Notes under the pieces: generated by a model
The model's input: the letters and a program-made list of their open reading frames with translations, nothing else
Told to the model about the DNA's origin: nothing
The model's database searches: none
Made by a program: the position numbers and the translations under genes
Shown: piece after piece, positions 1 to 64,000 of the stretch
Numbering within the stretch: position 1 is the first letter of the stretch
Layout of the letters: each line of letters opens with the position of its first letter
Source: a phage
DNA: 64,000 bases
Assembly: GCA_024613925.1 (NCBI GenBank)
Contig: GCA_024613925.1_4713.1
Strand: one strand, 5' to 3'

Positions 1-199
1 ACCGACGTTCGAACCAATAGAACGGCCAGAAAATCGACCCGAGGGCGATAAAAGGGAATGCTCCCATCATTGCAATGCAATGTGCTGGAAGCGTATAGGT
101 TGGGGATTTGATACCGTGCTTATGTAACCCGATGATCACCGTAACCGTTTCAATTAGCCAGCCAGATAAATACAGGCAGCCAAGCATCTGTAGAATCAT
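1..199 (-). CDS. hypothetical membrane protein, N-terminal part (gene runs off the window start)
   Basis: ATG at 199..197 with GGAGGA 9 nt upstream; translation MILQMLGCLYLSGWLIETVTVIIGL... is hydrophobic. Absent from ORF track because truncated by window edge. Confidence 0.4.
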   Translation of the reverse strand, partial: MILQMLGCLYLSGWLIETVTVIIGLHKHGIKSPTYTLPAHCIAMMGAFPFIALGSIFWPFYWFERR

Positions 200-306
200 G
201 TTGTCGTTTCCTCCATACGAAACCAAAAAATTGTCAAAATGTACATCAGCATAACGCCCGTGCCCACCCACGATGGGAGGGACACAGGCAATACACTTTT
301 ATTTCG

Positions 307-939
307 TCAAGACTTCACGACGCATTCGACTTCGTCGTTCATATAAGCTTCGTATAACGACAGCACTTCCTTCATTTTAATTTCAGGTAACGCAACGGAA
401 CGAATCGCTTTCAGGATATTCCGTGTTTGATGGTGTTTAACCTTCGCTTCACGGGATTTACAGAATTGACGAATACAGGTATTAACCTTACCGCCTTCTG
501 CACGTTCGAGGGCGACATGCAGTTTCAGGTCAAGTAATACTTCCGTGAGTTCCTGGGTGGCAGGATCGTTACGAATAAGCCGCACCGTCCGTTCATCTGG
601 ATTCAGCATCTCGAGGAACTGAAGCTTGATCTGTTCGGGTACGGGTTTCGTGTTCATCATGATGGCATCAAGCTGTTCCTTAACACCCGGCTCATTGAAC
701 ACGTAACGTTCGATGCTTACGACGTGTGCTTTTCCTGACTCGCCATAAACCGCCATCGCACGATAGTCATCAAACAACACAGCATACAACAAATCCTGTT
801 CCGGTCCGATGGTACCATCCATGAGCTTCGGCGCATGCTTCTTCAGGAAGCCATAGCGAACAGCCTCATCCGGCATGAGCGTCCACGCATTAACGGGTTG
901 CTTTACGAGTTCCATGTAACACCTCATCAAGATTATCAC
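307..939 (-). CDS. hypothetical protein
   Basis: 210-aa ORF from track; start uncertain (in-frame Met at 939, 915 or 876; 876 avoids overlap with upstream gene). Confidence 0.5.
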   Translation of the reverse strand: MIILMRCYMELVKQPVNAWTLMPDEAVRYGFLKKHAPKLMDGTIGPEQDLLYAVLFDDYRAMAVYGESGKAHVVSIERYVFNEPGVKEQLDAIMMNTKPVPEQIKLQFLEMLNPDERTVRLIRNDPATQELTEVLLDLKLHVALERAEGGKVNTCIRQFCKSREAKVKHHQTRNILKAIRSVALPEIKMKEVLSLYEAYMNDEVECVVKS

Positions 940-1183
940 TTACACCTGGCGGTACCACGATACCAGTACGAATCACAGCAGCAACTTCCTGCATGCCTTT
1001 ACCCTTCAACGCATAGGTTTCATATACCGTATTACGACGCGTCGTTAACCCAACAAATTTACATACAACCATGTTGTTTTCTGAAAGGTAGGCGGTGTCG
1101 AGTTCACCGTGCAACAATTCTTTTTCTTTGGTGTCAATACCCAATAACGCAATTTGATAAGCTGAAAGTTTCCAATAACGCAT
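890..1183 (-). CDS. hypothetical protein
   Basis: ORF 890..1210 in track; start moved to Met10 (1183) to clear stop of upstream gene at 1200; fills the 260-nt gap. Confidence 0.35.
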   Translation of the reverse strand: MRYWKLSAYQIALLGIDTKEKELLHGELDTAYLSENNMVVCKFVGLTTRRNTVYETYALKGKGMQEVAAVIRTGIVVPPGVSDNLDEVLHGTRKATR

Positions 1184-1199
1184 GTTATCACCCAAACTG

Positions 1200-1616
1200 T
1201 TAAGAAGCATCCTGTTTAATGTTGATGAGTATTTCCGTTCGAACCGGATTAGTCAGCACGGCACGCATGCGTTCAAGCATCATTGGGTTATCCGTAACCA
1301 CCACATCGGCGTAACACAACGGATGACTTTCGAACGCTTCGGTGTCACTTACTAACAGAACACCCATCACATTTACGTATTGCGGTATGCGACCACGAAT
1401 GCGTTGCCACATGTCTTGAGTAAGGTCCTCGCTTTCTAATGCAACCACGACAACAGGACTGATATTTACCGGGAAACGCGGATGCACCGTGCGGCGAAAG
1501 GTTACCCAGCTTTCGACGTGGGATAATGCAAGTTCGAGAGAACAGCACTTTGGAGAAATCTGTATGTTTATTTGCTGAATCAATGAAAGGGGGTTTTGTA
1601 CAGTCGCTTCAGCCAT
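1200..1616 (-). CDS. hypothetical protein
   Basis: 138-aa ORF, contiguous with upstream gene (1617 stop / 1616 start). Confidence 0.5.
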   Translation of the reverse strand: MAEATVQNPLSLIQQINIQISPKCCSLELALSHVESWVTFRRTVHPRFPVNISPVVVVALESEDLTQDMWQRIRGRIPQYVNVMGVLLVSDTEAFESHPLCYADVVVTDNPMMLERMRAVLTNPVRTEILINIKQDAS

Positions 1617-2594
1617 TTACTTTTTCCTGAAAATTAATGTCGGTAAGCCGTTTCTTACAGCATAATACAACACTAAGAGGTTAATCTTGCCAGCGGATAC
1701 CGTAAGCATTTTACGACGACGTGGTAAACTAACCGGTACGGTAGATGCCATCGTTGCGCTGTTCTTGAACGTTTGGGAATAACGTCGCAGCGATGCTTCA
1801 CCTAACAATGGAAGGAACAGATCCTCAGTAAGAATATCATCGCAGATATACGTAATCGCAAGTAACGGCGGATTCCACTCGTTCAGGAACTCGAAAATCT
1901 CGTTTGCGATACCCAGCGCGTTATTGGGAAGCGGAACCTCACGAACGTATTTCTGATTGCCTTTATCCAGCAGGATTCTTGACATACAGTAATCGTGGAT
2001 TATACCCGAAATATCATCCGCTGTTTCTGCGCTCTGCATCAACGCCTGTGCTTCTTCCCAGGTCAGTTGACGTTTTGTTTCGTAGTAGGTTGGTTTCAAA
2101 ACCGCGTAAAAATCGTGGATTAAGCGACCAACGTCCCCGCGGGTTTTCTCCGCCAACGCGATCGCGTATGCTTTCTTCTCCGCATCCGTTAAGATCTGAT
2201 TGCGCCACAGCTCGTATTCGTCTAACAGCTCGGTATATTTAGCTGTCCATTCAGAGGAAAGATAATAACCAATACTGTCAATCAATGCGTGCGTTAAAAC
2301 ACCCAGACGCTCCCGTCTTGGATCGACCGACGGCTCATAGACAAAAGGTAGCTTCGGTTTTTCAAAGCCGCTGGCTACGACGGTATCTGAAAAAGCGTTA
2401 GCGAAAACACCCATCGGTTTCCACGACGTAAGGAGATCCTGATACAGCATTGGATGAACGTTATTAATCGCTGTGAGTTTGTCATCGAAAAGACTCACGC
2501 TTGGATGTTCGGCATTCGCAAGCTCAAAATAAATTCTTTCGAGCAATGCCTTTACCGCATCGCGTGTCTTATCGATTGGGCCAACAGAAGCCAT
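1617..2594 (-). CDS. hypothetical protein
   Basis: 325-aa ORF, no recognisable motif. Confidence 0.6.
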   Translation of the reverse strand: MASVGPIDKTRDAVKALLERIYFELANAEHPSVSLFDDKLTAINNVHPMLYQDLLTSWKPMGVFANAFSDTVVASGFEKPKLPFVYEPSVDPRRERLGVLTHALIDSIGYYLSSEWTAKYTELLDEYELWRNQILTDAEKKAYAIALAEKTRGDVGRLIHDFYAVLKPTYYETKRQLTWEEAQALMQSAETADDISGIIHDYCMSRILLDKGNQKYVREVPLPNNALGIANEIFEFLNEWNPPLLAITYICDDILTEDLFLPLLGEASLRRYSQTFKNSATMASTVPVSLPRRRKMLTVSAGKINLLVLYYAVRNGLPTLIFRKK

Positions 2595-2608
2595 GTAAAT
2601 TATCCTCG

Positions 2609-2875
2609 TTAAAAAGTACCCATGATCGATAGGGCAATATGGTCTTTGTTCGCACGCGCTTGTAACGACATATCAAGACCGCTTTTCTTAATATGCCAAC
2701 GTGCCACCAGTTCCGGTTGGTCAACGGAATACAGCCCTTCTCGATGTTGATTCAACCATTTAGCAATTGGATGCAATTTATCAGGATCGACCACACCCAA
2801 TTCCAACCCACCGGGTGTTAATGGTTTAGAATAAAAGTCAAGTGCGTTCCGTAAAAAGTCATCCTCGATGCTCAT
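2609..2875 (-). CDS. hypothetical protein
   Basis: 88-aa ORF; its ATG overlaps the TGA of the small upstream ORF (ATGA). Confidence 0.5.
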   Translation of the reverse strand: MSIEDDFLRNALDFYSKPLTPGGLELGVVDPDKLHPIAKWLNQHREGLYSVDQPELVARWHIKKSGLDMSLQARANKDHIALSIMGTF

Positions 2876-2988
2876 CGTAGCATACCTACCATGCCGATTA
2901 CAGCAAACAGTACGCCGACAGCGCTATACGCAAGCAGCGCTTTAGCAACCCAAGTTTTTATTTCTGTATACTCTTCATTATTCACCAT
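2872..2988 (-). CDS. small membrane protein (38 aa), not in ORF track
   Basis: ATG 2988..2986 with GAGGTG upstream; MVNNEEYTEIKTWVAKALLAYSAVGVLFAVIGMVGMLR has one predicted TM helix; TGA overlaps next ATG. Confidence 0.35.
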   Translation of the reverse strand: MVNNEEYTEIKTWVAKALLAYSAVGVLFAVIGMVGMLR

Positions 2989-3040
2989 GTTTCACCTCGT
3001 TCGGCTGTTGTCTGATCTCATACCTTTACTTAAGCGTATC

Positions 3041-3059
3041 CCCCGTCATTAAGACGGGG
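3041..3059 (-). terminator. GC hairpin (ccccgtc-attaa-gacgggg) at 3' end of gene 3066..3440
   Basis: Perfect 7-bp stem read directly; 7 nt after stop on minus strand. Confidence 0.4.
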
Positions 3060-3065
3060 TGTTTA

Positions 3066-3440
3066 TCACCAGAGACGATTACCTTCCTCGTCCCACCAAG
3101 CAATCGCTCGTGTCGACTCGAATGTGTTAGGGCGTAACGTCATGCCCTTGTGGTCAACGATTAACCGCAACTCAGTACCGAACCATTCAATCGAGATAAA
3201 CAAACCCTTCCGAATGATTGCTTGATAACCTGATAGCCGCTCAAAGAGTCGTTGAAAGATCTCATCGTGCCCACACGACACTAATGCTTCTGAATAGCGT
3301 CGCATCGATATTGCATCGCTAGGTAAGCGTGTTTTACAGTCCCACCATAACACAGCGTACATCAGTGCAGCATTACGCAATCGTAGCGATTGAACCGGTG
3401 TTAATTGTCGTCCTTCAACATCGTCGATAATAACGTACAT
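3066..3440 (-). CDS. hypothetical protein
   Basis: 124-aa ORF. Confidence 0.55.
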   Translation of the reverse strand: MYVIIDDVEGRQLTPVQSLRLRNAALMYAVLWWDCKTRLPSDAISMRRYSEALVSCGHDEIFQRLFERLSGYQAIIRKGLFISIEWFGTELRLIVDHKGMTLRPNTFESTRAIAWWDEEGNRLW

Positions 3441-3446
3441 TGCGTC

Positions 3447-3653
3447 TTATTCCGCACTTGTTTCCTTAACATGGACACATTCCGCATCGATAGTCACACC
3501 GGTAGAACGACTGGTCTCGTGGGTAGAATCAAATCCGCTGTTGAACAACATGGCGAACGTGTTATTATCCATACGAGCAAAGGTCTCCGCAATACGATCG
3601 GGATGAAAATCGGTGCGGTTGATGGTCGATTTCACAAAAACTCCTATAAACAA
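3447..3653 (-). CDS. hypothetical protein
   Basis: 68-aa ORF packed between neighbours. Confidence 0.4.
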   Translation of the reverse strand: MFIGVFVKSTINRTDFHPDRIAETFARMDNNTFAMLFNSGFDSTHETSRSTGVTIDAECVHVKETSAE

Positions 3654-3674
3654 TTTAATTATTGGTATTAAAGA

Positions 3675-4160
3675 TTAAAGCAGGATCTGCGGACAGCAGC
3701 ATGATTCGTAACCGCCTTCATGTGGTAACGTATTGCTGGTGTCAGGCCAAACAAGCTGAATACCTGCAACTTTTTTACCATATCGAGCGAAAGCCGCTAT
3801 CGCATACACTTCGTTGAAGGATTCAATATCCTCGATTTCGCGTACGTCAAGACGCAAGGTTTCACCCGTACCTTTCAGAGTTAGATTACCATCGAACGCG
3901 CCTAACGGGATGGTCTTTGCCTTCACCATGAAGTTACCCAGTTTGTTGATTGCTGAACCGAGGGCAGGGCAGTAACCGGATACGAAGATTTCCGGCATTC
4001 CGTATTCGGTTAGACCAACAGTATACATAAAGCCAGGCTCGTCGCTTCCCTCATCAGGAGCGACACTGATAATAGCCCATTGCTTTTTCTCGATATATTC
4101 TTCGATAAAATCGTCCAGTTTTGAAAAATTGTTTTCATTAAGTTTAACAGTGTTACTCAT
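3675..4160 (-). CDS. hypothetical protein (FMYTVGL...GMPEIFVSG motif; possibly DUF4262-like)
   Basis: 161-aa ORF; family assignment is from memory of the motif only. Confidence 0.5.
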   Translation of the reverse strand: MSNTVKLNENNFSKLDDFIEEYIEKKQWAIISVAPDEGSDEPGFMYTVGLTEYGMPEIFVSGYCPALGSAINKLGNFMVKAKTIPLGAFDGNLTLKGTGETLRLDVREIEDIESFNEVYAIAAFARYGKKVAGIQLVWPDTSNTLPHEGGYESCCCPQILL

Positions 4161-4446
4161 GTTCTTTATCCTTTAATGCGTTTTCTAACCAGCGGACATA
4201 ACTTTCACGATAAAGGTGAATGTGTCTTTTACCGTCGCGAAAGTTAGGGTCAATAAGATGAATCGCAGCATGGGTTGAAGTCATCGCATGCTGTAAATGT
4301 TTTCGTGTTAATCGCCCAAGTTTTACCCAGCGTTGAATATACCGTGCGTCTGCTGCTAAACAGGTACGTTCATCGATGAAGGGTACCAATACCTGAACGA
4401 TACTACCGTAATACACCATCGAGCTGTTGAACATCTGCGTCTCCAT
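4153..4446 (-). CDS. hypothetical protein
   Basis: 97-aa ORF, 8-nt overlap with upstream gene. Confidence 0.5.
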   Translation of the reverse strand: METQMFNSSMVYYGSIVQVLVPFIDERTCLAADARYIQRWVKLGRLTRKHLQHAMTSTHAAIHLIDPNFRDGKRHIHLYRESYVRWLENALKDKEHE

Positions 4447-4464
4447 GCAAATGGATGGGGTGGA

Positions 4465-4773
4465 TTAGTGAAGAATTACTGTTTGCGACCCTTTCTCGTA
4501 TTCGGTAAGTAACTCGTCGTACCGACGATCAACTGCCTTGATTGCATTATCGATCTCTGTCATGTCTGATGCAACAGATCGTTTCGCTTCCAGTCGATAT
4601 ACTAACGCATCACGCATACCCTCGGCTGCAGCGAGTTCACAGGTTGCTTGATGTTTATTATCCGAAAAGATGAAGAATGGTTTGTTCTCTTCATCAGCCA
4701 GGAAGTAGTTACGAATCTCAACCAACCTTTCATCTGGAACCAGATCGCAATTGTTTTCGTTCATTCTCATCAT
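4465..4773 (-). CDS. hypothetical protein
   Basis: 102-aa ORF. Confidence 0.5.
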   Translation of the reverse strand: MMRMNENNCDLVPDERLVEIRNYFLADEENKPFFIFSDNKHQATCELAAAEGMRDALVYRLEAKRSVASDMTEIDNAIKAVDRRYDELLTEYEKGSQTVILH

Positions 4774-4778
4774 CTCTC

Positions 4779-5105
4779 TTAAAGTTTTAACGTGTTGACG
4801 CCGCTTATAAAGGCGTTGATTTCATTGTCGATGTCGCCAGTTTGCTCGATAATCTTCTCCACCATCAATCTTGGTTTGTTGTAAGCAATACTTACAGCAT
4901 CGGGACCATTTCCATACATGCTCGCGACGTAAATTCGAAGTTCTTTTAAACGATCGAGCAACAACTGCGCGATTTCCAGAACTTCTTCTGTGGCGGTCTG
5001 TGTGTTGCATTCGCGTAACTTGTGCTCTAACAGCGAAGTCGCAGCATCGAGCATGGATGTGTATTTACGATAGTTATAAATATCAATTATAGCTGTCTGA
5101 TTCAT
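4779..5105 (-). CDS. hypothetical protein
   Basis: 108-aa ORF. Confidence 0.5.
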   Translation of the reverse strand: MNQTAIIDIYNYRKYTSMLDAATSLLEHKLRECNTQTATEEVLEIAQLLLDRLKELRIYVASMYGNGPDAVSIAYNKPRLMVEKIIEQTGDIDNEINAFISGVNTLKL

Positions 5106-5116
5106 ACATACGCTAC

Positions 5117-5485
5117 TTATTTGTTAGGGTCTATTAGCGTCAGATACAACGTATACAGATCGGTAATCCCTTTTCTAATATACCGTGCTTGAAGACGTCT
5201 CATATCCCGGGTTTTATAAGGGAAATCAGGATCCATATACAAACGATAATTCGCTTTCATTAAAACCAACACATCCTCTATAAACCGAAGATATTGCTTG
5301 ATAGCTGGGTCTGTATCATACGCGTAATGGCGCGCCCCACCGAATCCCAATTCCCTGTTCAGCTCTCTTAGTCGTATCGATACTAATCCGAAATCAACAA
5401 GCTCGACGAGCTGACGTAAATTACGATTAAACCAATATCGATACCAAAATGACTGTATACCCCAACCAGTTCTATTTAACTTCAT
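5117..5485 (-). CDS. hypothetical protein
   Basis: 122-aa ORF. Confidence 0.5.
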   Translation of the reverse strand: MKLNRTGWGIQSFWYRYWFNRNLRQLVELVDFGLVSIRLRELNRELGFGGARHYAYDTDPAIKQYLRFIEDVLVLMKANYRLYMDPDFPYKTRDMRRLQARYIRKGITDLYTLYLTLIDPNK

Positions 5486-6116
5486 TGATACCTTCTATTA
5501 GTTGTACAGCAACTTCTTTTTCGGTGCTATAAAAGAACTTGCGGTGGAACTGAACAAGAAGCTTTTCGAATTTACATTGAACGATCTTTTTGCGTTCGAT
5601 GTGACCCAGGGAGAGCAAAGCACCCATGCAACGTACCGCTTGTTCGAGAACCTGTTTCGCGGTATCGTGATCGTCCGGTAACGGTAAATCTTCCTCGTCA
5701 TCTTTAGCGATAAGACGTCTAATGATGTTATCGATACGTATCTCATCACCGTTAATGAAAGCGCCTTTCTCCCACTCTTCAAATCGTTGATGGATTCGAC
5801 GTTGTAAGTTGGCCCTGTCTTCCATTAACTCTTTCAACTGGCTTTCTAAGTGGGATACGGTACGACGGTCGGTATCAGTGAAGTTTTCCGATTCTTTATA
5901 CCACCAATCATTACGCGCTTGTAGGTCATTGATGCGAGAAATCGTCCGACGACACTCGTTAACAAACACATCACCGTTCGATAGCCCCGTACCGAAATAG
6001 CATTTGTATTTATAACGCATAACACGGATTAAACGTTTCGCTAGAAAACCTTGTTTCTCCAGTTTCTTCTTCAGTTGTGCGTATTTCTCTTCTTTTGTTT
6101 CCGCGATATCTTTCAT
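5472..6116 (-). CDS. hypothetical protein
   Basis: 214-aa ORF, charged/coiled-coil-like composition. Confidence 0.55.
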   Translation of the reverse strand: MKDIAETKEEKYAQLKKKLEKQGFLAKRLIRVMRYKYKCYFGTGLSNGDVFVNECRRTISRINDLQARNDWWYKESENFTDTDRRTVSHLESQLKELMEDRANLQRRIHQRFEEWEKGAFINGDEIRIDNIIRRLIAKDDEEDLPLPDDHDTAKQVLEQAVRCMGALLSLGHIERKKIVQCKFEKLLVQFHRKFFYSTEKEVAVQLIEGINEVK

Positions 6117-6460
6117 GCCATATTCTCCGTTATATGCTCTAAACTGTTACGTATACTTTTCAATCGATGGTTAAATCCGGAACGATAACATTTCCGTACA
6201 ACCCTTGGCGCTCGCACTTTATTCGCCTGATGAAGCTGTTCATTCACCTGCGACGCTATACGTAAACGTTCTAATAAAGACCTCAACCGAACGACAACCA
6301 ACGGTTGTTCTTTCACCTTCTCTAGTTTGAGTAAAGAGTCAATATGAAACTTTATATCGATAATCTGATTCCTGTTTTTGCGGTACTGATGAATATACCA
6401 GCATCGACGAAAATAAGTGATGCTAAGCATAGGGTAGATCCTCTTCAACGCTATCTTCAA
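6113..6460 (-). CDS. hypothetical protein
   Basis: 115-aa ORF, 4-nt overlap with neighbours. Confidence 0.5.
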   Translation of the reverse strand: MKIALKRIYPMLSITYFRRCWYIHQYRKNRNQIIDIKFHIDSLLKLEKVKEQPLVVVRLRSLLERLRIASQVNEQLHQANKVRAPRVVRKCYRSGFNHRLKSIRNSLEHITENMA

Positions 6461-6648
6461 TAATACACCGGATTAGGCGCTTTATGGCATTTATAAATAC
6501 TTACTTTCTTCTGTCTGCCTTTACCTGGGCCACGTTTAACGCGTTTGTTATAAACACGATCCAAATATCGAGTGGCGATAAATCGGGATGAATATATCGG
6601 GTCGATATATTCTAGCGTACCTGCTTCTGTCACTTCGAGACATTGCAT
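6457..6648 (-). CDS. small basic protein (KRGPGKGRQKK motif)
   Basis: 63-aa ORF; one of three consecutive small basic ORFs with K-G-rich motifs. Confidence 0.4.
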   Translation of the reverse strand: MQCLEVTEAGTLEYIDPIYSSRFIATRYLDRVYNKRVKRGPGKGRQKKVSIYKCHKAPNPVYY

Positions 6649-6673
6649 GCGTAACCTCTCTTTCCACTAAAAG

Positions 6674-6880
6674 TCAGTCCAACATAAGCCATGGCATCGC
6701 TTTCGCGATAGAATCCACCGCAGCATTTGCGATCCTTCGTTCAGTCGTTGGTACCACATGCGCCACGAACCGTTTTCCTTTATTGCAACCTTTCTTGTGT
6801 TTTCCTTTGACCAAACGAACACCAATCATGTCGTTGATAACATGATTTAGTATATGGCGCTGTAGAGAATTAATCATCAC
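6674..6880 (-). CDS. small basic protein (KGKHKKGCNKGKRF motif)
   Basis: 68-aa ORF; track start is GTG at 6880, ATG at 6877 is the likelier start. Confidence 0.4.
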   Translation of the reverse strand: MMINSLQRHILNHVINDMIGVRLVKGKHKKGCNKGKRFVAHVVPTTERRIANAAVDSIAKAMPWLMLD

Positions 6881-7016
6881 TTTTACTCCAGGCAGAGAAG
6901 ATTCTCGGTTTTAGTTCTATCTGTCCGCATATCCAGGTGTATCTCCATTTACCTTTACGGGGACCTTTCTTATTTTTAACACCTATCAGAATACGATAGG
7001 GGTATGACCAGGCCAT
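6870..7016 (-). CDS. small basic protein (48 aa, NKKGPRKGKW motif), not in ORF track
   Basis: ATG 7016..7014 with AGGAG 9 nt upstream; MAWSYPYRILIGVKNKKGPRKGKWRYTWICGQIELKPRIFSAWSKSDD; TAA overlaps start of next gene. Confidence 0.3.
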   Translation of the reverse strand: MAWSYPYRILIGVKNKKGPRKGKWRYTWICGQIELKPRIFSAWSKSDD

Positions 7017-7046
7017 TCTAAACTCCTAAAATAAATCTCGATATTC

Positions 7047-7340
7047 TTAATGCAATTGCTTCTTAAAACCTAATTTAAGAAGCGTCATTCTCTTGTCGAT
7101 GGTATCCAATGCTTCCAGCAAGGATTCACGCTGTTCTTTCGTAAGCGTATCGACGCGTAGACGCTCGTTAATTCTCGTCTTAAGCTGTATATGCATGGTT
7201 TGTGTAAGTATGCTATCAGCTTCTATCTCGTAACTATTCTTCGGTGGGGGTAATGCTGCAATAACACCAACGAGATAACAACCGAGAATGGTCATTCGTT
7301 TATCCATTGCTTCTAGCAGCTCAGAACTTACTTCATCCAT
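7047..7340 (-). CDS. hypothetical protein
   Basis: 97-aa ORF. Confidence 0.5.
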   Translation of the reverse strand: MDEVSSELLEAMDKRMTILGCYLVGVIAALPPPKNSYEIEADSILTQTMHIQLKTRINERLRVDTLTKEQRESLLEALDTIDKRMTLLKLGFKKQLH

Positions 7341-7341
7341 G

Positions 7342-7617
7342 TTAATCCTCCATGAGTTCCTTTATTTCTTTTACGATCTGTGTAATACGCGACGGTGTAA
7401 AGCCGTACCGTTTAGCTATTTCCTTATTGCTCGTGCCATTTAAATGGTCGCGATATATCATTGCACGATTTAGTATTTTGATATCGTCAGAAAGTTCTAA
7501 TAGTCTAGCGACCTCACGATCGTCAAGTTTGTTTTTCGTGTTTAAGCTATGTTCTATTACGCTTAACTCAGCCTTACAACTCTTGATAAAATCACCAACG
7601 GTGGTAATAACTTGCAT
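7342..7617 (-). CDS. small HTH protein resembling sigma-70 region 4
   Basis: 91 aa; ...DDREVARLLELSDDIKILNRAMIYRDHLNGTSNKEIAKRYGFTPSRITQIVKEIKELM matches the region-4 pattern (helix, then T-x-x-E-I-A, then S-R-I-x-Q-I) from memory. Confidence 0.45.
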   Translation of the reverse strand: MQVITTVGDFIKSCKAELSVIEHSLNTKNKLDDREVARLLELSDDIKILNRAMIYRDHLNGTSNKEIAKRYGFTPSRITQIVKEIKELMED

Positions 7618-7637
7618 AAATCACCTATTTCCGTGTT

Positions 7638-7659
7638 GCGGGTGGATGCGCCCACCCGC
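7638..7659 (-). terminator. GC hairpin (gcgggtgg-atgcg-ccacccgc) after thyA
   Basis: 8-bp perfect stem 10 nt after the thyA stop. Confidence 0.45.
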
Positions 7660-7668
7660 ATCGTTAAT

Positions 7669-8688
7669 TTACACCGCCACCTTAGCCTTGATAGCCGGAT
7701 GTGATTGATATCCAACGAACACAAAGTCTTCGTAACGGTAATCCGTAATACTTTCCGGTTTACGTACGATTGTTAGCTTCGGTAATGGGTACGGCTCACG
7801 ACCGAGCTGCTCTTTAACCTGTTCGAAGTGGTTGTGATAGATGTGGCAATCCCCACCCGTCCACACGAACTCACCAACGTCCATATTCAGCTGTTGGGCA
7901 AGCATATGCGTCAGCAACGAATATGATGCGATGTTGAACGGTGTTCCGAGCAACACGTCCTGTGATCTGGCTAACAGCATACAAGACAAGGCACGTGTTG
8001 GTACGTTATGCGCATTCAACCAAAGTTCCGTTTCACTATGTCGTACATCATCCGTAACCCACTGAGTTCTTAATACGTCGTTGCGTTGAACATAATCAAC
8101 GCGTTCATCGACTGTGAGTTCGTGGGTATAGAACTGATAGAAACTGTGGCATGCGGGAAGCGCCATATCGTCTAAATCGCCTACGTTCCACGCGCTAACG
8201 ATGATCCGTCGAGAATCAGGATCTTCTTTAAGCTGATGTATCACGTTTGCAATCTGATCGTGAGGTTTAACATACACGAGGTGTTTTAGCATACCGTCAT
8301 TAAGAATGCCGCAATACTCATAGCCGCGTTGCATCAACTCACGAGTACGTTCTGTATCGTGCGGAACAACCACTTTGTAGTCGATCCATTCCCGCCATTG
8401 TTTGCCGTAAATCGGTCCTAGATTCCCTTCTTCGTCAGCCCATTCATTCCAGATACGAACACCGTTATCTTGAAGATAAACAACGTTTGTGTCACCGTTA
8501 AGAAACCAGAGCAGTTCGTGGATAACGCTCTTAAGGTGAATCTTCTTGGTGGTTACCAGCGGGAATCCTTTCTTCAAGTCAAAACGCATTTGACGCCCGA
8601 ATACGGAACGGGTTCCGGTACCTGTACGATCGGCCTTATCGCGACCATTATCCATGATGTCTTGCAAAAGGTCCAAATACTGTTTCAT
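7669..8688 (-). CDS. thyA: thymidylate synthase (ThyA family) with two insertions
   Basis: Near-colinear with E. coli ThyA as I recall it (MKQYL..., [34 protein letters not shown], catalytic PACH, RSQD...PFNIASY, WTGGD). Asn in PFN argues dUMP rather than dCMP substrate. About 33 extra aa after GKQWREW and about 40 extra aa after FYQFY. Confidence 0.85.
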
Positions 8689-8897
8689 TTTAATCCTCTA
8701 AGTGTTTCGAGTAGTTCCTGAAATTTATAACGATATTTAGGATTGCTTAACGTGTAACAGCAACCATGTAACACGTTATACGCGTAATCAACTTGTAAAC
8801 CACGAACCTTCGGATCCAATGATAGATTCAACGGCGCATTATCAAAAATCCATGCTTCAATGTTCTTCTTGGATTCCTTCGTTAACATCGTTTTCAC
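8685..8897 (-). CDS. hypothetical protein
   Basis: 70-aa ORF overlapping thyA start by 4 nt. Confidence 0.45.
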
Positions 8898-9020
8898 CTC
8901 GTCGTAAAAGTAAATAGAGTTTTGTCGAGACGCCCTAATTACTTACAACGTCGGTTCTCCTGGCTTCAGAGAATTCTTAAAATCCGTTAGTTTTGATGGA
9001 CGGGATATGGCAGCATAAAA

Positions 9021-9039
9021 GCCTCCCATTACGGGAGGC
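9021..9039 (-). terminator. rho-independent-type terminator (gcctccc-attac-gggaggc followed by U-run on minus strand)
   Basis: 7-bp stem; plus-strand AAAA at 9017..9020 gives UUUU after the hairpin on the minus transcript; 14 nt after stop of 9053..9601. Confidence 0.55.
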
Positions 9040-9052
9040 TCCATCAATCAAC

Positions 9053-9601
9053 TTATTTCACGAGAACAGCGAATTCGAGAACGTAAATAATTTCGTCATC
9101 CATCGGATTTGTTGTGGTATAGCCAGCAAATTGATAACCCATATCCGCGATAAAATCGCTAAGTTTATCAATATCGCCTACATTGATACGATCGTCAACA
9201 GACAGACGACATTTACGGGTTATGCCGCATCCGCGAGGAACGCAAGATAACACAGTTAGGAAATGCGCGATCTGGTTATTGGTTGCGAACTGTGCATAAT
9301 CGTCGTAGCGTTTAAGGTCTTTCATCACAGACTCTACTGTCATACGGCGACCAGGTGACACGTACTCAGAATAAGAATAAGCTGCGATCGTGCGGCGGTC
9401 TTCAGTTAAGTAAGTGTTCCCTTCAGGATGATAACTCTCGATTGTTCCGTCTTCATAGGCGACGGTCACAACAGGTGCGCCGTACTCGTCGCGACCAAAA
9501 TCAATTTTACATTTATCCGAAAGCGGTAGAACTGTACAAGGCTTTGCGTTGTTCTCATCTGGAAGATCGTAACCGCTCATCATTTTCAAAAACATAGACA
9601 T
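9053..9601 (-). CDS. hypothetical protein, paralog of 9688..10221
   Basis: 182 aa; shares N-terminal pattern (NNAKP.T...IA.Y.YS) with the adjacent gene. Confidence 0.55.
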   Translation of the reverse strand: MSMFLKMMSGYDLPDENNAKPCTVLPLSDKCKIDFGRDEYGAPVVTVAYEDGTIESYHPEGNTYLTEDRRTIAAYSYSEYVSPGRRMTVESVMKDLKRYDDYAQFATNNQIAHFLTVLSCVPRGCGITRKCRLSVDDRINVGDIDKLSDFIADMGYQFAGYTTTNPMDDEIIYVLEFAVLVK

Positions 9602-9653
9602 AATAGAACCTCATGATAATAGATAATAGAAATGATAGATAGTACAACAAATT

Positions 9654-9677
9654 GAGGGGGTATTATCCCACCCCCTC
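9654..9677 (-). terminator. GC hairpin (gagggggt-attatccc-accccctc)
   Basis: 8-bp stem between the two paralogs. Confidence 0.45.
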
Positions 9678-9687
9678 GTAGGGATTA

Positions 9688-10221
9688 TTATCTGACGACT
9701 GCGGTGATTTTGCCATCCATGCCGTCGTAATATGCTGTTAACTTACCAGTAAACAACTCTTCTAAAAGATGATTTACATCACTAACAAAGTTAGGATTGC
9801 CCGCTTTTACAAACTCGATATGACGCGTTTGTTTTACATCACGATCGATTAAACGGATTTCCAACAACGCACAAATAAGGCTATCGTTAAGTTTGCCATT
9901 CAAATCCAACGCTTTCCCATACGTCGTAGCACGGACGTCTGCATACATACGGTCAACATCATCCTTCCCAAAACCACAGGAATAGGCATACGTTGCGATG
10001 GTGTTACCATTGTCCATCACATAAACGTTACCACCTGGGTAATCGATAAATCGTTGATCCTTATCACCATGAGCGACGAACTCCAGTGTCGGTCTACCCA
10101 TCGAATCACGGTTGAATTCAATTGTGGTCAAGCGATCTGGTACCACATGCAACGTAAACGGTTTCGCATTGTTACGATCACTGGTATCGCAGTTGCCCAT
10201 TACTTTTACAATAACACTCAT
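9688..10221 (-). CDS. hypothetical protein, paralog of 9053..9601
   Basis: 177 aa; see paralog. Confidence 0.55.
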   Translation of the reverse strand: MSVIVKVMGNCDTSDRNNAKPFTLHVVPDRLTTIEFNRDSMGRPTLEFVAHGDKDQRFIDYPGGNVYVMDNGNTIATYAYSCGFGKDDVDRMYADVRATTYGKALDLNGKLNDSLICALLEIRLIDRDVKQTRHIEFVKAGNPNFVSDVNHLLEELFTGKLTAYYDGMDGKITAVVR

Positions 10222-10330
10222 GTTTTATTCCTTAGTAGTCCTAGTAGTAGTATTGAGGAATTTCACCTCATTAGATAGTCTAATTTAGTAATGTTTTACT
10301 GAGCTATTGTTAACCCCAATACGAGCATAA

Positions 10331-10362
10331 CCCTCCTCCAACCCAACAGGGAAGGAGGAGGG
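10331..10362 (-). terminator. hairpin ccctcctcc / ggaggaggg
   Basis: 9-bp stem, 14-nt loop, 10 nt after stop of 10372..10686. Confidence 0.45.
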
Positions 10363-10371
10363 AATATGCTG

Positions 10372-10686
10372 TTATTCTGTTTTCGGTGTTGAACCGTTCT
10401 TCTTGAAGTCGGATTCGTATTTCACGTTAGAATCGAGAACCTCACGAACGGTTTTATCTGTACAACCACGAGCGATGTACGCATTAAGATCGTCGCGTAA
10501 TTTACGCATCGTTGTTTTATTAGCATCAGAAATATCTGACTTGGTAAGACGGAATGCAATTGCATCACGAACTTTATTCAGCGTTGCTGGGTTATTACGC
10601 TGTTCTGCAAATACCGCTTTGATGAATGTACCGCTATCTTTCGAAGCGATGGCTGCATCAAGAATTTCAATATGCTTTTCAGACAT
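10372..10686 (-). CDS. hypothetical protein
   Basis: 104-aa ORF. Confidence 0.5.
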   Translation of the reverse strand: MSEKHIEILDAAIASKDSGTFIKAVFAEQRNNPATLNKVRDAIAFRLTKSDISDANKTTMRKLRDDLNAYIARGCTDKTVREVLDSNVKYESDFKKNGSTPKTE

Positions 10687-10737
10687 CTTCTTTCCTTTAA
10701 TAAACGATCATCGTCATATTCATTGCGCAGGGTGCTA

Positions 10738-12063
10738 TCACTTCAGTAGCTTAGACGTCGCCATGCTTCGCGCTAACGCAACGTCATACGCATCCATGAT
10801 TGCGTCACCGATAGCGGTATGACGGATCAGCGGAATACCCATGTCTGGATACTCTTTGGTGCCTAAGATGGATACCGGTTTGTCTTGATACGCAGCAATC
10901 ATCGAACGAATATCCTGAACCTGGTTATAACGACAAACTGGCTTAAAGCCCGCTTTACGGAACCAATGCTCTAATTGAGGCCAATCTGTTTCACCGCGAG
11001 CAAGATAATAGAAGGTATCTTTACCGTAGTATTCGGTCATTTTGTCACGAATACTGTTGACGAACGCATTTACTTCGGCGATGGCTTCTTTATAACCCAT
11101 TGCCTTACAATGTTGAAAACAATAGTCGCGCGCTTCCTTTGGTGCTTTGGTTTGCCACCATTCTACTGTTGATTCACTGATACGACCACCGTCAGCGATT
11201 TGACCATGAACGTCAGGGAAGATATCTATACGCGGACCGTTAACAATGGATTCTGGATTAGCCAGATCGAAGAACACGATACCGATTTCCAGCAATACTC
11301 CATTCTTTTCCAGACTAAGGTTTTCAACATCTAAACAAAATGCAGGCTTCTCTACCGCTAACGGCTCGAACGAATGGTTGCTGGTATCCGATTCGGTTTT
11401 AAGTTCGACGACAACCGGATCGGTATCCGTAGGTTTCAGTTCTACTACAGCATCATCGAGTCCCGATAATGAAAAATAGTCTTCGAAGAAATCGGGTATC
11501 GTCATACCATGCAAATTGATATCGCAATCTTCCAACCATTGCTTCAACTGGTGCTCACCGGCATGAATCGCTAAACGGCATGGTCCGGAACGATCATCTA
11601 GCGCTGCATCGATCCAGAAGAAAGCACGTATAAGTAAGTAAGGATTATACTCCGCGATGATTTCTTGGCTAGCCGAGAAATCGTACACCATTAGTTGTAT
11701 TATTCCCTTACGTGTGTTATACGGATCAACTTTCAATCGACGCACTATTTCTTCTACGAATTCCAGCGCACGCGTGTACGATGTGGACCCACCTTGTTCA
11801 TACGAACATATACCCGTCAAAAGTTCCTTATAGGACGCATATGGAACCATAGGCGATAATTTGTACGACAGTTCAGTATTGTAATTATCGCATAATTTCT
11901 TCGGGGCGATAGCATCCTGTATCGCTGTAATAAACGCCGGTCCATCAATATCAAACAACCATCCTTGACGCCGGTATGCAGTGTATCGTAATAACGCACC
12001 GATAACTGCCTGGGGCGGTGTATATTCTTTCCCGTTAATTTCAAACAGTAGTTTGCTCATCAT
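10738..12063 (-). CDS. protein with C-terminal DEDDh-type (DnaQ-like) 3'-5' exonuclease domain
   Basis: 441 aa; C-terminal half has FCLDVENLSL (D-x-E) and HTAIGDAIMDAYD (H-x-A-x-x-DA); N-terminal about 230 aa unassigned. Confidence 0.55.
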   Translation of the reverse strand: MMSKLLFEINGKEYTPPQAVIGALLRYTAYRRQGWLFDIDGPAFITAIQDAIAPKKLCDNYNTELSYKLSPMVPYASYKELLTGICSYEQGGSTSYTRALEFVEEIVRRLKVDPYNTRKGIIQLMVYDFSASQEIIAEYNPYLLIRAFFWIDAALDDRSGPCRLAIHAGEHQLKQWLEDCDINLHGMTIPDFFEDYFSLSGLDDAVVELKPTDTDPVVVELKTESDTSNHSFEPLAVEKPAFCLDVENLSLEKNGVLLEIGIVFFDLANPESIVNGPRIDIFPDVHGQIADGGRISESTVEWWQTKAPKEARDYCFQHCKAMGYKEAIAEVNAFVNSIRDKMTEYYGKDTFYYLARGETDWPQLEHWFRKAGFKPVCRYNQVQDIRSMIAAYQDKPVSILGTKEYPDMGIPLIRHTAIGDAIMDAYDVALARSMATSKLLK

Positions 12064-12075
12064 AACACCTTTTCA

Positions 12076-12411
12076 TTATTCTGGTTTATCTGTTGTCAGG
12101 CCGAGTCCAGCCAATATCACGTAGTCGTACCAAGCTTTTACTTTTGCTTTCGCTTCATCTAAACTATCAGCGTTGATGTGCGGAAACTCCTCGTTGATTG
12201 GGAAAGGTAAATCGCAGTCGTAGCTGGTATAATCCTTCCAGCCTTTCCATTCGATAGTTAGAGAACCAAAAACGGTCTCAGCGACAACATGGTTATAGCG
12301 ACAGTTTTCACATGGCGCGCGCTCTTCCGACCAAACAAGCTCATGCTGCGCTAAAAGTTGTTGTACGACCGATAATGGCTGCTCTTCATTAAGTTCGATA
12401 CTGTCTATCAT
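12076..12411 (-). CDS. hypothetical protein
   Basis: 111-aa ORF. Confidence 0.5.
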   Translation of the reverse strand: MIDSIELNEEQPLSVVQQLLAQHELVWSEERAPCENCRYNHVVAETVFGSLTIEWKGWKDYTSYDCDLPFPINEEFPHINADSLDEAKAKVKAWYDYVILAGLGLTTDKPE

Positions 12412-13004
12412 CGCATACCCTCCTTTTCCTTATCGTAATCGCTGCAAATATTGACAAACGCCGTATTATCAGACAGCCTGCTGACCATCTGACGTATTGC
12501 GGCCAATGGTTCAAGTTTAGGATTGATTGATTCACCGGTCAACGCGCTTATTGCTCGTGTGATCTCAACCAAATTAACGTTCGGGTCTTTGTCATCAATA
12601 ATGAGCAGATTCTTCGCTGGTTTCTGACGACGTTTGATGATCAACAAATACGTGATGAGGTTCTCACGCCAAGCATCAGAATCCAGATTACGTATTACGG
12701 TTAACGCGCGACGTTCTTCCGCCCATGATGGTTTCTCACGGATAACGGGCATGTAAGATAATTGCTCAGCAAGCCCTTTCAAACTGACACGGTTGGTGCC
12801 ACCAGGATGCTCACTAATCCGCAACATCTCGGTTAACAAACGGACGTAGGCGGCCGTTGTCGAAACACCCCGCAGCGGCAGGAACAAATTATGTCCTGGA
12901 ACCCCATCATGACTCAGCGGTGCGATATATGCCATGAATCGCCGAATATCATCGTCGGTCTGTTCTCCAGCAACGAACTTAAACGCTTCACGTAAAACGC
13001 TCAC
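12408..13004 (-). CDS. hypothetical protein
   Basis: 198-aa ORF. Confidence 0.5.
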   Translation of the reverse strand: MSVLREAFKFVAGEQTDDDIRRFMAYIAPLSHDGVPGHNLFLPLRGVSTTAAYVRLLTEMLRISEHPGGTNRVSLKGLAEQLSYMPVIREKPSWAEERRALTVIRNLDSDAWRENLITYLLIIKRRQKPAKNLLIIDDKDPNVNLVEITRAISALTGESINPKLEPLAAIRQMVSRLSDNTAFVNICSDYDKEKEGMR

Positions 13005-13290
13005 TATGACGTCTCCTTAATGTTTCTTGTATATGCAGTCTCTCCGGCAGGTACAGACGTTTGTACAGATCAACTAACAGATAACGCATAACGGAAGCAA
13101 CCACCAGGTATTCGCCTTCAGCTTCCGAATAACGTATCATGTTAATCGGGTAGTTCAAATAAGAATAAGAAAAGAGATCATCGTTGGTGAGGCGATGATC
13201 TTCAAGATACTGACGAAACAATTTTGCTAAGGCATCGTACTCCATTCCGTAGTAACACAACGACACCTGTCTTGCAGATAGTCGTTTCAT
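12988..13290 (-). CDS. hypothetical protein
   Basis: 100-aa ORF. Confidence 0.45.
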   Translation of the reverse strand: MKRLSARQVSLCYYGMEYDALAKLFRQYLEDHRLTNDDLFSYSYLNYPINMIRYSEAEGEYLVVASVMRYLLVDLYKRLYLPERLHIQETLRRRHSERFT

Positions 13291-14129
13291 GCTGGGTTAC
13301 CTTTTAGTTTTCCACGTACCATGTCGACAACGCGTGAGGGATCAGAAATAACAGTGGCGATAAGATGATCGATAGGTAAGTCGAGAATGATATTCTTCAG
13401 CTGGAAAGCCGTATCTTTACGACGCACGCCGTAGAACACGCCATCTTTAAACACAACCTCGTACGAAATGGGGAGCTGGCTAATAACCGTGTTAGCGTAA
13501 TCACCCAACCACATCGACCCCGCCATCAGATGCGCACAAACCGCATGACTAATACGCACATCTTTGTTCTTCCGGCTAACGTCTTTGGTTTTCGACATGG
13601 TGACCAGAAGCTCACCGATCTTACTCAGCATATCGTCGTATACCCCAAAGAACTTAATCAGTTGTCGGGCACCTAACGATATATATGTTTCTCGCGGTAA
13701 GACACAACACACCTGCGGTAACGTTCCAACCCCATAGACACAACTGTGTGGTGATAATGGGAGCAAATCAGCAACCGCGTTCTTGATGTTGTTATACTCA
13801 ACGATGTCGTTGAACGGTGAAAGACCTTTCGTAATCGGTTTATCGATCGCCACATCGAACTCCGCGAACGTCCATGCTGCTTTACGGGGTTTCCCTTTCT
13901 GGTACGGTGGAGCCAGTACCGCGACAACACGAAGTCGATGTTCATGGGTATCACGTAGCTTAAGTTGGATACCCTCATCGCCACCCTCACGCACAAGCGA
14001 GTAGCGGCTTGCGCAGTCATCACATACCACCGTTGGTTCGTGTTGACCGTATGCTGCAAGCATCGGTTTACTAAGATCTTTATCACAGTGTTTACAGCGA
14101 TGATCCTGTTCCTGATAACTGATTTTCAC
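13287..14129 (-). CDS. hypothetical protein with N-terminal zinc-ribbon (CxxC...CxxC)
   Basis: 280 aa; CKHCDKD...VVCDDCASRY at N-terminus. Confidence 0.55.
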   Translation of the reverse strand: MKISYQEQDHRCKHCDKDLSKPMLAAYGQHEPTVVCDDCASRYSLVREGGDEGIQLKLRDTHEHRLRVVAVLAPPYQKGKPRKAAWTFAEFDVAIDKPITKGLSPFNDIVEYNNIKNAVADLLPLSPHSCVYGVGTLPQVCCVLPRETYISLGARQLIKFFGVYDDMLSKIGELLVTMSKTKDVSRKNKDVRISHAVCAHLMAGSMWLGDYANTVISQLPISYEVVFKDGVFYGVRRKDTAFQLKNIILDLPIDHLIATVISDPSRVVDMVRGKLKGNPA

Positions 14130-14144
14130 ACCGAGACCCCTTTG

Positions 14145-15101
14145 TTAATGCAAGACACGATCTGCCGGAATTATCGAGGCATTGCTGTCGGACAGATTCG
14201 TCGCTTTACGATCAGGACTGAATCGACGCGCATTCTCTTCATGGTGGTTGACAGGGTTATCCTGTTTTAACAGTTCCATTGCCTCATCAAACGTTAGTTC
14301 CCGAAATCCTCTTGGATAGAGGAACAGGGGTTCATCAACATCCAACCCTTTAACAAACCCGTGCGACAACCAGACGCTACCATCAGCACTGTAAAGAACC
14401 GGCTCAACGTCATAATCCAAGACGTATTGATACCAATAATTAAACAGTTGAGCAATCCACCGATTACGTAATAAGTAATCGATCACAACCGCACTACGCA
14501 CGCTGTGACACCAGCCCATCTTACCATCGACTTTCTGCAACAACGTACCCTCATTTGCTTGATGAATAACCGCATTAAATAACCACGCAAGATCGGTTGC
14601 GAAAAGTGCGGCTTCTTGAATATCGCTAATGTAACGCACGGGTATCGTCAGATGCGTGCGGTAATGCGACATCGCCTCTTCGTAGTTGTCTCCTTCGATG
14701 CAGAGAGTCCCGTTTGGTGACAGATGCCCTTGATTCAACGACTGACCAATATAAAGATCGGCGATCGCGTTAATATGTTCGACGGTGCCCAAGGTTAACT
14801 CGGACATAAAACAATCGACATCAACAGCCATCGATGTACTGGAAACAAACGGATTGGCTGGGCGAGTTGTATTAGAGAAAATAATCGACCAAATCGCTTC
14901 ATGCTTTTCATCCGATGGCAAAAACGAAATATGGCGTTCTGCGCTGTTATCGACAACAAATACCTTTACGGTTTTCAAGCAGTTAGTACAAACGTAGCAC
15001 GTGTTCGGCAACGGCATATCCGAAAACATATCGTAACGAATCGATGCCAGCGAAATGTCATGTCCGCAATGAGGGCATGTCGTATCAATAAGCGTTTTCA
15101 T
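14145..15101 (-). CDS. hypothetical protein with N-terminal zinc-ribbon (CxxC...CxxC)
   Basis: 318 aa; TCPHCGHD...YVCTNCLKT at N-terminus. Confidence 0.55.
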   Translation of the reverse strand: MKTLIDTTCPHCGHDISLASIRYDMFSDMPLPNTCYVCTNCLKTVKVFVVDNSAERHISFLPSDEKHEAIWSIIFSNTTRPANPFVSSTSMAVDVDCFMSELTLGTVEHINAIADLYIGQSLNQGHLSPNGTLCIEGDNYEEAMSHYRTHLTIPVRYISDIQEAALFATDLAWLFNAVIHQANEGTLLQKVDGKMGWCHSVRSAVVIDYLLRNRWIAQLFNYWYQYVLDYDVEPVLYSADGSVWLSHGFVKGLDVDEPLFLYPRGFRELTFDEAMELLKQDNPVNHHEENARRFSPDRKATNLSDSNASIIPADRVLH

Positions 15102-15331
15102 TATTGAATTCCTTTTGATAAGAATAACTGAATATCGGTAAACTGTTCTTCAGGAACATCGTCAGCAGCCGTTAGAACCTTATGGCCGTGTTCATTGAGG
15201 TAAGCTTCCCGTAGACAACGATGACGTCGATTGGCTTCCTGGAACTCAGTGTCCGTCATGTAAACCAGCGTAAACTTCGAACGTTTATTCGGATTATATC
15301 TCTTATTACGTTTCTTTGGTTTCTTCGCCAT
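15101..15331 (-). CDS. small basic protein
   Basis: Track ORF 15101..15364; start moved to Met12 (MAKKPKKRNKR...) because upstream codons overlap the 15344..15371 hairpin. Confidence 0.4.
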   Translation of the reverse strand: MAKKPKKRNKRYNPNKRSKFTLVYMTDTEFQEANRRHRCLREAYLNEHGHKVLTAADDVPEEQFTDIQLFLSKGIQ

Positions 15332-15343
15332 AATAGCCTCGTG

Positions 15344-15371
15344 AAGGTGGATGGGCACACCCATCCACCTT
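15344..15371 (-). terminator. hairpin aaggtggatggg-caca-cccatccacctt
   Basis: 12-bp perfect stem, 9 nt after stop of 15380..15901. Confidence 0.5.
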
Positions 15372-15379
15372 CCTCCATG

Positions 15380-15901
15380 TTAAAGTGCGTTCATTTCTTC
15401 AGGTGTGCGTACAGTACGCGTGTTGGGATCAACCATTGCTGGCACGCCCGCTGGGCATTTACGGACATCGATTCGCATCTCCGGTTCGATCGGACGAACG
15501 CGATACGTTTTGCCGTCATCGGTTAACACCGAAATGGTCAACGCCTGATTCAATTCACTAACGAAGTTCACCAAACGTTGTTGTCCGCCCTTCGACCAGA
15601 AGTTAAGATCGGTTTCTCCATTGAAATAACTGATTCCATCAGCGGTTCCAATCGTGATTTTAACGATACCTGGATAGTCACGAAGAAGAGGTGCCTGATA
15701 ACCTTCATCTTCCGTATCCAGTTTTACCCACGCGCCTCCCGTAGACAAGCAGTTAACTTCCAGGGCGGTTGGTGCACTGACTTCTGCTGATGACCAGGTA
15801 TACATCGTGCCTAGTTTAGCGTGCCCAGTTTCCAGTTCGCTATAATCCCAAGCATGTGCTGAAGCCGTAATAAACAAAGTCGCAAGAAACAACTTTTTCA
15901 T
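15380..15901 (-). CDS. secreted protein with Sec-type signal peptide
   Basis: 173 aa; MKKLFLATLFITASAHA followed by WDY (AXA cleavage motif). Confidence 0.55.
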   Translation of the reverse strand: MKKLFLATLFITASAHAWDYSELETGHAKLGTMYTWSSAEVSAPTALEVNCLSTGGAWVKLDTEDEGYQAPLLRDYPGIVKITIGTADGISYFNGETDLNFWSKGGQQRLVNFVSELNQALTISVLTDDGKTYRVRPIEPEMRIDVRKCPAGVPAMVDPNTRTVRTPEEMNAL

Positions 15902-15955
15902 TCTTTCGATTCCTATTAAAAGTGACCGATTTCTGTGGTCGAGATTGCTAATAAA

Positions 15956-16417
15956 TTAATTCCGGTTTTGTTTCCGTATTGCACGGTTACGTTTACGTTC
16001 TTGGTCTTTGATGACACCAAGAAACTTCTTTAATTCTGACGGTTCGAGTGTACCCTCACGTACCACACCGTTTTGTTCGATATGGTACGACCAATAACCA
16101 ACTTCAGCCGTTAAGGATAACGTTGTCGGTTGCTCATCGGGTAACGATCGGGGTGAGAAAATAAAGAGTAATTCAAAAGGCATTTCTCGGCTGATGGTGG
16201 GACGGATACTAACGTCAAGCCCCTCCCATCGCTGAGGTTTAAATATTCCTCCGGCGGCGATGATTGTCTCCGAGCGCTGGTCTACAAGCTCAGCTAATTC
16301 ACGATCATCATTGAAATAAATATCGTGAAGGATATCCGTATCGATAAAAAACCCGCGATCCGAATCGTGACGAACAATGGAATTCTTCATTCTAACGCCT
16401 TTATTGTTTGTTTTCAT
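15956..16417 (-). CDS. hypothetical protein
   Basis: 153-aa ORF. Confidence 0.5.
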   Translation of the reverse strand: MKTNNKGVRMKNSIVRHDSDRGFFIDTDILHDIYFNDDRELAELVDQRSETIIAAGGIFKPQRWEGLDVSIRPTISREMPFELLFIFSPRSLPDEQPTTLSLTAEVGYWSYHIEQNGVVREGTLEPSELKKFLGVIKDQERKRNRAIRKQNRN

Positions 16418-16466
16418 GTCCTATACGAACATGAAAAACCGTTAATTTTTACCATAGCCGCGTGTG

Positions 16467-16742
16467 TTAAAAATCCACACCGCGACCCGTCATCGACGAA
16501 GGAACCGCGCGATAATAGAAGTAGATGTAATGGTCACGATGGCTAAAATAGTTTTTGCAAGCATAGAACTCTCCAGATCCAATGAATGATTTAATACGTG
16601 TAACTTGAGGGTGTCGTGTGAGTAACGCCTGTAGAACGATTTCCATTTGGTGTGCGCTCAAACCCGGTCGAGCTGCGACATGATAATGAAGCTCCTTAAG
16701 AAATCGCTTCCAGGGGTCAGGTTGTGTCGATGATCGAGACAT
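16467..16742 (-). CDS. hypothetical protein
   Basis: 91-aa ORF. Confidence 0.45.
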   Translation of the reverse strand: MSRSSTQPDPWKRFLKELHYHVAARPGLSAHQMEIVLQALLTRHPQVTRIKSFIGSGEFYACKNYFSHRDHYIYFYYRAVPSSMTGRGVDF

Positions 16743-16779
16743 CTTTATCTCCTTAACAGGTGCTGGTAACGCAGCATAA

Positions 16780-16799
16780 GCCCTCCCCGAAGGGAGGGC
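16780..16799 (-). terminator. hairpin gccctccc-cgaa-gggagggc
   Basis: 8-bp stem, 4-nt loop, 10 nt after stop of 16809..17366. Confidence 0.5.
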
Positions 16800-16808
16800 G
16801 GTTAACGA

Positions 16809-17366
16809 TCACTCCATCCATACTTCTTCGTCGTAATGATTTTCTATCGCATTACGCCAAAAACGCACGGTGTCCAAACTAATCGGTGCGTAAAAGTGTT
16901 GGTCAACGCCTACGTTAAGTCCGTTGGCCTTCGCTAACATACAACGATGAATATGCCCGAATAGATTAAAGTAGCCTGGATTTCTTTCGCTGGGCTTATG
17001 GCATAGCCAGTAGGATTCGTCATTGCTAATCGGCAACACCAACGGGTGTTCATAAACAGCAGCAAACCCCATACCGAGCAGTTTATCACGCCACGCTTCG
17101 AAGCTTAATCCTGTCGCTTTGTATGCGTCTTCGTCCCAATTCCCCAATACCAATTGAACCTGGATATCAGAACGAATGGCTTCCACGAACTCGAACTTAC
17201 CCCAATCACCTAAATGCCACAACACACTGTTCTTTGGAAGCTTGTTGATGGCTTTCAGCATATGCTGGTTCATATCGGCGACGCTTGCGAACGGACGGCG
17301 TGAATACGTCCATGTACGCTCGCTATCAAAATGGGTATCCGACATAAAGAAGATGGGTGGGGTCAT
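16809..17366 (-). CDS. calcineurin-like metallophosphoesterase (YfcE/MJ0936-type)
   Basis: 185 aa; ordered motifs FMSDTHF, LGDWG, GNWD, GHIH. Confidence 0.6.
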   Translation of the reverse strand: MTPPIFFMSDTHFDSERTWTYSRRPFASVADMNQHMLKAINKLPKNSVLWHLGDWGKFEFVEAIRSDIQVQLVLGNWDEDAYKATGLSFEAWRDKLLGMGFAAVYEHPLVLPISNDESYWLCHKPSERNPGYFNLFGHIHRCMLAKANGLNVGVDQHFYAPISLDTVRFWRNAIENHYDEEVWME

Positions 17367-17845
17367 TGATCTAATTGCTCCAGAAACGCACGACCCGATT
17401 TACTTGCTTTTAAATGCTGTTCTGCGGAAGTAAGCAGAAGATCGGTTGGTGTGAATGCAGCGCTACCTTTCCACGCTGTTTTCAGTTTGCCCTTTTCGAT
17501 ACTGAACTGAATCAGTTGCTGGGTACCGAAGTTAAGCGTGTTCGTCGCGGCGCTAAATACACCACCCATCATGCTGTAACCAAAGACTTTCACGTTTTCC
17601 GTGTAGAAGTCATTGTCGATCAATTTGTTCTGGAGCTCGAGTTGGTCGGACGGCAGCAATCCCCCATCAAAGATGCTTAAAATACCAGCCAGGCGATACA
17701 TACTCACCTTTCCTGAAACACCCACCACGTAATTGCCGTACACGGTTTCTTCCAGTTTAGCAACAACGGTGCGATCGTCGGAGGTTTTCATCGAAACCTC
17801 AATACCATCACCAACTTCTGTTAATGTTAAATCAACGATACTCAT
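17363..17845 (-). CDS. hypothetical protein
   Basis: 160-aa ORF. Confidence 0.5.
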   Translation of the reverse strand: MSIVDLTLTEVGDGIEVSMKTSDDRTVVAKLEETVYGNYVVGVSGKVSMYRLAGILSIFDGGLLPSDQLELQNKLIDNDFYTENVKVFGYSMMGGVFSAATNTLNFGTQQLIQFSIEKGKLKTAWKGSAAFTPTDLLLTSAEQHLKASKSGRAFLEQLDQ

Positions 17846-17867
17846 TCATTATTCTCCGCTTTCATGT

Positions 17868-18554
17868 TTAACACATGATTTCACCATGTTTCTTTTCAAC
17901 ATACGTATAAACGTCATCCAAATAAGCAATGAGTTTATCACGATCCGCACACAGCGATTTAATCACCGCAATCTCTTTCATATAAAGCTGCTGACCTAAC
18001 GCCGGATAGGTAATCCAAGCGTAGCCGTCAGGCGCAAATTTAGAAATAAGATAATCAGCGGTTTCCTGCAAGGCGAACTCTTTGCTCATCTGGCCGTAAC
18101 GGTGTTCGATTGCACGGATACCAAAACGTTCGCTATCAAGACGACCCATATCCGCCAGACGAAGCACCTGAGAAGCAACCGAGCTACGTGGACCAGAGTA
18201 CGAGGCGCGGTGTTCAGCAATAAGTACGCGTATCTCCTCGATGTCTTCCGGTGTGAAAATATGCTGCTCGTTACGAAGCAGGATAACCGATGCACGAATA
18301 CCCCCGATAAGGTGGTGGTATGTTCTGTTTTCGTGGCAAGCGATATCATGCATAAAAGCAGCGGTTAATAGACGACGACGTTCCGTAGGTCTGATGATCC
18401 CAACCACATCAGCAAGTTCATTTGCCAGTTCAACAACAGCAAGCACATGTTCTTCTTGATGGGCAAGATCGTTCTTCCGAATATTTTCAATTACTTCAGC
18501 GCGAGTTTCCTGAGATAAGAAATTTAAACAATCCAACGAATATAAAGATTTCAT
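17868..18554 (-). CDS. HD-domain phosphohydrolase-like protein
   Basis: 228 aa; H...HD pattern (EEHVLAV ... AAFMHDIACHE). Confidence 0.5.
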   Translation of the reverse strand: MKSLYSLDCLNFLSQETRAEVIENIRKNDLAHQEEHVLAVVELANELADVVGIIRPTERRRLLTAAFMHDIACHENRTYHHLIGGIRASVILLRNEQHIFTPEDIEEIRVLIAEHRASYSGPRSSVASQVLRLADMGRLDSERFGIRAIEHRYGQMSKEFALQETADYLISKFAPDGYAWITYPALGQQLYMKEIAVIKSLCADRDKLIAYLDDVYTYVEKKHGEIMC

Positions 18555-18602
18555 CGCACGTACCTCTTTGAATCGGTAGATAGATTAATAGATATTGATT
18601 AC

Positions 18603-18627
18603 TCACGTAAGTAATATAGCCGTGAAA
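18603..18627 (-). promoter_or_regulatory. conserved promoter-like motif (minus-strand reading TTTCACGGCTATATTACTTACGTGA)
   Basis: One of four near-identical 25-mers; lies 49 nt upstream of start of 17868..18554. Confidence 0.45.
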
Positions 18628-18676
18628 GGATTTGTGTTGGTCCGTTTCGATGCCTATCGTATTTTATGGATTGTCG

Positions 18677-18688
18677 AATGACGTCATT
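18677..18688. promoter_or_regulatory. perfect palindrome AATGACGTCATT in divergent intergenic region
   Basis: Same 12-mer recurs at 47694..47705. Confidence 0.35.
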
Positions 18689-18706
18689 TTAAGGGACATC
18701 CCCGGC

Positions 18707-18740
18707 CTCCTCCCCAGGAAAGGTGTGGGGAGGAGTTTTT
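18707..18740 (+). terminator. hairpin cctcctcccc/ggggaggag followed by TTTTT, upstream of the helicase gene
   Basis: Stem arms 18707..18716 and 18727..18735, T5 at 18736..18740; terminator-like but located 5' of a plus-strand gene (possible attenuator). Confidence 0.35.
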
Positions 18741-18770
18741 ATCATACATTCTATTAAATCGAGCGCGATT

Positions 18771-20852
18771 ATGTTGGATAGAATCAATCGTTTAATGAAC
18801 CGAATAACGGTTAAAAATCAGAGTAACAATACCGTGCATATCGGGGGTATCGATGCCTGGCGTCTTTCAGATGACATTCAGCGAATATGGGGTACCTCCC
18901 GATTTATGAAACATATGTTTCGTAATTTCTCTTCTAGTGGACTCAGTCTCCACAACTTTTACCTTCCCGATTTCGTTTATATTCTCGAAACGATCATCGA
19001 GGCAAAGAATACTCGCAGTAATAAACGCATGCTGAAACACCTTATTGAGGTACTGCTGCAGGAAACCTGGTTGCAAAATACCACAATCGAGCAACCTGCA
19101 ATCCTCGATAAAGCACGCATGAACAAAATGCTAACGCTCTCCCTGTTCGATTATCAAGATGAGTTTATCGACATCTATAACCGTAACGTACCTAAATATC
19201 GACTGAAAGGATACGTGTGCGCGATGGGTGCGGGTGCGGGTAAAACAATCACCGCATTGGCTTTAAGCGCCGCAATGAACGTCGATGTATTTGTGGTTTG
19301 CTGTCCTAAGAACACCATGCGTTCAGCATGGCAATCCGATGTAAACAAAGCCATCGTTGACCCTGCAACAGAAACCGCGTTCTGGTCAGATACAATGCCC
19401 CCATCACAGCTGCAGAAAAGCGATAAGTATTATTTTCTGCATTACGAGTCGATGGGTTTATTAAACGAAGTAATGATCAAGCATAAACGCACAGCGAAGC
19501 GCGTGTTGATCGTGGTTGACGAAAGCCATAACTTCAACGACAAGAACAGCCAACGTTCCCAACGACTGGTTGATCTCGTACAGACGATGCGTCAGACCAT
19601 GAATGCGGATGTGCATGTCTTGTTTATGTCGGGTACGCCTGTTAAACAGATGGGTTCTGAGATGATCCCCTGTTTAGGTTGTATCGACCCGATGTTCCAA
19701 GGACAGGTGGTCGATAGCTTCAAAGCAATTTACGGTTTAACCAGCAGTCGCGCTAACGATATCCTCAGACATCGTCTTGGGTTCATGATGCATGTCGTAC
19801 CTAAAGAGGCTTACCGTAAAACCCGTCCGGAAGTTCAGGATGTTTACGTGAAGCTTCCTAACGGTAGCGATTATACCATCTCGAGCATTCGTGACGATAT
19901 GGCGATATTTGTACGCGATCGGGCGAAGTATTACAAGGATAACTGGGGGCATTACAGAAAGATTTTTGATGACGCGTTGGACTACTATCGCAAGACTATT
20001 CGTACCGATGGTGAACGTAAAGAGCTATCTCGATACGAATCGATTGTTGCTCGTTTCCAGAAAGGTTACGACCCCGTCAGAGACAAAGAAGATGCGATGT
20101 TCTGCAACACGTTTGAAAAACGAGCGATCATGCCGGTTCTTCCTTCCGATTTAAGGGTTGCTTTCAAAGACGCCAAGAGCGTCATCAAGTACGTTGGGTT
20201 GAAAATTCAGGGTGAAGCGTTGGCGCGTGTTCTAGGTGCAGCCCGCATTCGGTGTCATGTCGACATGGTGGAATACATCGACTTCGAAGGGTACATCAAC
20301 AACGCTGAAGCCAAGGTGTTGATCTTCACGTCGTATGTTCAGGTGGTTGAGCGCGTCGACAACCTGCTTCGTGATGCGGGTTTCTTACCTGAACCCATTT
20401 ACGGGAAGACCAACAAGAACATCAACCAGATACTTGTTCGTCTACGGGACGATCCTGACAGCGGTCCCGCTATCGCAACATTTGATAGCTTAGCTGAAGG
20501 GGTTCCGATGCTGATGTGTAATGTGGGTCTTTTCCTGAACAACCCGTGGCGTTCGTCCGATGAAATCCAAGCCATCAGCCGTCTCGATCGTGTAGGGCAA
20601 ACGCAACCTGTTCGGATTTATCGTTTCATGTTGGATACAGGAAGCGAGGGTAACGTTTCTACACGTAGCCACGAAATCATGGAGTTAAGTCGGCAGCTTG
20701 TTGAAGAAATCACGGGTGTCAAATACGTGGTGAACAAGCAAGACGATGTTAACTTGCAAGAAACGTTGGCGATGGAAGGATACGATCAATACGTTACCGT
20801 AAACACCACGGAATACGATATTAAACCGCGACCTGCGTTCTTGGAATGGTAA
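18771..20852 (+). CDS. SNF2-family (SF2) helicase/ATPase
   Basis: Walker A GAGAGKT, DESH box (VVDESHNF), SGTP, C-terminal Q..R..R.GQ motifs. Track ORF starts 18723; start moved to Met 18771 to clear the upstream hairpin. Confidence 0.65.
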   Translation: MLDRINRLMNRITVKNQSNNTVHIGGIDAWRLSDDIQRIWGTSRFMKHMFRNFSSSGLSLHNFYLPDFVYILETIIEAKNTRSNKRMLKHLIEVLLQETWLQNTTIEQPAILDKARMNKMLTLSLFDYQDEFIDIYNRNVPKYRLKGYVCAMGAGAGKTITALALSAAMNVDVFVVCCPKNTMRSAWQSDVNKAIVDPATETAFWSDTMPPSQLQKSDKYYFLHYESMGLLNEVMIKHKRTAKRVLIVVDESHNFNDKNSQRSQRLVDLVQTMRQTMNADVHVLFMSGTPVKQMGSEMIPCLGCIDPMFQGQVVDSFKAIYGLTSSRANDILRHRLGFMMHVVPKEAYRKTRPEVQDVYVKLPNGSDYTISSIRDDMAIFVRDRAKYYKDNWGHYRKIFDDALDYYRKTIRTDGERKELSRYESIVARFQKGYDPVRDKEDAMFCNTFEKRAIMPVLPSDLRVAFKDAKSVIKYVGLKIQGEALARVLGAARIRCHVDMVEYIDFEGYINNAEAKVLIFTSYVQVVERVDNLLRDAGFLPEPIYGKTNKNINQILVRLRDDPDSGPAIATFDSLAEGVPMLMCNVGLFLNNPWRSSDEIQAISRLDRVGQTQPVRIYRFMLDTGSEGNVSTRSHEIMELSRQLVEEITGVKYVVNKQDDVNLQETLAMEGYDQYVTVNTTEYDIKPRPAFLEW

Positions 20853-20859
20853 TTAAGAA

Positions 20860-20883
20860 GCTCTGCCTGATGTCAGGCAGAGC
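20860..20883 (+). terminator. hairpin ctctgcctg / caggcagag after helicase gene
   Basis: 9-10-bp stem 8 nt after stop, followed by TTTATG. Confidence 0.5.
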
Positions 20884-20912
20884 TTTATGCTGCGTTCGCT
20901 GCAAAATCGTAT

Positions 20913-20926
20913 GACGTATATACGTC
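20913..20926. promoter_or_regulatory. perfect 14-bp palindrome GACGTATATACGTC upstream of DUF285 gene
   Basis: Read directly; about 30 nt upstream of ATG 20953. Confidence 0.3.
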
Positions 20927-20952
20927 GTAATTATTAAAATAGGGCAGAATAC

Positions 20953-22410
20953 ATGAAACTCAAACAAAGCTGGAAAGACGAACTTCTCGCGTTAGTAAAT
21001 AGCAAAAACGGTTTACAGCTGACATTAGCCGACGTAAAATTTGAACTAACTGAACCGGTAAGCGAAGTGCCCGGAACGGTTGTTGTTACGATCAAACCGA
21101 ACGATAATAGCCGTTACTTTAACGAGCAGTCTCTGACCTACATCCGTCGAGACATCGCTAAAAACTTCACCGGGATCCCGTTACGGGTTATCGTTAAAAA
21201 TGATACTGCTGTACGGGATATCATCAACACGATCGCCGAACGTTACGGATTAGTATTTGACACAACCGTCGACTTCCTCGAATCCGAGCTGAATAAACAA
21301 ATTACGTTCGAAGACACCGGTATTAAAGACATTACGGTTCCGGTTGCAAACACGTCTTATGTTTGGGCTGGTAATCTTCAGTTCAATATCGCTAACGATA
21401 CGTTGAGCTTGATTACAATCATCAAGCAAACCAATCTTACGAATCTGGTTTATCTGGATGGTGTTGAAGCTGACACATCGGGTTCGTTACTATTAGCGAC
21501 GGCCTCGATTATTGACGATACCGGAAATACCGAAGCGGCTGAAGGTATCCTTGACGCCGCGTACTTCCAGAATGTCCTGAACGTCATGGTTCGTTATGGT
21601 GATATTACCAGCGAACAAATGCAACAAGCAATGCAGACAATTAACCAAAGCGAAGACGCACGTAAAGTAGTGACGAGGTCATACGGTGACGTCGAATTAC
21701 TGGTAACCGCCAAGAAAGATTGGGTTATCGGTAGCCTTAAGGGTGTTATGGCTGTTGTTCGCGTTCTACCTAAACCAATCCAATACGTTTTTAAAACAAA
21801 AGGCGGCAGCGTTGCAATGTCATTAGCAGGTTGGAAAAATGTTTCCATCGATTGGGGTGATGGGACTAAGACGACGGAGACCGCCAGCAATAATGAATAT
21901 CGGCACTACTATGCGGACGGTGACACTACAGAACGTACGGTCGTCGCTACGGGTACTCCCTCCATAATCGTCGATACATCCGCAATGCATGGCTTCATTG
22001 GTGAAAACATCACTGAAATCGTTGACTGGAACAACGGATTACCTTACGCCCCAGTATACCTTTCGAGGTACAATTTAATTAAGGTTCCCGATTATATCCC
22101 GTCATATTGGACATCGTTAAATGGTATGTTTATGCAATGCCGCGCTCTTAACGACGTGAACATCACCAAATGGAACACCAGCAACATTACTTCAATGGAT
22201 AACCTCTTCTACAATTGCGCTGCGTTCAATCAGCCGATCGGTTCGTGGGATGTTTCGTCTGTTAAGAGTGTAAACAATATGTTGTCTGGGTGCTCCGCGT
22301 TCAATCAGGATCTGAGTGGTTGGACATTCCCGGCAGGCACTTCACACATCGACTACGACAACACTACCCACGCATGGCAGTCCGATTACAAACCACACTT
22401 CACCGAGTAA
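20953..22410 (+). CDS. DUF285-type repeat protein (BspA-like)
   Basis: 485 aa; C-terminal repeats NLFYNCAAFNQPIGSWDVSSVKSVNNMLSGCSAFNQDLSGW match the DUF285 F-N-Q-(D/P)-I-x-x-W-D-V-S pattern from memory. Confidence 0.55.
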   Translation: MKLKQSWKDELLALVNSKNGLQLTLADVKFELTEPVSEVPGTVVVTIKPNDNSRYFNEQSLTYIRRDIAKNFTGIPLRVIVKNDTAVRDIINTIAERYGLVFDTTVDFLESELNKQITFEDTGIKDITVPVANTSYVWAGNLQFNIANDTLSLITIIKQTNLTNLVYLDGVEADTSGSLLLATASIIDDTGNTEAAEGILDAAYFQNVLNVMVRYGDITSEQMQQAMQTINQSEDARKVVTRSYGDVELLVTAKKDWVIGSLKGVMAVVRVLPKPIQYVFKTKGGSVAMSLAGWKNVSIDWGDGTKTTETASNNEYRHYYADGDTTERTVVATGTPSIIVDTSAMHGFIGENITEIVDWNNGLPYAPVYLSRYNLIKVPDYIPSYWTSLNGMFMQCRALNDVNITKWNTSNITSMDNLFYNCAAFNQPIGSWDVSSVKSVNNMLSGCSAFNQDLSGWTFPAGTSHIDYDNTTHAWQSDYKPHFTE

Positions 22411-22431
22411 AAAAAAAAATAGTTAGCACAT

Positions 22432-22464
22432 CTTCCTCCCTACCCATAACGGGCGGGGAGGAAG
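22432..22464. terminator. hairpin cttcctccc / gggaggaag between convergent genes
   Basis: 9-bp stem; preceded by an A11 run (22409..22419) immediately after the DUF285 stop. Confidence 0.5.
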
Positions 22465-22481
22465 GTTTATGTCAATTTAAT

Positions 22482-22820
22482 TTAGAACCAGAGTTCTTTC
22501 ATGAGATAGGCTTCCATATCGTAGATAAGCCATTCGTCAGGGATTTCTAAAGGATCGTCTTCGGTTAAGGTCAGCATGTGCAGAGCGAACGCACGCTTAA
22601 TATCGTTCAGCAGTTTCTCGTCGTCGTAACCTTCGGGTAGTTTACGGTCAACCAGCTGGGTTTGTTTATAGACGTCGCGGAACGCTTCAGGGCTGTGTTT
22701 ATCCATCGGGAATTGTTCAGCAGCCTGAACCATCGAAAGCGTCCAGCTTACAACATTGTAACGCTCACCGTTAATTTCACTGAACTGATCATCGATTAAA
22801 CAGATTTGTTGTACGTTCAT
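22482..22820 (-). CDS. hypothetical protein
   Basis: 112-aa ORF. Confidence 0.5.
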   Translation of the reverse strand: MNVQQICLIDDQFSEINGERYNVVSWTLSMVQAAEQFPMDKHSPEAFRDVYKQTQLVDRKLPEGYDDEKLLNDIKRAFALHMLTLTEDDPLEIPDEWLIYDMEAYLMKELWF

Positions 22821-23710
22821 TCATTTTCTCCATTCTTATCTTGGTCGCAATCACACTCTTCGATGTCTTTCTTACTTAAACGTAAGACACTGAGTGCAGC
22901 ATGCTTAAGTTCTTGCAACGCGCTTTTCAGCTGACCTTCTTCATCGAAATCAAAATACTTCTCGTTGTAGCTTAACGCTGGAATCATATTTACGAGAGGT
23001 TCGATGGCGGGCATCAGCATTTCAATGACGACCTTAGGATCAACAAAGCGATCGAACCCTTCAGGAAGTTTGCTCGCTACAACCTTATCGTTTTTGATGT
23101 AGAATTTGTTCTTGAACAAATCGTCAAGAATAGCATTCTCTTCATCCGTACGTTTTGCGTAAGGACGATCGATCATCTGCACAAACACACCGCTCAACGC
23201 TTCAGGCAACGTCGGATTTTCACGAAGATAAGTTCCAGCCGGAATTTCAATATCGATCTTCGTCCACTCAACAACCTGATGGTCTCGCGTATAGATGACG
23301 TCAACTTCCCATGCCAGGCCATCAGCGCTTTCTACGGTGTAACGTGTTTTCGCCTGTCCTTCAGGAGCCATGCGTTCGATCGCGTCAAACATCTCGACTG
23401 GAATTTCGACTTCGCTTTCCGTTGCGTCACCTGGACCACGATACACCTTCGTGGTCATGATGTATTTCGGTTCTTCGTTATCGATCTGTATCGCACGTGC
23501 TCGTACTTGACCTTTCACACCACCAACAGCCGTGTTATCAAACAACCATTGATGTTGCACCATATGTTCGATTTTTGATGCGACTTGACGAAGACGTTCA
23601 ACACCGTCTTCAGCCAGTTTGCCAAAGAAGACCAGCTCACGTTCCTGCTGTGTCTCACCACTTAACATCATTAAATTGGCGATTTGTTTCACGCCTCTTA
23701 CTTGTGACAT
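22817..23710 (-). CDS. hypothetical protein
   Basis: 297-aa ORF. Confidence 0.55.
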   Translation of the reverse strand: MSQVRGVKQIANLMMLSGETQQERELVFFGKLAEDGVERLRQVASKIEHMVQHQWLFDNTAVGGVKGQVRARAIQIDNEEPKYIMTTKVYRGPGDATESEVEIPVEMFDAIERMAPEGQAKTRYTVESADGLAWEVDVIYTRDHQVVEWTKIDIEIPAGTYLRENPTLPEALSGVFVQMIDRPYAKRTDEENAILDDLFKNKFYIKNDKVVASKLPEGFDRFVDPKVVIEMLMPAIEPLVNMIPALSYNEKYFDFDEEGQLKSALQELKHAALSVLRLSKKDIEECDCDQDKNGENE

Positions 23711-23779
23711 ACATGCTCCGGTTATAAGGGCCTACATCGAGGCCCCTCATTGATTTTTTGATTCCATCAAACGCTATCG

Positions 23780-25354
23780 TTACAATTCAAAATCTTCATC
23801 GATAACGCGCTGGGTAAGCACTTTGTCGCTGAAGAACTCCACCTTGCGCTGATGGTATTTACGGTGCGCTTCAATAGAAGTACATACCAGATACCAGAAC
23901 GTTGGTGTCATTCCTTCAAACTTCCCTTTCAGCTGACGCAGTCGCCCCAACACCTGAATGTTACCGGTTCGTGACCCCATCGCTAATGTCATGAACGTCA
24001 TCACCAAGTCAGGAAGGTCGATACCTGTACCTGCCGATTTCACGGTTGTAACGCTGATATCGTTATCCAACAAGACCATGAAATCTTCTTCAGCAGTATA
24101 AGGACCAATCTCTAACTCAGGAATACGTTCACTGAGATAATGCGATAACGACTTACACATATCAACGGTTGCACAATACACCAGCATCTTCATACCTTCC
24201 TGATACTGGTTCATGAAACCTTTGATGATAACCGTATAGATAAAGTTGAAATAGGCGAGTTTGAGTTGCTTGTTCTTCATGATAGACTGTTCGAATATCG
24301 TGTGAGAATAAGAACCCCCAAACCCTTTGTATCTGACTTTATCTGTACTGCGTAGTCGATACGTCACGGCATTTACCGCAATGTATTTCTTGTATTCGCA
24401 TTTCGCATAACGCGCTTCTTTCGGATACATCAAATACAACATCCGCTCGATGAACGGATCGTCAGACACCGCTGTTGCCGACAGATAGATGATTTCCGGA
24501 ATATTTGCATAGCACTTCACTTTGAACAAGAAATGCAAGGCTTCATGGCATTCATCGTGGATCAACAACCCAATACCTGTTTTCTCCCAGAACTCGGCGG
24601 GATGGAAAACATAAGGTGCGACACAATTGTTCTTTTCATAATCGGTTATGTATCTCTGAAACATGTTCAGCGAGAATAACGCAATTTTGAAATCCAGCTC
24701 ACCTTGTTCCACCAACGTCTGGAATTCCAGCATGCTGTAACGAGGAATGTCTGGATGCGGTGGGTCAGATTGGGCTGTACCGCGTATCTCGATAACATCG
24801 CCTGGTTCCATACCGAAGAAACTTAGCAACGAGCTGCGCCATCCAGGCATGTATCTCGGTGACAGAATAATGCCCGTCCGTACACCACGTCGGAAGGTGA
24901 TCTCCTGCGACATGGCTGTTTTACCACTGCCCGTGCCTGCGGTGTTTAGGCTCATTCTGAAGGGGGTATCCTTACCCCCATCCATGTACTCCAACCATTC
25001 TTGCTGATCTTCGCGCCACGGGAACTTCCATTTCTTTACGAACTCCACTTCCTTACCTGGCACCGGATCGTGATAAACGATTTCCAACCACTCTTTTCGG
25101 ATTCCTCGAGAGAAGATAAAATCCAAAAACGATTTCAACTGTTCACGGAGTAAGTATACCTCGCTATAATCGCTTCTTGCCGCGGCATACGTGTTTATGG
25201 TATCGGTAACCATTCTCCGTGTACGAGGGTCACGTCGTTTCCTCAGATGCAAACAACGGTCTCGAAGGTAATGGCCGATAAGATGGGCAAATCGAAGTCC
25301 GTATCCGCTCAGCCTCATGCCATGCGAGAAGACGTCGATACGAGCTAACTTCAT
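23780..25354 (-). CDS. SF2 DExH-box helicase-like protein
   Basis: 524 aa; Walker A GTGSGKT, DExH (LIHDECHE), motif III LSAT. Confidence 0.6.
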   Translation of the reverse strand: MKLARIDVFSHGMRLSGYGLRFAHLIGHYLRDRCLHLRKRRDPRTRRMVTDTINTYAAARSDYSEVYLLREQLKSFLDFIFSRGIRKEWLEIVYHDPVPGKEVEFVKKWKFPWREDQQEWLEYMDGGKDTPFRMSLNTAGTGSGKTAMSQEITFRRGVRTGIILSPRYMPGWRSSLLSFFGMEPGDVIEIRGTAQSDPPHPDIPRYSMLEFQTLVEQGELDFKIALFSLNMFQRYITDYEKNNCVAPYVFHPAEFWEKTGIGLLIHDECHEALHFLFKVKCYANIPEIIYLSATAVSDDPFIERMLYLMYPKEARYAKCEYKKYIAVNAVTYRLRSTDKVRYKGFGGSYSHTIFEQSIMKNKQLKLAYFNFIYTVIIKGFMNQYQEGMKMLVYCATVDMCKSLSHYLSERIPELEIGPYTAEEDFMVLLDNDISVTTVKSAGTGIDLPDLVMTFMTLAMGSRTGNIQVLGRLRQLKGKFEGMTPTFWYLVCTSIEAHRKYHQRKVEFFSDKVLTQRVIDEDFEL

Positions 25355-27357
25355 AACGTGATTACATCCTCCGGTTTAGGTTCTTTACGCGGTAACAGCA
25401 TGTAGTCGATCGGATGATCCGGCTTCATGGTTGGGATATAACTGTTCGGGTTTTGGAACGCATCCAGCTGCTCTTGGTGAGCGAACTTCATACTCAAGGA
25501 GCGCATGTTCATGTTCTTCTTGAAGGTACTGAAGTATCGTGTTGTTCCCTGTTTCGGCATGCGATAATCTTTCGTGTGTGGCGAACGAATCATGCTGGCG
25601 TAGAGAATAACATCGAGATGCGAAAGGTTCATTCGCAGACGCTGGGCACACAGACGATGCCAATAGTACAGCACGTTTGCAACTTCCTCCGGTGTTGCTT
25701 CGTCTTCCGAGAGGAATCCGGCACTGAAAGAACATTTCCCGAATTTGAACTCACGTTCGATTTCTTTTGCGTACTCCATCATGTTTTTGTGGATTAACGG
25801 CATCTGGAATAACGTACGTGAATTGTCCCAGTGTTTCAAGTCGAAAATCACAATCCCGTCAGACGTCACTTCCCAGCTATGGCGTTTGAGGTAACGGATA
25901 AACGCTTTACTCGGTACAACAGGACGACCACAGAAATCGAAATTGACTTTGAGCTTACGATAGCTTTCATCTTTCCTGTCGTAAATCTCCATATCGCAAA
26001 GCGTCATGTTAAACAGACGTTGCGGTATCAGCGAACTGATTTCTTCCGCTTCCGCTACGTCATACAACATGTTCGCAAGACCTAACTTCATCTTAATCAA
26101 CACGTGTTTACCTTTCAGCTCACGTGCGAGTTTGATGTCGTTCATGTTCTGGCTGTAGCGAAGGATATGTTGATATTCCGGTGGGATTGGTGCTGTGGAT
26201 ACCGTTGACGAACCATCGTGATGTTTGGTAGAAAGAATGTTCTGCGTTACCTGTTGCGAACAGGTACGTGCTGCACCATCACCGACATTATCAGTCAATG
26301 CGAAGTTATGACTTAATTCACCGTAACACGTCGTACATACCCCAGCAGGATCGGGATGATGACAATAGTTAACGGAGCGCATGCGTACCGTCGTACCAAT
26401 CAATTCTTTCATGTGTGGCTGTATCGCTACCAACGAACCGTCATCACGAATAATGAATCGACCGTGGAAGCCACGCAGGTCGGTCTCATCACGGATTGGC
26501 ATCGGGATGGTCTCTTTACTACCACAATCACCAGGATGGAGTCGCTGTACAACCGCCGTCGCTATCTGAAGTTCACGACCGAAATATTCAGACTTTTTAA
26601 TCTGCTCTTTGTTGAACAGCAACGATTTCGCCGCAGAACGACTTTCTTTCAAGCTGTCAGGAAGAGAGATCAAACCGGCTGCATACGACCGCATTACCGG
26701 ATCGCGGAATATCTCGGAGTTAATATCGGTCAAGAATCCACGCATCCCAATACACTGCAGCACCTGCCCAATCGAAACGTGTTCGGTTCTTACCGCACGT
26801 GCAATAGGGTTTGCATGTAGCGTTTTATCGGTGCTCAGTACCTTCGTCAGTTTCTTGTATGCGCTTTCAATGCCTTCGCGGGTGGGTTCCGCTTCGGCGA
26901 TGATTTTCTTAACTTCGGGATGTACGGTAATCTGATAAAAATCGTCCGCGCAAATCGTTGTTACGTATTCCTCCAACGCATACGTAAAGAAGTTATATAC
27001 ATTGTTAAACATATCGAACAATGCTTTCCAGAGAACCTCACGATTCTCTTGCGGATAAGCATACATGCATTGACGATACGCGGCGCTTTGCAACGCAACC
27101 GATGAACCCGCTGTGAACTTGCGTTTATCAACCAGGTTCTCTTTTGTCAGTGGGGTCTCAGGATACATGCGATGCACAGACCAGTGCATGTAACTAAAGA
27201 AAATGCGTCGCGCACGCAATTCATGAACGCCATCGTCCATCTCGATATACACACGGTCATTAGGCTGTGCCCACTCGAACACCTCATCAACCGGCCAATG
27301 CATAAGCTCGCGTGCCCTCACACGACGTTTCGTGGTGGTTGTCTGTGTTGTAATCAT
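25351..27357 (-). CDS. RNA polymerase beta-prime, C-terminal fragment
   Basis: 668 aa; MRSVNYCHHPDPAGVCTTCYGELSH resembles E. coli beta-prime VRSVVSCDTDFGVCAHCYG; also DS...SAAK and IGMRGF (cf. DSGARGSAAQ, AGMRGL). Alignment is by eye from memory. Confidence 0.65.
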   Translation of the reverse strand: MITTQTTTTKRRVRARELMHWPVDEVFEWAQPNDRVYIEMDDGVHELRARRIFFSYMHWSVHRMYPETPLTKENLVDKRKFTAGSSVALQSAAYRQCMYAYPQENREVLWKALFDMFNNVYNFFTYALEEYVTTICADDFYQITVHPEVKKIIAEAEPTREGIESAYKKLTKVLSTDKTLHANPIARAVRTEHVSIGQVLQCIGMRGFLTDINSEIFRDPVMRSYAAGLISLPDSLKESRSAAKSLLFNKEQIKKSEYFGRELQIATAVVQRLHPGDCGSKETIPMPIRDETDLRGFHGRFIIRDDGSLVAIQPHMKELIGTTVRMRSVNYCHHPDPAGVCTTCYGELSHNFALTDNVGDGAARTCSQQVTQNILSTKHHDGSSTVSTAPIPPEYQHILRYSQNMNDIKLARELKGKHVLIKMKLGLANMLYDVAEAEEISSLIPQRLFNMTLCDMEIYDRKDESYRKLKVNFDFCGRPVVPSKAFIRYLKRHSWEVTSDGIVIFDLKHWDNSRTLFQMPLIHKNMMEYAKEIEREFKFGKCSFSAGFLSEDEATPEEVANVLYYWHRLCAQRLRMNLSHLDVILYASMIRSPHTKDYRMPKQGTTRYFSTFKKNMNMRSLSMKFAHQEQLDAFQNPNSYIPTMKPDHPIDYMLLPRKEPKPEDVITL

Positions 27358-27502
27358 TATTACTTTCCGATTTAAATGGTTTTATCATACGGTTTACCAA
27401 TTCCGTTGGAATTTACTATCATCATGATAGCATCGGGAATCCCTTCTCTTAGGTTATGTAGGTGTTAATATATCTCCACTACCGGAGTAAAAGTCGGCAA
27501 CA

Positions 27503-27988
27503 TTACCCGGCTTTCTGTCGTAGAGCGTACGGATCCATAGCGTCTGATATATCCGAAACAACCGTGAGAATGAAGCCCTTTATCTGTCTCACTTCGGTCA
27601 CACGCAATCCTTTATCGTTACGATATACGTTTTCTTCACCAACCAACTTTGGTCGGATAACATAAACGCCATCAACAAACGGGAATGTCGAATACGGATA
27701 AACACCAATAGAAATGATGTTTGGATAATCGCCTCGAAGGTCACGTCCGAACTTATCGACTCGACCATAAATCGTTCCATCCGCACCCTCCACTTCAATG
27801 AGGTCGTTACGAATATCCTGAAATAGCTGTTCTAAGGTGTCGACAGGATACGTATATGCGACGCCTAACGCAGGATCCTCGATCGTTTTGACATTGAATC
27901 CGTTAAGCCAAACAATCCGTTCATTCGCCCATGTTTCTTCATATACCGTTAACCCATCGCCGTATATGTTGGCGTGTACTATCTCCAT
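27503..27988 (-). CDS. hypothetical protein
   Basis: 161-aa ORF. Confidence 0.5.
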   Translation of the reverse strand: MEIVHANIYGDGLTVYEETWANERIVWLNGFNVKTIEDPALGVAYTYPVDTLEQLFQDIRNDLIEVEGADGTIYGRVDKFGRDLRGDYPNIISIGVYPYSTFPFVDGVYVIRPKLVGEENVYRNDKGLRVTEVRQIKGFILTVVSDISDAMDPYALRQKAG

Positions 27989-28102
27989 AATCTCATTTCC
28001 TCTTCTACGTAGAAATAGATGACATGTTGGATATACGTTGCCTTTGCATATATTGCTTTATTTCCGTCAGAAATAACGGAAAATAAAAACAACGACATAA
28101 TT

Positions 28103-28132
28103 CCCTCCCACCTCCACATGGGAGAGGGAGGG
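28103..28132 (-). terminator. hairpin ccctccc / gggaggg (imperfect)
   Basis: After stop of 28146..28508. Confidence 0.4.
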
Positions 28133-28145
28133 TTATTCGTGTTTA

Positions 28146-28508
28146 TTATTCTACGCTGTCTTCTTCCGTATCGTCCTCTTCAGAACCATCGAATGTTTTC
28201 ATTGTGACGGTGGTATCCCAGTTAGCTGCGTAATCGGCCATCGCTTCACGCAATGCTTCTTCACCAGCATCACCAGCCAGGTCAAGTACAACCAAACCCT
28301 GTGCGACGTTTTGAGCAACGGTATCAATAACGGTTGCATCTTCTTCAAAACTACGTACGGGTTCAATGGTACCTACATCAACAGCGTAGTTCGTGGTTGC
28401 TGTAAACACGGCGACTTGTAGCGCATTGCTATCTTCATCATGCAGTGCTGCTTCAATACCGATTGGACGAGCCAGTTCTTGCAGTGTTAATTTGCGAATT
28501 AAGTTCAT
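28146..28508 (-). CDS. hypothetical acidic protein
   Basis: 120 aa, strongly acidic (ends ...DGSEEDDTEEDSVE). Confidence 0.5.
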   Translation of the reverse strand: MNLIRKLTLQELARPIGIEAALHDEDSNALQVAVFTATTNYAVDVGTIEPVRSFEEDATVIDTVAQNVAQGLVVLDLAGDAGEEALREAMADYAANWDTTVTMKTFDGSEEDDTEEDSVE

Positions 28509-28530
28509 TATGTTTTTCCTCAGGTGAATG

Positions 28531-28881
28531 TTAGCAATCGTTTAAAACTTTTTCGATACGATGGTTGACGAATTCATTGAACGACTCTTCGGCTTGTTCG
28601 ATAATTTCATCAACATCGATATCTAATTGTTGGGGTTGGATAACATGCTCTTTCATGGTTTCCAGCCAGTATTCAGCTTTAACCATAACGTTAGCGACGT
28701 GTTCGACCTGGCTGCGTATGTCGACGATCTGGCAATCAGGATTGTTAATATCGATGATGTGTCCGTGGTGTTTGATAAACCCTAACTTATTCGACGCCCT
28801 TACCGCATCGCGGGCAAGGTCTTGCAAGATTAAATTATTGACGTAGTTCACTGCTATGGAACGATTTTCTTTATCACTCAT
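28531..28881 (-). CDS. hypothetical protein
   Basis: 116-aa ORF. Confidence 0.5.
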   Translation of the reverse strand: MSDKENRSIAVNYVNNLILQDLARDAVRASNKLGFIKHHGHIIDINNPDCQIVDIRSQVEHVANVMVKAEYWLETMKEHVIQPQQLDIDVDEIIEQAEESFNEFVNHRIEKVLNDC

Positions 28882-28960
28882 ACCAGGGATCCTCTTTTAA
28901 GTGTTCACATTCTAGTGTTAAGCAGTTAAAATAAACCGTCCCTTTAATCAGCATAAACAT

Positions 28961-28989
28961 CCTCCTCCCACCACATGGGCAGGAGGAGG
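28961..28989 (-). terminator. hairpin cctcctcc / ggaggagg
   Basis: 8-bp stem, 13-nt loop, after stop of 29001..29411. Confidence 0.45.
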
Positions 28990-29000
28990 CGTAATATGCA

Positions 29001-29411
29001 TCAGAAAGGAGGACGATCTTTAAATTCTAGCAATGTATCTTCGAAGCAAGCGATAAGTTCAGACTGCAATTCGGTACGGCCTTGTTCACCGAAGAGTTCC
29101 AGCAACATTAACCCCCGAGCGGTCTTCGTAGCAACCTCTTCGCAGATGCGGAGATCGCGAACTTCATCATCGCCGACATCTTTACGTAACTGCGCTGCAA
29201 TGGGCTTAAGATTGCCGTTTTCATCGTGTTCGTCACGAAATGCATCATAAGCCGCATCGATGTTCGCGATCCGTGTCAATCCTTCAGAATCCCGCCAGTC
29301 TCGATATAATCCAAGCAGACGGTTATGATTCTTCGTTTTGACGTTCGGTGCTGGAAGGTTGCGCAACAGATGTGGTGTAATCATTGCTATCACGCTATCC
29401 GAATGATCCAT
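29001..29411 (-). CDS. hypothetical protein
   Basis: 136-aa ORF. Confidence 0.5.
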   Translation of the reverse strand: MDHSDSVIAMITPHLLRNLPAPNVKTKNHNRLLGLYRDWRDSEGLTRIANIDAAYDAFRDEHDENGNLKPIAAQLRKDVGDDEVRDLRICEEVATKTARGLMLLELFGEQGRTELQSELIACFEDTLLEFKDRPPF

Positions 29412-29422
29412 CGTATACCTCG

Positions 29423-31591
29423 TTAGCTTTCGCAGTCATCTGCGTCGATGATTTGTCCGCCAGCAACGTTCAGTTGATGATACAGAATCCTCAACGCACG
29501 GTTGCCGCCAATTGGATACTTCTCGAAGTTGGTCGCAATAGGAATCGCTGACGGTTTATCGGTCGCATAGATGCTTTCAGTGATGCTATCCACCTGTTTT
29601 GGATTGTTCGCATAATCCATAAAGACGCTTGCGAACCATCCGCCAGCAAAGGCGGTAACTTCGCGATGCTCAGATTCACCACAGTAACGAGTTGGTTGCT
29701 CTTTACCCGGAGAACTGTATTTATCGCTATTACTGAGTTTCGACGGTAATCCGTGCGCTTGCAGTTTAGGAATACCCACCGCTGACCAATCGTTCGCCGT
29801 CTTCTCCAGCATCATGATGTACGTGTCACCGATCGCAATATCGTTCTTGGTTGTCCGCCACTGCCCGGAACGCCCACGATACCGTACAGGACCTTTCTTC
29901 AACGGGAACTCACGAATCAGATTCTCCATACGTTCTGAACCTGCTGCGATACTGTCCGTCGGGATATAAACTTCCGTACCGTGGCGTTGTACGTACCGTA
30001 AATGATCCCATTTATCCTCATCCGTGATACAGTATTTTTCAACAACCTGTTCCACGAATTCAGGACTGACGATATAGTAGTAGCGCATCAGTGTGTTCCA
30101 AGCGGTCTCCAGATCGCCTGCATCCATCACCGGTTTCAGTTCACGCATGATCTGATCACCAACGCCGTTGATGTACGGTGCGTTAACACGACTTAAACTC
30201 ATCCTTTTGATTACCGTACTATCGTCGAACATGAAGTCCGCAACATTACCCCATTGGTCAACCGGCATTTCATCGTCTTCCATGATGTCGGTTACAACGA
30301 ATTTATCACCCGCCATACCGGTGAATTTAAACCCGATACCTGGAACAACGTCATACGTGTACGTGATGGTCACACGCCAATCATCGAGATTCTCTTTGCG
30401 GTAATCGCGGGTCGGTAGCACATGACGTAGCTGTCCGTTGGGATTGCGGATATCAATACCATGTTCAGCATCAGCCAGGTTCAACCACCACATCACCGTT
30501 TGATGATGACGTATCGGCGTACCAACGCGTTCACGTTCGTACTTACGAACAGCATCCTGAATTCGGGTGTAAAGCAAACCGATCGCGTTCTCGTATTTCA
30601 GGAATTGACGATACGGAGGACGCATCTTCTCTTCCATCATAATCGCACGCTCGCGGGCTTGACGTCCAGAACGACGATGTCGATCGCTGACAACATCGAT
30701 ATCCGTTACACGCGCATTCGGTTCCGCGTAAGTGAGATCATCGTAAACATAATCCACACGCTGAAGGTTACACGTCATCATGTCAACAACGCTGAGGATA
30801 GGATCGATTTCGCGTGTTGCTGCAAGCAACCCATCTTTACGAATACGCTCGCCGTTCTCGGGTATTGCTTGGTATACTTCGTCATCACCGTAGAGATTGA
30901 TTGGGTATCGCGATTTACCTGACGTGATTGTTCGCTTCTCAATACCTGTGCTGGTGAAATGCTTCAATACACCACGACGGGCAACGCCACCATCTTCAAT
31001 ACATTGGTAGAAGCTACCGAAACACACCTTGCAATCGCGACCGTAACCCCACTCACGTGTTTCTTGATTGATCGCTGGGCTTTCCATCAAACGAGAATAT
31101 CGCGGTACGATCTGGCCTCGACGGAGGGAATGGAACAAGTTGGTTGGTCGAAAACGGAAACCGTACTGCTGATGCATGATGTGATGCTCAGGCACTTCAA
31201 GCAAGCGTAGCTCGTGACGGTTACCATCCTCTTGGTTTTCGTACAGCACGTAATGCATCGTGTTTGTTTTGATGCTGTTTGCTGTATGCCCCGGTTGGAA
31301 ACGTGGGATGATATCTATGATGCGAGATTCGACTGGAAACTCTACTGACCACGTGTTCTGTCCGTACTGGTATTCGATCCCCGTCGTCAGTCGGGACGGT
31401 TTCGCATCTTTGATAACCAACGCTTGGCTAAGATGTCCACCAAACATCGCAGCGCGCTGTGCTGAGTTATAATGCAATAGCCCGTTAAGTCCAGTCCCTA
31501 CGCCAGTATACTCCTGTTTAATGGGAATGATTTTACCTTCAGCGATTGCCTGCTTCACAGATTCATAAAGAGGTTTTTCTTTATAATGCAT
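29423..31591 (-). CDS. RNA polymerase beta subunit (C-terminal two-thirds homolog)
   Basis: [36 protein letters not shown] resembles E. coli beta [50 protein letters not shown] resembles GGQRFGEMEVWALEAYG. Track ORF reaches 31756; start moved to Met56 (31591, AGGAAG upstream) to clear the divergent plus gene. Confidence 0.65.
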   Translation of the reverse strand: [722 protein letters not shown]

Positions 31592-31622
31592 AGGACTTCC
31601 TATTATCGAATTGAGGTACGTC

Positions 31623-31976
31623 ATGTCTAACACGCCCCTGAACGACTTTCTTAAGACAAACCCCGATGACCTCATCCACGATCTTGATTTCAGGAACGTT
31701 GTTGAGATGCATCTGGAATATTTCAAAAATGCCGGACTGGTCTCTACGATAGACATACCACCCGAACGTGCCTACGAATTCGATGGTAACTTTTATGGAT
31801 TGTGCCGTGTTCTGCTCGGTGAGGGCAGTGAACCAATGCACTGGATAACCATGAGACTCAATGGCTATCGTGACCCCACGGAATACACCGCCGATGTTCT
31901 AACCATGAAGATTGTCGATACAAGCGCAATCAACACATTAAAACAACAGTACCGCACAATCCACTACAGCGCTTAA
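31623..31976 (+). CDS. hypothetical protein
   Basis: 117 aa from ATG 31623 (GAGGT upstream); track lists a TTG start at 31611. Confidence 0.5.
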   Translation: MSNTPLNDFLKTNPDDLIHDLDFRNVVEMHLEYFKNAGLVSTIDIPPERAYEFDGNFYGLCRVLLGEGSEPMHWITMRLNGYRDPTEYTADVLTMKIVDTSAINTLKQQYRTIHYSA

Positions 31977-31981
31977 GATAA

Positions 31982-32010
31982 CCCTCCCACAGCGTAAAGC
32001 GTAGGGAGGG
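31982..32010. terminator. hairpin ccctccc / gggaggg between convergent genes
   Basis: 7-bp stem, 15-nt loop. Confidence 0.5.
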
Positions 32011-32041
32011 CATTTATGCCGTCGTTCGATGACTTAATACA

Positions 32042-33322
32042 TCAGAAACGATTTACAGTACGTCCTGTCCACGCGCTCAGGATGTTGTTACGTTCCATCT
32101 CAGCACGACGACGTAAACCGTTTGGCGACTGCGGTGCTTGCGGCATCCCCCATCCAGCCGGTTGCATACCCATGCCCGGCCAAGCAGCGTTATTGAACAT
32201 CGTACCGTTACGTTCCGCAACACGGTTCATCAACGCATCAAACGTGCTATTACCTGCCGGTTGGTTACCGCCACTTTCCCACTGATTAGGTTGGACAGGT
32301 GCGGTTTTACCTAACAGGTTATCGATCACACTGCTTGTTGCAGCAGGACGCGGTTGCATACCTTCATGTGCGGCTGCTGATGGATTTGGCTTAACCGTCG
32401 GCTGTGGACGACTGTTCAGCGTTACACCCATGTTGTATTTCGCTGGCGGAATTTGACCACGATGTTGGTTAATCGGTTCAAAATCCTCGACCCAGGTAAC
32501 ATCACAATAACCGTTTTCTTTACCGTCGTACTTATCACCAAACAGTTTGATAAGATTGTTCAGCGGTTCCATCAGCTTCGCGAAGCTGTGGATAAGACAA
32601 TCGAAATACGGAGCATGAGGATCGCTTGACCCAGCATTGTACGTTTCGCTTACTTCACCCGCATGCGGGATAACGTACTCGACCAGGTTTCTCAGCATGT
32701 TAAGATCTTTCTTGGAAATCTCAACACCACACCAGTACGTTTTCTTATCTTTCGTGCTGATGTGTTCTTCTTCCATGAACGGGAAAGTAACGACCGCAAC
32801 GCGAGTCATCTTCTTACCCATGTAGGTTGCACCAGTACGACGAAGATAGATTTTGGACAGCGTATACGGCGTGTCGCGTTTCAGCCAAACAGTGACCAGT
32901 TTACCCAGGGTCGTTAATGTTTTATCGCTGGCGTCCGCAAGGATGTTGAAGAACTCTTTTTGCTTCGGTCCGAAACGTTTTGCTTCTTTAGGATTGATTG
33001 CGGTTTCAACCATCCAAATCAGCATGGAGCATAGCGTGGCGTTAAAACGAACAACCATCGCACGACGCAGGAACTGAAGTACTTCCGATTCGCCGTTCAT
33101 CACGTCTTCACTTAGCGGATGGAACAGCACGCGTTCAGCCAGCTGATTTCCGGTACGAACTTCGGAAACCGGCATCAGCAACGGCATGCTTTCCACGGTA
33201 GCGGCAACCGCAACAACTTTACCATCCCCATCCGTAAAACGATATTCTAATTCGTGGGCGTCATTCTCAAAATAGTTAACGCTCTGTAGTGCTTTGCGAT
33301 AAGCTTCGATAAGCTTCGACAT
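32042..33322 (-). CDS. hypothetical protein with C-terminal low-complexity (P/Q/G/N/M-rich) region
   Basis: 426 aa; last about 120 aa compositionally biased. Confidence 0.55.
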   Translation of the reverse strand: MSKLIEAYRKALQSVNYFENDAHELEYRFTDGDGKVVAVAATVESMPLLMPVSEVRTGNQLAERVLFHPLSEDVMNGESEVLQFLRRAMVVRFNATLCSMLIWMVETAINPKEAKRFGPKQKEFFNILADASDKTLTTLGKLVTVWLKRDTPYTLSKIYLRRTGATYMGKKMTRVAVVTFPFMEEEHISTKDKKTYWCGVEISKKDLNMLRNLVEYVIPHAGEVSETYNAGSSDPHAPYFDCLIHSFAKLMEPLNNLIKLFGDKYDGKENGYCDVTWVEDFEPINQHRGQIPPAKYNMGVTLNSRPQPTVKPNPSAAAHEGMQPRPAATSSVIDNLLGKTAPVQPNQWESGGNQPAGNSTFDALMNRVAERNGTMFNNAAWPGMGMQPAGWGMPQAPQSPNGLRRRAEMERNNILSAWTGRTVNRF

Positions 33323-33349
33323 ATTGTATTTCCTTTTCTTTACGTCAAC

Positions 33350-33371
33350 GGTCCCCCTACAACAGGGGACC
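33350..33371 (-). terminator. hairpin ggtcccc-ctacaaca-ggggacc
   Basis: 7-bp stem after stop of 33378..34964. Confidence 0.45.
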
Positions 33372-33377
33372 TATGGA

Positions 33378-34964
33378 TTAGAAGTTGCCTTTGGTAGTTA
33401 CCGCATCCACCAGGTTAAACAAATCAACGCTCAGCTTGTACACCTCCTGCTGGCTACGGTTGAGCAGCGGGCTGTATGCAGATGGGTTGATGTTCGGCAT
33501 GGTGTACGGAATCGGTGCAGAACCGTCAACGCTGATCTTGAACTGGCTGTCCAGGAACAGGTTAATCGCGCCGCTCACCATAACCGCATTCGGGTTGTTA
33601 CCCAACATGGAGGGTAGGATATTGGTAATCATGTCAGAACGCATTTGTTCAGCAGCACGGTTACAATCGTATCCTTTAATGAACGGTACAGCGTCGGTAA
33701 CCGCAACAGCCCACTGACCAGGCATGATACCGAGTTCTGGGTGACCGTGGTTGTCAGCAATGAAACGGAACGACTCCAACATGCGATACGTCATCGCAGC
33801 AGGCATCATTGCAGCAAGCGATGAACAGTACAGCGTTGGATAATCGATCACGTCCCAGCTCTGGCTGTCGGTCGGCATCCAACCAAACTCGGTGGTTGCT
33901 GACGTACCGCGACGAGCTTCCACATACGGGAATAACGTTAAGACATCACGGATATGTTCACCAAACATCCGTTTCATGTCAGCCCAACTCAGGCTACCGC
34001 TGAAAGCGAATCCTTCATCACGCATAATCGCACCGAATACCGGATGTGCAACCAGCGGTTCTTCACGAACAGCTTGAGCAGCTTCTACGTAAATATCCTC
34101 GTTCTCTGCGCTACCTGGATGAGACCCGCTTTCGTACGTCTGACGAATAGCTCCAACATTATCGAAGGCTTTTCTTAGATAGATGGTTGGGATGTTCGTA
34201 TCAGCACTAGCTGGTTTGATTTTCTCCGTTGCGAAACACATTGCTGCTTCCACACCACGGAAAACCGGTTCCGGCTGCGGCGGATAGGATGTACGATGAA
34301 CCACGTCAGCGTAGGCGGGATCGAACTGTTGCATCACGTTCTGCATGGCTGGGTCCATGAACTGGTTATCAAAACCACCATTGCCTACCCAACGTGCTGT
34401 TGATGCATAAGTCAGCGTATCCTGAACACGAGTACTGAACTGAACATCACGATTAACAGGGTCGTATGCACCGGTCAACAGGTTCGTTGCATCCATCGGG
34501 GTTGCACGAACGATTTGCTTACCGAACATATCCGTTGTGGTTGTTTCGGTTACCTGGATTACGTTCGTGAAGAAGAACACCAGTTCATTCGGCAGATCGA
34601 TAGCACGCGTTGTAAACGCATCGAGGCTTACAGAATGGTCGGTGTATCCAGAAATGTAATGGACACGCTTGGTTCCTGGTGCGAGGGCCAAGGATTCTTC
34701 TACCGCCATCATGAAATGGAAACGGCGTGTACCCCAACCATTTGCAATCTCCGAAACCCCCTCAGGTTCTGCAGACTGTTGTAACAAACCGGTTGCAAGC
34801 TTGTTGATTGCTGATGGTGTTGTTGCCGTACCGAACCGCGTCGTGTTAATGAAGTCTTCGATGCTACGCATGCTATCTGCGTGGAATCGTAGCGGACGAC
34901 GTTGTACGTTGTTGTACGGTGCGGTTTCAACCATCAGTATTTCACGAACATTCATCGGGATCAT
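33378..34964 (-). CDS. hypothetical protein
   Basis: 528-aa ORF; no motif recognised. Confidence 0.5.
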   Translation of the reverse strand: MIPMNVREILMVETAPYNNVQRRPLRFHADSMRSIEDFINTTRFGTATTPSAINKLATGLLQQSAEPEGVSEIANGWGTRRFHFMMAVEESLALAPGTKRVHYISGYTDHSVSLDAFTTRAIDLPNELVFFFTNVIQVTETTTTDMFGKQIVRATPMDATNLLTGAYDPVNRDVQFSTRVQDTLTYASTARWVGNGGFDNQFMDPAMQNVMQQFDPAYADVVHRTSYPPQPEPVFRGVEAAMCFATEKIKPASADTNIPTIYLRKAFDNVGAIRQTYESGSHPGSAENEDIYVEAAQAVREEPLVAHPVFGAIMRDEGFAFSGSLSWADMKRMFGEHIRDVLTLFPYVEARRGTSATTEFGWMPTDSQSWDVIDYPTLYCSSLAAMMPAAMTYRMLESFRFIADNHGHPELGIMPGQWAVAVTDAVPFIKGYDCNRAAEQMRSDMITNILPSMLGNNPNAVMVSGAINLFLDSQFKISVDGSAPIPYTMPNINPSAYSPLLNRSQQEVYKLSVDLFNLVDAVTTKGNF

Positions 34965-34965
34965 T

Positions 34966-36552
34966 TTATTTTTTTCCTCTTAAATTTACTACGTGTTCAT
35001 TTAATCGAACAACTAATTGCACAAGCTGCTGACGGATATCTGCTGGACAAAGCATCAATCCCTTACGGTCAGCTGGGACTTTCTCAAGGATTTCCGGGCC
35101 TGCTGCTGAAACATCCCAGTCCCATTCACAAAACGCATCGGCCACCATGTTAATACCGACAACCGGTAAAGTTGTACGTTCATCTTCATACATGGCGTGT
35201 GGATACAATTTATTGACAGTAATGATCTCCTGTGGTTTTAATTGGTGGATAATCTGATAAACATCGTCACGTTTAACCTGGATGCCTACGGTCAGCGCTG
35301 CCAGTTGAGGAAAACCCCAATGGTCTAATAAGCAAGCTGCAATCGCTAACGCTTTTGCCTGATGCACGGCTTCAATCGGTGCCAGACTTCTCGCCGGAAG
35401 ATGGCTATCAAGCAACCATTGTGCCAGTGCTCGGCATCCACGGTTGATTGGTTTTAACTCAACGGTGTCATCATGTTTAGCGTACGTGTATCCGTCGTAA
35501 CGTTTTGCGATACGCGCATACATGTCTTCAACTTTACCGTAAGGTGCTGTTTCGTCGACGTCGTGCAACACACGTTCCATCTGGGTAAGATACGCGATAT
35601 CAAGAATGAGTACACGCGGTGAACGTTTATCTTTCACCATCAACGCATCAATCACGCCTTGACTGTCTTCATCTTGCGCGTTCCCTCGTGGGGTTTTCTC
35701 ACGAATCGGTCCACTGAAACGTCGTTCCGTACAAAGGTTATTCACATAGCTAAAGATCAGTGTTACCAGATGCGTACAACTCACCAACACCCCATCTTTA
35801 ACGACAGGCTGTACGGCTTGGTCCAAGTCGCGTACGGCGAGACGACGGACGATGGCTTGTGAACGCAACCAACCGGGCACTTTCTCCGTCGACATGTAAT
35901 CCACGGTCATCGACAGCGTGATCTTTTTATCACCCGTCTGTGCGCGGATATAATCTTCCAGTCGGTCGTAAGCGGCGATATCATGAATGCGTGTTTTATA
36001 CATCAACGACATAGCCACTTCTTCTTTACGGACTGTCCCGTACGTTTTCCCTGCGTCAATCAGAAACTCTGCCCAAATCGGCACCATCAGACGGACGTAG
36101 ATCGCTAACGCCGTTAACTCAACGTAATCATTTCGTAAATAGGTTTTCTCAGGTATGTCATCCTCACCTAATGTTGTTTTCATGTCCGGTGGTAATTTTA
36201 CCCAACCTGGGGTATTACACAACGCCAGAATCTCTTCATACACAACCGGTTTGTAAATTTCACCAACAGCGCGACTCAACTCCTCCATTTGTTGTTGTGG
36301 AGCAATGTAGTTATCCATCGCTTCACGTGCTTTAACGAACCCTTCGAAGATGTCGTCAATTCGACGTGGGTTCTTTTGTTCTATCCAGGCGAGATACTTG
36401 TTAATCTCCCGCATCTGATTACTAGCCATATCCCCATCGATCTTGATATAACCCTGACCTGAAAATTCCACAGTACGTCCATCACGGTGTTTGATGAGGT
36501 AGTGATCCAGCTTTTCTTTTCCTTGCGTCGTAATGACGGGCACTATGTGCAT
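34966..36552 (-). CDS. hypothetical protein
   Basis: Track ORF reaches 36687; start moved to MHIVPV (36552, AGAGGT 6 nt upstream). Confidence 0.5.
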   Translation of the reverse strand: MHIVPVITTQGKEKLDHYLIKHRDGRTVEFSGQGYIKIDGDMASNQMREINKYLAWIEQKNPRRIDDIFEGFVKAREAMDNYIAPQQQMEELSRAVGEIYKPVVYEEILALCNTPGWVKLPPDMKTTLGEDDIPEKTYLRNDYVELTALAIYVRLMVPIWAEFLIDAGKTYGTVRKEEVAMSLMYKTRIHDIAAYDRLEDYIRAQTGDKKITLSMTVDYMSTEKVPGWLRSQAIVRRLAVRDLDQAVQPVVKDGVLVSCTHLVTLIFSYVNNLCTERRFSGPIREKTPRGNAQDEDSQGVIDALMVKDKRSPRVLILDIAYLTQMERVLHDVDETAPYGKVEDMYARIAKRYDGYTYAKHDDTVELKPINRGCRALAQWLLDSHLPARSLAPIEAVHQAKALAIAACLLDHWGFPQLAALTVGIQVKRDDVYQIIHQLKPQEIITVNKLYPHAMYEDERTTLPVVGINMVADAFCEWDWDVSAAGPEILEKVPADRKGLMLCPADIRQQLVQLVVRLNEHVVNLRGKK

Positions 36553-36601
36553 AACAACCTCTTTTCGCGGTTCCCTGTTAAAACGTCTTCTGTGACGTCT
36601 A

Positions 36602-36626
36602 CCACAAAGGTAATATAAGCGTGAAT
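36602..36626 (-). promoter_or_regulatory. conserved promoter-like motif (variant ...GGTAATATAAGCGTGAAT on plus strand)
   Basis: Fourth copy of the 25-nt motif, 50 nt upstream of the revised start 36552. Confidence 0.4.
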
Positions 36627-36756
36627 AATTTTGGATTCCGGCTGAGTTATCGCTCAGCATGCAAGGCATCCCGCCGAAGCGAGACACCTTGCACTAACGG
36701 AAAATATTCGCGTTACCTTCTGAATCGGAGACTCAGAATGCGATGCTAAAGCATGA

Positions 36757-37545
36757 TTAGAACGCTAAGCCATCAAAGGCTACGGACGGATCATCGTCGT
36801 CATTTGCGCTTGGCGCATCCCAACGGGTATCAGGGGCCGCTGAAGCCGAACTTGATGCGTTAGAGTTACCGTTGTACTGGCCGTTACCAGCATTACGGTT
36901 ACCGCCGCCGTTGTTATTGTTACGGTTATAGCTATTGTTGCCATTACTTACGCTACGGCTTTCACCGTCGAAATTGGTTGCGAGGATGCTCGGCAACACC
37001 GCACGATGAATACGTACAAATTCCAACGCACAGAGCGGAGAAACAACCCCGATCTGTAAAGGTTGACCGGACTCATCAACCAGAGCGTGGAAACGCGGTG
37101 GCTTGAATACGAATTGGATGTTCGGTTTTTGGTACGCGGTTACAGCGATATATACCGAACCATCATCGTTCTTACCAACCCATGTTGTACTTTCGGTAAC
37201 CTGTTTCTTCTTACCTGGGTTATTGCGATCGTCGATAACCTTTTCGTTCTTCATCGCAAAACGTTGGCCTGGTTTACCCTTAGCAACCTGCTCGAGGATC
37301 GCAAGCAGGTTATAGAACGCGTATGAGCTCATGCGTGCCCAAATGCTTTCAGCGCGACCCTGCTGGTCTTTACGACCAGTGTAAACCGTGATACGCGGTT
37401 GATTCTTAGCAACGCTAATTTTCAATGAGGGGATTGAATTACCGCCCTCAACCTTTTCGTCCGCCCACAGTTTCCAGTTGTTGTCGTCATACGCTGTAGG
37501 AATAATGTTTCCTTGTGGTTTACTGCCCGAATTCCAATTGCTCAT
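36757..37545 (-). CDS. possible single-stranded DNA-binding protein
   Basis: 262 aa; N/G-rich linker then acidic tail (...NDDDDPSVAFDGLAF), an SSB-like architecture. Inferred from composition only. Confidence 0.35.
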   Translation of the reverse strand: MSNWNSGSKPQGNIIPTAYDDNNWKLWADEKVEGGNSIPSLKISVAKNQPRITVYTGRKDQQGRAESIWARMSSYAFYNLLAILEQVAKGKPGQRFAMKNEKVIDDRNNPGKKKQVTESTTWVGKNDDGSVYIAVTAYQKPNIQFVFKPPRFHALVDESGQPLQIGVVSPLCALEFVRIHRAVLPSILATNFDGESRSVSNGNNSYNRNNNNGGGNRNAGNGQYNGNSNASSSASAAPDTRWDAPSANDDDDPSVAFDGLAF

Positions 37546-37618
37546 TTTCAGCCTCGTTACGTAGTGTGAATCAATTTCTGGTTCAGATGATAGTCAATAT
37601 TAGTTAAAAATTACAGCC

Positions 37619-38452
37619 TCAGCGGAACATGTCCAACAGAAAACGTTTTGCGAAGGGGTCACGTAACTGGTTGACACCAAAGCGTGTACGGTCTTCCGTT
37701 GTTAGTGGATTCCATTGACTCTGTTTCGCAAGATCTAATAGCATCCTTTTTATTTTCACCGGCCCACTGTTGAACTGTACGGCTTGGTCACCGAACGTTC
37801 CCAATGTCATCTTTGTAAATGGAAGGTTCGCAACCTCTGGACGATCCCCACCAGTAAGTTTGGTTGACCACTGATGTTTTCGTTTCAAAGTTCCGGTATG
37901 GCTTTCTACCAAAATAAGTTCACCAAAACCGGTTCTTGCCAACAAGTCAGAAACATAGTGCGTGGTGATATACGATGTCTTGGTTATCGCGGGTAATTTA
38001 CAATCCATCGATTCGATATTAGGGAGTCGATCTACAGACGCCATCAACCCACGATAAAGTGTAGCGAGTCCTTTTTGTTTTTCGGTGTGTGGCTCCTTAT
38101 GTATAGCGTGCGGATAAACACGCTTTATTGACGCATAGGTTGGCGCATATATCCGCAAGCGAATATGGGGAACGAGTTCATTCACCAGCTGCCTTAGCTG
38201 TAGTAACTCGTTTTGAAAATCCCCTGTTATCATCGATAATGGTAATTTATGTTGTTCAACGTCTTCAAAGCTTTCAACGAAATTGCGTGCTAAAGTACGC
38301 AGGTTGAACAACCAATCCATCGGTGTTTCTGGCTGTTGCTGTACGGCTGATAATGTTGCAGACGTACCTACCGATAAAGGATAATCACCTAACGTGCGGG
38401 CGTACATATTGCTCATACCCCACAACTCCTTCTTATCATGGCAACGTATCAA
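37619..38452 (-). CDS. hypothetical protein
   Basis: 277-aa ORF. Confidence 0.5.
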   Translation of the reverse strand: MIRCHDKKELWGMSNMYARTLGDYPLSVGTSATLSAVQQQPETPMDWLFNLRTLARNFVESFEDVEQHKLPLSMITGDFQNELLQLRQLVNELVPHIRLRIYAPTYASIKRVYPHAIHKEPHTEKQKGLATLYRGLMASVDRLPNIESMDCKLPAITKTSYITTHYVSDLLARTGFGELILVESHTGTLKRKHQWSTKLTGGDRPEVANLPFTKMTLGTFGDQAVQFNSGPVKIKRMLLDLAKQSQWNPLTTEDRTRFGVNQLRDPFAKRFLLDMFR

Positions 38453-39578
38453 GCCAAGCAGAAACCTTTAAGGCATCAACGTTCGGGTATTTGTTACGAA
38501 TGCGTTCGACCAACAAACGCTTAACGTTGTCCTTTGTCAAGTCTCCACCTTTCTCGATAACGTTATTGACAAAACTGTTCTTTAATAGCGACTGGTTGTT
38601 CTTGGCGTCCGTTTTAATTGACCAGACAAAACCTGGATACAAAGAAGGGATAGAACGAAACGTTTTCGCCGCATCGTCTTCCTTATCACAGCGTATTCGG
38701 ATATGATCACCCTTCTTCAATGGAGCCAATTCCCGTTCCAACACGCGAATGATTTCATCTCCAACAAGACCATGCAGTTTTATCGTCTTGTAGACATCTG
38801 CTTTCTTGTTTTCAACAAATTCCCACTGGTCGTTAAACGTTTCCGTTAACATATAACGGAGGTATCCCTTCGGACCTTCTTCGCCGTGCGCCAAGCGACC
38901 AAATGAACCGCCAACCATGATACGTCCTTTCTGGGATTGTAAGTGGATATGTCCGCTCACAATCCATCCCTGGGTCTTCTCCACCATTGCGTTATACGCA
39001 TCGCTGCTATGAACACATGTTGCTTTTAACGCTTCTGGTGGAAGTTGATATTCAAACGCACCGTGCATCAGAATAAAGTCCGGCGATCCCTTCTCATCAA
39101 TAAGTCGGTTCACGGCCGACAACGTCACATCCGGGTCGTGGCTGTAGTTATCTGGAAGATAAAGTACTTTTAAACCAAAGTCTTCATCAACCATGCAGAG
39201 GTCATCGTAATAACGAACTTTCGCTCCTATCTCCATGACCTCGTTCTGTTCAACGAACCACTGACTTTGCTTCTGGTCGTGTAAATTGGTACCCTCAAGA
39301 AAGATCAATGTAATATCGTGTTTTCTCGCATACCGTAACAACCAGGTACCCCAGGCACGAACAGCAACCACGTCACTCGTCACAAATGTCGTAATACGAT
39401 CGAAGACATCGCCGCTGAACGTAATCACATCAAGCAGCGCAGGATCTTCTTTTGTAATGTAGTAACGTAGCTGACTAATCAGGTTTACTGTCGGCGTTTG
39501 ACGATGGATAAAGTGAATATCCGACAAGTTGATTCCACGTAATACCCCAGGCGTTTTATTTCGACTGAAGTCTCGCAT
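38436..39578 (-). CDS. Mre11/SbcD-like metallophosphoesterase
   Basis: 380 aa; ordered motifs LSDIHF, FSGDVFDR, GTNLHD, LMHGAFE, SGHIHLQ. Confidence 0.55.
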   Translation of the reverse strand: MRDFSRNKTPGVLRGINLSDIHFIHRQTPTVNLISQLRYYITKEDPALLDVITFSGDVFDRITTFVTSDVVAVRAWGTWLLRYARKHDITLIFLEGTNLHDQKQSQWFVEQNEVMEIGAKVRYYDDLCMVDEDFGLKVLYLPDNYSHDPDVTLSAVNRLIDEKGSPDFILMHGAFEYQLPPEALKATCVHSSDAYNAMVEKTQGWIVSGHIHLQSQKGRIMVGGSFGRLAHGEEGPKGYLRYMLTETFNDQWEFVENKKADVYKTIKLHGLVGDEIIRVLERELAPLKKGDHIRIRCDKEDDAAKTFRSIPSLYPGFVWSIKTDAKNNQSLLKNSFVNNVIEKGGDLTKDNVKRLLVERIRNKYPNVDALKVSAWLDTLP

Positions 39579-40360
39579 CAGAATTCCTCTAAGTTGCTGC
39601 TGCTAATAGTCCCCGTCGTAGACGGCACGTTTCTACTGCTTGCCGACGCTGTTGTTGAAGAAGTTCTGGCCAGATTCAATCCGTTTAATAACCCACGCTC
39701 TTTTACCGTACGACGTGAACCATCACGAACGTCGTAAAGGGGTACGTTATAATGGTCAAAAATCCGAAGCCATTGCACGTAATCAGCGACAACATGGTCT
39801 TTGCTTTCATTCGGGGCAAAGCGATCAAGCTGGTGGTCGACGTAAGCTTTAGCGCTTTCAGGATTGAAGTTATACTGTCGACGTGCTTTGTCCACCATCG
39901 CGAGGAAACATGTATTGGGGTCACGATTGATGTATGAACGCGTCCTGATAAAGATAGCCGGTACCGTAAACAGAACCTTGTTGTTATTCCCATCAGCAAC
40001 AATGTTAACGGCACGATGCGGTTGACCTGCTATCTTGCACCAATCGTGAACAATGGTACTGTTACTCAGCATCTCCGCGTATTCAGGATCCTGCGAAAAC
40101 ATTCCTGCGAACGGATACAAGAAATGTTTAACAAACAGCGATTCAGGCAGAATGTTGGGACGCGTCATCTCCTGTAAACCTTTTCGTAGAAGCTCGCTGT
40201 TGTCTACCAGCTCCTGCCACATATCCGGTCTTGTTTTCGGGATGGACGGGTCCTGAGCACGACGAATGCGTTCTTCTTCATTTACAACCACTACCCCAGC
40301 CGGATACCCCAATAAATCCGTTCCTTCGCTAACGTTGCTGTTAGTTTGGCGCGCCTTCAT
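39578..40360 (-). CDS. hypothetical protein
   Basis: 260-aa ORF. Confidence 0.5.
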   Translation of the reverse strand: MKARQTNSNVSEGTDLLGYPAGVVVVNEEERIRRAQDPSIPKTRPDMWQELVDNSELLRKGLQEMTRPNILPESLFVKHFLYPFAGMFSQDPEYAEMLSNSTIVHDWCKIAGQPHRAVNIVADGNNNKVLFTVPAIFIRTRSYINRDPNTCFLAMVDKARRQYNFNPESAKAYVDHQLDRFAPNESKDHVVADYVQWLRIFDHYNVPLYDVRDGSRRTVKERGLLNGLNLARTSSTTASASSRNVPSTTGTISSSNLEEF

Positions 40361-40748
40361 TTACTTCCTCCTGCCACTTGATAAAATTACCACGCTCGGA
40401 TCGCAGAACACCACCCAGATCGTACGATATACCTTTCTCTGTGACAATCCCACCAATCTGGAGATCGACACGTTCCGTCGTCGGATCGATATACTTGACA
40501 CGGACTTTCAATTCCACGCGATCGTAATAACGCATTAAATAATCATACAGCATCCGGTACGTCGCATCTTCCAATTTGGGTGCGCTATACTGCGATGTTG
40601 CAATGAGGTACGGTAGTGAAACGATAGAGCCTTGATAGCAATACGACTGGGAATAATTCGATATTGCGAAATTGGTCATTAACCCATCCAACTTTTTACC
40701 CGACGCGGTTAAAAAGCTCGACAGCCCAGGTAACGGATTCGATGCCAT
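40341..40748 (-). CDS. hypothetical protein
   Basis: 135-aa ORF. Confidence 0.5.
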   Translation of the reverse strand: MASNPLPGLSSFLTASGKKLDGLMTNFAISNYSQSYCYQGSIVSLPYLIATSQYSAPKLEDATYRMLYDYLMRYYDRVELKVRVKYIDPTTERVDLQIGGIVTEKGISYDLGGVLRSERGNFIKWQEEVNEGAPN

Positions 40749-40761
40749 GAGGAACTCCTCT

Positions 40762-41235
40762 TTAAGCGTAATTCATTCCAACCAATCTATCGTAGTTAGG
40801 CATATGCCCTAACTCCAGTTCGACGGGCATGGATACATTGGTGCGTGGTGCGTAAAATGTTCGCGTATGCATATCGATATACCCACAGTCCAAATAAACA
40901 ATATTGGACAACTCCGCTGGATGTTTAGGTGCGGGAATCTTTAGTCGATTATAACACTCAAGCTGCCACCAGGCATGAAAAAAGTTATTGTAGGCGTACG
41001 ATTTACTGTTGGCAACTTTAAGTCCGTAGATCACCCATAACGCCGCCATGAAGTTGGTTGCGTTAATTCGCATCGGTTGTTCATTATTGAGCATGTACGT
41101 GTAGGTAAACAACGGTGTGTTACCATCACCGAAACGCCCGACTAAGGTATTGTTCGTGTGTTCGACCTCGAAGGAAAAATGCTGGCTGCTATTGCCATCA
41201 AAATGGATCATTCCGTTCTCCTCAAGCTTTTTCAT
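40762..41235 (-). CDS. hypothetical protein
   Basis: Track ORF 40762..41301; start moved to Met23 (MKKLEENG...) because upstream codons are the 41290..41319 hairpin. Confidence 0.5.
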   Translation of the reverse strand: MKKLEENGMIHFDGNSSQHFSFEVEHTNNTLVGRFGDGNTPLFTYTYMLNNEQPMRINATNFMAALWVIYGLKVANSKSYAYNNFFHAWWQLECYNRLKIPAPKHPAELSNIVYLDCGYIDMHTRTFYAPRTNVSMPVELELGHMPNYDRLVGMNYA

Positions 41236-41289
41236 TTCATAGAGTGGTGGAAATTCGTAGAAAGTTACAAAAATAAAAAAGAATGGGCA

Positions 41290-41319
41290 GCCTCTCCCCA
41301 CCCGAAGGTAGGGAGAGGC
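41290..41319 (-). terminator. hairpin gcctctccc / gggagaggc
   Basis: 9-bp stem, 12-nt loop, 12 nt after stop of 41331..41816. Confidence 0.5.
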
Positions 41320-41330
41320 CGCAAATATAT

Positions 41331-41816
41331 TTAAACCAAAGCTGCGATAACGTCGTTAACATTGCGGCCTCGCAACTCTGCCGCTAAACGAATAACTTCA
41401 TCCAGGGAACGGTTTGTACGAATCTTGGCCACTTTCCAATTTTCAGGATACTGTTCGAAGTTAAGCAACCAAGTCATTACCTTTGCTTGTTCCATACCGT
41501 TGAGTTTGATTGTCGTACGCGGATTGGCTTTGAACCACTTCTTGCTCAGCTGTGCCATACGGCGAACAGGGTAAGCGTAAGCGCGAGTCCAGTCTTTAGA
41601 CAGATTGTCGAGTAATTCACAGTAGCTGCTGTCGTAGTCTTTGTTGATACGACGTAATAACCAGTTGGCGGTCATCTGATAAAGTTTATCATCTTCGCGT
41701 AACCGCATACCTGCTACTGCTAAATAAATGATAAGACCTGCGCCCAGGATGAGAGACAGGATAAACAGAATTTGGGTTTCTTGTGCTAAAGTCATTTTAC
41801 TATCCTCGGATTTCAT
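41331..41816 (-). CDS. membrane protein (single N-terminal TM helix)
   Basis: 161 aa; ILFILSLILGAGLIIYLAVAG hydrophobic segment near N-terminus. Confidence 0.5.
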   Translation of the reverse strand: MKSEDSKMTLAQETQILFILSLILGAGLIIYLAVAGMRLREDDKLYQMTANWLLRRINKDYDSSYCELLDNLSKDWTRAYAYPVRRMAQLSKKWFKANPRTTIKLNGMEQAKVMTWLLNFEQYPENWKVAKIRTNRSLDEVIRLAAELRGRNVNDVIAALV

Positions 41817-41880
41817 TAGGATTTAATTTCCAATATAAGGACTATGTGATATGCCTTATACAGTCGATTGATGTTGTACA

Positions 41881-41905
41881 TCACCTAAGTAATATAGCCG
41901 TGAAA
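41881..41905 (-). promoter_or_regulatory. conserved promoter-like motif (minus-strand reading TTTCACGGCTATATTACTTAGGTGA)
   Basis: 65 nt upstream of start of 41331..41816. Confidence 0.45.
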
Positions 41906-41914
41906 AATGTTGGA

Positions 41915-42712
41915 TTAACGTGTTCTCCTATCCCGATGCGTATACGACTGAAGACCGATGTCCATATGCGGTAACGTTAGCGTCTGCCAGATCTGTCGTG
42001 CGTAGCGATCAAGCGTATGATCGTCAGTAACACAATCGACGGGTTCGATGAGGTGAGTCGTATACTGGCTTTTCTCAGAGAAAGGTTCGAGGTTAGCTGT
42101 ATCTCCTAATCCGCTTTTCACCGTGAAGACAAGACGTGTGACTATCATCGCTTTATGTTGCTGTTCATTATAACGAAGGCTGCGGTATACTGCATAGCTC
42201 CCTCCTTTTAAGCTTCGGGTATAACGAAGGTCGGAGGTCGTCTCGGAAATCTGATACAGCATCCAATCCAACGTATCTCGCCAGTACGCATCATCCACAT
42301 CAGGAACCGTAATACCGTACCGCGTAGGCAGCAATTCTAAAAGCAATTTATAAAGTCCGCGACGCAAGCCATGCTCTTCTGTTTCCGACAAGCCGTTTCC
42401 AACGTAACGTGAAATACGTGTACGTAAATACGTACGGATGAACATATTCGCCATCAGTGTTTTCACTCTGCTACTGGTATCCTCAAAGCGATCAACGCTG
42501 AAACTCGTTTCAATCAACCGTCCATTAAAATACAATGCGGCAACATACATCGCGTTATTACTATCACGTTCAATGTTTAAACGGCCGCAGATATTGGCTG
42601 CGTCGTTCATGGTAAATTCTAATTTATCGTGTTCGATACGATAGATAATATCCTCTTGGGTTGCTAGGCTCGCAATGCGACGATAGCCCGGAGAAGTACG
42701 TTTTACACTCAT
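41915..42712 (-). CDS. hypothetical protein
   Basis: Track ORF 41915..42751; start moved to Met14 (GAGGA 5 nt upstream) to clear the hairpin. Confidence 0.5.
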   Translation of the reverse strand: MSVKRTSPGYRRIASLATQEDIIYRIEHDKLEFTMNDAANICGRLNIERDSNNAMYVAALYFNGRLIETSFSVDRFEDTSSRVKTLMANMFIRTYLRTRISRYVGNGLSETEEHGLRRGLYKLLLELLPTRYGITVPDVDDAYWRDTLDWMLYQISETTSDLRYTRSLKGGSYAVYRSLRYNEQQHKAMIVTRLVFTVKSGLGDTANLEPFSEKSQYTTHLIEPVDCVTDDHTLDRYARQIWQTLTLPHMDIGLQSYTHRDRRTR

Positions 42713-42754
42713 GATTGTCCTCGTTTTCAATTTTAAGATTGCATGCGGCATAAA

Positions 42755-42779
42755 CCCTCCCCGCCTTATGCAGGGAGGG
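42755..42779 (-). terminator. hairpin ccctccc / gggaggg
   Basis: 7-bp stem after stop of 42795..43433. Confidence 0.5.
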
Positions 42780-42794
42780 TAGCCATTAAATGGA

Positions 42795-43433
42795 TTAACC
42801 TAATTTACCACCGGCGATATTGGTGAAATCTTCGCCATCAGGAACTTGCAGTAGGATACGTGCCATGTCCCAGTTGGTTAGTGTGATTGCTTTATCATCG
42901 ATACTCAGTTCTGGTAGGTCGAGTTCATGATCATCAAACTCGTAGGAAATACTCCACGTTTCGTCTGTTTTAGGATCGGTTATCAACACACCGTCTGTTA
43001 CACGCATGTAGTCCGGATGCAGTTCATTACTGAACGTGCTGAACGGATCGGTGTAACATTCAGCATACCCCTCGATCTGCTGACGTTGTGCCTTCGTACG
43101 TAATTCAGGGCACGCCATGATCAGTTGTCGAGATATACCGTTTGCCGCACGGAAGTCTTCCACGGTGATACATGGCATAACCACATCGTCATGGAAGATG
43201 TTCTCCGATTGTCTCAACAGCGTCTTACGGAGTTCAGCATAGTTTATCTGATTGAACGCATCGAACGTTGCTAACGATTCAGCGTAAAAATGCTTTACGT
43301 GTTCGCTTGCGCCGCCGAGGCTATTCATCAGCTTGTGGCCGTACTCCATAAAGCTTTTATCGAGACCGGAGGACATTTCTCCGAACCTCAGTGCACGATA
43401 ACTGTCTCGTCCACCTGTAAATATTTGCGCCAT
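42795..43433 (-). CDS. hypothetical protein (possibly a further RNAP beta-prime segment)
   Basis: 212 aa; AAGGAGG 10 nt upstream of its ATG, overlapping the stop of the 43449..43694 exon; homology to beta-prime not demonstrable by eye. Confidence 0.5.
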   Translation of the reverse strand: MAQIFTGGRDSYRALRFGEMSSGLDKSFMEYGHKLMNSLGGASEHVKHFYAESLATFDAFNQINYAELRKTLLRQSENIFHDDVVMPCITVEDFRAANGISRQLIMACPELRTKAQRQQIEGYAECYTDPFSTFSNELHPDYMRVTDGVLITDPKTDETWSISYEFDDHELDLPELSIDDKAITLTNWDMARILLQVPDGEDFTNIAGGKLG

Positions 43434-43448
43434 TACAGGCGTCCTCCT

Positions 43449-43694
43449 TTAGCAATGGTTGTTAGTTGCTTCTATTTCGTCAAGATACGGTTCTACGTCA
43501 TCGCCCTCCACGAATTCGTTGAACCAACAGTCAATGGTAGAAATAACCGGCGACTGGTGTTCACATTTCTTAGATACCTTAAAAGGTACGTTATTATCCA
43601 TCATACCGAGTTCGGGTCGAAAACGCCCGAAATGTTTCGCAGTCCAAATATCTGGGACGATATGGTTGTTCATCGTAGTGTTCAGCATGAGTCG
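43449..43694 (-). CDS. RNA polymerase beta-prime N-fragment, exon 3 (or separately translated 79-aa segment from ATG 43688)
   Basis: Reading from 43694: RLMLNTTMNNHIVPD resembles E. coli beta-prime ARALMMSTNNILSPAN, directly downstream of NADFDGD in the alignment. Begins CGAC after G43695. Confidence 0.5.
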   Translation of the reverse strand, partial: RLMLNTTMNNHIVPDIWTAKHFGRFRPELGMMDNNVPFKVSKKCEHQSPVISTIDCWFNEFVEGDDVEPYLDEIEATNNHC

Positions 43695-44028
43695 CTACCT
43701 CATACCCGCAGCTTTACCTGCAGCTTCCGGTGTTACCGGAATGACCAGAATACATCTTATCCATATTCCAAATGGAACGTAGGACTTCCGCGCTGGATCT
43801 CGCTTGAGACCACGTATTCGTTGAACGTTCTCCTGAACGGAGCTTCGCTGCTGATCGAACATTGTCACGTACGGTAGGCGTCCCCGAAGGGATTGTCATT
43901 GAAGCCGCGTACATCCGCTACCTTGTTTCTACCTTATCGGTTCCTCTTACGAGGCGTAGCGGCCTTAGCCCTTCCCAGCAATTCACGGAATCCAAGCTCT
44001 TCCTTTCGGAAGGCAGGGCCTATGATTA
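43695..44028 (-). ncRNA. group I intron-like core, copy 2
   Basis: Minus-strand P (AATTGCTGGGAAG, 43983..43971), Q (GATCAGCAGC, 43856..43847), R (GTTCAACGAATACG, 43826..43813), S (AAGATGTATTCTGG, 43758..43745). P4 and P7 pairings hold with compensatory changes relative to copy 1. No ORF on coding strand. No IGS identified for its 5' junction. Confidence 0.5.
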
Positions 44029-44041
44029 AGCGTCACCGTCG
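44029..44041 (-). CDS. micro-exon CGACGGTGACGCT encoding the catalytic D-G-D of beta-prime
   Basis: Only GAYGGNGAY in the 725-nt interruption; follows G44042; joins exon 1 (...AAC GCA GAT TT) in frame to give NADFDGDA; CGACGGU is complementary 7/7 to ACCGUCG at 44375..44369 (P10). Confidence 0.55.
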
Positions 44042-44419
44042 CTGTTTATCGACTATATCTTCATCCTCGTTGCGAGGAGTCTCCCGTTTTGGTCTGTGTT
44101 TAACAGAGCCTACTCTACTCGACATCGCGTCTTTCGATAGTCTGTGAGCACACATCTTAACGAACATTCGTGGATTCCTAAACAGGTGAATGTTCTTGTT
44201 GAGATGCTTCGCTGCGGATTATTCCCGTCCTACCTCTTTTACCATATCCAGTTCATTACGCTGGCCCTCATCTGTGTCACCACGATGAGTTGGTGTGTAG
44301 TCCGATTACAGAAACTTCCCGTCAATTAGAGAGTTTTAACTATGTTCCTGTTACCAGAAACCAGATCCCGACGGTATCAATAAATCAACGTAAGTTATTG
44401 AATTTATTGAAAAAAACTG
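44042..44419 (-). ncRNA. group I intron, copy 1
   Basis: Minus-strand P (AATTGACGGGAAG, 44327..44315), Q (AATCCGCAGC, 44220..44211), R (GCTCACAGACTATCG, 44149..44135), S (AAGATATAGTCG, 44061..44050) match the classical consensus elements from memory. IGS GGAUCUG (44368..44362) pairs with exon-1 end CAGAUUU with U-G at the splice site; ends with G44042. Confidence 0.7.
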
Positions 44420-45675
44420 AAATCTGCGTTATAACCTTTGAGGATCATCACGCTTAACCCGATGGTGTTATCCTGCGGATCGCGTTTAACCTTGGTGATT
44501 TCAAGACATTGGTTACTGCTTCGGTCAAGTGATGGGTTTCGAACAAAACCACACACAATCCCATCGAACGGTGTATCAGCAATAAGCTCATCGTGCAGCT
44601 CGCTCATCATCGGATGATAATTACGGACATGTTCCGCAACGAACGCACGTGCTGCTCTCGGTGAATACCCACGATGGAATAGCTTGGATTGGATATGTTC
44701 TTTATTGGTTAAAGTAAATGGTGCGTATGGGAAATGCAGATGATAATAACGATGGTTCGCTGTTATCGAACTGATTACGGTACGCGTGGTGAATGGATGT
44801 AATGTACCTAATATGTTTTTACGTGTGATACCTTTCTTCTTACCGATGAACTCATCGAAAATCGCCGCATGGTATTGCAGCAGCTTCAATTGCACTTTCG
44901 CCATCCAGTTTTCTTTCTTTCTGGCGCTCAAAGGTGTTGTTGGATGATAGATGCTATTCAACGTACCGATAGCATCGATCGCACCTTCCATTTTGCTATC
45001 CGCATAACGACCGGTTGGCGTATTCTCGATAACGAACATCATGGCCGCAGGAAAGCTGATATACTGGCTGAAGAACTTATCACGATGGATACGGATGAAT
45101 TCTCGTAGTGTGTCAACTTTCTCCGTGTTCTTCGGTCCACGTAACGTCGGTCCTTTATACAAGATCTCCATGATGCGATCGAAGTTCTGTATAAAACTAT
45201 TTACGCCACGACGTATCCCGAATACATCGAATTGCTGCTCCAGATAGTTCTTGAGTTCGATGGGTCGTTTTACATTTGGACGGTAACTGGCATCAATGAG
45301 CCACGTCATCGTTTCAAAGCTTTTGATATTCAACTCGCTTGCCAGCACGAGATGGACCAACGGGTTAATGAACGCATCGATTCCTTCAGGAACGCGCGCC
45401 CAAACCGTCGAACGAATCTCTTGTTCTGCTGGGTAGGTTACAACCGTTTTACAGTTTGGACACACCGTGCCGAGCAGCTCACCACGATTGTAGAAACCAC
45501 AACCACATTGTGGTGTGATATCCAACGTATCGCTGGAGTAAACACGGGTGATAAAACTGTTTAATTTCTTCTTCTCTTCGACGACTTTTGTATCGTAATC
45601 GTTCAACAAAATCGGCGTAAAAGGAAGTTCTGCGAGCTGTCTATCGAAACTCACGATATCGAGCATGATGGCCAT
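44420..45675 (-). CDS. RNA polymerase beta-prime N-terminal fragment, exon 1
   Basis: GKKKGITRKNILGTLHPFTTRTVI resembles E. coli [31 protein letters not shown] resembles LNRAPTLHR; unspliced ORF ends ...GYNADF then SFFQ-stop, i.e. inside NADFDGD. N-terminal C-x-C...C-x-x-C zinc motif. AGGAGA upstream of ATG 45675. Confidence 0.7.
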
Positions 45676-45717
45676 GGGGTATCTCCTACAAATGAAAAAG
45701 AACGTTAGGACGTATAA

Positions 45718-45741
45718 GGGAGGGAGGTTGCCCTCCCTCCC
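45718..45741 (-). terminator. hairpin gggagggagg-ttgc-cctccctccc
   Basis: 10-bp perfect stem after stop of 45768..47663. Confidence 0.55.
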
Positions 45742-45767
45742 GTCAGATTACATCGAACGTTCTTCCA

Positions 45768-47663
45768 TTAGAACAGGTTGAATGCCCCACCCATGTTGTT
45801 ACCGCCAACATTCGGACGATCGCTACGTGCGTAGATGTTGCCGGAGATGTTACCCAGACCACGAGCACGTGCTGCCATGTTACCACGAACAGCGGTACCT
45901 GCCAGGTGCTGGATGTTCTCAGGACGGATGGTGAAGCCAGCATCAGCCGCAGCTTCGATCAGCGCCTGCAGTGCTAACGGATCGAAGTCGTAACGCATTG
46001 CCCAGCCGGTTTGTTCCCAGCTACCAGACAGAACACGATCAATGATTTCGTGACGAGCGACAACACGCTGAGACATCGTCATATCGGTACGGTCGAAGCT
46101 GTCTTCCCAAGCTTCTACGGTATCCGGGTTAGTGATGTTCATCATGTACAGATCGTCCATATCACGAATATCGTGACGGTGACCATCCTGGTGGTTGTAG
46201 TAACCCAGCGGGATACGGTTACCGGTAGCGTAGACCAGCGGTTGGCCGTATTGATATTTCTTGCTGAAGCAACCCAGGGTAGTATCATCGAAGGCACGGT
46301 AGAGTGCTTTGTAACCTTCGGAGATTTCTTGAACTTTACCGTCAACGTTGCCCGTAAAGATCTTCTCAGCCGCCGGGATCATACGCAGCAGCCAGCTATA
46401 CTCGCCTTCTTCCGGTACGTCGATAGAAATCAGCAGAGACGGATACAGAACCTGTTGCAGGAACTTGTAAATCTGCTCGTTGGTTTGCGTAGACAGATCC
46501 AGCGGTGCAGTCACTTCAGGATCCAGCACCATCGCCAGAGCACCTGGGTTATGCGGACCAATACCACGAGCCGCGTTGCTGATTAAAGACTGTGCCCATG
46601 CCATGCCGCTGTTCAGCGTAGCGATGGTACCAATCAGACCCAGCACGAAGCTGTTCGGTGTGAACGCATCCAGCTCCAGCGGGTAAACGCTGGTCATCAC
46701 GTAACGCGGCTGGTACTGTACAGTCGGCGGTACCGGATAGCCGTTAACCAGAACAGGGCCTTGGTTGAAGGTCGGGTTCTGCGGGCTGTAGGTCAGGTCA
46801 ATGTAACCGGTGGTGGCGACCAGACGCTGTTGACTATCGTAATCGCTCATCGCTTGACGGATGCGGTTAGAGATAGTTACAGTGATGTCAGAACGCACAG
46901 GGTTACCAACAATATCGCTGTCCTGCATACCGCTGGTGTTGTACTGAACGCTGCTGATTGGCTGATCGCTTGCCATCATGCCCAGGTTGAACTGCGGCAG
47001 ACCCAGTTTATCACCGAGACGGATTTCGATCGCGGTTTGGATTGCGTTATCTGCAGCAGACAGCAGGGTGGTTGCCAGATGCGCAGATTCAGCGGTGATT
47101 TCATTGGTCACCACAGCCAGACCAGCGATACGAACAGTACCGTTAGACTTACCGCCAATAGCTGAATACATTGCCGCCATGACTTCGTTGATGAACGTAC
47201 CGTTCAGGTTATCAACCCAGGTACGCGGTACCAGAATGTTACCATGCGGACCTTGTTCTTCACGACGCGGCAGCGGAGCCAGACCAGCAACCAGCGGCAG
47301 GACGTAACCGAAGAAGTGGTTATGATCACCAACTTTTGCACCGCTCATAACAACCAGGGTCGGATACGGTACGCTGTACTGGTTCGGGTCAACCGCAACA
47401 AAGATGAAGTCGTCTTTGAACTGGGTATCTTCCAGATATTTCTCCATCAGACGACGGAGATTCAGTACCTGCTCGGAGCCGGTATTACGGCTGATACGAC
47501 GGCTCAGTGTACGGTTGATCGTACGCATCGTATGAGTTACTTTAGGACGGTCGGCAAAATCTGCAGCGGTTTCCAGCGCCTCATCAGCACGTTGTGCGGT
47601 GCGGGTTTCAGCTGCACGAATTTCTACATTATCGTTACCGTTATTACGTACGTCTAAGCCCAT
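45768..47663 (-). CDS. abundant structural/shell-type protein; candidate chimallin (phage-nucleus shell), alternatively a virion protein
   Basis: 631 aa; lies immediately upstream of the beta-prime N gene, which I recall is the chimallin/nvRNAP arrangement in phiKZ; own promoter motif and strong hairpin. No sequence-level confirmation possible here. Confidence 0.3.
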   Translation of the reverse strand: MGLDVRNNGNDNVEIRAAETRTAQRADEALETAADFADRPKVTHTMRTINRTLSRRISRNTGSEQVLNLRRLMEKYLEDTQFKDDFIFVAVDPNQYSVPYPTLVVMSGAKVGDHNHFFGYVLPLVAGLAPLPRREEQGPHGNILVPRTWVDNLNGTFINEVMAAMYSAIGGKSNGTVRIAGLAVVTNEITAESAHLATTLLSAADNAIQTAIEIRLGDKLGLPQFNLGMMASDQPISSVQYNTSGMQDSDIVGNPVRSDITVTISNRIRQAMSDYDSQQRLVATTGYIDLTYSPQNPTFNQGPVLVNGYPVPPTVQYQPRYVMTSVYPLELDAFTPNSFVLGLIGTIATLNSGMAWAQSLISNAARGIGPHNPGALAMVLDPEVTAPLDLSTQTNEQIYKFLQQVLYPSLLISIDVPEEGEYSWLLRMIPAAEKIFTGNVDGKVQEISEGYKALYRAFDDTTLGCFSKKYQYGQPLVYATGNRIPLGYYNHQDGHRHDIRDMDDLYMMNITNPDTVEAWEDSFDRTDMTMSQRVVARHEIIDRVLSGSWEQTGWAMRYDFDPLALQALIEAAADAGFTIRPENIQHLAGTAVRGNMAARARGLGNISGNIYARSDRPNVGGNNMGGAFNLF

Positions 47664-47693
47664 TTGGGATTCCTCTTTTCTTAAACTTTATTA

Positions 47694-47705
47694 AATGACG
47701 TCATT
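47694..47705. promoter_or_regulatory. perfect palindrome AATGACGTCATT
   Basis: Second copy (first at 18677..18688); about 30 nt upstream of ATG 47663 on minus strand. Confidence 0.35.
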
Positions 47706-47727
47706 GAATCAGCTTCTACTCGCTCAT

Positions 47728-47752
47728 TCACCTAGGTAATATAACCCTGAAA
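47728..47752 (-). promoter_or_regulatory. conserved promoter-like motif (minus-strand reading TTTCAGGGTTATATTACCTAGGTGA)
   Basis: 65 nt upstream of start of 45768..47663. Confidence 0.45.
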
Positions 47753-47917
47753 TTTTTTTCAATATTGGTGTAACCACATTGAACGATATAAACCCCTAGG
47801 CGAACGCTGCCGAGAAGCAACATTCTTTCTACATATAATCAGGATATGTCTGTAAACTTTTACTTCTCTTATTGAGAGTAATGTCATATCCGTTTATTAC
47901 CTTCTTACGGAGTTCGT

Positions 47918-49012
47918 ATGTTTCGTGTTTTAAATAACCTCCCGCGAACATCATCGGGTGTGCAACCCGTCCCTCAGAAAGACTATCTAATACGCGAAGT
48001 TCAAAGAAACCTACAGACAATCCAGAACCACTATCAAGGTTTTACCTTCGCGGTTCAGAGCGATCACATCCTTGCGTTGCTGCTCGCACAGCTCCCTATG
48101 AGATACGACATCTCAGTACAAACTTACTACGACATGATTCTCGATCTTACCCCAGAATTGGGTAATCGTGTCAAGTTGACAACATCAAGATACGCGGGTA
48201 AGTTATTCGACGGTGCTTTCTATCCGGGATTGCACGAAGCTATTATCGCAACCGGTGAAAGTCGTCTTATTTCACGTGACATTCTTGACAACTGGCGTAA
48301 TTGGTCGCCGGTTAGAATCGTGACGCACCCGTACGCAAATCTTCGTTACATTCCTCTTCACCGAAAGCCGGTTGAAGAAGGACGAGGTTTTGCGGTCATT
48401 ATGGTTGATGTACCTTTATTAGCGCTACAGTATCGAATGTGGTCTTTGGTCATGGGTCATAACGTCGACGGTAAATGGGTGGTTAAAGAACCGGTTACAA
48501 GCTTCCTTGCGAGTTTTCCGTTGGTTAACGCATTATACTCACACAACGATGTTGTTATACGCAATCGTTGTTTATGGGTATCTCCGGCTAAGAATCCACT
48601 CAAATCACCCATTTACGTTAACGACCTTGATAACGTATTCAGCCAAGTCGTTCTGTCCGTACAGCATCATTTATTACGCAGAAGACGAAGCTACACCGAC
48701 ATGCTTAAACAGATACCGAGTTTATACGGGGATCAGTACCAAGCAACCCGAATGGGTTACACCGTCGATCTTCGACAAACACGATGGGCAAGGGATCTGG
48801 GTTGTCTGTCATTATGGCAACAACTCGTCACATTGCAAAACGTATCTGAAAGCGTCGGGTTCAGCAGTCAAGTCGATAATGACCTGTACCGTGCTGCCGA
48901 CCGGAGTCTAAAAGAAGGTAACTGGGAATCCTCTCCGTTACCTGGTGATTTAAGACGTGAAGTTATCGCACAGGTTGCCGACCTCTTAAAAATTCTTCCT
49001 GCTGGTGCATAA
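47918..49012 (+). CDS. hypothetical protein
   Basis: 364-aa ORF; TTTATTAC about 20 nt upstream of ATG. Confidence 0.55.
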   Translation: MFRVLNNLPRTSSGVQPVPQKDYLIREVQRNLQTIQNHYQGFTFAVQSDHILALLLAQLPMRYDISVQTYYDMILDLTPELGNRVKLTTSRYAGKLFDGAFYPGLHEAIIATGESRLISRDILDNWRNWSPVRIVTHPYANLRYIPLHRKPVEEGRGFAVIMVDVPLLALQYRMWSLVMGHNVDGKWVVKEPVTSFLASFPLVNALYSHNDVVIRNRCLWVSPAKNPLKSPIYVNDLDNVFSQVVLSVQHHLLRRRRSYTDMLKQIPSLYGDQYQATRMGYTVDLRQTRWARDLGCLSLWQQLVTLQNVSESVGFSSQVDNDLYRAADRSLKEGNWESSPLPGDLRREVIAQVADLLKILPAGA

Positions 49013-49031
49013 TCACCTCCCTCTTCCCTCG

Positions 49032-49063
49032 CATCCTCCCAACCCGTAAGGGAAGGGAGGATG
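49032..49063. terminator. hairpin catcctccc / gggaggatg between convergent genes
   Basis: 9-bp stem, 14-nt loop. Confidence 0.5.
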
Positions 49064-49078
49064 GGGTGGTGGATTATG

Positions 49079-51232
49079 TTACTCTGCGGTTTCTCGCTTC
49101 GGTAAATAACTTGCTGCGATGTCTTGGGCTAACAATGTATTGTTTTTATTCGAGATGAAAATACCGTAACTTTCCATTAACGCGTAATACGAACGAACGA
49201 GCGTAGAGATCAATCGACGAATATCCATACCTTGAATAAAGATATCAGGAAGCCCGGAGGCTTCGATCACCGGTAATGGTATCGTTAAGTTGCTTATCGT
49301 TTTCTTATCGTTACGTACAATCCAATCACGGAAACGTTGTTGTAACCCTTTATCCTCCCAGGAATCAATCCAATCGTTAAGAAGCGTTTTGTTCTTCGTC
49401 GCCAACGGCACACGAACCCCAACATAGGGTGGTTCCTGGCAATGGCCGTACGATTGAGCAAACACCTCTTCCCACATATCGTAAGACTGTTTCGTTACCG
49501 CAACATGTGGTTTCACTTTAACACGTGTTAAGAAATCAGGATCACCACGTTTCATGGACTCAACGATTTCGTTTTCTAACGAGATAATATCGTCAAGAAC
49601 CAATCGAATGCTGATCTTCTCATTACGTAACAGCTTATCCATGATACCGCACATCATGCGTTCAACACGTTTGACGATCATTTTTGGTGCTGACGCATCA
49701 CGCATAACCGGACCTTTCAATTCCAGCTTCGGTGGATTGATAGGAACCCCTTCACGCATGGTCATGTAACCGTAATAGTTTTTACCCATCGAGGTTAACG
49801 ACAGAATCAAGAACATATATTCGTTCTTCATTTCCATCACGTACATATGCTCTTTCGCTACACCGATATTACCAGAACACATCGCCATCAGATGAACCGT
49901 AATCTGCGTAACCAGATAGATAAGCGTGTTTGCTAAGCGCGTCGAAACTGGATTGATCTCCATATTTCCAAATCGCCACTGAACCCACTCCTGGCAGGTA
50001 AACACCGTCGAGTCGGTATCAGACAACACGCCCACTTCACGGATTGCCGACGGAAAAGCATAAACGCCAGCCGGTTGGTTCTCGGTACGCCAGAACGCCA
50101 TAATCAAGTCAGCATAACTTTGGATGCGTTGCAGCATTAATTTTGTTGTTGCTGCGGTAAGACGATAACCAAGCTCATTTCCTTTTTCTAGCGCTACGTA
50201 AATCGCTTCCCCATTCAAGAACTCCGTGCATTGTGCTGTAATCCAAGCGACCGTGTTGTTATCCATGGAAGCAATAATGGCTTTAGCCTCTTCCATCGTT
50301 TCAACAGGTTCGGATGCCAGCTCACACAACGAGTCAAGAAAATCTCGAACAAATTCAGGATTAAGCTCACGTAACGAGTACAGGTTATTGCTGTACATGT
50401 AGCAGGCGCGTTCCAACGGCGTTAAACCGGTAATTAACTCCCGGATAGTCAGTTCTTTCTCTGGGTCGAAAGTATACCGATGTAAGCATTTCGATACGTT
50501 AGCCCAAACCTCTTCCGGCGTAGGGTAATGCAGTTTGTATTTTACCATTACCTGCTCAATGGCTTTACGATCGCTGTTACGGACGATGCTTACGATGTTT
50601 TCAATTGCGATATCACAATCGTAATAATGGAAATTGCCCGCAAGGAAGCGTTCGTTGTTCGCATTGGCTGAACCTGAAGCACAGCGACATGTTGTCGTTA
50701 GACTCGGATGCGCAATCGGATTATAAAAAGGGTTGAACTTGGACGCCTGGGTTCCTGACAAACTGTTGTTGTCTAACTTGGTGTTGGTTTGTCGTTTATC
50801 GTGTAGCTCCGCTTCGTCTTTACGTCCGTGTGCTTGCGCTATCGACATTTGTTTCTTTTGTTTCTTACGCAACTTACCGTTTTCAACCGCAAAGTCGCTT
50901 AGCACACTGGAACGTGTTTCACGTGGATAACAGTTAGCCCACACCGGCGTGATAATTAAATTATTTTCTTTAATATCGTTGAAGTATTGGCTGAACTTGA
51001 TGACTTCTTTTTCTCGATTTCCTTCGGTACGCTGCGTTAGTACAAGGCAGTCGGGATCAACCATCCCGTATTTTCCACCAGGACGAACCGTTTCAAGAAC
51101 AAACTGCAACGCTTCCTGCTGAGATATCCCACGCATGCGCATTAAGAACAGGGTATAATCCTGTACCGCTTCTTTGGTCATATCCAACGTACGACCATAT
51201 CCGTTTTCATCGTAAAAGAACGGATTTTCCAT
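49079..51232 (-). CDS. polymerase-like protein (family B DNA polymerase-type motifs B and C), no exonuclease domain
   Basis: 717 aa; TKLMLQRIQSY (cf. phi29 KLMLNSLYG) followed by GVLSDTDS (cf. YGDTDS). GGAGGA upstream of ATG. Function is tentative. Confidence 0.4.
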   Translation of the reverse strand: MENPFFYDENGYGRTLDMTKEAVQDYTLFLMRMRGISQQEALQFVLETVRPGGKYGMVDPDCLVLTQRTEGNREKEVIKFSQYFNDIKENNLIITPVWANCYPRETRSSVLSDFAVENGKLRKKQKKQMSIAQAHGRKDEAELHDKRQTNTKLDNNSLSGTQASKFNPFYNPIAHPSLTTTCRCASGSANANNERFLAGNFHYYDCDIAIENIVSIVRNSDRKAIEQVMVKYKLHYPTPEEVWANVSKCLHRYTFDPEKELTIRELITGLTPLERACYMYSNNLYSLRELNPEFVRDFLDSLCELASEPVETMEEAKAIIASMDNNTVAWITAQCTEFLNGEAIYVALEKGNELGYRLTAATTKLMLQRIQSYADLIMAFWRTENQPAGVYAFPSAIREVGVLSDTDSTVFTCQEWVQWRFGNMEINPVSTRLANTLIYLVTQITVHLMAMCSGNIGVAKEHMYVMEMKNEYMFLILSLTSMGKNYYGYMTMREGVPINPPKLELKGPVMRDASAPKMIVKRVERMMCGIMDKLLRNEKISIRLVLDDIISLENEIVESMKRGDPDFLTRVKVKPHVAVTKQSYDMWEEVFAQSYGHCQEPPYVGVRVPLATKNKTLLNDWIDSWEDKGLQQRFRDWIVRNDKKTISNLTIPLPVIEASGLPDIFIQGMDIRRLISTLVRSYYALMESYGIFISNKNNTLLAQDIAASYLPKRETAE

Positions 51233-51532
51233 AAATCCTCCAAAAGTTATTTAGTCTGTCTACATCATCTCGTATATCTGTTAAAAAAGAAGGACGGCAT
51301 AAAAAAGAACCGATCCAGCCGAAGCCAGATCGGTTAAAAAAGGATAATAACTGACAGAAAGATATCGATGATGTTCGTGAAACAAGATCTTCTCTCGTGC
51401 ACAATGATGCTAGATCAGAGGGAGGTTGTAACACGAGAGGCGATTCGCCAAAGAAGGAATAAAAAACACGAATCTATCTTATTTCACTGATGGCACTAAC
51501 CACTCAAAATATATAGTACTGTATGTAAAAGT

Positions 51533-51946
51533 TTACTGATTAATCAAGTCGTTAGCAACAATCTTGGTGTAACCTGCCTGATTAAGAATTTGATTAATTT
51601 TCGTCACGTCGGTCGCATCCTCAATAACGATGCTGGGTTTATAGATCAGCGTCTTGGTAACGACGATTGTACTCTCCTTAATCCAAGGAATCCCTAGAAT
51701 CACATACTCGCCATCAGCTGTGATGACCTCGACGTAATTGTATTTCGTCGGATCGTTCGGTACACTGGACGGGAGCCGGGAATAAATCTGTTGATGAATA
51801 GCGTCTACATCACGGCCGTTGCGCACAGCCGTACGATAGTTGTACACGGCACTAATTTCTACTCCGTTGAAGTTAACCCCAAGTTCTGGGGCGTACACAT
51901 CAAAACTCACAACAGAGCCAATCTTTTCTAAATCAGAAGCTGGCAT
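51533..51946 (-). CDS. hypothetical protein
   Basis: 137-aa ORF. Confidence 0.55.
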   Translation of the reverse strand: MPASDLEKIGSVVSFDVYAPELGVNFNGVEISAVYNYRTAVRNGRDVDAIHQQIYSRLPSSVPNDPTKYNYVEVITADGEYVILGIPWIKESTIVVTKTLIYKPSIVIEDATDVTKINQILNQAGYTKIVANDLINQ

Positions 51947-51957
51947 AATAGCATCCT

Positions 51958-52479
51958 TTATTTAAAAATGTATTCGTATCCGAAGGTCGTCGCCGACCAG
52001 ACCCGGATAGATGATAGTGTTCCGCCACGATAAAACGTTTTTGTGAATTCCATATCCTGGGCAACACGATAATAAACACGTCCGATAATACGCACGATAA
52101 GGTTTCGTGATAACGATCTCTCCTCGCAGTATTCATCGATAAAGTCATCGTCGATATCCGATAAGACAACATCTGCAATTTCTTGCAGTAGATTCCTCAT
52201 CAGCATCTGCCTTCCTTCGGTACCCCACCCAGACAAACAGTAATCGTCTTCTGCCTGACTATAGATGTCGTTAACCGTCTGTTCGAGCAGTTGCTCAAGA
52301 TAGTAGTCATCGCGTTTTATAACGTGGCGACGGCGCTCAGTGGCGTATTTTTCCATCCTGTGTTTCTCTTGTTCGGCGTATGTATTAACGACGCCACAGT
52401 CTTTTCTGGATCGTCCCACAATGCACGACGAAAACTGGATACTACCATAACGGTAGGATAGATTTGTACAACCTCCCAT
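51958..52479 (-). CDS. hypothetical protein
   Basis: 173-aa ORF; start uncertain (overlaps next ORF in another frame). Confidence 0.45.
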   Translation of the reverse strand: MGGCTNLSYRYGSIQFSSCIVGRSRKDCGVVNTYAEQEKHRMEKYATERRRHVIKRDDYYLEQLLEQTVNDIYSQAEDDYCLSGWGTEGRQMLMRNLLQEIADVVLSDIDDDFIDEYCEERSLSRNLIVRIIGRVYYRVAQDMEFTKTFYRGGTLSSIRVWSATTFGYEYIFK

Positions 52480-52805
52480 CCGTAACGATGTGCGTTAGTC
52501 GTACGTCCGACATTGAACAGACATAACTGATTTAAGAAACAGAGCTGCATCTTCGTAAACAACACCCTGTCTTCACGTTTAACGTATCCGAGGATATACG
52601 CATTCTCGAACGCCTCGCGTGACAAGACGGGTCGATTAAGATACCGTAACGCTAGTACCAACAACGTTGTTATACGCAACGGATCTTCTGGGTCATTCAT
52701 GGTGCTCAGCTCTGCTTGTAACCAGTCAGGGATAGTAACCGTCAGGCGATAGGTATCTGTTCCACGATCAACCACATTCAATGTTGAAAAAGGCAACATA
52801 TCCAT
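52317..52805 (-). CDS. hypothetical protein
   Basis: 162-aa ORF; overlaps both neighbours. Confidence 0.4.
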   Translation of the reverse strand: MDMLPFSTLNVVDRGTDTYRLTVTIPDWLQAELSTMNDPEDPLRITTLLVLALRYLNRPVLSREAFENAYILGYVKREDRVLFTKMQLCFLNQLCLFNVGRTTNAHRYGWEVVQIYPTVMVVSSFRRALWDDPEKTVASLIHTPNKRNTGWKNTPLSAVATL

Positions 52806-53262
52806 GAATTCCTTCTAGCTCGAGGTTGTTCTCGCCGGTCTTCGGTAATAACCCACTGGCCGTTAACATCTGCGTCATCGAGTAGTCAAAGCACGGAAAT
52901 ATCAGGTTAACGGTTTCCTGGATCGCGTCAACATAACTATAAATGGCTTCATAATACTCACCGTCATGATCTACGCTAACCAGTTCCTGACACAGTTCTT
53001 CGCTTATCATTTCATATACCGGCGGATACCACGATTGAAATGGTCGCTGCATACGTAACGACCAGTACTCATACGTCGTATACTGAAGCACGTCATATGC
53101 CGATACGTTAATGCGGTCGAAGAAAGCATACTTGTCCATATGCTGATACAACATCGCCAGCACGGTTTCCAAGCACACCGATATCCGCACGCCGTCATCT
53201 TTCCCGTTAAGAAAATTAGGTTTCTGCCGATAACGCACAAATGCCGACGGCTTTGATTGCAT
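52768..53262 (-). CDS. hypothetical protein
   Basis: Track ORF 52768..53343 (GTG start); start moved to Met28 whose ATG (53262..53260) overlaps upstream TAA by 1 nt. Confidence 0.45.
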   Translation of the reverse strand: MQSKPSAFVRYRQKPNFLNGKDDGVRISVCLETVLAMLYQHMDKYAFFDRINVSAYDVLQYTTYEYWSLRMQRPFQSWYPPVYEMISEELCQELVSVDHDGEYYEAIYSYVDAIQETVNLIFPCFDYSMTQMLTASGLLPKTGENNLELEGIHGYVAFFNIECG

Positions 53263-53945
53263 TATTCCACCACCAACCATAACGTCATACTCGTATCTAA
53301 CGTAAAATTGAAATGCCACCAATCTTCTACACGTGGAACCCACGTACGAAGGATTTGGTTAACTTCGCTTCGCATCACCGATAAACGACAACGAAAGTCG
53401 AACTTCTCATCATGGCCGTAGTCTTCATGCATGAAAACTTCATCCAGAACGAACTCAAGTTGCATGTCGACATCACGGCCAGAGATATTCCGTTTGTACA
53501 AATACAACTCAATCGTGTCGTAAAGCAACGTATGAATATCATAATTTCCGTTCGGTGAGAAATAAGGTAATCGCTCATCGAGCATCGAAAACAGATATTC
53601 ACTGTAGTTTAATAACGGGATGATGTACCGACGCCCTGTCTGTGGTGTGCGAATATGTATCGAAACCTGACTTGGGCGCGGAATAACCGATGGCTTAGAA
53701 TCGTCTCTCTGAAATTGCTCTAAAGATCGCAACAAAGGTGGCCGCATTGTAACTCTCCAACGCCCAATTGTAAGGCCCTTCCAACATGTGTTCCCATACG
53801 TGAATAAACTCACTACCGAAGACAGGCTCCAGCGCCATGGTGAGATTCGTAAGTTCTGACGCGGCCGCATGGTAAGCATCAACATGTCTTTCCATTGACG
53901 GATCGTCTTCATTGAAAATACGTTCTGTATCGCCAGCCCGTTCAA
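53262..53945 (-). CDS. hypothetical protein
   Basis: 227-aa ORF; ATG 53945 overlaps upstream stop (ATGA); N-terminal third looks low-complexity, so true start may be internal. Confidence 0.4.
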   Translation of the reverse strand: MNGLAIQNVFSMKTIRQWKDMLMLTMRPRQNLRISPWRWSLSSVVSLFTYGNTCWKGLTIGRWRVTMRPPLLRSLEQFQRDDSKPSVIPRPSQVSIHIRTPQTGRRYIIPLLNYSEYLFSMLDERLPYFSPNGNYDIHTLLYDTIELYLYKRNISGRDVDMQLEFVLDEVFMHEDYGHDEKFDFRCRLSVMRSEVNQILRTWVPRVEDWWHFNFTLDTSMTLWLVVE

Positions 53946-54919
53946 TAAGTTCGGTAATGAGATCTGTCCATGTCTCGTGACACGTCATCATTTCCTGTTC
54001 TCGACTTAGTATGCCGATGTCTGCGTGGACGCTGGACTCGAACCGGTCTAAAAGGACCCGAAGAACGTGCACCTTGTCGATGTATTTCACCGTTATCCAA
54101 GAAAGCGGTTGCCACCGACTCAGCATCCATCCGGTACTCGGGAACCCCAAACTCATATAGTACGGGTTGCACCGGACCGAAGACGGAGCGGCGTTGTTTA
54201 AATCGCTCCTTAAGGGCAAGGCCTTGTTTAATATAAACGGGTTCATTGGCGAGTTGTTCCGCTTTTCGTTTTGCGTGAGCCAATCGAAGTTCTTCCAATT
54301 GCCCAAGCCATTCAAATTGTTCATCTGTTAGCTCCTGGGGACGTTCAACAATCGCGCCAGACGGGCAGATATTGATCGTAATGTTAATTGACGGCATCGC
54401 CATCACTCGAGGATTACTATTACGTACGCGGACAACGTGTTCGGTTGCTGATTTACGATCGACGCAATACTCTGTTTCTTGGAACTCAAATGCTTTTAAC
54501 GGCGTTGGTTTTGTTTGACGTTTAGGAACGCGGCCAAGATCAACAATATAGGCATAATCGCACACACGTTCTATTCCGTAAATACGGTTATCCGACCAGT
54601 TCTTACCAAACAGCTTATTGTGATGATAAGACAGATATTCGGTTACCATACCCTGGACAACATCGAAGTCTTCTCGAAATTCAGGTTGGTACCAAATCGG
54701 GCCGAGAATATCTGCGAACGATTCATGACGATATCGAGGATCATGTCGAGTCCAGGTCATTCTCTGATTAAGATCGAAATCCACCAACAACTCGGTTAAT
54801 TGCAATTTTTCCTTCGGAGAAAGCTGGCGTTGATGATGCAAACTCAGACAATCGATAAGCGGTAATGAAACCCACGATGCTAATGTGTACAAATCGATCC
54901 TGGCTAATCTCTTGGTCAT
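53942..54919 (-). CDS. hypothetical protein
   Basis: 325-aa ORF. Confidence 0.5.
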   Translation of the reverse strand: MTKRLARIDLYTLASWVSLPLIDCLSLHHQRQLSPKEKLQLTELLVDFDLNQRMTWTRHDPRYRHESFADILGPIWYQPEFREDFDVVQGMVTEYLSYHHNKLFGKNWSDNRIYGIERVCDYAYIVDLGRVPKRQTKPTPLKAFEFQETEYCVDRKSATEHVVRVRNSNPRVMAMPSINITINICPSGAIVERPQELTDEQFEWLGQLEELRLAHAKRKAEQLANEPVYIKQGLALKERFKQRRSVFGPVQPVLYEFGVPEYRMDAESVATAFLDNGEIHRQGARSSGPFRPVRVQRPRRHRHTKSRTGNDDVSRDMDRSHYRTY

Positions 54920-55009
54920 ACTCTTTTCCTAAGTCCCCATTGTTTATACACACGATATCTGGGAATAGTTAAAATATACGGCGTAAACGAAGCAGGAGAG
55001 TTTCTGACG

Positions 55010-55330
55010 TCATTTTCTCCCTCTTCGAATACCACCGATACCTCTTTCGTCTAAGACGTCCCAAGCACGCTTTATTTCATCCTCCGTTGCTCTGGTATCT
55101 GGAGGGACAACCATAACACAGTCGTGGAATGGCCAATGTGCGGGTCTGGGGCTCGCGAACAAATCATCCCATTCAAATGTCCATTCTTTCTTTGAGCGAT
55201 TGTAGTAGAGCGTAAGGTACGTGTTGGTATACGCTGGATAACCACGCATAACTTCAATATCCTTACGATCCCGCCGTTCCTGATCCCAATCGTTAAACCG
55301 CTTTCTTATTTTCTCCCACCACTTTCCCAT
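55010..55330 (-). CDS. hypothetical protein
   Basis: 106-aa ORF. Confidence 0.5.
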   Translation of the reverse strand: MGKWWEKIRKRFNDWDQERRDRKDIEVMRGYPAYTNTYLTLYYNRSKKEWTFEWDDLFASPRPAHWPFHDCVMVVPPDTRATEDEIKRAWDVLDERGIGGIRRGRK

Positions 55331-55353
55331 GCTTTCTCCTACGCGGCATAAAA

Positions 55354-55373
55354 GCCTGCCCCGAAGGACAGGC
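55354..55373 (-). terminator. hairpin gcctg...caggc (short, GAAG loop region)
   Basis: After stop of 55384..55584; weaker than the others. Confidence 0.3.
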
Positions 55374-55383
55374 TCGATAGAAC

Positions 55384-55584
55384 TTAACGACCATCCAATT
55401 TCAATGAAGGATGGTTGACGATATGTGCGTGTTTTGCTGGGTCATATAGCTGATATGGAAAATAGCCATGCCATTGACGGCCTTGGCATTTCGTACACAG
55501 AAACTGACCAACACCTTGTCGATTCTCGTAAGCGAGTTCGGTACTATCAACATGTTCGCAACGTTCGCAGATAAACAGCGACAT
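55384..55584 (-). CDS. small zinc-ribbon protein
   Basis: 66 aa; CERCEH...CTKCQG (two CxxC pairs). Confidence 0.45.
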   Translation of the reverse strand: MSLFICERCEHVDSTELAYENRQGVGQFLCTKCQGRQWHGYFPYQLYDPAKHAHIVNHPSLKLDGR

Positions 55585-55621
55585 AGCGCATCCCCATTCA
55601 CTTGAACCTTTTGGTTCGGCA

Positions 55622-56602
55622 TTAGAAAAGCAAGAAACCGCTATTCTTCGCTTCTGCTACAGTTTCGTCACCGACTTTCGGTGCTTGTTGACGTGCGTTA
55701 CGGTGTTCGATGTAACGTTTCGCTTCGTCCGCGATTTGTTTGATAATACCCCCTAAACGATCAGTACTTAAAACAAACGACGTCGCTTCACGAATTGGGC
55801 TGCTTTCAGGCACAAAACCATCGCAGCTGTAAATAGCGCTAACGCCCATGACTTTTGTCGCGTCTTTCGGATAAAGCGTACAGAAAGCAATCGGGCTATC
55901 GTTCTCTTTCGTCCAATCGTATCCCATGAACGTATTCAGTTCGGTGATCGTTGGTTCCAAACCGGTAACACGTGGATGGTTTAAGAAGTTTTCCAGGTCA
56001 GCGCTGTCAAGACGGCGGTTCTCGCCAGAAAACAGAACACAAAGCTGGCTGATAACAACCTGCACGTCCAGGTTGACATCCTGCTCCGATTTCCCATTTT
56101 CGCCATTCATGTGATAGCTAACAATCACTGGACGTTTCAACCCTTCTGCAGCTGCCATCAGTCCTTTGAAGGTGCGATCGGCGTTGATCGTTTGACGCTC
56201 ATCATCGAACGAGGCAACGATGCAACACACCACACGTTCACCGCGTTCCAGCAGGTTAGCAACCAACGCAGGACCGGCAACAGAACCTGAACCACCGCTC
56301 AAACTAAAGACCACGATATTAAATTTACCTGGCGTATGCTTATTGAGAATACCTGGGATTTGTGAACAGATCAGTTCAGCGTTCTCGTCACGCTTCTTAC
56401 CAGAACCGTCTAACTCACGACCGGCTGCATCTTTAAAGATGTAAATATGATCGTCGCCCAGTGTGCTATCGCGTAGGTTAGCGCGGCTGGTATCGACATA
56501 CGTCATGCTGTGTAATCCTTTCGCGACTTCGCCTTCAAATGCCGAGCCGATTTCGCCACCACAACCACCGACAGCCCAAATATGTACTTGGTTCTCTTGC
56601 AT
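55622..56602 (-). CDS. phuZ: tubulin/FtsZ-like GTPase (PhuZ-like)
   Basis: 326 aa; N-terminal IWAVGGCGGEIG (FtsZ GGGxG-like) and SLSGGSGSVAGP (tubulin signature-like). Confidence 0.65.
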   Translation of the reverse strand: MQENQVHIWAVGGCGGEIGSAFEGEVAKGLHSMTYVDTSRANLRDSTLGDDHIYIFKDAAGRELDGSGKKRDENAELICSQIPGILNKHTPGKFNIVVFSLSGGSGSVAGPALVANLLERGERVVCCIVASFDDERQTINADRTFKGLMAAAEGLKRPVIVSYHMNGENGKSEQDVNLDVQVVISQLCVLFSGENRRLDSADLENFLNHPRVTGLEPTITELNTFMGYDWTKENDSPIAFCTLYPKDATKVMGVSAIYSCDGFVPESSPIREATSFVLSTDRLGGIIKQIADEAKRYIEHRNARQQAPKVGDETVAEAKNSGFLLF

Positions 56603-56666
56603 GTGAACTCCTAACTTAATATGTATTTAACGCACAATGAATCTTTCTTTGCTAAAGGGGTGACCC

Positions 56667-57509
56667 ATGGGTGCTATTGACTACAGTGTAGATCGTATCT
56701 GTCGTACAATACCGGCAGATATCCTACAGTATTGCTATATCGATCGTTACGACTGGCGTAATCGCTATCCTCGTTCCGTAGAAGACATCATTACCGATTG
56801 GGTAATCCGTAAACGGGTTATCGGCGACATCGATATCTACGGGGGACTACAAACCGTTATCCCCCTTGATGATGCAGGTGTCACTATCGAAGAAGTCACC
56901 ATTAACTGTTATGTTTTCCACATTCCGTTGGAAGCCACGCAAGGACGTTACATCACGTCTGCATTATCCATTATTTCAGGGAGCGTGAACAACTACGGAA
57001 TAAACTATAACGGGCAATGGGGTGCTTTCAACCAAACCCAGTTTCAACGTCAGCTTTGTGGGTGGAACCCCGCAAGCAACACGTTACAGCAAGGGATGAA
57101 CGCATTCGGTCCCATGAACGTTCTTAGTACAGCCAACGTTGATATCATCGCCCCTAACACCATCATGGTGAACAACGTCACGCCTGTACAATTTCCCCTG
57201 AGTCTACGTTGTTTCCTTGCCCACGATCCGGAACTTACCAACCTCAGCATGGAGGTTTGGAACGACTTCTACAAACTCTGTTTATACGCCACACAAAGCG
57301 ACATCTACAACAGAACCGTTATCCGTCTTGACAGAGGTGTTACAGCACAAGGACAAGAAGTCGGTGCATTCAAGGAATACATCGATCGCTTTGCTGATGC
57401 TGAAAACACATATCAGGAATTCCTGAACGAAACGTGGGCTGGCGTTGCTGCCTGGAACGACCCACAAACTAAACGTCGCGCCATTCGATTACAAACCGGT
57501 TACTTCTGA
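56667..57509 (+). CDS. hypothetical protein
   Basis: 280-aa ORF. Confidence 0.55.
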   Translation: MGAIDYSVDRICRTIPADILQYCYIDRYDWRNRYPRSVEDIITDWVIRKRVIGDIDIYGGLQTVIPLDDAGVTIEEVTINCYVFHIPLEATQGRYITSALSIISGSVNNYGINYNGQWGAFNQTQFQRQLCGWNPASNTLQQGMNAFGPMNVLSTANVDIIAPNTIMVNNVTPVQFPLSLRCFLAHDPELTNLSMEVWNDFYKLCLYATQSDIYNRTVIRLDRGVTAQGQEVGAFKEYIDRFADAENTYQEFLNETWAGVAAWNDPQTKRRAIRLQTGYF

Positions 57510-58036
57510 TTAACAACAGCTTCCTCCCTCGGTGTTTTCGAGGGAGGTATTTGCCGTTTGAACACTTTCAGCACGTTCGCAAAATCAGCAGCAATAATAC
57601 AGGCCGAGGCTGATAGCTTATTGCTGAAAATGAGATCGTCCGGTAAACAATCGAACTGAATACCATATTGCGTCTTTGTCTCATCAACGATCAGTGACGG
57701 TGTCGATCCTGTCTTCGCGATGTCGGTGATATACAAACGTAAAAATAATTCACCGTCTTCGCTATCCATAAAACGATAGGCGTTACCAGAAAACGCAACA
57801 CTTGGCGTAACGATAAATTGAACACGATCGTCGGTCGGATGGATATTTAACCAACGTTCGATATCACTGCTACTCACATTCCGCATATTTACTACGGTAA
57901 AAGCAAATAGCGTATCGTGATGTTTGGAATAATGCAGCACATACGCCGCACCTTTCTTTTTGTGAATCCCTTCAATGTATTCTATTGTCGTATAGCCGGA
58001 TTTATATAGCTTTACTTGCGGTTTATCACTCATCAT
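57500..58036 (-). CDS. hypothetical protein
   Basis: Track ORF 57500..58117; start moved to Met28 (ATGA overlap with upstream stop). Confidence 0.5.
   Translation of the reverse strand: MMSDKPQVKLYKSGYTTIEYIEGIHKKKGAAYVLHYSKHHDTLFAFTVVNMRNVSSSDIERWLNIHPTDDRVQFIVTPSVAFSGNAYRFMDSEDGELFLRLYITDIAKTGSTPSLIVDETKTQYGIQFDCLPDDLIFSNKLSASACIIAADFANVLKVFKRQIPPSKTPREEAVVNQK
57523..57547 (+). terminator. hairpin cctccctcg-gtgtttt-cgagggagg after 56667..57509
   Basis: 9-bp stem 14 nt after stop; overlaps 3' end of convergent minus gene. Confidence 0.5.
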
Positions 58037-58332
58037 AACAACCCTTCCCGTTTCATCGCAGCACGCATACTTGCGTAAAGCGCATTCTTCATTGCACCTG
58101 GACGCAACGGATAACAAATCTCATATCGACGTCCTTGTTTTACAGCAATTTTCCTTCCGTTCAGAAACAACGTACCATTATCCAGCAACAACTCACCTTG
58201 TAGTACCATGAGTCCTGCTTTAACATGACGTCCTTCTTCTTTCGTTAAGACCTTATAGCCGTGTTTATCCAATAACCACAATTCGTAGATACCATGCGCA
58301 GCCTTCGGCATTACTTTCTTCTTCGTCGTCAT
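58033..58332 (-). CDS. hypothetical protein
   Basis: 99-aa ORF. Confidence 0.5.
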   Translation of the reverse strand: MTTKKKVMPKAAHGIYELWLLDKHGYKVLTKEEGRHVKAGLMVLQGELLLDNGTLFLNGRKIAVKQGRRYEICYPLRPGAMKNALYASMRAAMKREGLL

Positions 58333-58344
58333 GGAAGATCCTCC

Positions 58345-58719
58345 TTAAACTCCTTGTCGGATCATCACCAACCGGAGCATGTTGTATTCCAATGTAGCGC
58401 TTTCTAATTCGAATTCATATCGATACCAGAAATTCGGCTCTAATTGACCTACAACACATTTACGAACATCTGTCTGCACCTTCCTCGACAACACCTGTAA
58501 CAGTTGTGTTATCTCCGGCTTGAAGTAATACGCCAAACCTAACTGATCAGAATAAAACAGGCCACAATCAAAGATGGCCTGTAAAATAACATATTCAACC
58601 ATCAGGTGACGCGCATCGGGGTCAGGGAATGGTGAACGTAAAGCGAGATCTAACACATCGACAATTGGGCCGACATAAATGGCGGCACGGTACTCACGAA
58701 TAACACTGATGTTATCCAT
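58345..58719 (-). CDS. hypothetical protein
   Basis: 124-aa ORF. Confidence 0.5.
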   Translation of the reverse strand: MDNISVIREYRAAIYVGPIVDVLDLALRSPFPDPDARHLMVEYVILQAIFDCGLFYSDQLGLAYYFKPEITQLLQVLSRKVQTDVRKCVVGQLEPNFWYRYEFELESATLEYNMLRLVMIRQGV

Positions 58720-58732
58720 GATAACCTATTCG

Positions 58733-59557
58733 TTAACTGTCGCTTTCTGATGTATCAACGTAGTTGAAAATACGATCCCGTAAACACTCATAACGAGGCA
58801 ACGCACTAAGAATGATCATCTTCAACTGCATCGCGATCGATATGCGTTCTTCATCCGATGCATCATCTCCCCATTTACCCGGCTTAACCTGAATAGGTTC
58901 ATGCGGATCCTGCGGGAATATAAAACTTAACAACAGATAATCCGTACGGAACTCCCACACTTCTCGACCGTCGTTATCGGTTTCCTTACGCAACGTGAAG
59001 AGTTGACGTTCGGTGGTTGGATCCAGCATCAGCGGTCGACCACGAACAATCTCCAGTTTACGTGGGCTGACGAACGTTGTACGTTCCGGAAGGTATTTTT
59101 CAACATCATCCGTATCCAGCAAGAACAAAATGATGTCGTCGAAATACTTCGGTGCGTACGTGTGTATCGGTTCACCATCGCTATACGAAGAGATCTCTTG
59201 GAGTATTGGTGTCTTACACGAAAAGTTCTGGCATGAACCACGGGTGATCGGTAAGGTGGCCCATTGGTGTTCTGTAGACAACTCAACTGGCACCAACGGA
59301 TAATCATCGATGAAGACCACGCACGTTGTGCTAATGGGTATTCTTCCATCATTACCTGGTTCAAAAACCAAACGTATCTTACCGGTAATCAGCGCCATCT
59401 CGTCCGGCATTAAATGGCTTGCTGAACGGGCAAGCCTGAAACCGGCCGCCTGTTTATAAGGTTCAGGTTTATAGCCACGGACAATAAGAGAGACATCCGC
59501 AAGTTCAACGCTCACGAATACATCTTTGGTGTCTTCATTGTTCGTCGTTAACGTCAT
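58733..59557 (-). CDS. hypothetical protein (N-terminal DTKDVFVSV motif)
   Basis: 274 aa; N-terminus resembles an internal segment of the next gene. Confidence 0.55.
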   Translation of the reverse strand: MTLTTNNEDTKDVFVSVELADVSLIVRGYKPEPYKQAAGFRLARSASHLMPDEMALITGKIRLVFEPGNDGRIPISTTCVVFIDDYPLVPVELSTEHQWATLPITRGSCQNFSCKTPILQEISSYSDGEPIHTYAPKYFDDIILFLLDTDDVEKYLPERTTFVSPRKLEIVRGRPLMLDPTTERQLFTLRKETDNDGREVWEFRTDYLLLSFIFPQDPHEPIQVKPGKWGDDASDEERISIAMQLKMIILSALPRYECLRDRIFNYVDTSESDS

Positions 59558-60572
59558 TGTTCATTTTCTCCATTGCAACGAATCGTTCAAGCTCGCGTAA
59601 TAAACGCTCTTTTAACGCAGGATCAACTTCCGGAGCATGTTTATCGCGATACCATTCGGTCCCGTTGTATTGCAGGCTAACATGCCATGTTCCTAACGGG
59701 CTTTCCTCTGCAGCGGCGATGAAATTCTTAACGCCGGTTTTGGTAGGATACTCCATGATAGGAACGGCCTGCTTCAGATCCATTACGGTAAGATCCTGGA
59801 AGTTATAATCCAGAAGCGTTAATGCGCGTTTGTCGCGTAGCAGTAGCCCGCAATCTAAGATGGTGAAATCGATACCCCAGAAACGTAACTTGCCTCCAAC
59901 CCCAACAGGGGTATGGCCACGATAAACCGCGAGATAAATCTCACCTTTATCGGTTTCTTTGTTGTACCCAGCAATAAAAGCAGCTGTGATTAATGGTTGG
60001 TGTCCTTTCGCTAAGAAGGCAGGGTGGTTATGATACAACCAGTCACTACGAATCAGATCGGTAACCTGACCTAAACGTGCTGTTGGTACCATCACCGATC
60101 CCAGAGTTTCATCAACAGGAACCTGGTAATATTCAAACAGAACACCATCAATTTCTTCGGTAGCGTAAGGCGTACGTGTGGGATCGTTAAGGAGTTTACG
60201 GAGTTTTGTGTCGATTTCGTTAACACGGCTACCCTGTTCTTTCTCGCGGCTTCCGATAACAAAAGCAACAAGATTGCGTACGCTAACAAAAACATCATCT
60301 TTCTCGGTGTCGCTAAGATCAGCTTCATCAGGCATTGTTGTCCAATGTAGTGGACCTTCAACAACCTTAAGCCATTTATCTTCGCGTTCAGGATAAACAA
60401 AAGGCTTATGCACAGGAACACTGGTGTGCTGAACACGTAATAACAGATTGCATAACGATGGTAATGTTTTCTCTAGAGGCGGCACTATACCACTCGTGAC
60501 AGCGATGACGTGACGATTAAGAACAAGAGAAGCTGAATAGGTGATGTTATCTAATCCTGGTAATTGATCCAT
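59535..60572 (-). CDS. hypothetical protein (TEKDDVFVSV motif); true start may be Met80 at 60335
   Basis: 345-aa ORF; MPDEADLSDTEKDDVFVSV at residue 80 parallels the N-terminus of 58733..59557. Confidence 0.5.
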   Translation of the reverse strand: MDQLPGLDNITYSASLVLNRHVIAVTSGIVPPLEKTLPSLCNLLLRVQHTSVPVHKPFVYPEREDKWLKVVEGPLHWTTMPDEADLSDTEKDDVFVSVRNLVAFVIGSREKEQGSRVNEIDTKLRKLLNDPTRTPYATEEIDGVLFEYYQVPVDETLGSVMVPTARLGQVTDLIRSDWLYHNHPAFLAKGHQPLITAAFIAGYNKETDKGEIYLAVYRGHTPVGVGGKLRFWGIDFTILDCGLLLRDKRALTLLDYNFQDLTVMDLKQAVPIMEYPTKTGVKNFIAAAEESPLGTWHVSLQYNGTEWYRDKHAPEVDPALKERLLRELERFVAMEKMNNDVNDEQ

Positions 60573-60873
60573 GATAGAAATCCTTATTGGTTGCGATTAA
60601 CATATTAAGTTTAAAAGAGGTTATGTTTTACGTCATATTCGATGTATGTATTAATGAATTAGAATACTTGTATTTTTAAGTGAGTATAATAATAGTAATA
60701 AACCTAAATTAATCTCTATTGCTTATTGTTCTATCTAAAGATAGTAAACAGATATAATGCTCCCCACCTCCCCATTCTCCCAAGTAATACTGGCCTACCG
60801 GCCCTCTCCTTTTTAAGGGAGAGAGTAAGCATTCAGTATTGCTCAAATGAATAAGCAAAACAGTATAAACTTA

Positions 60874-60897
60874 CCGTCTCGAGATAACTCGAGACGG
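60874..60897 (-). terminator. hairpin ccgtctcgag-ataa-ctcgagacgg followed by U-rich tract on minus strand
   Basis: 10-bp perfect stem, 4-nt loop, about 30 nt after stop of 60927..61280. Confidence 0.6.
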
Positions 60898-60926
60898 CGT
60901 AGTAGTATCTGTTTATCTCTTTTATG

Positions 60927-61280
60927 CTAACAGCCTATTTCTGCATGAACCTTTAACGATTCGAATACATCTTCCTTCTTTATCATCGTCTTGTATAAAC
61001 GTGATTGAGCAATGATCTTTATCCATTGTTGCGGATCGCGTAAATTCACATTTTCAAAACGGGGTGGGGTATTAGCTCCGTCGAGTCGGATATACCCTAA
61101 GAGCAATCCTTCATGGTCTCCTCGACGGATTTCGATATGCGGTTTGAGGAAGACACGATTGTCTGGTGGATACCAGCTTACGGTGTAGTAATGGTTTCCT
61201 GAAACAACGAATTCGTGAACGGTTTTTGTCTCGTCATCAATGACCGCATTTACGCTGGGAATCATTAATTTTTGAAGCAT
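60927..61280 (-). CDS. hypothetical protein
   Basis: 117-aa ORF. Confidence 0.5.
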   Translation of the reverse strand: MLQKLMIPSVNAVIDDETKTVHEFVVSGNHYYTVSWYPPDNRVFLKPHIEIRRGDHEGLLLGYIRLDGANTPPRFENVNLRDPQQWIKIIAQSRLYKTMIKKEDVFESLKVHAEIGC

Positions 61281-61864
61281 GGGACATAAACCTCCATCAA
61301 CATCGCATAAAGCGCACCAAGCCCATGCAGGACTTGGTTAGGTGCAAAGGTCGGAGTGTAACATACTTGTTCGGTCGGTGCTTGTTGACGTAAGTCTAAC
61401 GGATCTCCGTTAATAAGCATCTGCAGGAGATCAGCATCATCTTGCAATGTGTCTTCATCGATATACGCATCAACACAAAGCAGTCGGTGTAACTGTTCTG
61501 GTTTAATTGAAATACCGACAACCATGCAGTTGTTGTAAGTGGCGTTGTCCAGAAAGAAGTGAATGACGCCCGCTTGAGGATCGCCACCGTAGTGAAGCCA
61601 ACGCGTAAAACCGGCCGACATCATCCATAGCGGGTTGTGTTGTAACGCGCTGACGACGCGGGTCTCGAAATCCAAACCAAACTTCTGGAAGATTGCACCC
61701 ATCTGGAAACGATCTTCATCGAGACGGTAGCGGAATATACAGGCATCCGAACCGGTTGAATTATCATACACCGAAAGATACCCACGATGGATTTCCACGG
61801 TAACATTGTTGTCGTCAAGCGTAGCGCTCGCAACGCCGTTAGAAAAGGTTGGAACAAAGCTCAT
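61265..61864 (-). CDS. hypothetical protein
   Basis: 199-aa ORF. Confidence 0.55.
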   Translation of the reverse strand: MSFVPTFSNGVASATLDDNNVTVEIHRGYLSVYDNSTGSDACIFRYRLDEDRFQMGAIFQKFGLDFETRVVSALQHNPLWMMSAGFTRWLHYGGDPQAGVIHFFLDNATYNNCMVVGISIKPEQLHRLLCVDAYIDEDTLQDDADLLQMLINGDPLDLRQQAPTEQVCYTPTFAPNQVLHGLGALYAMLMEVYVPCFKN

Positions 61865-62412
61865 CTTGTAATCCTTAATTTACCTGAATGAATTATCGTT
61901 GATGGGTCCACGACGCGACCGTATTTCGCGTTACGTAATACACGATGCCCAAAGAAGTCAGCGGTTTCCAAAACAACCGTATAACAACCCAGCTGGTGTT
62001 GGTGTCCCCAAAACCGTTCAATGGGGATCCAGCAGGGCGACATACCTTTGTGTCGCCAATCCGTAACACAGCCGAATTCAGCAAACTGTTCAGTAAACCA
62101 CTCGTCAATGTCGGTATCCGTAAAGAGAAACACGTGGTTTTTAACCAGATAAGCGAACCCAGGATAAAAAAGCTGAGGGTCATCCGGGTCACGTAGATAA
62201 ATACGAAGTTTGTCTAGCGTACCCTCGACAACGATTGTATCGGGTAATCCTGGCGGCGTGAACCGAAGTTGGAAGTTATCCTCGTTTGCCGAGGCGTTAA
62301 CCAAATACCCCAGTTGAAGGGGTCGATGCAGTTCGAAAAGGTTAAACGTTAATGCATATTCGATATACTCTAATCCTATATTCATGTCTGGCCTATGTGG
62401 TATGGTCGGCAC
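61861..62412 (-). CDS. hypothetical protein
   Basis: 183-aa ORF. Confidence 0.55.
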   Translation of the reverse strand: MPTIPHRPDMNIGLEYIEYALTFNLFELHRPLQLGYLVNASANEDNFQLRFTPPGLPDTIVVEGTLDKLRIYLRDPDDPQLFYPGFAYLVKNHVFLFTDTDIDEWFTEQFAEFGCVTDWRHKGMSPCWIPIERFWGHQHQLGCYTVVLETADFFGHRVLRNAKYGRVVDPSTIIHSGKLRITR

Positions 62413-62517
62413 TGCATTGCCTTCCGCGAGTGTAATCAGGAAGGTAATGTAGGTTTATTTTAATCTCCATTTCGCGATGATATGACAGTCTTTATTACGT
62501 TTACCATCTGAGGGAGC

Positions 62518-63762
62518 ATGCTCATGTCTTCTATTTTACAGGTGTTTAATGCGCATGCGGAAGGCATTGACATCGACGAGTATTTTGTTAATCAGGTTAT
62601 CCGTTACGCGACGCGCTTCCGTACGCAAGACCAAGAACATATGCGTTTTTTCGGTGGGGTTCTGTTAGGTGTACAAAAAATCCGATTCACAACAAGACAT
62701 AACGATATGTGGTTTTCCGACGTCTTGATGATGGATGAAGAAAGCTTACGGCGCGATTTGAGTAAACTGCCCTTTTACAATACGCAGACCAACCGTGTCG
62801 CCTCAAACGCCTTTAACCTAAGTTGCTGTTGGTTGCTTTATGCGATCTTCCACAGCAAACAAATCAAAAAAGAAAAGGTTCGTGAAGCCGGGATGCTTGC
62901 AGCAATGCAAGTCCTCCATTATAAATTTATTTGTGGTCTGGTAGCACGACGTTATCCTTATAACGCCGATCCGGCTATCGCCATTAAGGCGTACGATGAG
63001 TTAACACTCAAATCAGGCATCAAGCGCATGAATAGCTGGAATGAGTACATCGACGAACGCTGTAATGCCATCATTGCGCGTAATAGTACACATTTCAGTC
63101 GTTGGTCAACCCTGGAACCTGATAGCGTCGCCGAACGTTTTGTACGTGATGTGAATACCGGAATCCGTAAGGTTATCAACCGTATCACCGATACGTACTA
63201 TGCGATGTATGAAGAGGGTAAGAAGATAGGCACGTCCTCTCAAACTGTAGAGTTAGACGATGGTCTCGCTGTCCGCGATATTAAACGCAACGAAACCACT
63301 TATCGTCAATATCTGTTCGAAATCGCTTATGACCGAACAAGTTTCGTTAAACGTGAACTCATGGTCGTCATACTCGACGTGCATCATACGACCAATCTTT
63401 TATCCCTTGAGCGAGCGTTAAGCTATATCAGCGCTAACGTAGAACGACCGACAAGAGACGGAAAACAGGTCTCTCAGATGTTGCGGCTTGTAATGGAGCA
63501 TGCTATCGAGTATATCATCTTGAATAAGGTCGATATGCGCGATCTTACGTTCTTATTCTACATGCGTAACGTGTACACGTCTAACCGTACCAGCAACCCG
63601 AAACTGTTGGAACTGCGTAAAATTGGCTCTGAAGTCATTAAGAAAGCAACCAACGCGAGAAACGACGCTGAAGCTGCGGCGACGCGCACCGGTGTCTTTC
63701 TGTATATCCTGCTTCGTGTGTTTAGCCGTAACTATTACGTTCGACGTGCGATGTCACGTTAA
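62518..63762 (+). CDS. hypothetical protein
   Basis: 414-aa ORF; TTTATTAC about 20 nt upstream of ATG. Confidence 0.55.
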   Translation: MLMSSILQVFNAHAEGIDIDEYFVNQVIRYATRFRTQDQEHMRFFGGVLLGVQKIRFTTRHNDMWFSDVLMMDEESLRRDLSKLPFYNTQTNRVASNAFNLSCCWLLYAIFHSKQIKKEKVREAGMLAAMQVLHYKFICGLVARRYPYNADPAIAIKAYDELTLKSGIKRMNSWNEYIDERCNAIIARNSTHFSRWSTLEPDSVAERFVRDVNTGIRKVINRITDTYYAMYEEGKKIGTSSQTVELDDGLAVRDIKRNETTYRQYLFEIAYDRTSFVKRELMVVILDVHHTTNLLSLERALSYISANVERPTRDGKQVSQMLRLVMEHAIEYIILNKVDMRDLTFLFYMRNVYTSNRTSNPKLLELRKIGSEVIKKATNARNDAEAAATRTGVFLYILLRVFSRNYYVRRAMSR

Positions 63763-63914
63763 CAATGTAACGGTAAAACTTTACTGACGTTGGTTATTAT
63801 TTGAAGCATAGGGCTTCACCCAGGAGTACCATCCCTTTAAGTCGTTTGTCCTCTCCTGGTTAACTGTCGTTCTCTCACAGTGCTCGACAGACCAAAAATG
63901 CTCAGGCCTCATAG

Positions 63915-63943
63915 CCTCCTCTGGGAATGGAACCCAGAGGAGG
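63915..63943. terminator. hairpin cctcctctggg-aatggaa-cccagaggagg
   Basis: 11-bp perfect stem about 150 nt after stop of 62518..63762. Confidence 0.45.
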
Positions 63944-64000
63944 ACTATGTTTGCCTTAAAATTCAATGCGACCTTTTGTCGTAAACAATACACCTCTTTG

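What the first reader, a model, noticed from the sequence alone, without database searches (positions are those of the whole stretch)
45768..47663. 631-aa abundant-looking protein beside beta-prime N may be the nuclear-shell protein (chimallin)
The size, the position next to the beta-prime N gene, its own promoter motif and a 10-bp terminator hairpin fit what I recall of the chimallin locus in phiKZ-type phages. I cannot verify the sequence itself; a capsid or sheath protein is the alternative.
Basis: inference. Interest (0 to 1): 0.5.

Follow-up and report, generated by a model that had tools for sequence, protein, structure and literature searches.

The report
Goslar-type phage nuclear shell protein, chimallin

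Summary
The ORF at 45768..47663 (minus strand, 631 aa) is real. It is chimallin/ChmA, the protein that builds the jumbo-phage "nucleus". It matches the cryo-EM-solved Goslar chimallin (PDB 7SQT) end to end, with 615/631 residues identical. It passes Pfam PF25677 (98 bits, cut-off 27) and PHROG "nuclear shell protein", and has no capsid or sheath hit. The window is a Goslar relative, about 97.6% nucleotide identity.

The order DNA polymerase / opposite-strand gene / chmA / nvRNAP beta' N is also found in Goslar and RAY, and PhiPA3 shares the chmA / nvRNAP beta' N adjacency.

- A 24-nt motif (TTCAsG..TATATTAC..GTGr) lies 66 nt upstream. It occurs 4 times in the window and has the geometry of phiKZ/AR9 virion-RNAP early promoters.
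- A perfect 10-bp GC-rich hairpin follows the stop codon, but it has no adjacent U-tract.
- The gene is the most codon-biased of 31 large ORFs.
- dN/dS against Goslar is 0.11.

Verdict: interpretation supported, already known, low interest.

The more interesting by-product is next door. The nvRNAP beta' N gene is split inside its catalytic NADFDGD motif by two group I introns separated by a 13-nt mini-exon. Related metagenomic genomes show presence/absence polymorphism at three intron sites 13 nt apart.

The parts
47728..47751 (-). Early-promoter-like motif TTCAGGGTTATATTACCTAGGTGA. The predicted transcription start is the G at 47729, giving a 66-nt 5' UTR.
   Evidence: One of 4 copies of a 24-nt motif, all on the minus strand, each with its core about 70-90 nt upstream of a start codon. 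G lies exactly 6 nt after TATATTAC in all four copies. That is the geometry reported for AR9 and for phiKZ and phiR1-37 virion-RNAP promoters (PMC5312081). The motif is 100% conserved in Goslar. Promoter activity is inferred, not shown.
47671..47676 (-). Shine-Dalgarno AGAGGA, 8 nt before the ATG
   Evidence: Read directly from the sequence.
45768..47663 (-). [quoted passage not shown]
   Evidence: ORF. PDB 7SQT: E=0, 1400 bits, full length. Pfam PF25677: 98.3 bits against a cut-off of 27. PHROG 4795 'nuclear shell protein': 2e-54. There are 16 aa differences from Goslar and dN/dS is 0.11.
45718..45741 (-). Perfect 10-bp G+C-rich hairpin with a GCAA loop, 26 nt after the stop codon. It is a candidate terminator, attenuator or 3' mRNA stabiliser between chmA and the RNAP gene.
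   Evidence: It is identical in Goslar. It belongs to a class of 9 distinct perfect hairpins with stems of 9 bp or more. The window gives 17 nested hits against 1.6 in shuffles, and several checked by eye lie just past gene ends. There is no adjacent U-tract, and its function is inferred.
44420..45675 (-). Neighbouring gene: exon 1 of the nvRNAP beta' N-terminal subunit (phiKZ gp55 homologue). It ends inside the NADF|DGD motif.
   Evidence: PHROG 2987. PDB 7OGP_A. The exon junction is fixed by the intron-less allele in L003.
44042..44419 (-). Group I intron 1 (378 nt), without the HNH homing-endonuclease ORF that Goslar carries at its 3' end
   Evidence: Rfam RF00028: 44.6 bits (gathering score 50), E = 8e-10, full model. 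Goslar has a 1065-bp HNH insertion between window positions 44046 and 44043. The intron is absent from L003.
44029..44041 (-). 13-nt mini-exon CGACGGTGACGCT, which completes F and encodes DGDA
   Evidence: It is contiguous with its flanking exons in L003.
43674..44028 (-). Probable group I intron 2 (355 nt)
   Evidence: It is precisely absent in L002, L003 and L004. U precedes it and it ends in G. Rfam gives only a weak partial hit: 16.7 bits, E = 0.19. Its ends are homologous to 'intron 0' of L002/L003, which scores 31-32 bits. It differs from Goslar at only 2 of 347 positions.
43449..43673 (-). Exon 3 of the nvRNAP beta' N gene. Goslar annotates it as a separate hypothetical protein, gp185.
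   Evidence: The ORF alone hits positions 424-475 of PHROG 2987. The spliced 497-aa product aligns to phiKZ gp55 over residues 21-476 at 255 bits. The uninterrupted RAY homologue is 495 aa.

Best explanation
The gene encodes ChmA (chimallin), the major shell protein of the phage nucleus of a Goslar-type Chimalliviridae phage of E. coli.

Likely course of events:
1. Soon after injection the virion-packaged RNA polymerase transcribes chmA from its own early-type promoter (inferred).
2. A strong ribosome-binding site and host-adapted codons give very high expression (inferred from sequence; shown by proteomics for the PhiPA3 homologue).
3. ChmA monomers form tetramers through their N-terminal segment. 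Tetramers link through two C-terminal segments (CTS1, CTS2) into a flexible square lattice. This was shown for Goslar and 201phi2-1 chimallin.
4. [quoted passage not shown] Pores of about 1.4 nm (reported for 201phi2-1) let small molecules through.
5. The hairpin after the stop codon probably ends or attenuates transcription, or stabilises the mRNA 3' end, before the much less strongly codon-biased nvRNAP beta' N gene (inferred).
For: - Identity of 615/631 residues over the full length with the cryo-EM-solved Goslar chimallin. The accession link gp189 = YP_009820873.1 = RefSeq gp246 'nuclear shell protein' holds.
- The Pfam chimallin family matches above its cut-off, as does the PHROG nuclear shell protein family. 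tblastn hits fall in 111 phage records, and every one of the 40 listed is a phage with a genome above 220 kb.
- Synteny: Goslar and RAY share the order DNA polymerase / opposite-strand gene / chmA / nvRNAP beta' N, and PhiPA3 shares the chmA-beta' N adjacency. PhuZ tubulin lies 8 kb away and further multisubunit RNAP genes are in the window.
- Purifying selection: dN/dS is 0.11, with 45 synonymous against 16 non-synonymous codon changes.
- No substitution falls in the NTS, CTS1 or CTS2 assembly segments when 201phi2-1 boundaries are used as an approximate guide.
- The gene has the highest codon bias in the window.
- The early-promoter-like motif is present and the flanking intergenic DNA is almost invariant: 1 difference in 346 nt against 66 in the 1896-nt CDS.
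- Published mechanism and essentiality: Laughlin 2022 (PMC9365700); review PMC12908238; GFP-ChmA (gp246) labels the Goslar nucleus; abstract of PMC10541120.
Against: Nothing contradicts the assignment. There are three caveats. Nothing was measured for this particular allele. The single-sequence AlphaFold model failed (pLDDT 35.6), so the fold rests on sequence identity to a solved structure rather than on an independent prediction. The hairpin lacks the U-tract of a canonical intrinsic terminator, and promoter use by the virion RNAP is inferred from motif geometry only.
Confidence: 0.97

Rival explanations
1. It is a virion structural protein (HK97-fold major capsid protein or contractile tail sheath).
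For: Only its size and apparent high expression support it. ChmA peptides are detected in purified Goslar virion preparations.
Against: There is no capsid or sheath family hit in Pfam, PHROGs or PDB sequences at E<=1. The Goslar virion cryo-EM model assigns the capsid to gp41 and the sheath to gp218. It attributes ChmA in the mass spectrometry data to co-purified nucleus fragments. The orthologue's solved fold is a novel alpha/beta N-domain plus a GNAT-like C-domain.
Confidence: 0.01
2. It is a chimallin homologue that has drifted. It could be a non-functional or functionally altered allele, for example one incompatible with the Goslar lattice because of the substitution cluster at residues 436-488.
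For: Eight of the 16 substitutions fall in residues 436-488, where dN/dS is 0.49. The clustering has a scan-statistic p of about 1e-3.
Against: The reading frame is intact and overall dN/dS is 0.11. The terminal assembly segments are unchanged. Exactly this protein sequence is found in 55 blocks of the public collection, including contigs of 234-239 kb that look like complete phage genomes. It is therefore a common, circulating allele. The variable stretch aligns to a gapped, poorly conserved region in PhiPA3 chimallin, as expected for a tolerant loop.
Confidence: 0.02

Closest known systems
Goslar chimallin ChmA (gp189 in GenBank MK327938 numbering, gp246 in RefSeq NC_048170; YP_009820873.1; PDB 7SQT/7SQU/7SQV)
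   Same: Same length (631 aa), same start and stop, and 97.5% aa and 96.5% nt identity. The flanking regulatory DNA is nearly identical, including the promoter motif and the hairpin. The gene order is the same.
   Different: There are 16 substitutions: G38D, Q39R, R81Q, A167S, A177V, A326V, T338S, Y436F, K439N, E441D, E443K, R445Q, V461T, L474Q, H488Y, V621G. Half of them lie in residues 436-488. The neighbouring intron lacks the HNH endonuclease ORF present in Goslar.
201phi2-1 gp105, PhiPA3 gp53 (PhuN) and phiKZ gp54 chimallins (PDB 7SQQ, 8FNE and 8IGG; I did not check which phage 8IGG is from)
   Same: Same family (Pfam PF25677), with collinear alignment over about residues 62-599. The position next to the nvRNAP beta' N gene is the same. 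The Goslar orthologue superposes on 201phi2-1 at 1.8 A r.m.s.d..
   Different: Identity is only about 19-24%. According to Laughlin et al., CTS2 is shorter in the Goslar type and makes different contacts.
E. coli AtaT-type GNAT toxin with AtaR antitoxin (structural relative of the chimallin C-domain, per Laughlin 2022)
   Same: The GNAT-like fold of the C-terminal domain. CTS1 binds where the antitoxin binds (from the literature, not tested here).
   Different: There are no acetyltransferase active-site residues and no sequence-level hit here. It is a lattice-forming structural protein, not an enzyme.
PhiPA3 gp210 intron/HNH element in the vRNAP gene, and the intron splitting PhiPA3 nvRNAP gp65-66 (for the neighbouring gene)
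   Same: A group I intron sits in a catalytic, highly conserved site of a phage multisubunit RNAP gene. In some genomes it carries an HNH homing endonuclease.
   Different: Here the target is the nvRNAP beta' N subunit at NADFDGD. There are three alternative insertion sites 13 nt apart. The window's copy of intron 1 has no endonuclease ORF.

Membership tests
Chimallin / ChmA (Pfam PF25677, PHROG 4795) | Significant match to the family profile above the curated cut-off, over most of the length | tested here: met
   PF25677: 98.3 bits against a cut-off of 27, residues 19-596 of 631. PHROG 4795: 2e-54, residues 20-629.
Chimallin / ChmA (Pfam PF25677, PHROG 4795) | Collinear homology with experimentally solved chimallins | tested here: met
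   7SQT (Goslar): 1-631 aligned to 4-634, E = 0, 615/631 identical. 8FNE (PhiPA3): 2e-22. 7SQQ and 8IGG (further chains named 'Chimallin'): 1.6e-11.
Chimallin / ChmA (Pfam PF25677, PHROG 4795) | Extended N-terminal (NTS) and C-terminal (CTS1, CTS2) segments that mediate lattice assembly are present and intact | tested here: met
   The alignment to the Goslar chain is full length and ungapped. The substitutions nearest the termini are at 38/39 (N-tail) and 621 (the CTS1-CTS2 linker by 201phi2-1 numbering: NTS 48-61, CTS1 590-611, CTS2 622-631). I did not find the exact Goslar boundaries, so the mapping is approximate.
Chimallin / ChmA (Pfam PF25677, PHROG 4795) | Two-domain core fold (novel alpha/beta N-domain plus GNAT-like C-domain) | tested here: inconclusive
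   Single-sequence AlphaFold2 gave a mean pLDDT of 35.6 and pTM of 0.27, which is unusable, so no fold search was run. The fold follows from 97.5% identity to the 2.3 A protomer structure.
Chimallin / ChmA (Pfam PF25677, PHROG 4795) | Encoded in a Chimalliviridae genome within the conserved block next to nvRNAP beta' N, with PhuZ and two multisubunit RNAP sets | tested here: met
   Window genes: divergent family B DNA polymerase, nvRNAP beta' N, further RNAP beta-type subunits and PhuZ. The DNA polymerase / opposite-strand gene / chmA / beta' N order is shared with Goslar and RAY, and the chmA-beta' N adjacency with PhiPA3.
Chimallin / ChmA (Pfam PF25677, PHROG 4795) | Early and very abundant expression during infection | not testable with these tools
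   Indirect support only: the early-promoter-like motif, a strong SD and the top codon bias of 31 ORFs. Abundance is shown by proteomics for PhiPA3 ChmA and reported for 201phi2-1.
Chimallin / ChmA (Pfam PF25677, PHROG 4795) | Self-assembles into a square lattice enclosing phage DNA | not testable with these tools
   Shown for the 97.5%-identical Goslar protein by cryo-EM and cryo-ET.
HK97-fold major capsid protein / contractile tail sheath | Sequence or profile similarity to capsid or sheath families | tested here: not met
   No such hit in Pfam, PHROGs, NCBIfam or PDB sequences. The Goslar MCP is gp41 and the sheath is gp218.
Group I intron (Rfam RF00028), for the neighbouring RNAP gene | Match to the catalytic-core covariance model | tested here: inconclusive
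   Intron 1: 44.6 bits, full model, E = 8e-10, but below the gathering score of 50. Its homologues in L002, L004 and L005 score 44-48 bits. Intron 2: only 16.7 bits, partial.
Group I intron (Rfam RF00028), for the neighbouring RNAP gene | Precise excision restores a conserved reading frame, with U before the 5' splice site and G as the last intron base | tested here: met
   Natural intron-less alleles (L003 for sites 1 and 2; L002 and L004 for site 2) read NADFDGDAMNNHIVPD without interruption. Both window introns follow a U and end in G. The spliced product scores better against phiKZ gp55 (255 bits) than the first splice model did (245 bits). Self-splicing itself was not tested.

The most novel reading that the evidence does not exclude
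The 16 differences from Goslar ChmA are not scattered. Eight lie in residues 436-488 and five in 436-445, where local dN/dS is 0.49 against 0.11 overall. The most novel reading still open is that this is a surface patch of the shell under diversifying selection. Candidate pressures are a host factor that senses or attacks the shell, or lineage-specific partner proteins for import, docking or ChmB/ChmC binding. Such a patch would keep co-infecting Goslar-type phages from sharing a nucleus. On this reading the intron/HNH polymorphism in the adjacent nvRNAP gene would belong to the same intra-lineage competition.
Probability: 0.1. Interest if true: 0.45.

Novelty: already known. Interest (0 to 1): 0.12.

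Why it matters
It matters little for discovery. The gene is an allele of one of the best-characterised jumbo-phage proteins, and the phage is a same-species-level relative of Goslar.

Its value is practical in three ways:
- It anchors the window as Chimalliviridae, Goslar type.
- It shows that a blind reader can recognise the chimallin locus from size, neighbours and regulatory signals alone.
- It provides a naturally occurring ChmA variant, common in metagenomes, whose 16 substitutions mark positions tolerated by the lattice.

The adjacent intron mosaic in the nvRNAP catalytic motif is the part that could repay further work. It offers natural intron-plus and intron-minus alleles and endonuclease-plus and endonuclease-minus introns for studying homing and phage-phage competition in an E. 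coli system.

Tried and rejected
1. Single-sequence AlphaFold2 of the 631-aa protein gave pLDDT 35.6 and pTM 0.27. The model is unusable, so no fold search was run. I ran no further search on building an alignment, because 97.5% identity to a solved chain already fixes the fold.

2. The sigma-70 promoter and intrinsic-terminator scan around the gene found nothing above shuffle expectation and missed the hairpin.

3. The bare 8-mer TATATTAC is not enriched (4 observed, 2.6 expected). With one mismatch it is depleted if anything. Only the 24-nt extended motif is meaningful, and it was derived from the same four sites, so its shuffle statistic is partly circular.

4. Rfam at gathering threshold found nothing in the whole window. 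The introns appear only in E-value mode.

5. My first splice model for intron 2 put the 3' splice site after UAG at 43695, giving ...DGDARLMLNTT.... It was wrong by 21 nt. Intron-less natural alleles moved it to 43674.

6. NCBIfam has no model for this protein.

7. No match in complete E. coli genomes, so the gene does not sit in any of the complete E. coli genome assemblies searched.

8. A literature search for the string TATATTAC returned nothing relevant among the 10 papers listed. I found no published Goslar promoter consensus.

9. The repeat finder for short inverted repeats listed mostly palindromes and was not helpful. It was replaced by a custom hairpin count.
Full report
**Observation.** The ORF listing gives an ATG-initiated ORF of 631 codons at 45768..47663 on the minus strand, exactly the coordinates of the finding. 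An AGAGGA Shine-Dalgarno lies 8 nt before the ATG. The gene is flanked downstream by ORF 44404..45675(-). Upstream are an opposite-strand ORF at 47918..49012(+) and then a 717-aa ORF at 49079..51232(-).

**Identity.**
- Pfam gives a single family, PF25677 "Phikzvirus chimallin family": 98.3 bits against a cut-off of 27, residues 19-596.
- PHROGs gives a single family, phrog_4795 "nuclear shell protein", at 2e-54.
- Against all PDB chain sequences the best hit is 7SQT_A "Chimallin": E = 0, 1400 bits, query 1-631 aligned to chain 4-634. Next come PhiPA3 PhuN (8FNE, 2e-22) and two further chimallin chains (8IGG and 7SQQ, 1.6e-11). Nothing else appears at E<=1.
- megablast against 50,697 phage records finds only Escherichia phage vB_EcoM_Goslar, at 96.5% over the gene and 97.6% over 20 kb. 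The RefSeq record calls the matching CDS "nuclear shell protein", YP_009820873.1.
- Laughlin et al. 2022 name that accession as Goslar gp189, the protein they purified and solved: 2.3 A protomer, 2.6 A tetramer (PMC9365700).
- A direct comparison gives 66 nucleotide and 16 amino-acid differences, which is 615/631 identical.
- tblastn finds homologues in 111 phage records, and all 40 listed are phages with genomes above 220 kb. Every hit other than Goslar is below 30% identity.

The window therefore comes from a second member of the otherwise isolated Goslar lineage.

**Alternative excluded.** No capsid or sheath family is hit anywhere. The Goslar virion cryo-EM and mass spectrometry study assigns the major capsid protein to gp41, the tail tube to gp217 and the sheath to gp218. 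It detects chimallin (gp246) only as co-purifying nucleus fragments (bioRxiv 10.64898/2026.04.21.720040).

**Context.**
- The downstream ORF is the N-terminal beta' subunit of the non-virion RNA polymerase: PHROG 2987 at 2e-117 and phiKZ gp55, PDB 7OGP_A.
- The 717-aa ORF is the divergent family B DNA polymerase: PF20286 at 2e-204.
- The window also holds PhuZ tubulin (55622..56602), two further RNAP beta-type subunit genes, helicases, thymidylate synthase and an SbcD-like nuclease.
- The order DNA polymerase / opposite-strand gene / chmA / RNAP beta' N is identical in Goslar and Erwinia phage RAY. PhiPA3 has 053 (ChmA, similar to phiKZ gp054 and 201phi2-1 gp105) directly followed by 054 (similar to phiKZ gp055).

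**Regulatory signals.**
- *Promoter.* The four exact TATATTAC sites of the window are all on the minus strand. Their cores lie about 70-90 nt upstream of a start codon, and they share conserved flanks, TTCAsGnyTATATTACyTwnGTGr. The degenerate 24-mer matches 4 times against 0.02 expected. That pattern was derived from these sites, and the 8-mer alone is not enriched. In all four copies a G lies exactly 6 nt after the core. Lavysh et al. report the AR9 early consensus as AAATATATATTAT-(6N)-G+1. [quoted passage not shown] I therefore read the motif at 47728..47751 as a virion-RNAP early promoter with its start at 47729. This is an inference.
- *Hairpin.* GGGAGGGAGG-GCAA-CCTCCCTCCC at 45718..45741 is a perfect 10-bp stem. 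The surrounding 81 nt fold at -40.7 kcal/mol, z = -7. It has no adjacent U-run and is not annotated as a terminator in Goslar. However, perfect stems of 9 bp or more are about 10-fold over-represented in the window, and several that I checked by eye lie just past gene ends.
- *Conservation of the flanks.* Both intergenic flanks of chmA are nearly invariant between the window and Goslar: 1 difference in 346 nt, against 66 in the 1896-nt CDS. This is consistent with functional non-coding elements.

**Expression and selection.** chmA is the most codon-biased of 31 large ORFs. Its Nc is 34.7 and the next ORF has 41.8. Its fraction of E. coli optimal codons is 0.74 and the next ORF has 0.61; the optimal-codon list comes from my own knowledge. 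[quoted passage not shown] Nei-Gojobori dN/dS against Goslar is 0.11. The substitutions cluster: 8 of 16 lie in residues 436-488 and 5 in 436-445, with a scan-statistic p of about 1e-3 and 3e-4 respectively. Local dN/dS there is 0.49. That stretch aligns to a gapped, poorly conserved region of PhiPA3 chimallin, so a tolerant surface loop is the simplest reading. With 201phi2-1 boundaries as an approximate guide (NTS 48-61, CTS1 590-611, CTS2 622-631), no substitution touches the assembly segments.

**Mechanism.** By orthology, the protein forms homotetramers through the NTS and links tetramers through CTS1 and CTS2 into a flexible square lattice. The lattice encloses replicating phage DNA and excludes host nucleases and ribosomes, and deleting these segments abolishes self-assembly in vitro. 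GFP-ChmA (gp246) labels the Goslar nucleus. ChmA is reported to be essential by the dRfxCas13d-based CRISPRi-ART knock-down (abstract of PMC10541120). All of this is shown for the Goslar or 201phi2-1 proteins and inferred for this allele.

**Distribution.** The exact 631-aa sequence is on record in 55 blocks of the public assembly collection. These include NCBI GCA_024672315.1 (a 236-kb contig) and ENA metagenome scaffolds of 234-239 kb. It is a common circulating allele, not a singleton.

**Structure prediction.** Single-sequence AlphaFold2 failed (pLDDT 35.6). I did not run a fold search on it, and I ran no further search on building an alignment, because the identity to a solved chain already answers the question.

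**By-product: introns in the neighbouring gene.**
- The annotated beta' N ORF ends ...GYNADFSFFQ*, inside the universal catalytic NADFDGD motif.
- Rfam in E-value mode finds a full-length group I intron at 44042..44367: 44.6 bits against a gathering score of 50, E = 8e-10. It also finds a weak partial hit at 43786..43990.
- Goslar carries a 1065-bp HNH endonuclease insertion at the 3' end of the first intron, which the window lacks.
- The four loci fetched through the ChmA look-up show a mosaic:
  - Site 0 (GGG T|AT) is occupied in L002, L003 and L005.
  - Site 1 (GAT TT|C) is occupied in the window, Goslar, L002, L004 and L005. Goslar carries the HNH ORF there, and L005 has a downstream gene with a faint HNH_3 Pfam hit.
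  - Site 2 (GCT|ATG) is occupied in the window and Goslar only. L005 ends before site 2 and is uninformative.
- L003 reads AAT GCT GAT TTC GAC GGG GAC GCG ATG AAC AAC CAT, which is NADFDGDAMNNH, without interruption. This fixes the exon junctions.
- The window gene is therefore exon 1 45675..44420, intron 1 44419..44042, a 13-nt mini-exon 44041..44029, intron 2 44028..43674, and exon 3 43673..43449. The product is 497 aa.
- That product aligns to phiKZ gp55 across the junctions at 255 bits, 1e-74. It is close in length to the uninterrupted 495-aa RAY homologue.
- Goslar's "hypothetical protein gp185" is exon 3.
- Intron 2 and intron 0 share homologous ends.
- Introns in Chimalliviridae RNAP genes are known: PhiPA3 gp210 in the vRNAP gene (PMC11620839) and PhiPA3 nvRNAP gp65-66. 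This is therefore a new instance of a known kind. I found no description of the Goslar-type three-site mosaic in the papers searched.

**Verdict.** The finding is already known and of low interest in itself.

Noticed in passing
window 43449..45675 (-): The nvRNAP beta' N gene next to chmA is split inside its catalytic NADFDGD motif by two group I introns (44042..44419 and 43674..44028). They are separated by a 13-nt mini-exon (44029..44041). The spliced product is 497 aa and matches phiKZ gp55 across the junctions. The ORF that Goslar annotates as hypothetical protein gp185 is exon 3.
   Followed up: yes
window 44043..44046 vs L001 11618..12682; L002-L005 positions 6200..7100: Near-identical Goslar-type genomes show intron presence/absence polymorphism. 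There are three insertion sites 13 nt apart around NADFDGD, occupied in different combinations. Intron 1 occurs with an HNH endonuclease ORF (Goslar; probably L005, where only a faint HNH_3 hit marks the downstream gene) or without one (window, L002, L004). L003 carries the uninterrupted NADFDGDAMNNH sequence. Synonymous differences cluster around the sites, as expected for homing and co-conversion.
   Followed up: partly
window 18603..18626, 36602..36625, 41881..41904 (all -): Three further copies of the 24-nt early-promoter-like motif lie upstream of genes of unknown function (17868..18554, phrog_3921; the phrog_3209 gene; 41331..41816). The copy at 36602 lies inside the mechanical GTG-ORF 34966..36687. 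The real start of that gene is therefore probably the ATG near 36540, preceded by AAGAGG.
   Followed up: partly
window 32042..33322 and 33378..34964 (-): After chmA, these two adjacent genes of unknown function (phrog_3520, phrog_3141) are the next most codon-biased in the window: Nc about 42, Fop about 0.6, and raised GC. They may be other highly expressed proteins. They lie next to RNAP subunit genes, where ChmC-like nucleus-associated proteins sit in PhiPA3.
   Followed up: no
window 6590..6612, 7058..7083, 7637..7660, 15343..15372, 20858..20885, 57523..57547, 60874..60897, 63915..63943: Eight more perfect hairpins with stems of 9-13 bp. With nested variants the window gives 17 hits against about 1.6 in shuffles. 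Several that I checked by eye lie just past gene ends. They are probably the phage's transcript 3'-end signals and mostly lack a canonical U-tract.
   Followed up: partly
window 47664..47917 and 45676..45767: The two intergenic regions flanking chmA are almost invariant between the window and Goslar (1 difference in 346 nt), while neighbouring coding DNA differs by 2-3.5%. The 254-nt upstream region separates divergently transcribed genes and probably holds more than the one promoter motif.
   Followed up: partly
window 45768..47663, codons 321-430: Synonymous divergence from Goslar is about three times higher in codons 321-430 (dS 0.27) than in the rest of the gene (0.05-0.15). This suggests a recombination patch from a more distant relative rather than uniform divergence.
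   Followed up: no

What the first reader, a model, noticed from the sequence alone, without database searches (positions are those of the whole stretch)
49079..51232. PolB-like catalytic motifs in a 717-aa protein lacking an exonuclease domain
TKLMLQRIQSY followed by GVLSDTDS resembles family-B motif B (K-x3-N-S-x-Y-G) and motif C (Y-G-D-T-D-S), but I see no Exo I-III motifs. Candidate proofreading partners elsewhere in the window are the DEDDh exonuclease protein (10738..12063) and the Mre11-like phosphoesterase (38436..39578). This would mean the replicative polymerase is split.
Basis: inference. Interest (0 to 1): 0.5.

Follow-up and report, generated by a model that had tools for sequence, protein, structure and literature searches.

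The report
Known split phage DNA polymerase half
This gene encodes the C-terminal half (DNAP-C) of the two-piece family-B DNA polymerase of nucleus-forming jumbo phages; it is 99.7% identical to a phage Goslar protein that has already been purified and tested, so the finding is correct in outline but ordinary.

Summary
The 717-aa ORF at 49079..51232 (-) is real. It matches Pfam PF20286 "Divergent Family B DNA polymerase" over its full length (E 1.6e-204). It is 99.7% identical to phage Goslar gp244 (DNAP-C), and the window is a Goslar-like chimallivirus (97.4% nt identity).

- Motif C (SDTDS, 404-408).
- No exonuclease domain in this protein.
- The polymerase is split.

- Its "motif B" (TKLMLQRIQSY, 363-373) is unconserved and lies in the palm-insertion domain. 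The true motif B is KLDNNSLSG (152-160).
- Both proposed partners are wrong. The real partner is DNAP-N (Goslar gp068, phiKZ gp82), which lies outside the window, about 95 kb away in Goslar. It carries the N-terminal domain, Exo I-III and also motif A, so the split runs through the palm domain and neither half has a complete active site.
- The DEDDh exonuclease at 10738..12063 is a non-core accessory gene. The Mre11-like protein is the SbcD half of SbcCD.

All of this is published: Iyer 2021, and two October 2026 preprints with a phiKZ cryo-EM structure and Goslar biochemistry. The only open point is the SH3-fold gene directly upstream (51533..51946).

The parts
49079..51232 (-). DNAP-C subunit of the chimallivirus split family-B DNA polymerase (717 aa). 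It contains the rest of the palm, the fingers with motif B (KLDNNSLSG, aa 152-160), two palm-insertion segments (about aa 1-89 and 198-400), motif C (SDTDS, aa 404-408; catalytic D407), the KxY motif (K484-N-Y486) and the thumb.
51533..51946 (-). SH3DP: a small (137 aa) SH3-fold protein encoded directly upstream of the polymerase gene. It is a conserved neighbour and a chimallivirus core gene (cg1), and possibly a polymerase accessory factor. Its function is untested.
   Evidence: PF20287 'SH3 fold domain associated with phage DNA polymerases' E 1.3e-36. It matches phiKZ gp049, BLASTP E 7e-19, which also matches PF20287. It is adjacent to divDNApol in all six metagenomic loci shown. Iyer 2021 noted the neighbourhood. 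Antisense knock-down of phiKZ049 gives a strong phenotype.
51308..51335 (-). Terminator-like hairpin (12-bp stem followed by a T-run) between the SH3DP gene and the polymerase gene.
   Evidence: Pattern scan. The number of such sites in the region is not above the shuffle expectation. Goslar carries an annotated 'putative transcriptional terminator' at the equivalent position.
10738..12063 (-). NOT part of the polymerase. A 441-aa protein with a C-terminal Rv2179c-like DEDDh 3'-5' exonuclease domain (aa 243-425) and an unassigned N-terminal half.
   Evidence: PF16473 E 3.5e-16 and phrog_255. Homologues occur in only 31 phage records, and it is 52.8% identical to the Goslar counterpart. It shares a family with the cytoplasmic, non-core RAY gp064.
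38436..39578 (-). NOT part of the polymerase. An SbcD/Mre11-like nuclease (380 aa), core gene cg8, partner of an SbcC-like protein.
   Evidence: phrog_100 'SbcD-like subunit of palindrome specific endonuclease' E 1.1e-39. It equals Goslar gp178, cg8 'putative nuclease', with cg44 'SbcC-like' elsewhere. The phiKZ counterpart is annotated SbcD-like.

Best explanation
The ORF encodes DNAP-C, the C-terminal subunit of the obligate two-chain family-B replicative DNA polymerase of nucleus-forming jumbo phages (Chimalliviridae).

DNAP-C supplies part of the palm, the fingers (motif B: dNTP binding), the motif C aspartate (metal ligand), the KxY primer-binding motif and the thumb.

The other subunit, DNAP-N, is encoded far away in the genome and is not in this window. 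It supplies the N-terminal domain, the 3'-5' proofreading exonuclease (Exo I-III) and motif A, which holds the second catalytic aspartate and the steric-gate tyrosine.

The two chains interdigitate through a helical 'palm insertion' domain built from the C-terminus of DNAP-N and two segments of DNAP-C. Only the heterodimer has a complete polymerase active site. A third, transiently bound subunit, Rhc (RNase H plus a clamp-derived domain, also outside the window), binds the DNAP-C thumb and the emerging duplex and shifts the enzyme from degrading the primer to extending it.

Shown here: family membership, motifs, fold, absence of the exonuclease domain and motif A from this chain, presence of both in the Goslar partner, and co-occurrence of the two genes. 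Taken from the literature: the 1:1 complex, the catalytic activities and the Rhc role.
For: - Family and identity: PF20286 full-length, E 1.6e-204. 99.7% identical to Goslar gp244, and the window is 97.4% nt identical to Goslar.
- Motifs in 92 homologues: invariant K152/N156/G160, D405-T-D407-S408 and K484/Y486.
- The N-terminal ~110 residues align to RB69 residues 438-505, downstream of motif A, so motif A is missing from this chain. A regex search finds no D..SLYP-like motif.
- Partner (Goslar gp068 / P0113, 583 aa): invariant D155/E157 (Exo I), N254/D258 (Exo II) and Y389/D393 (Exo III); near-invariant D499-L-D501...Y506-P507, i.e. DxxSxYP, motif A.
- Co-occurrence: 306 versus 296 phage records with the same per-genus counts for eight of the ten listed genera; the exception is Bacillus, 9 versus 6.
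- Both genes are chimallivirus core genes, cg2 and cg21.
- Literature: phiKZ gp82+gp50 form a 1:1 complex solved by cryo-EM at 2.1 A, with motif A D562 on DNAP-N and motif C D426 on DNAP-C. Window D407 aligns to D426.
- Literature: Goslar gp068+gp244 were co-purified and are active, and knock-down of either abolishes replication.
- Literature: the RAY orthologue gp220 localises in the phage nucleus.
Against: Nothing contradicts this reading. There are three caveats.
- DNAP-N and Rhc lie outside the 64-kb window (tblastn E 6.6 and 2.3). Their presence in this exact genome is inferred from the 97%-identical Goslar genome and from Goslar-like metagenomic contigs, not read directly.
- No model of the complex could be computed here.
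Confidence: 0.95

Rival explanations
1. One reading: an exonuclease-less polymerase that is complete on its own and recruits the stand-alone DEDDh exonuclease (10738..12063) as a proofreader in trans, like Pol III alpha with epsilon.
For: The 441-aa protein does contain a DnaQ-superfamily DEDDh domain (PF16473 E 3.5e-16, phrog_255 'exonuclease'). Iyer 2021 wrote only that an exonuclease is 'encoded elsewhere'.
Against: - Homologues occur in only 31 phage records, mostly non-chimalliviruses, against 306 for the polymerase.
- It is only 52.8% identical to the Goslar counterpart, while the polymerase is 99.7% identical.
- Its family member RAY gp064 is non-core and cytoplasmic, whereas the polymerase is nuclear.
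- A dedicated PolB-type exonuclease subunit exists and is co-conserved with the polymerase.
- The polymerase chain lacks motif A, so it cannot be self-sufficient.
Confidence: 0.02
2. The Mre11-like phosphoesterase (38436..39578) acts as the proofreading partner.
For: It is a core chimallivirus nuclease (cg8). It lies in the same conserved gene block region as the polymerase in phiKZ, Goslar and the window.
Against: It matches the SbcD-like subunit of the SbcCD palindrome/hairpin endonuclease (phrog_100, E 1.1e-39). A separate SbcC-like core protein exists (cg44). From established knowledge, SbcCD/Mre11-Rad50 processes DNA ends and hairpins and does not proofread. It is not among the subunits of the purified polymerase.
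Confidence: 0.01
3. A stand-alone, exonuclease-deficient specialised (repair or translesion) PolB, unrelated to genome replication.
For: The polypeptide has no exonuclease domain.
Against: - It lacks motif A.
- It is a core gene whose tree is congruent with the whole-genome tree.
- Knock-down of Goslar DNAP-C abolishes phage DNA replication.
- Antisense knock-down of phiKZ050 gives a plaque phenotype.
Confidence: 0.02

Closest known systems
Goslar gp244 (YP_009820875.1), the DNAP-C of Escherichia phage vB_EcoM_Goslar
   Same: 99.7% amino-acid identity over all 717 residues and the same neighbours: SH3DP, cg3, chimallin, the nvRNAP subunit and PhuZ. It has been co-purified with gp068 as an active polymerase/exonuclease, and knock-down stops DNA replication.
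   Different: Two amino-acid differences or so. The window's genome differs from Goslar elsewhere: 97.4% nt identity, a missing HNH ORF near 44 kb, and a divergent DEDDh gene.
phiKZ gp50 (DNAP-C) with gp82 (DNAP-N), cryo-EM structure (Basu et al., bioRxiv 2026, PMC13648687)
   Same: 33% identity over the full length. Motif C D426 aligns to window D407. The same palm-insertion segments are present, the same upstream SH3DP gene (gp049) and the same synteny.
   Different: phiKZ DNAP-N has a 'little finger' insertion that is restricted to some Pseudomonas chimalliviruses. The Goslar-type DNAP-N is shorter, 583 versus 638 aa.
RB69 / T4 gp43, single-chain family-B replicative polymerases
   Different: RB69 gp43 is one 903-aa chain that uses a ring-shaped sliding clamp. 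Here there are two chains (583 + 717 aa) split inside the palm, a large helical palm insertion, and a monomeric clamp-derived Rhc subunit instead of a ring.
Archaeal split PolB (Methanothermobacter thermautotrophicus two-gene PolB; Nanoarchaeum equitans PolB joined by a split intein). Recalled from my own knowledge, not tested here.
   Same: A family-B polymerase encoded by two separate genes whose products must combine.
   Different: The lineage differs, and as far as I recall so does the split position. N. equitans re-ligates the halves by protein trans-splicing, whereas the phage halves remain separate chains held together by an inserted domain.
Pol III alpha + epsilon (polymerase with a separate DnaQ proofreader)
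   Different: In Pol III the polymerase subunit has a complete active site and epsilon is a small DEDDh protein. Here the 'exonuclease' subunit also carries polymerase motif A, and the window's stand-alone DEDDh protein is not co-conserved with the polymerase.

Membership tests
Chimallivirus DNAP-C / Pfam PF20286 divDNApol | Full-length match to the PF20286 profile above the gathering score | tested here: met
   681.6 bits against a cut-off of 25.7; residues 9-705 match profile positions 3-704 of 705.
Chimallivirus DNAP-C / Pfam PF20286 divDNApol | PolB motif B (K-x3-N-S-x-[YS]-G) on the fingers, and motif C (D-T-D-S) on the palm hairpin | tested here: met
   KLDNNSLSG 152-160 and SDTDS 404-408 are invariant or near-invariant in 92 homologues. 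They lie on helix 138-161 and on strands 401-404/409-411 of the model. D407 aligns with phiKZ D426.
Chimallivirus DNAP-C / Pfam PF20286 divDNApol | No exonuclease domain and no motif A in this chain | tested here: met
   No PF03104 in the query or in 112 homologues of 687-796 aa. No DxxSLYP-like motif. The N-terminus aligns to RB69 438-505, after motif A.
Chimallivirus DNAP-C / Pfam PF20286 divDNApol | Family-B polymerase fold (palm, fingers, thumb) | tested here: met
Chimallivirus DNAP-C / Pfam PF20286 divDNApol | A partner DNAP-N gene (N-terminal domain + Exo I-III + motif A) in the same genome | tested here: inconclusive
   Absent from the 64-kb window. Present in the 97.4%-identical Goslar genome (gp068) and as an intron-less 583-aa ORF on a 237-kb Goslar-like contig. 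Its motifs and fold are confirmed. It co-occurs with DNAP-C in 296 versus 306 phage records. The window's own genome beyond the window cannot be read.
Chimallivirus DNAP-C / Pfam PF20286 divDNApol | Conserved neighbourhood: SH3DP upstream and chimallin nearby | tested here: met
   PF20287 at 51533-51946, and chimallin at 45768-47663 (equivalent to Goslar 'nuclear shell protein'). The order is the same in phiKZ.
Chimallivirus DNAP-C / Pfam PF20286 divDNApol | Stable 1:1 complex with DNAP-N; polymerase activity needs both chains; stimulated by Rhc | not testable with these tools
   Shown experimentally for phiKZ and for the 99.7%-identical Goslar protein.
Canonical single-chain family-B polymerase (PF03104 + PF00136) | Exonuclease domain, motif A, motif B and motif C all in one polypeptide | tested here: not met
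   Only motifs B and C are present here. The exonuclease domain and motif A are on a separate protein.
Polymerase with a trans-acting DnaQ/DEDDh proofreader (Pol III alpha/epsilon type) | The stand-alone DEDDh exonuclease is co-conserved with the polymerase | tested here: not met
   31 phage records carry a homologue of the 441-aa DEDDh protein, against 306 for the polymerase. The related RAY gp064 is non-core and cytoplasmic.

The most novel reading that the evidence does not exclude
The small SH3-fold protein encoded immediately upstream (51533..51946, PF20287) may be a fourth functional component of the split polymerase that the current three-subunit model omits. It could, for example, be an assembly or nuclear-import chaperone for DNAP-C, or a DNA/primer-binding accessory that substitutes for the missing primase-handoff or clamp-loader functions.

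It is a chimallivirus core gene and always sits next to the polymerase gene. Its phiKZ orthologue gives a strong knock-down phenotype. Neither 2026 preprint on the reconstituted enzyme mentions it.
Probability: 0.3. Interest if true: 0.45.

Novelty: already known. Interest (0 to 1): 0.1.

Why it matters
As a discovery it does not matter, because all of it is already established:
- The gene is annotated "DNA polymerase" in RefSeq.
- It has its own Pfam family.
- It was described as an exonuclease-less divergent PolB in 2021.
- Its Goslar and phiKZ orthologues have now been reconstituted, and phiKZ has been solved by cryo-EM.

The useful outcomes are corrections for annotation:
- Motif B lies at 152-160, not at 363-373.
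- The partner is a PolB exonuclease + motif A subunit outside the window, not the DEDDh or Mre11-like proteins inside it.
- The split is within the palm, so the two halves are obligate partners.

The adjacent SH3-fold core gene is the remaining untested piece of this replication machine.

Tried and rejected
- Direct sequence search of the 717-aa protein against PDB chains found nothing. A profile of the family was needed to reach RB69, poxvirus and Pol delta polymerases.
- I first considered 'IITPVWANCYP' (family consensus SPSMTxYxxP, aa 92-103) as a degenerate motif A within DNAP-C. I rejected it because it has no acidic residue and aligns to RB69 ~450-460, downstream of motif A, and because a textbook DxxSxYP motif sits at the C-terminal end of DNAP-N.
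- tblastn of DNAP-N and of Rhc against the window found no homologue.
- An Rfam scan at gathering threshold found nothing in the window or in Goslar 45-95 kb. The group I introns appear only just below threshold, at about 44.6 bits against a gathering score of 50.
- I tried to show that the exact DNAP-C and DNAP-N sequences lie on the same metagenomic contig. The look-ups returned different records, so same-genome linkage rests on Goslar.

Full report
**Observation.** The ORF at 49079..51232 on the minus strand is real: 717 aa with an ATG start.

**Identity.**
- The protein matches Pfam PF20286 "Divergent Family B DNA polymerase" end to end: E 1.6e-204, residues 9-705 against profile positions 3-704 of 705. 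It also matches PHROG 2927 "DNA polymerase", E 1.9e-206.
- tblastn finds it in 306 phage records, all jumbo phages of the phiKZ type. The best hit is Escherichia phage Goslar at 99.7% identity, where RefSeq already calls it "DNA polymerase".
- Window 40-60 kb is 97.4% nucleotide-identical to Goslar. The window as a whole corresponds to Goslar ~124.2-189.2 kb.
- The neighbours are the chimallivirus hallmarks: the chimallin nuclear shell protein, PhuZ tubulin and non-virion RNAP subunits.

**Motifs.** In an alignment of 92 homologues at 24-64% identity, the invariant residues include K152, N156, G160, D405, T406, D407, S408, K484 and Y486.
D407 aligns with phiKZ gp50 D426, the motif C catalytic aspartate in the cryo-EM structure.
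The true motif B is KLDNNSLSG at 152-160, on the second long finger helix of the model (H138-161).
It falls within the segment that aligns to phiKZ gp50 221-419, part of the "palm insertion" domain.
- K484-N-Y486 corresponds to the KKRY motif. A profile of the family aligns positions 479-541 with RB69 gp43 705-767.

**No exonuclease domain, and no motif A.**
- None of 112 homologues (687-796 aa) carries an exonuclease domain.
- There is no DxxSLYP-like motif A in the chain.
- The N-terminal ~110 residues align to RB69 438-505, which lies after motif A.
- This chain therefore cannot form a complete polymerase active site on its own.

**The real partner.** The chimallivirus core-gene table of Prichard et al. 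lists two "DNA polymerase" genes. One is cg2 (this ORF; listed there under the GenBank number Goslar gp191, which is RefSeq gp244; also phiKZ gp050 and RAY gp220). The other is cg21 (Goslar gp068, phiKZ gp082, RAY gp285).
- Goslar gp068 lies at 79.7 kb, about 95 kb from the polymerase gene.
- A full-length intron-less allele (P0113, 583 aa) and 80 homologues share invariant residues: D155/E157 (Exo I, DIETD), N254/D258 (Exo II) and Y389/D393 (Exo III).
- Near the C-terminus they share the near-invariant D499-L-D501-x-x-S-x-Y506-P507, which is the DxxSLYPS motif A.
- The motif A segment is the low-confidence part of that model. This is what one would expect of a strand that needs the other subunit to fold.
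- The gene occurs in 296 phage records, with the same per-genus counts as the polymerase for eight of the ten listed genera; the exception is Bacillus, 9 versus 6.
- It is not in the window (tblastn best E 6.6).

**Literature.** All of this is published.
- Iyer et al. 2021 described the group 1 jumbo-phage polymerase as a divergent PolB with a DXD motif and a long helical insert. [quoted passage not shown]
- Basu et al. (bioRxiv, 1 Oct 2026) showed that phiKZ gp82 (DNAP-N) and gp50 (DNAP-C) form a stable 1:1 complex, and solved it at 2.1 A. The split lies within the palm insertion, motif A D562 is on DNAP-N, motif C D426 is on DNAP-C, and the exonuclease residues are on DNAP-N. They also found a third subunit, Rhc, made of RNase H plus a clamp-derived domain.
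- Rani et al. (bioRxiv, 2 Oct 2026) purified Goslar gp068+gp244 and showed polymerase and exonuclease activity with Rhc stimulation. Knock-down of either subunit abolished DNA replication. They also noted the intron in gp068.
- Goslar Rhc lies at 233.1-234.6 kb, outside the window.

- The 441-aa protein at 10738..12063 has a C-terminal Rv2179c-like DEDDh domain (E 3.5e-16).
  - Homologues occur in only 31 phage records, mostly non-chimalliviruses, and it is only 52.8% identical to its Goslar counterpart.
  - RAY gp064 has the same Pfam domain (pairwise E 3e-9). It is reported as non-core and cytoplasmic, whereas the polymerase is in the phage nucleus.
- The Mre11-like protein at 38436..39578 is the SbcD-like core nuclease (phrog_100, E 1.1e-39; cg8). 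A separate SbcC-like core protein exists.
- Neither is a plausible proofreader for this enzyme.

**What remains open.** The gene directly upstream, 51533..51946, is PF20287 "SH3 fold domain associated with phage DNA polymerases" (E 1.3e-36).
- It is core gene cg1 and the counterpart of phiKZ gp049.
- It lies next to the polymerase gene in every locus examined.
- A strong hairpin with a T-run lies between the two genes.
- phiKZ049 knock-down gives a strong phenotype.
- Neither 2026 preprint mentions it.

**Verdict.** The feature is already known, and interest is low.

Noticed in passing
window 51533-51946 (-): SH3DP (PF20287), a 137-aa SH3-fold core protein directly upstream of the polymerase gene. 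Its function is untested. Its phiKZ orthologue gp049 has a strong knock-down phenotype, yet it is absent from the published three-subunit polymerase model.
   Followed up: partly
window 10738-12063 (-): The 441-aa DEDDh (Rv2179c-like) exonuclease is only 52.8% identical to its Goslar counterpart. The window regions compared directly with Goslar (40-60 kb and 61-64 kb) are ~97% nt identical, so this looks like a locally replaced or fast-evolving accessory gene. Its N-terminal ~240 aa match no family.
   Followed up: partly
window 44042-44367 (-): A group I intron match (RF00028, 44.6 bits, E 8e-10, just below the gathering score of 50) lies right after the nvRNAP beta-subunit ORF 44404-45675. 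Goslar has the intron plus a ~1 kb HNH endonuclease ORF here. The window is about 1 kb shorter and lacks that ORF, so it carries an endonuclease-less intron allele.
   Followed up: partly
L002 36183-37966 (Goslar NC_048170 ~81183-82966), outside the window: Goslar's DNAP-N gene is interrupted at the motif A codons by a ~1.78-kb insertion. The insertion carries the NUMOD1/HNH gene gp069 and a group I intron match (44.7 bits, E 1.4e-9). RefSeq therefore annotates a truncated 499-aa product. An intron-less 583-aa allele exists on a 237-kb metagenomic contig (L009). This is already described by Rani et al..
   Followed up: yes
window 47918-49012 (+): A 364-aa protein on the opposite strand between the polymerase and chimallin genes is core gene cg3 (phrog_3938; phiKZ gp052, annotated 'structural head protein'). 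It is a virion-type protein embedded in the replication/nucleus gene block.
   Followed up: no
window 18723-20852 (+) and 23780-25354 (-): Two helicase-like proteins. The first is an SF2/ResIII helicase that matches phrog_62. The second matches phrog_16 'DNA helicase'. Both are probably further replication or recombination components of the same phage.
   Followed up: no

What the first reader, a model, noticed from the sequence alone, without database searches (positions are those of the whole stretch)
55622..56602. Tubulin-like PhuZ gene indicates a nucleus-forming phage
The ORF has an FtsZ/tubulin-type glycine-rich N-terminal motif (VGGCGGEIG) and a tubulin-signature-like SGGSGS loop. Together with the split RNAPs this suggests a phage that builds a nucleus-like compartment positioned by a tubulin spindle.
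Basis: partly seen in the sequence, partly recalled or inferred. Interest (0 to 1): 0.5.

Follow-up and report, generated by a model that had tools for sequence, protein, structure and literature searches.

The report
Known PhuZ tubulin of Goslar-like phage
The gene is the phage tubulin PhuZ of a close relative of E. coli jumbo phage Goslar. It differs by one amino acid from a protein whose filaments, mutant phenotype and structure are already published, so the call is correct but not new.

Summary
The ORF is real. It lies on the minus strand at 55622..56602 and encodes 326 aa with both quoted motifs. These are VGGCGGEIG (residues 11-19, T1 loop) and SGGSGS (102-107, T4 tubulin signature).

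It is 325/326 identical (E229D) to Goslar PhuZ (HOV27_gp234, called gp201 in the 2022 paper). It also matches PDB 9pm9, "PhuZ Tubulin from phage Goslar".

- **Family:** PHROG "tubulin PhuZ" matches full length at E=3e-68.
- **Fold:** an AlphaFold model (pLDDT 87) matches 9pm9 (TM 0.91). Next come phiKZ and 201phi2-1 PhuZ, then TubZ, CetZ, FtsZ and tubulin.
- **Catalytic residues:** the T7-loop aspartates D199 and D202 are invariant in the family.
- **Selection:** 21 of 22 nucleotide differences from Goslar are synonymous.

The window is collinear with Goslar 124248-189188 at about 91-98% nucleotide identity. It also encodes the nuclear-shell protein chimallin (45768..47663) and three split RNA-polymerase pieces. 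The nucleus-forming inference therefore holds.

One detail needs correcting. In Goslar, PhuZ forms a vortex that rotates the nucleus, not a bipolar spindle that centres it.

Verdict: already known, low interest.

The parts
55622..56602 (-). phuZ coding sequence, 326 aa (stop codon at 55622-55624); ortholog of Goslar HOV27_gp234 / gp201
   Evidence: ORF list. 325/326 identical to Goslar PhuZ. PHROG 4733 E=3e-68. PDB 9pm9 E=4e-220. Tubulin/FtsZ fold.
56608..56612 (-). Shine-Dalgarno AGGAG, 5 nt upstream of the ATG
   Evidence: Read directly from the sequence.
56546..56572 (-). T1 loop / N-terminal glycine-rich nucleotide-binding motif VGGCGGEIG (aa 11-19)
   Evidence: Motif position. G12, G13 and G15 conserved in at least 90% of 24 family members.
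56282..56299 (-). T4 loop / tubulin signature SGGSGS (aa 102-107)
   Evidence: Motif position. G103 and G104 invariant; S105, G106 and S107 at least 90% conserved.
55997..56008 (-). T7 loop DSAD (D199-D202), the putative GTP-hydrolysis-activating aspartates
   Evidence: D199 and D202 invariant in the alignment. Goslar PhuZ D202A is a dominant-negative mutant that abolishes the vortex and most rotation.
55622..55762 (-). C-terminal long helix (aa 281-305), short helix (312-320) and tail ending GFLLF
   Evidence: Secondary structure of the model, with low confidence for aa 323-326. G322 nearly invariant, followed by a hydrophobic end across the family. A role in filament contacts is inferred from my knowledge of the 201phi2-1 and phiKZ PhuZ structures.
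45768..47663 (-). Chimallin (ChmA), the nuclear shell protein; the defining gene of nucleus-forming phages
   Evidence: phrog_4795 'nuclear shell protein' E=1.8e-54. Collinear with Goslar HOV27_gp246.
25351..27357 (-). Split multisubunit RNA polymerase piece (beta/beta'-like)
   Evidence: phrog_3015 E=6e-170. Goslar gp165 is annotated 'RNA polymerase beta subunit'.
29423..31756 (-). Split multisubunit RNA polymerase piece (beta/beta'-like). The mechanical ORF may start upstream of the true start; the Goslar annotation is 722 aa.
   Evidence: phrog_3295 E=2e-180. Goslar gp171.
44404..45675 (-). Split RNA polymerase piece, exon 1, followed by a group I intron
   Evidence: phrog_2987 E=2e-117, covering profile positions 1-419 of 478. 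Goslar gp247.

Best explanation
This is phuZ, the phage tubulin of a Goslarvirus (family Chimalliviridae). The product binds GTP through the T1-T6 loops of its N-terminal domain. It polymerises head to tail, so that the T7-loop aspartates (D199, D202) of one subunit complete the GTPase site of the next. GTP hydrolysis makes the filaments dynamic. During infection the filaments surround the chimallin-bounded phage nucleus as a vortex-like array, push against the cell membrane and rotate the nucleus. Rotation probably spreads docking capsids evenly over the shell for DNA packaging. The gene is an accessory that raises efficiency rather than an essential one.

Shown here: the gene's identity, the fold, conservation of the catalytic residues, purifying selection, and the presence of chimallin and split RNAPs in the same window. 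Shown in the literature for the 99.7%-identical Goslar protein: filament and vortex formation, and the D202A phenotype. Inferred: that this variant behaves identically, and the role in capsid distribution.
For: Identity and family:
- ORF with motifs at the stated coordinates.
- 325/326 identical to Goslar PhuZ.
- PHROG 'tubulin PhuZ' full length at E=3e-68.
- PDB sequence hits: 9pm9 at 4e-220, phiKZ PhuZ 3zbp at 8e-29, 201phi2-1 PhuZ 3r4v at 6e-15.

Structure:
- AF2 model pLDDT 86.9, pTM 0.86.
- Foldseek top hit is 9pm9 'PhuZ Tubulin from phage Goslar' (TM 0.91). It is followed by phiKZ and 201phi2-1 PhuZ (TM about 0.8), then TubZ, CetZ, FtsZ and tubulin.

Conservation and selection:
- Invariant D37/T38/S39, N42, G66/G68/R71, G103/G104, N140, Y163, N166, D199 and D202.
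- 21 synonymous versus 1 nonsynonymous difference from Goslar.

Context:
- Window collinear with Goslar at 91-98% nucleotide identity.
- Chimallin, three RNAP pieces and the DNA polymerase lie in the window.

Experiments on Goslar PhuZ:
- GFP-PhuZ forms a vortex. D202A lowers the fraction of rotating nuclei from 97% to 29% without changing nucleus position. The review agrees.
Against: Nothing contradicts it. Three caveats apply. The Pfam Tubulin domain scores 29.9 bits, just under the curated cut-off of 33. That probably explains why many database copies are labelled 'hypothetical protein'. No experiment exists on this exact E229D variant or in its actual host, which appears to include Salmonella. 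Cell geometry or host factors there could change filament organisation. A role for Goslar PhuZ in capsid trafficking is not established.
Confidence: 0.95

Rival explanations
1. One reading: PhuZ builds a bipolar spindle anchored at the cell poles that pushes the phage nucleus to midcell, as in Pseudomonas phages 201phi2-1, phiKZ and phiPA3.
For: It is the same protein family with the same catalytic residues. Bipolar spindles and midcell centring are documented for the Pseudomonas phages. What decides spindle versus vortex is unknown. This variant's hosts appear to include Salmonella, where no imaging exists.
Against: The protein is only about 23-27% identical to the spindle-forming PhuZs in the structure-based alignments but 99.7% identical to Goslar PhuZ. 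Goslar PhuZ forms a vortex. The Goslar nucleus is not centred, and D202A does not alter its position.
Confidence: 0.04
2. A TubZ-type partition tubulin that segregates a plasmid or prophage-plasmid genome (a type III TubZRC system), as in Clostridium botulinum phage c-st or Bacillus pXO1/pBtoxis.
For: TubZ structures share the fold (c-st TubZ E about 2e-13, B. thuringiensis TubZ E about 2e-10). Goslar-like genomes turn up in bacterial assemblies, possibly as carrier states.
Against: The PhuZ structures match far better than TubZ: E 1e-22 to 1e-58 at 23-99% identity, against about 1e-13 at 14%. No TubR-like DNA-binding gene flanks it. The neighbours are a 66-aa four-cysteine ORF and a virion portal-assembly protein. 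I did not specifically search for a tubC-like centromere repeat array. The genome is a chimallin-encoding lytic jumbo phage.
Confidence: 0.01
3. A decaying or non-functional tubulin remnant. PhuZ is dispensable and has been lost repeatedly in Chimalliviridae.
For: PhuZ is non-core and absent from about a third of the family. The Pfam score is below the gathering threshold.
Against: The reading frame is full length, with all nucleotide-binding and T7 residues intact. The synonymous to nonsynonymous ratio against Goslar is 21:1. The identical protein is seen on 488 contigs. PhuZ was detected by mass spectrometry in Goslar preparations.
Confidence: 0.01

Closest known systems
PhuZ of Escherichia phage vB_EcoM_Goslar (HOV27_gp234 / Goslar_00201 'gp201'; PDB 9pm9 and 9pmk; Birkholz et al. 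2022, Cell Rep, PMC9891218)
   Same: 325 of 326 residues, the same length, the same gene order and flanking genes, and the same D199/D202 T7 loop. The predicted fold superposes on the solved structure at TM 0.91.
   Different: One conservative substitution, E229D, in a variable surface column of the C-terminal domain, plus 21 silent changes. The surrounding genome is 91-98% identical, with a few indels. This exact variant is the one seen most widely in the database, on 488 contigs, mostly from enterobacterial assemblies.
PhuZ of Pseudomonas phages phiKZ (gp039; PDB 3zbp, 3zbq) and 201phi2-1 (gp59; PDB 3r4v, 3rb8, 3j5v)
   Same: The tubulin/FtsZ fold with a long C-terminal helix and tail, the T1/T4/T7 motifs, and a chimallin-encoding jumbo-phage host genome. 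Sequence E-values are 8e-29 and 6e-15; TM is about 0.8. In phiKZ a homolog of the neighbouring gene lies close by (gp042 against gp039).
   Different: Only 23-27% identity (26.96% to gp59). Those proteins build a bipolar spindle that centres and rotates the nucleus and traffics capsids. The Goslar type builds a vortex that rotates but does not centre.
TubZ (plasmid and prophage partition tubulins), CetZ, FtsZ and eukaryotic tubulin
   Same: The shared superfamily fold and GTP-dependent head-to-tail polymerisation logic. Pfam PF00091 matches at E=8e-7.
   Different: 12-16% identity. The cellular roles differ (DNA segregation, cell shape, division). No TubR-like gene lies next to this one.

Membership tests
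PhuZ (phage tubulin of Chimalliviridae) | Full-length sequence match to the PhuZ family profile and to characterised PhuZ proteins | tested here: met
   PHROG 4733 'tubulin PhuZ' E=2.9e-68, residues 1-323 on profile positions 1-321 of 323. Goslar PhuZ 99.7% identical. phiKZ and 201phi2-1 PhuZ at E=8e-29 and 6e-15.
PhuZ (phage tubulin of Chimalliviridae) | Tubulin/FtsZ two-domain fold | tested here: met
   AF2 model pLDDT 86.9, pTM 0.86. Foldseek: 9pm9 TM 0.91, phiKZ and 201phi2-1 PhuZ TM 0.77-0.81, then TubZ, CetZ, FtsZ and tubulin, all at probability 1.00.
PhuZ (phage tubulin of Chimalliviridae) | GTP-binding loops: T1 glycine-rich motif and T4 tubulin signature | tested here: met
   VGGCGGEIG at aa 11-19 and SGGSGS at aa 102-107. 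G12, G13, G15, G103, G104, S105, G106 and S107 are invariant or at least 90% conserved.
PhuZ (phage tubulin of Chimalliviridae) | T7-loop acidic residues (DxxD) that activate GTP hydrolysis in the neighbouring subunit | tested here: met
   D199 and D202 are present and invariant. D202A is dominant-negative in Goslar.
PhuZ (phage tubulin of Chimalliviridae) | Extended C-terminal helix and tail that contact neighbouring subunits in the filament | tested here: inconclusive
   The model has a helix at aa 281-305, a second at 312-320 and a low-confidence tail. G322 and the hydrophobic C-terminal end are conserved. The inter-subunit contact itself was not modelled. This feature is taken from my knowledge of the 201phi2-1 and phiKZ PhuZ structures.
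PhuZ (phage tubulin of Chimalliviridae) | GTP-dependent polymerisation into dynamic filaments during infection | not testable with these tools
   Shown experimentally for the 99.7%-identical Goslar protein. Not shown for this variant.
Pfam PF00091 Tubulin/FtsZ GTPase domain | Score at or above Pfam's curated gathering cut-off | tested here: not met
   29.9 bits against a cut-off of 33, E=8.3e-07, residues 9-151. This is a sensitivity limit of the general model for a divergent clade. More distant homologs do carry PF00091, and the fold evidence is unambiguous.
Nucleus-forming phages (Chimalliviridae) | Encodes chimallin (ChmA), the nuclear shell protein | tested here: met
   Window 45768..47663 (-), phrog_4795 'nuclear shell protein' E=1.8e-54. 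Collinear with Goslar gp246.
Nucleus-forming phages (Chimalliviridae) | Split multisubunit RNA polymerase genes | tested here: met
   Three beta/beta'-like pieces at 25351..27357, 29423..31756 and 44404..45675, with E-values from 1e-117 to 1e-180.
TubZ type III partition system | Adjacent TubR DNA-binding adaptor and tubC centromere repeats | tested here: not met
   The neighbours are a 66-aa four-cysteine ORF with no significant family and a portal-assembly virion protein. No TubR-like match was seen. Centromere repeats were not specifically searched for.

The most novel reading that the evidence does not exclude
The database places this exact PhuZ variant mostly in Salmonella, E. coli O157 and Shigella assemblies, where Goslarviruses may persist in a carrier-like state. 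In those hosts the filaments might organise differently or serve another purpose than in Goslar-infected E. coli, for example positioning or partitioning a persisting phage nucleus or genome. The 66-aa four-cysteine ORF just downstream on the same strand (55384..55584) might modulate filament organisation, which would bear on the open question of what decides spindle versus vortex.
Probability: 0.04. Interest if true: 0.5.

Novelty: already known. Interest (0 to 1): 0.08.

Why it matters
It matters mainly as a correct annotation. It marks the window as part of a nucleus-forming Goslarvirus genome. It also shows that the many identical database copies labelled 'hypothetical protein' in Salmonella, E. 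coli and Shigella assemblies are PhuZ. It opens no new biological question, because the protein's filaments, mutant phenotype and structure are already published for a variant that differs by one residue.

Tried and rejected
- **Primary paper for PDB 9pm9/9pmk:** not found in the library. The entry title came from the fold search.
- **Complete E. coli genomes:** megablast of the gene found no match, so the window does not come from a complete RefSeq E. coli assembly.
- **Sigma-70 promoter and intrinsic terminator scan around the gene:** counts were no higher than in shuffled sequence. This says little, since these phages use their own RNA polymerases. The terminator annotated in Goslar downstream of the 66-aa ORF was not picked up by the simple rule.
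- **Neighbour 56667..57509 as a PhuZ partner:** considered because the adjacency recurs in Erwinia phage Ea35-70. Rejected because it is a virion portal-assembly protein with a solved structure.
- **Rivals:** TubZ-type partition tubulin and pseudogene readings were both rejected on the evidence given under rival explanations.
- **Rfam at gathering threshold:** missed the group I intron. It appeared only at the E-value threshold.

Full report
**Observation.** The six-frame ORF list shows one ORF at exactly 55622..56602, on the minus strand, 326 aa with an ATG start. An AGGAG Shine-Dalgarno sits 5 nt upstream of the ATG. Both quoted motifs are present. VGGCGGEIG lies at residues 11-19 and SGGSGS at residues 102-107.

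**Identity.** Pfam's general Tubulin/FtsZ GTPase model matches residues 9-151 at E=8e-7. Its score of 29.9 bits is just under the curated cut-off of 33. The phage-specific PHROG 4733, "tubulin PhuZ", matches end to end at E=2.9e-68.

Against the sequences of solved structures:
- 9pm9 matches at E=4e-220, identical except for one residue.
- phiKZ PhuZ/TubZ (3zbp) matches at 8e-29.
- 201phi2-1 PhuZ (3r4v, 3rb8, 3j5v) matches at 6e-15.

**Source of the window.** Megablast against phage genomes finds only Escherichia phage vB_EcoM_Goslar, at 97.7% identity over the gene and its flanks. The whole window is collinear with Goslar 124248-189188, with individual segments 91-98% identical. The RefSeq record annotates the orthologous gene, HOV27_gp234, as "tubulin PhuZ". 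The two proteins are 325/326 identical, differing by E229D. Of the 22 nucleotide differences in the gene, 21 are synonymous. That indicates strong purifying selection.

One search of the large protein collection returned 23 homologs. In the 24-sequence alignment the following residues are invariant:
- D37, T38, S39 and N42
- G66, G68 and R71
- G103 and G104 (T4)
- N140, Y163 and N166
- D199 and D202 (T7)

The T1 glycines (G12, G13, G15) are conserved in at least 90% of the sequences.

AlphaFold2 on this alignment gave a confident model, with mean pLDDT 86.9 and pTM 0.86. Foldseek against the PDB ranks the hits as follows:
- 9pm9, "PhuZ Tubulin from phage Goslar (locally refined monomer)", first (TM 0.91)
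- phiKZ and 201phi2-1 PhuZ (TM about 0.8)
- phage c-st TubZ, CetZ, many FtsZ structures, Bacillus TubZ and a eukaryotic tubulin, all at probability 1.00

The tubulin/FtsZ fold is therefore predicted, and the hypothesis is not refuted.

**Context.** The window also encodes:
- chimallin, the nuclear shell protein, at 45768..47663 (phrog_4795, E=2e-54)
- three split RNAP beta/beta'-like pieces at 25351..27357, 29423..31756 and 44404..45675 (E-values from 1e-117 to 1e-180)
- the phage DNA polymerase at 49079..51232

All are collinear with the Goslar annotation. Chimallin, not PhuZ, is the defining marker of nucleus-forming phages. PhuZ is an accessory gene absent from about a third of the family.

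**Mechanism.** For the Goslar protein, called gp201 in the paper, the published experiments show the following:
- The nucleus rotates at about 50 nm/s, in the direction set by filament orientation.
- The T7-loop mutant D202A polymerises at much lower expression and acts as a dominant negative.
- D202A abolishes the vortex and cuts the fraction of rotating nuclei from 97% to 29%.
- Nucleus position is unaffected, and the nucleus is not centred.

The 2025 review summarises this in the same way. It also notes that what decides spindle versus vortex is unknown.

D199 and D202 are intact in the window protein. I infer that it hydrolyses GTP at the inter-subunit interface, forms dynamic filaments and rotates the nucleus. 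That behaviour is shown for a protein differing by one residue and is inferred here. The role in capsid distribution is only proposed in the literature.

**Rivals.** Three alternatives were considered.
- *TubZ-type partition tubulin.* This is unlikely. The PhuZ structures match far better than TubZ. The neighbours are not TubR-like.
- *Decaying gene.* This is excluded by the intact motifs, the 21:1 synonymous ratio and the wide occurrence of the identical protein.
- *Bipolar spindle.* This cannot be excluded for untested hosts, but it conflicts with the data on the near-identical Goslar protein.

**Novelty.** The exact protein sequence is already in public databases, on 488 contigs up to 259 kb long. 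These come mostly from Salmonella enterica, E. coli O157 and Shigella assemblies, where it is labelled "hypothetical protein". A 2025 study reported the expansion of Goslarvirus from 1 to 237 genomes found in bacterial assemblies. PhuZ was also detected by mass spectrometry in Goslar preparations. The finding is a correct recognition of a known, experimentally characterised and structurally solved protein. It is already known and of low interest.

**Seen in passing.**
- *Intron in the RNAP gene.* The RNAP piece at 44404..45675 covers only profile positions 1-419 of 478. It is followed by a group I intron at 44042..44367, matching Rfam RF00028 at 44.6 bits and E=9.5e-10, below the gathering score. 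A small downstream ORF at 43449..43688 matches profile positions 424-475 of the same family.
- *Missing homing endonuclease.* Relative to Goslar, the window lacks 1065 bp (Goslar 168217-169281) that contain the HNH endonuclease ORF gp186. This looks like a presence/absence polymorphism of a homing-endonuclease gene.
- *Neighbour gene.* The divergently transcribed neighbour at 56667..57509 is a virion "Portal Assembly Protein gp233" with a solved structure, and a homolog of phiKZ gp042.
- *Small downstream ORF.* A 66-aa ORF with two CxxC pairs lies 37 nt downstream of phuZ on the same strand. It precedes the terminator annotated in Goslar.

Noticed in passing
window 43449-45675 (minus strand); intron core 44042-44367; junction at about 44043-44046: The split RNAP subunit gene at 44404..45675 is interrupted by a group I intron (Rfam RF00028, 44.6 bits, E=9.5e-10, below the gathering score of 50). 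Its C-terminal exon appears to be the small ORF 43449..43688, which matches phrog_2987 positions 424-475. Compared with Goslar, the window lacks exactly the 1065 bp that carry the HNH homing-endonuclease ORF gp186. It therefore has an endonuclease-less version of the intron. A second weak RF00028 hit (43786-43990, 16.7 bits) lies between the intron core and the exon and is unexplained. The splice sites were not determined.
   Followed up: partly
window 55384-55584 (minus strand): A 66-aa ORF with two CxxC pairs (C6/C9 and C30/C33, zinc-ribbon-like) starts 37 nt downstream of the phuZ stop on the same strand. It lies upstream of the terminator annotated in Goslar, so it is probably co-transcribed with phuZ. 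Its only family hit is weak (phrog_1191, E=6e-4). Its function is unknown.
   Followed up: partly
window 56667-57509 (plus strand): The divergently transcribed neighbour of phuZ (280 aa, phrog_3179 'unknown function') is nearly identical to PDB 11ed chain U, 'Portal Assembly Protein gp233'. It is homologous to phiKZ gp042 (E=3e-24). The phuZ-neighbour adjacency recurs in Erwinia phage Ea35-70 (genes 206/207) and approximately in phiKZ (039/042).
   Followed up: yes
window 7351-7651, 10302-10308 and 11357-12071: Differences from Goslar outside the finding. About 300 bp are present only in the window, beside the thymidylate synthase gene. About 290 bp of Goslar (134269-134562, overlapping gp145) are absent. 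About 700 bp inside the 3'-5' exoribonuclease gene (gp147) are too diverged for megablast.
   Followed up: no
window 55622-56602 (database annotation): The exact protein sequence occurs on 488 public contigs (longest 259 kb), largely in Salmonella enterica, E. coli O157 and Shigella draft assemblies, where it is named 'hypothetical protein'. The Pfam Tubulin score falls just below the gathering cut-off (29.9 against 33 bits), which probably explains the missing annotation.
   Followed up: yes
window 29423-31756 (minus strand): The mechanical ORF for this RNAP piece is 777 aa, whereas the Goslar annotation (gp171) is 722 aa and the PHROG match begins at residue 79. The true start is probably an internal ATG.
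   Followed up: no
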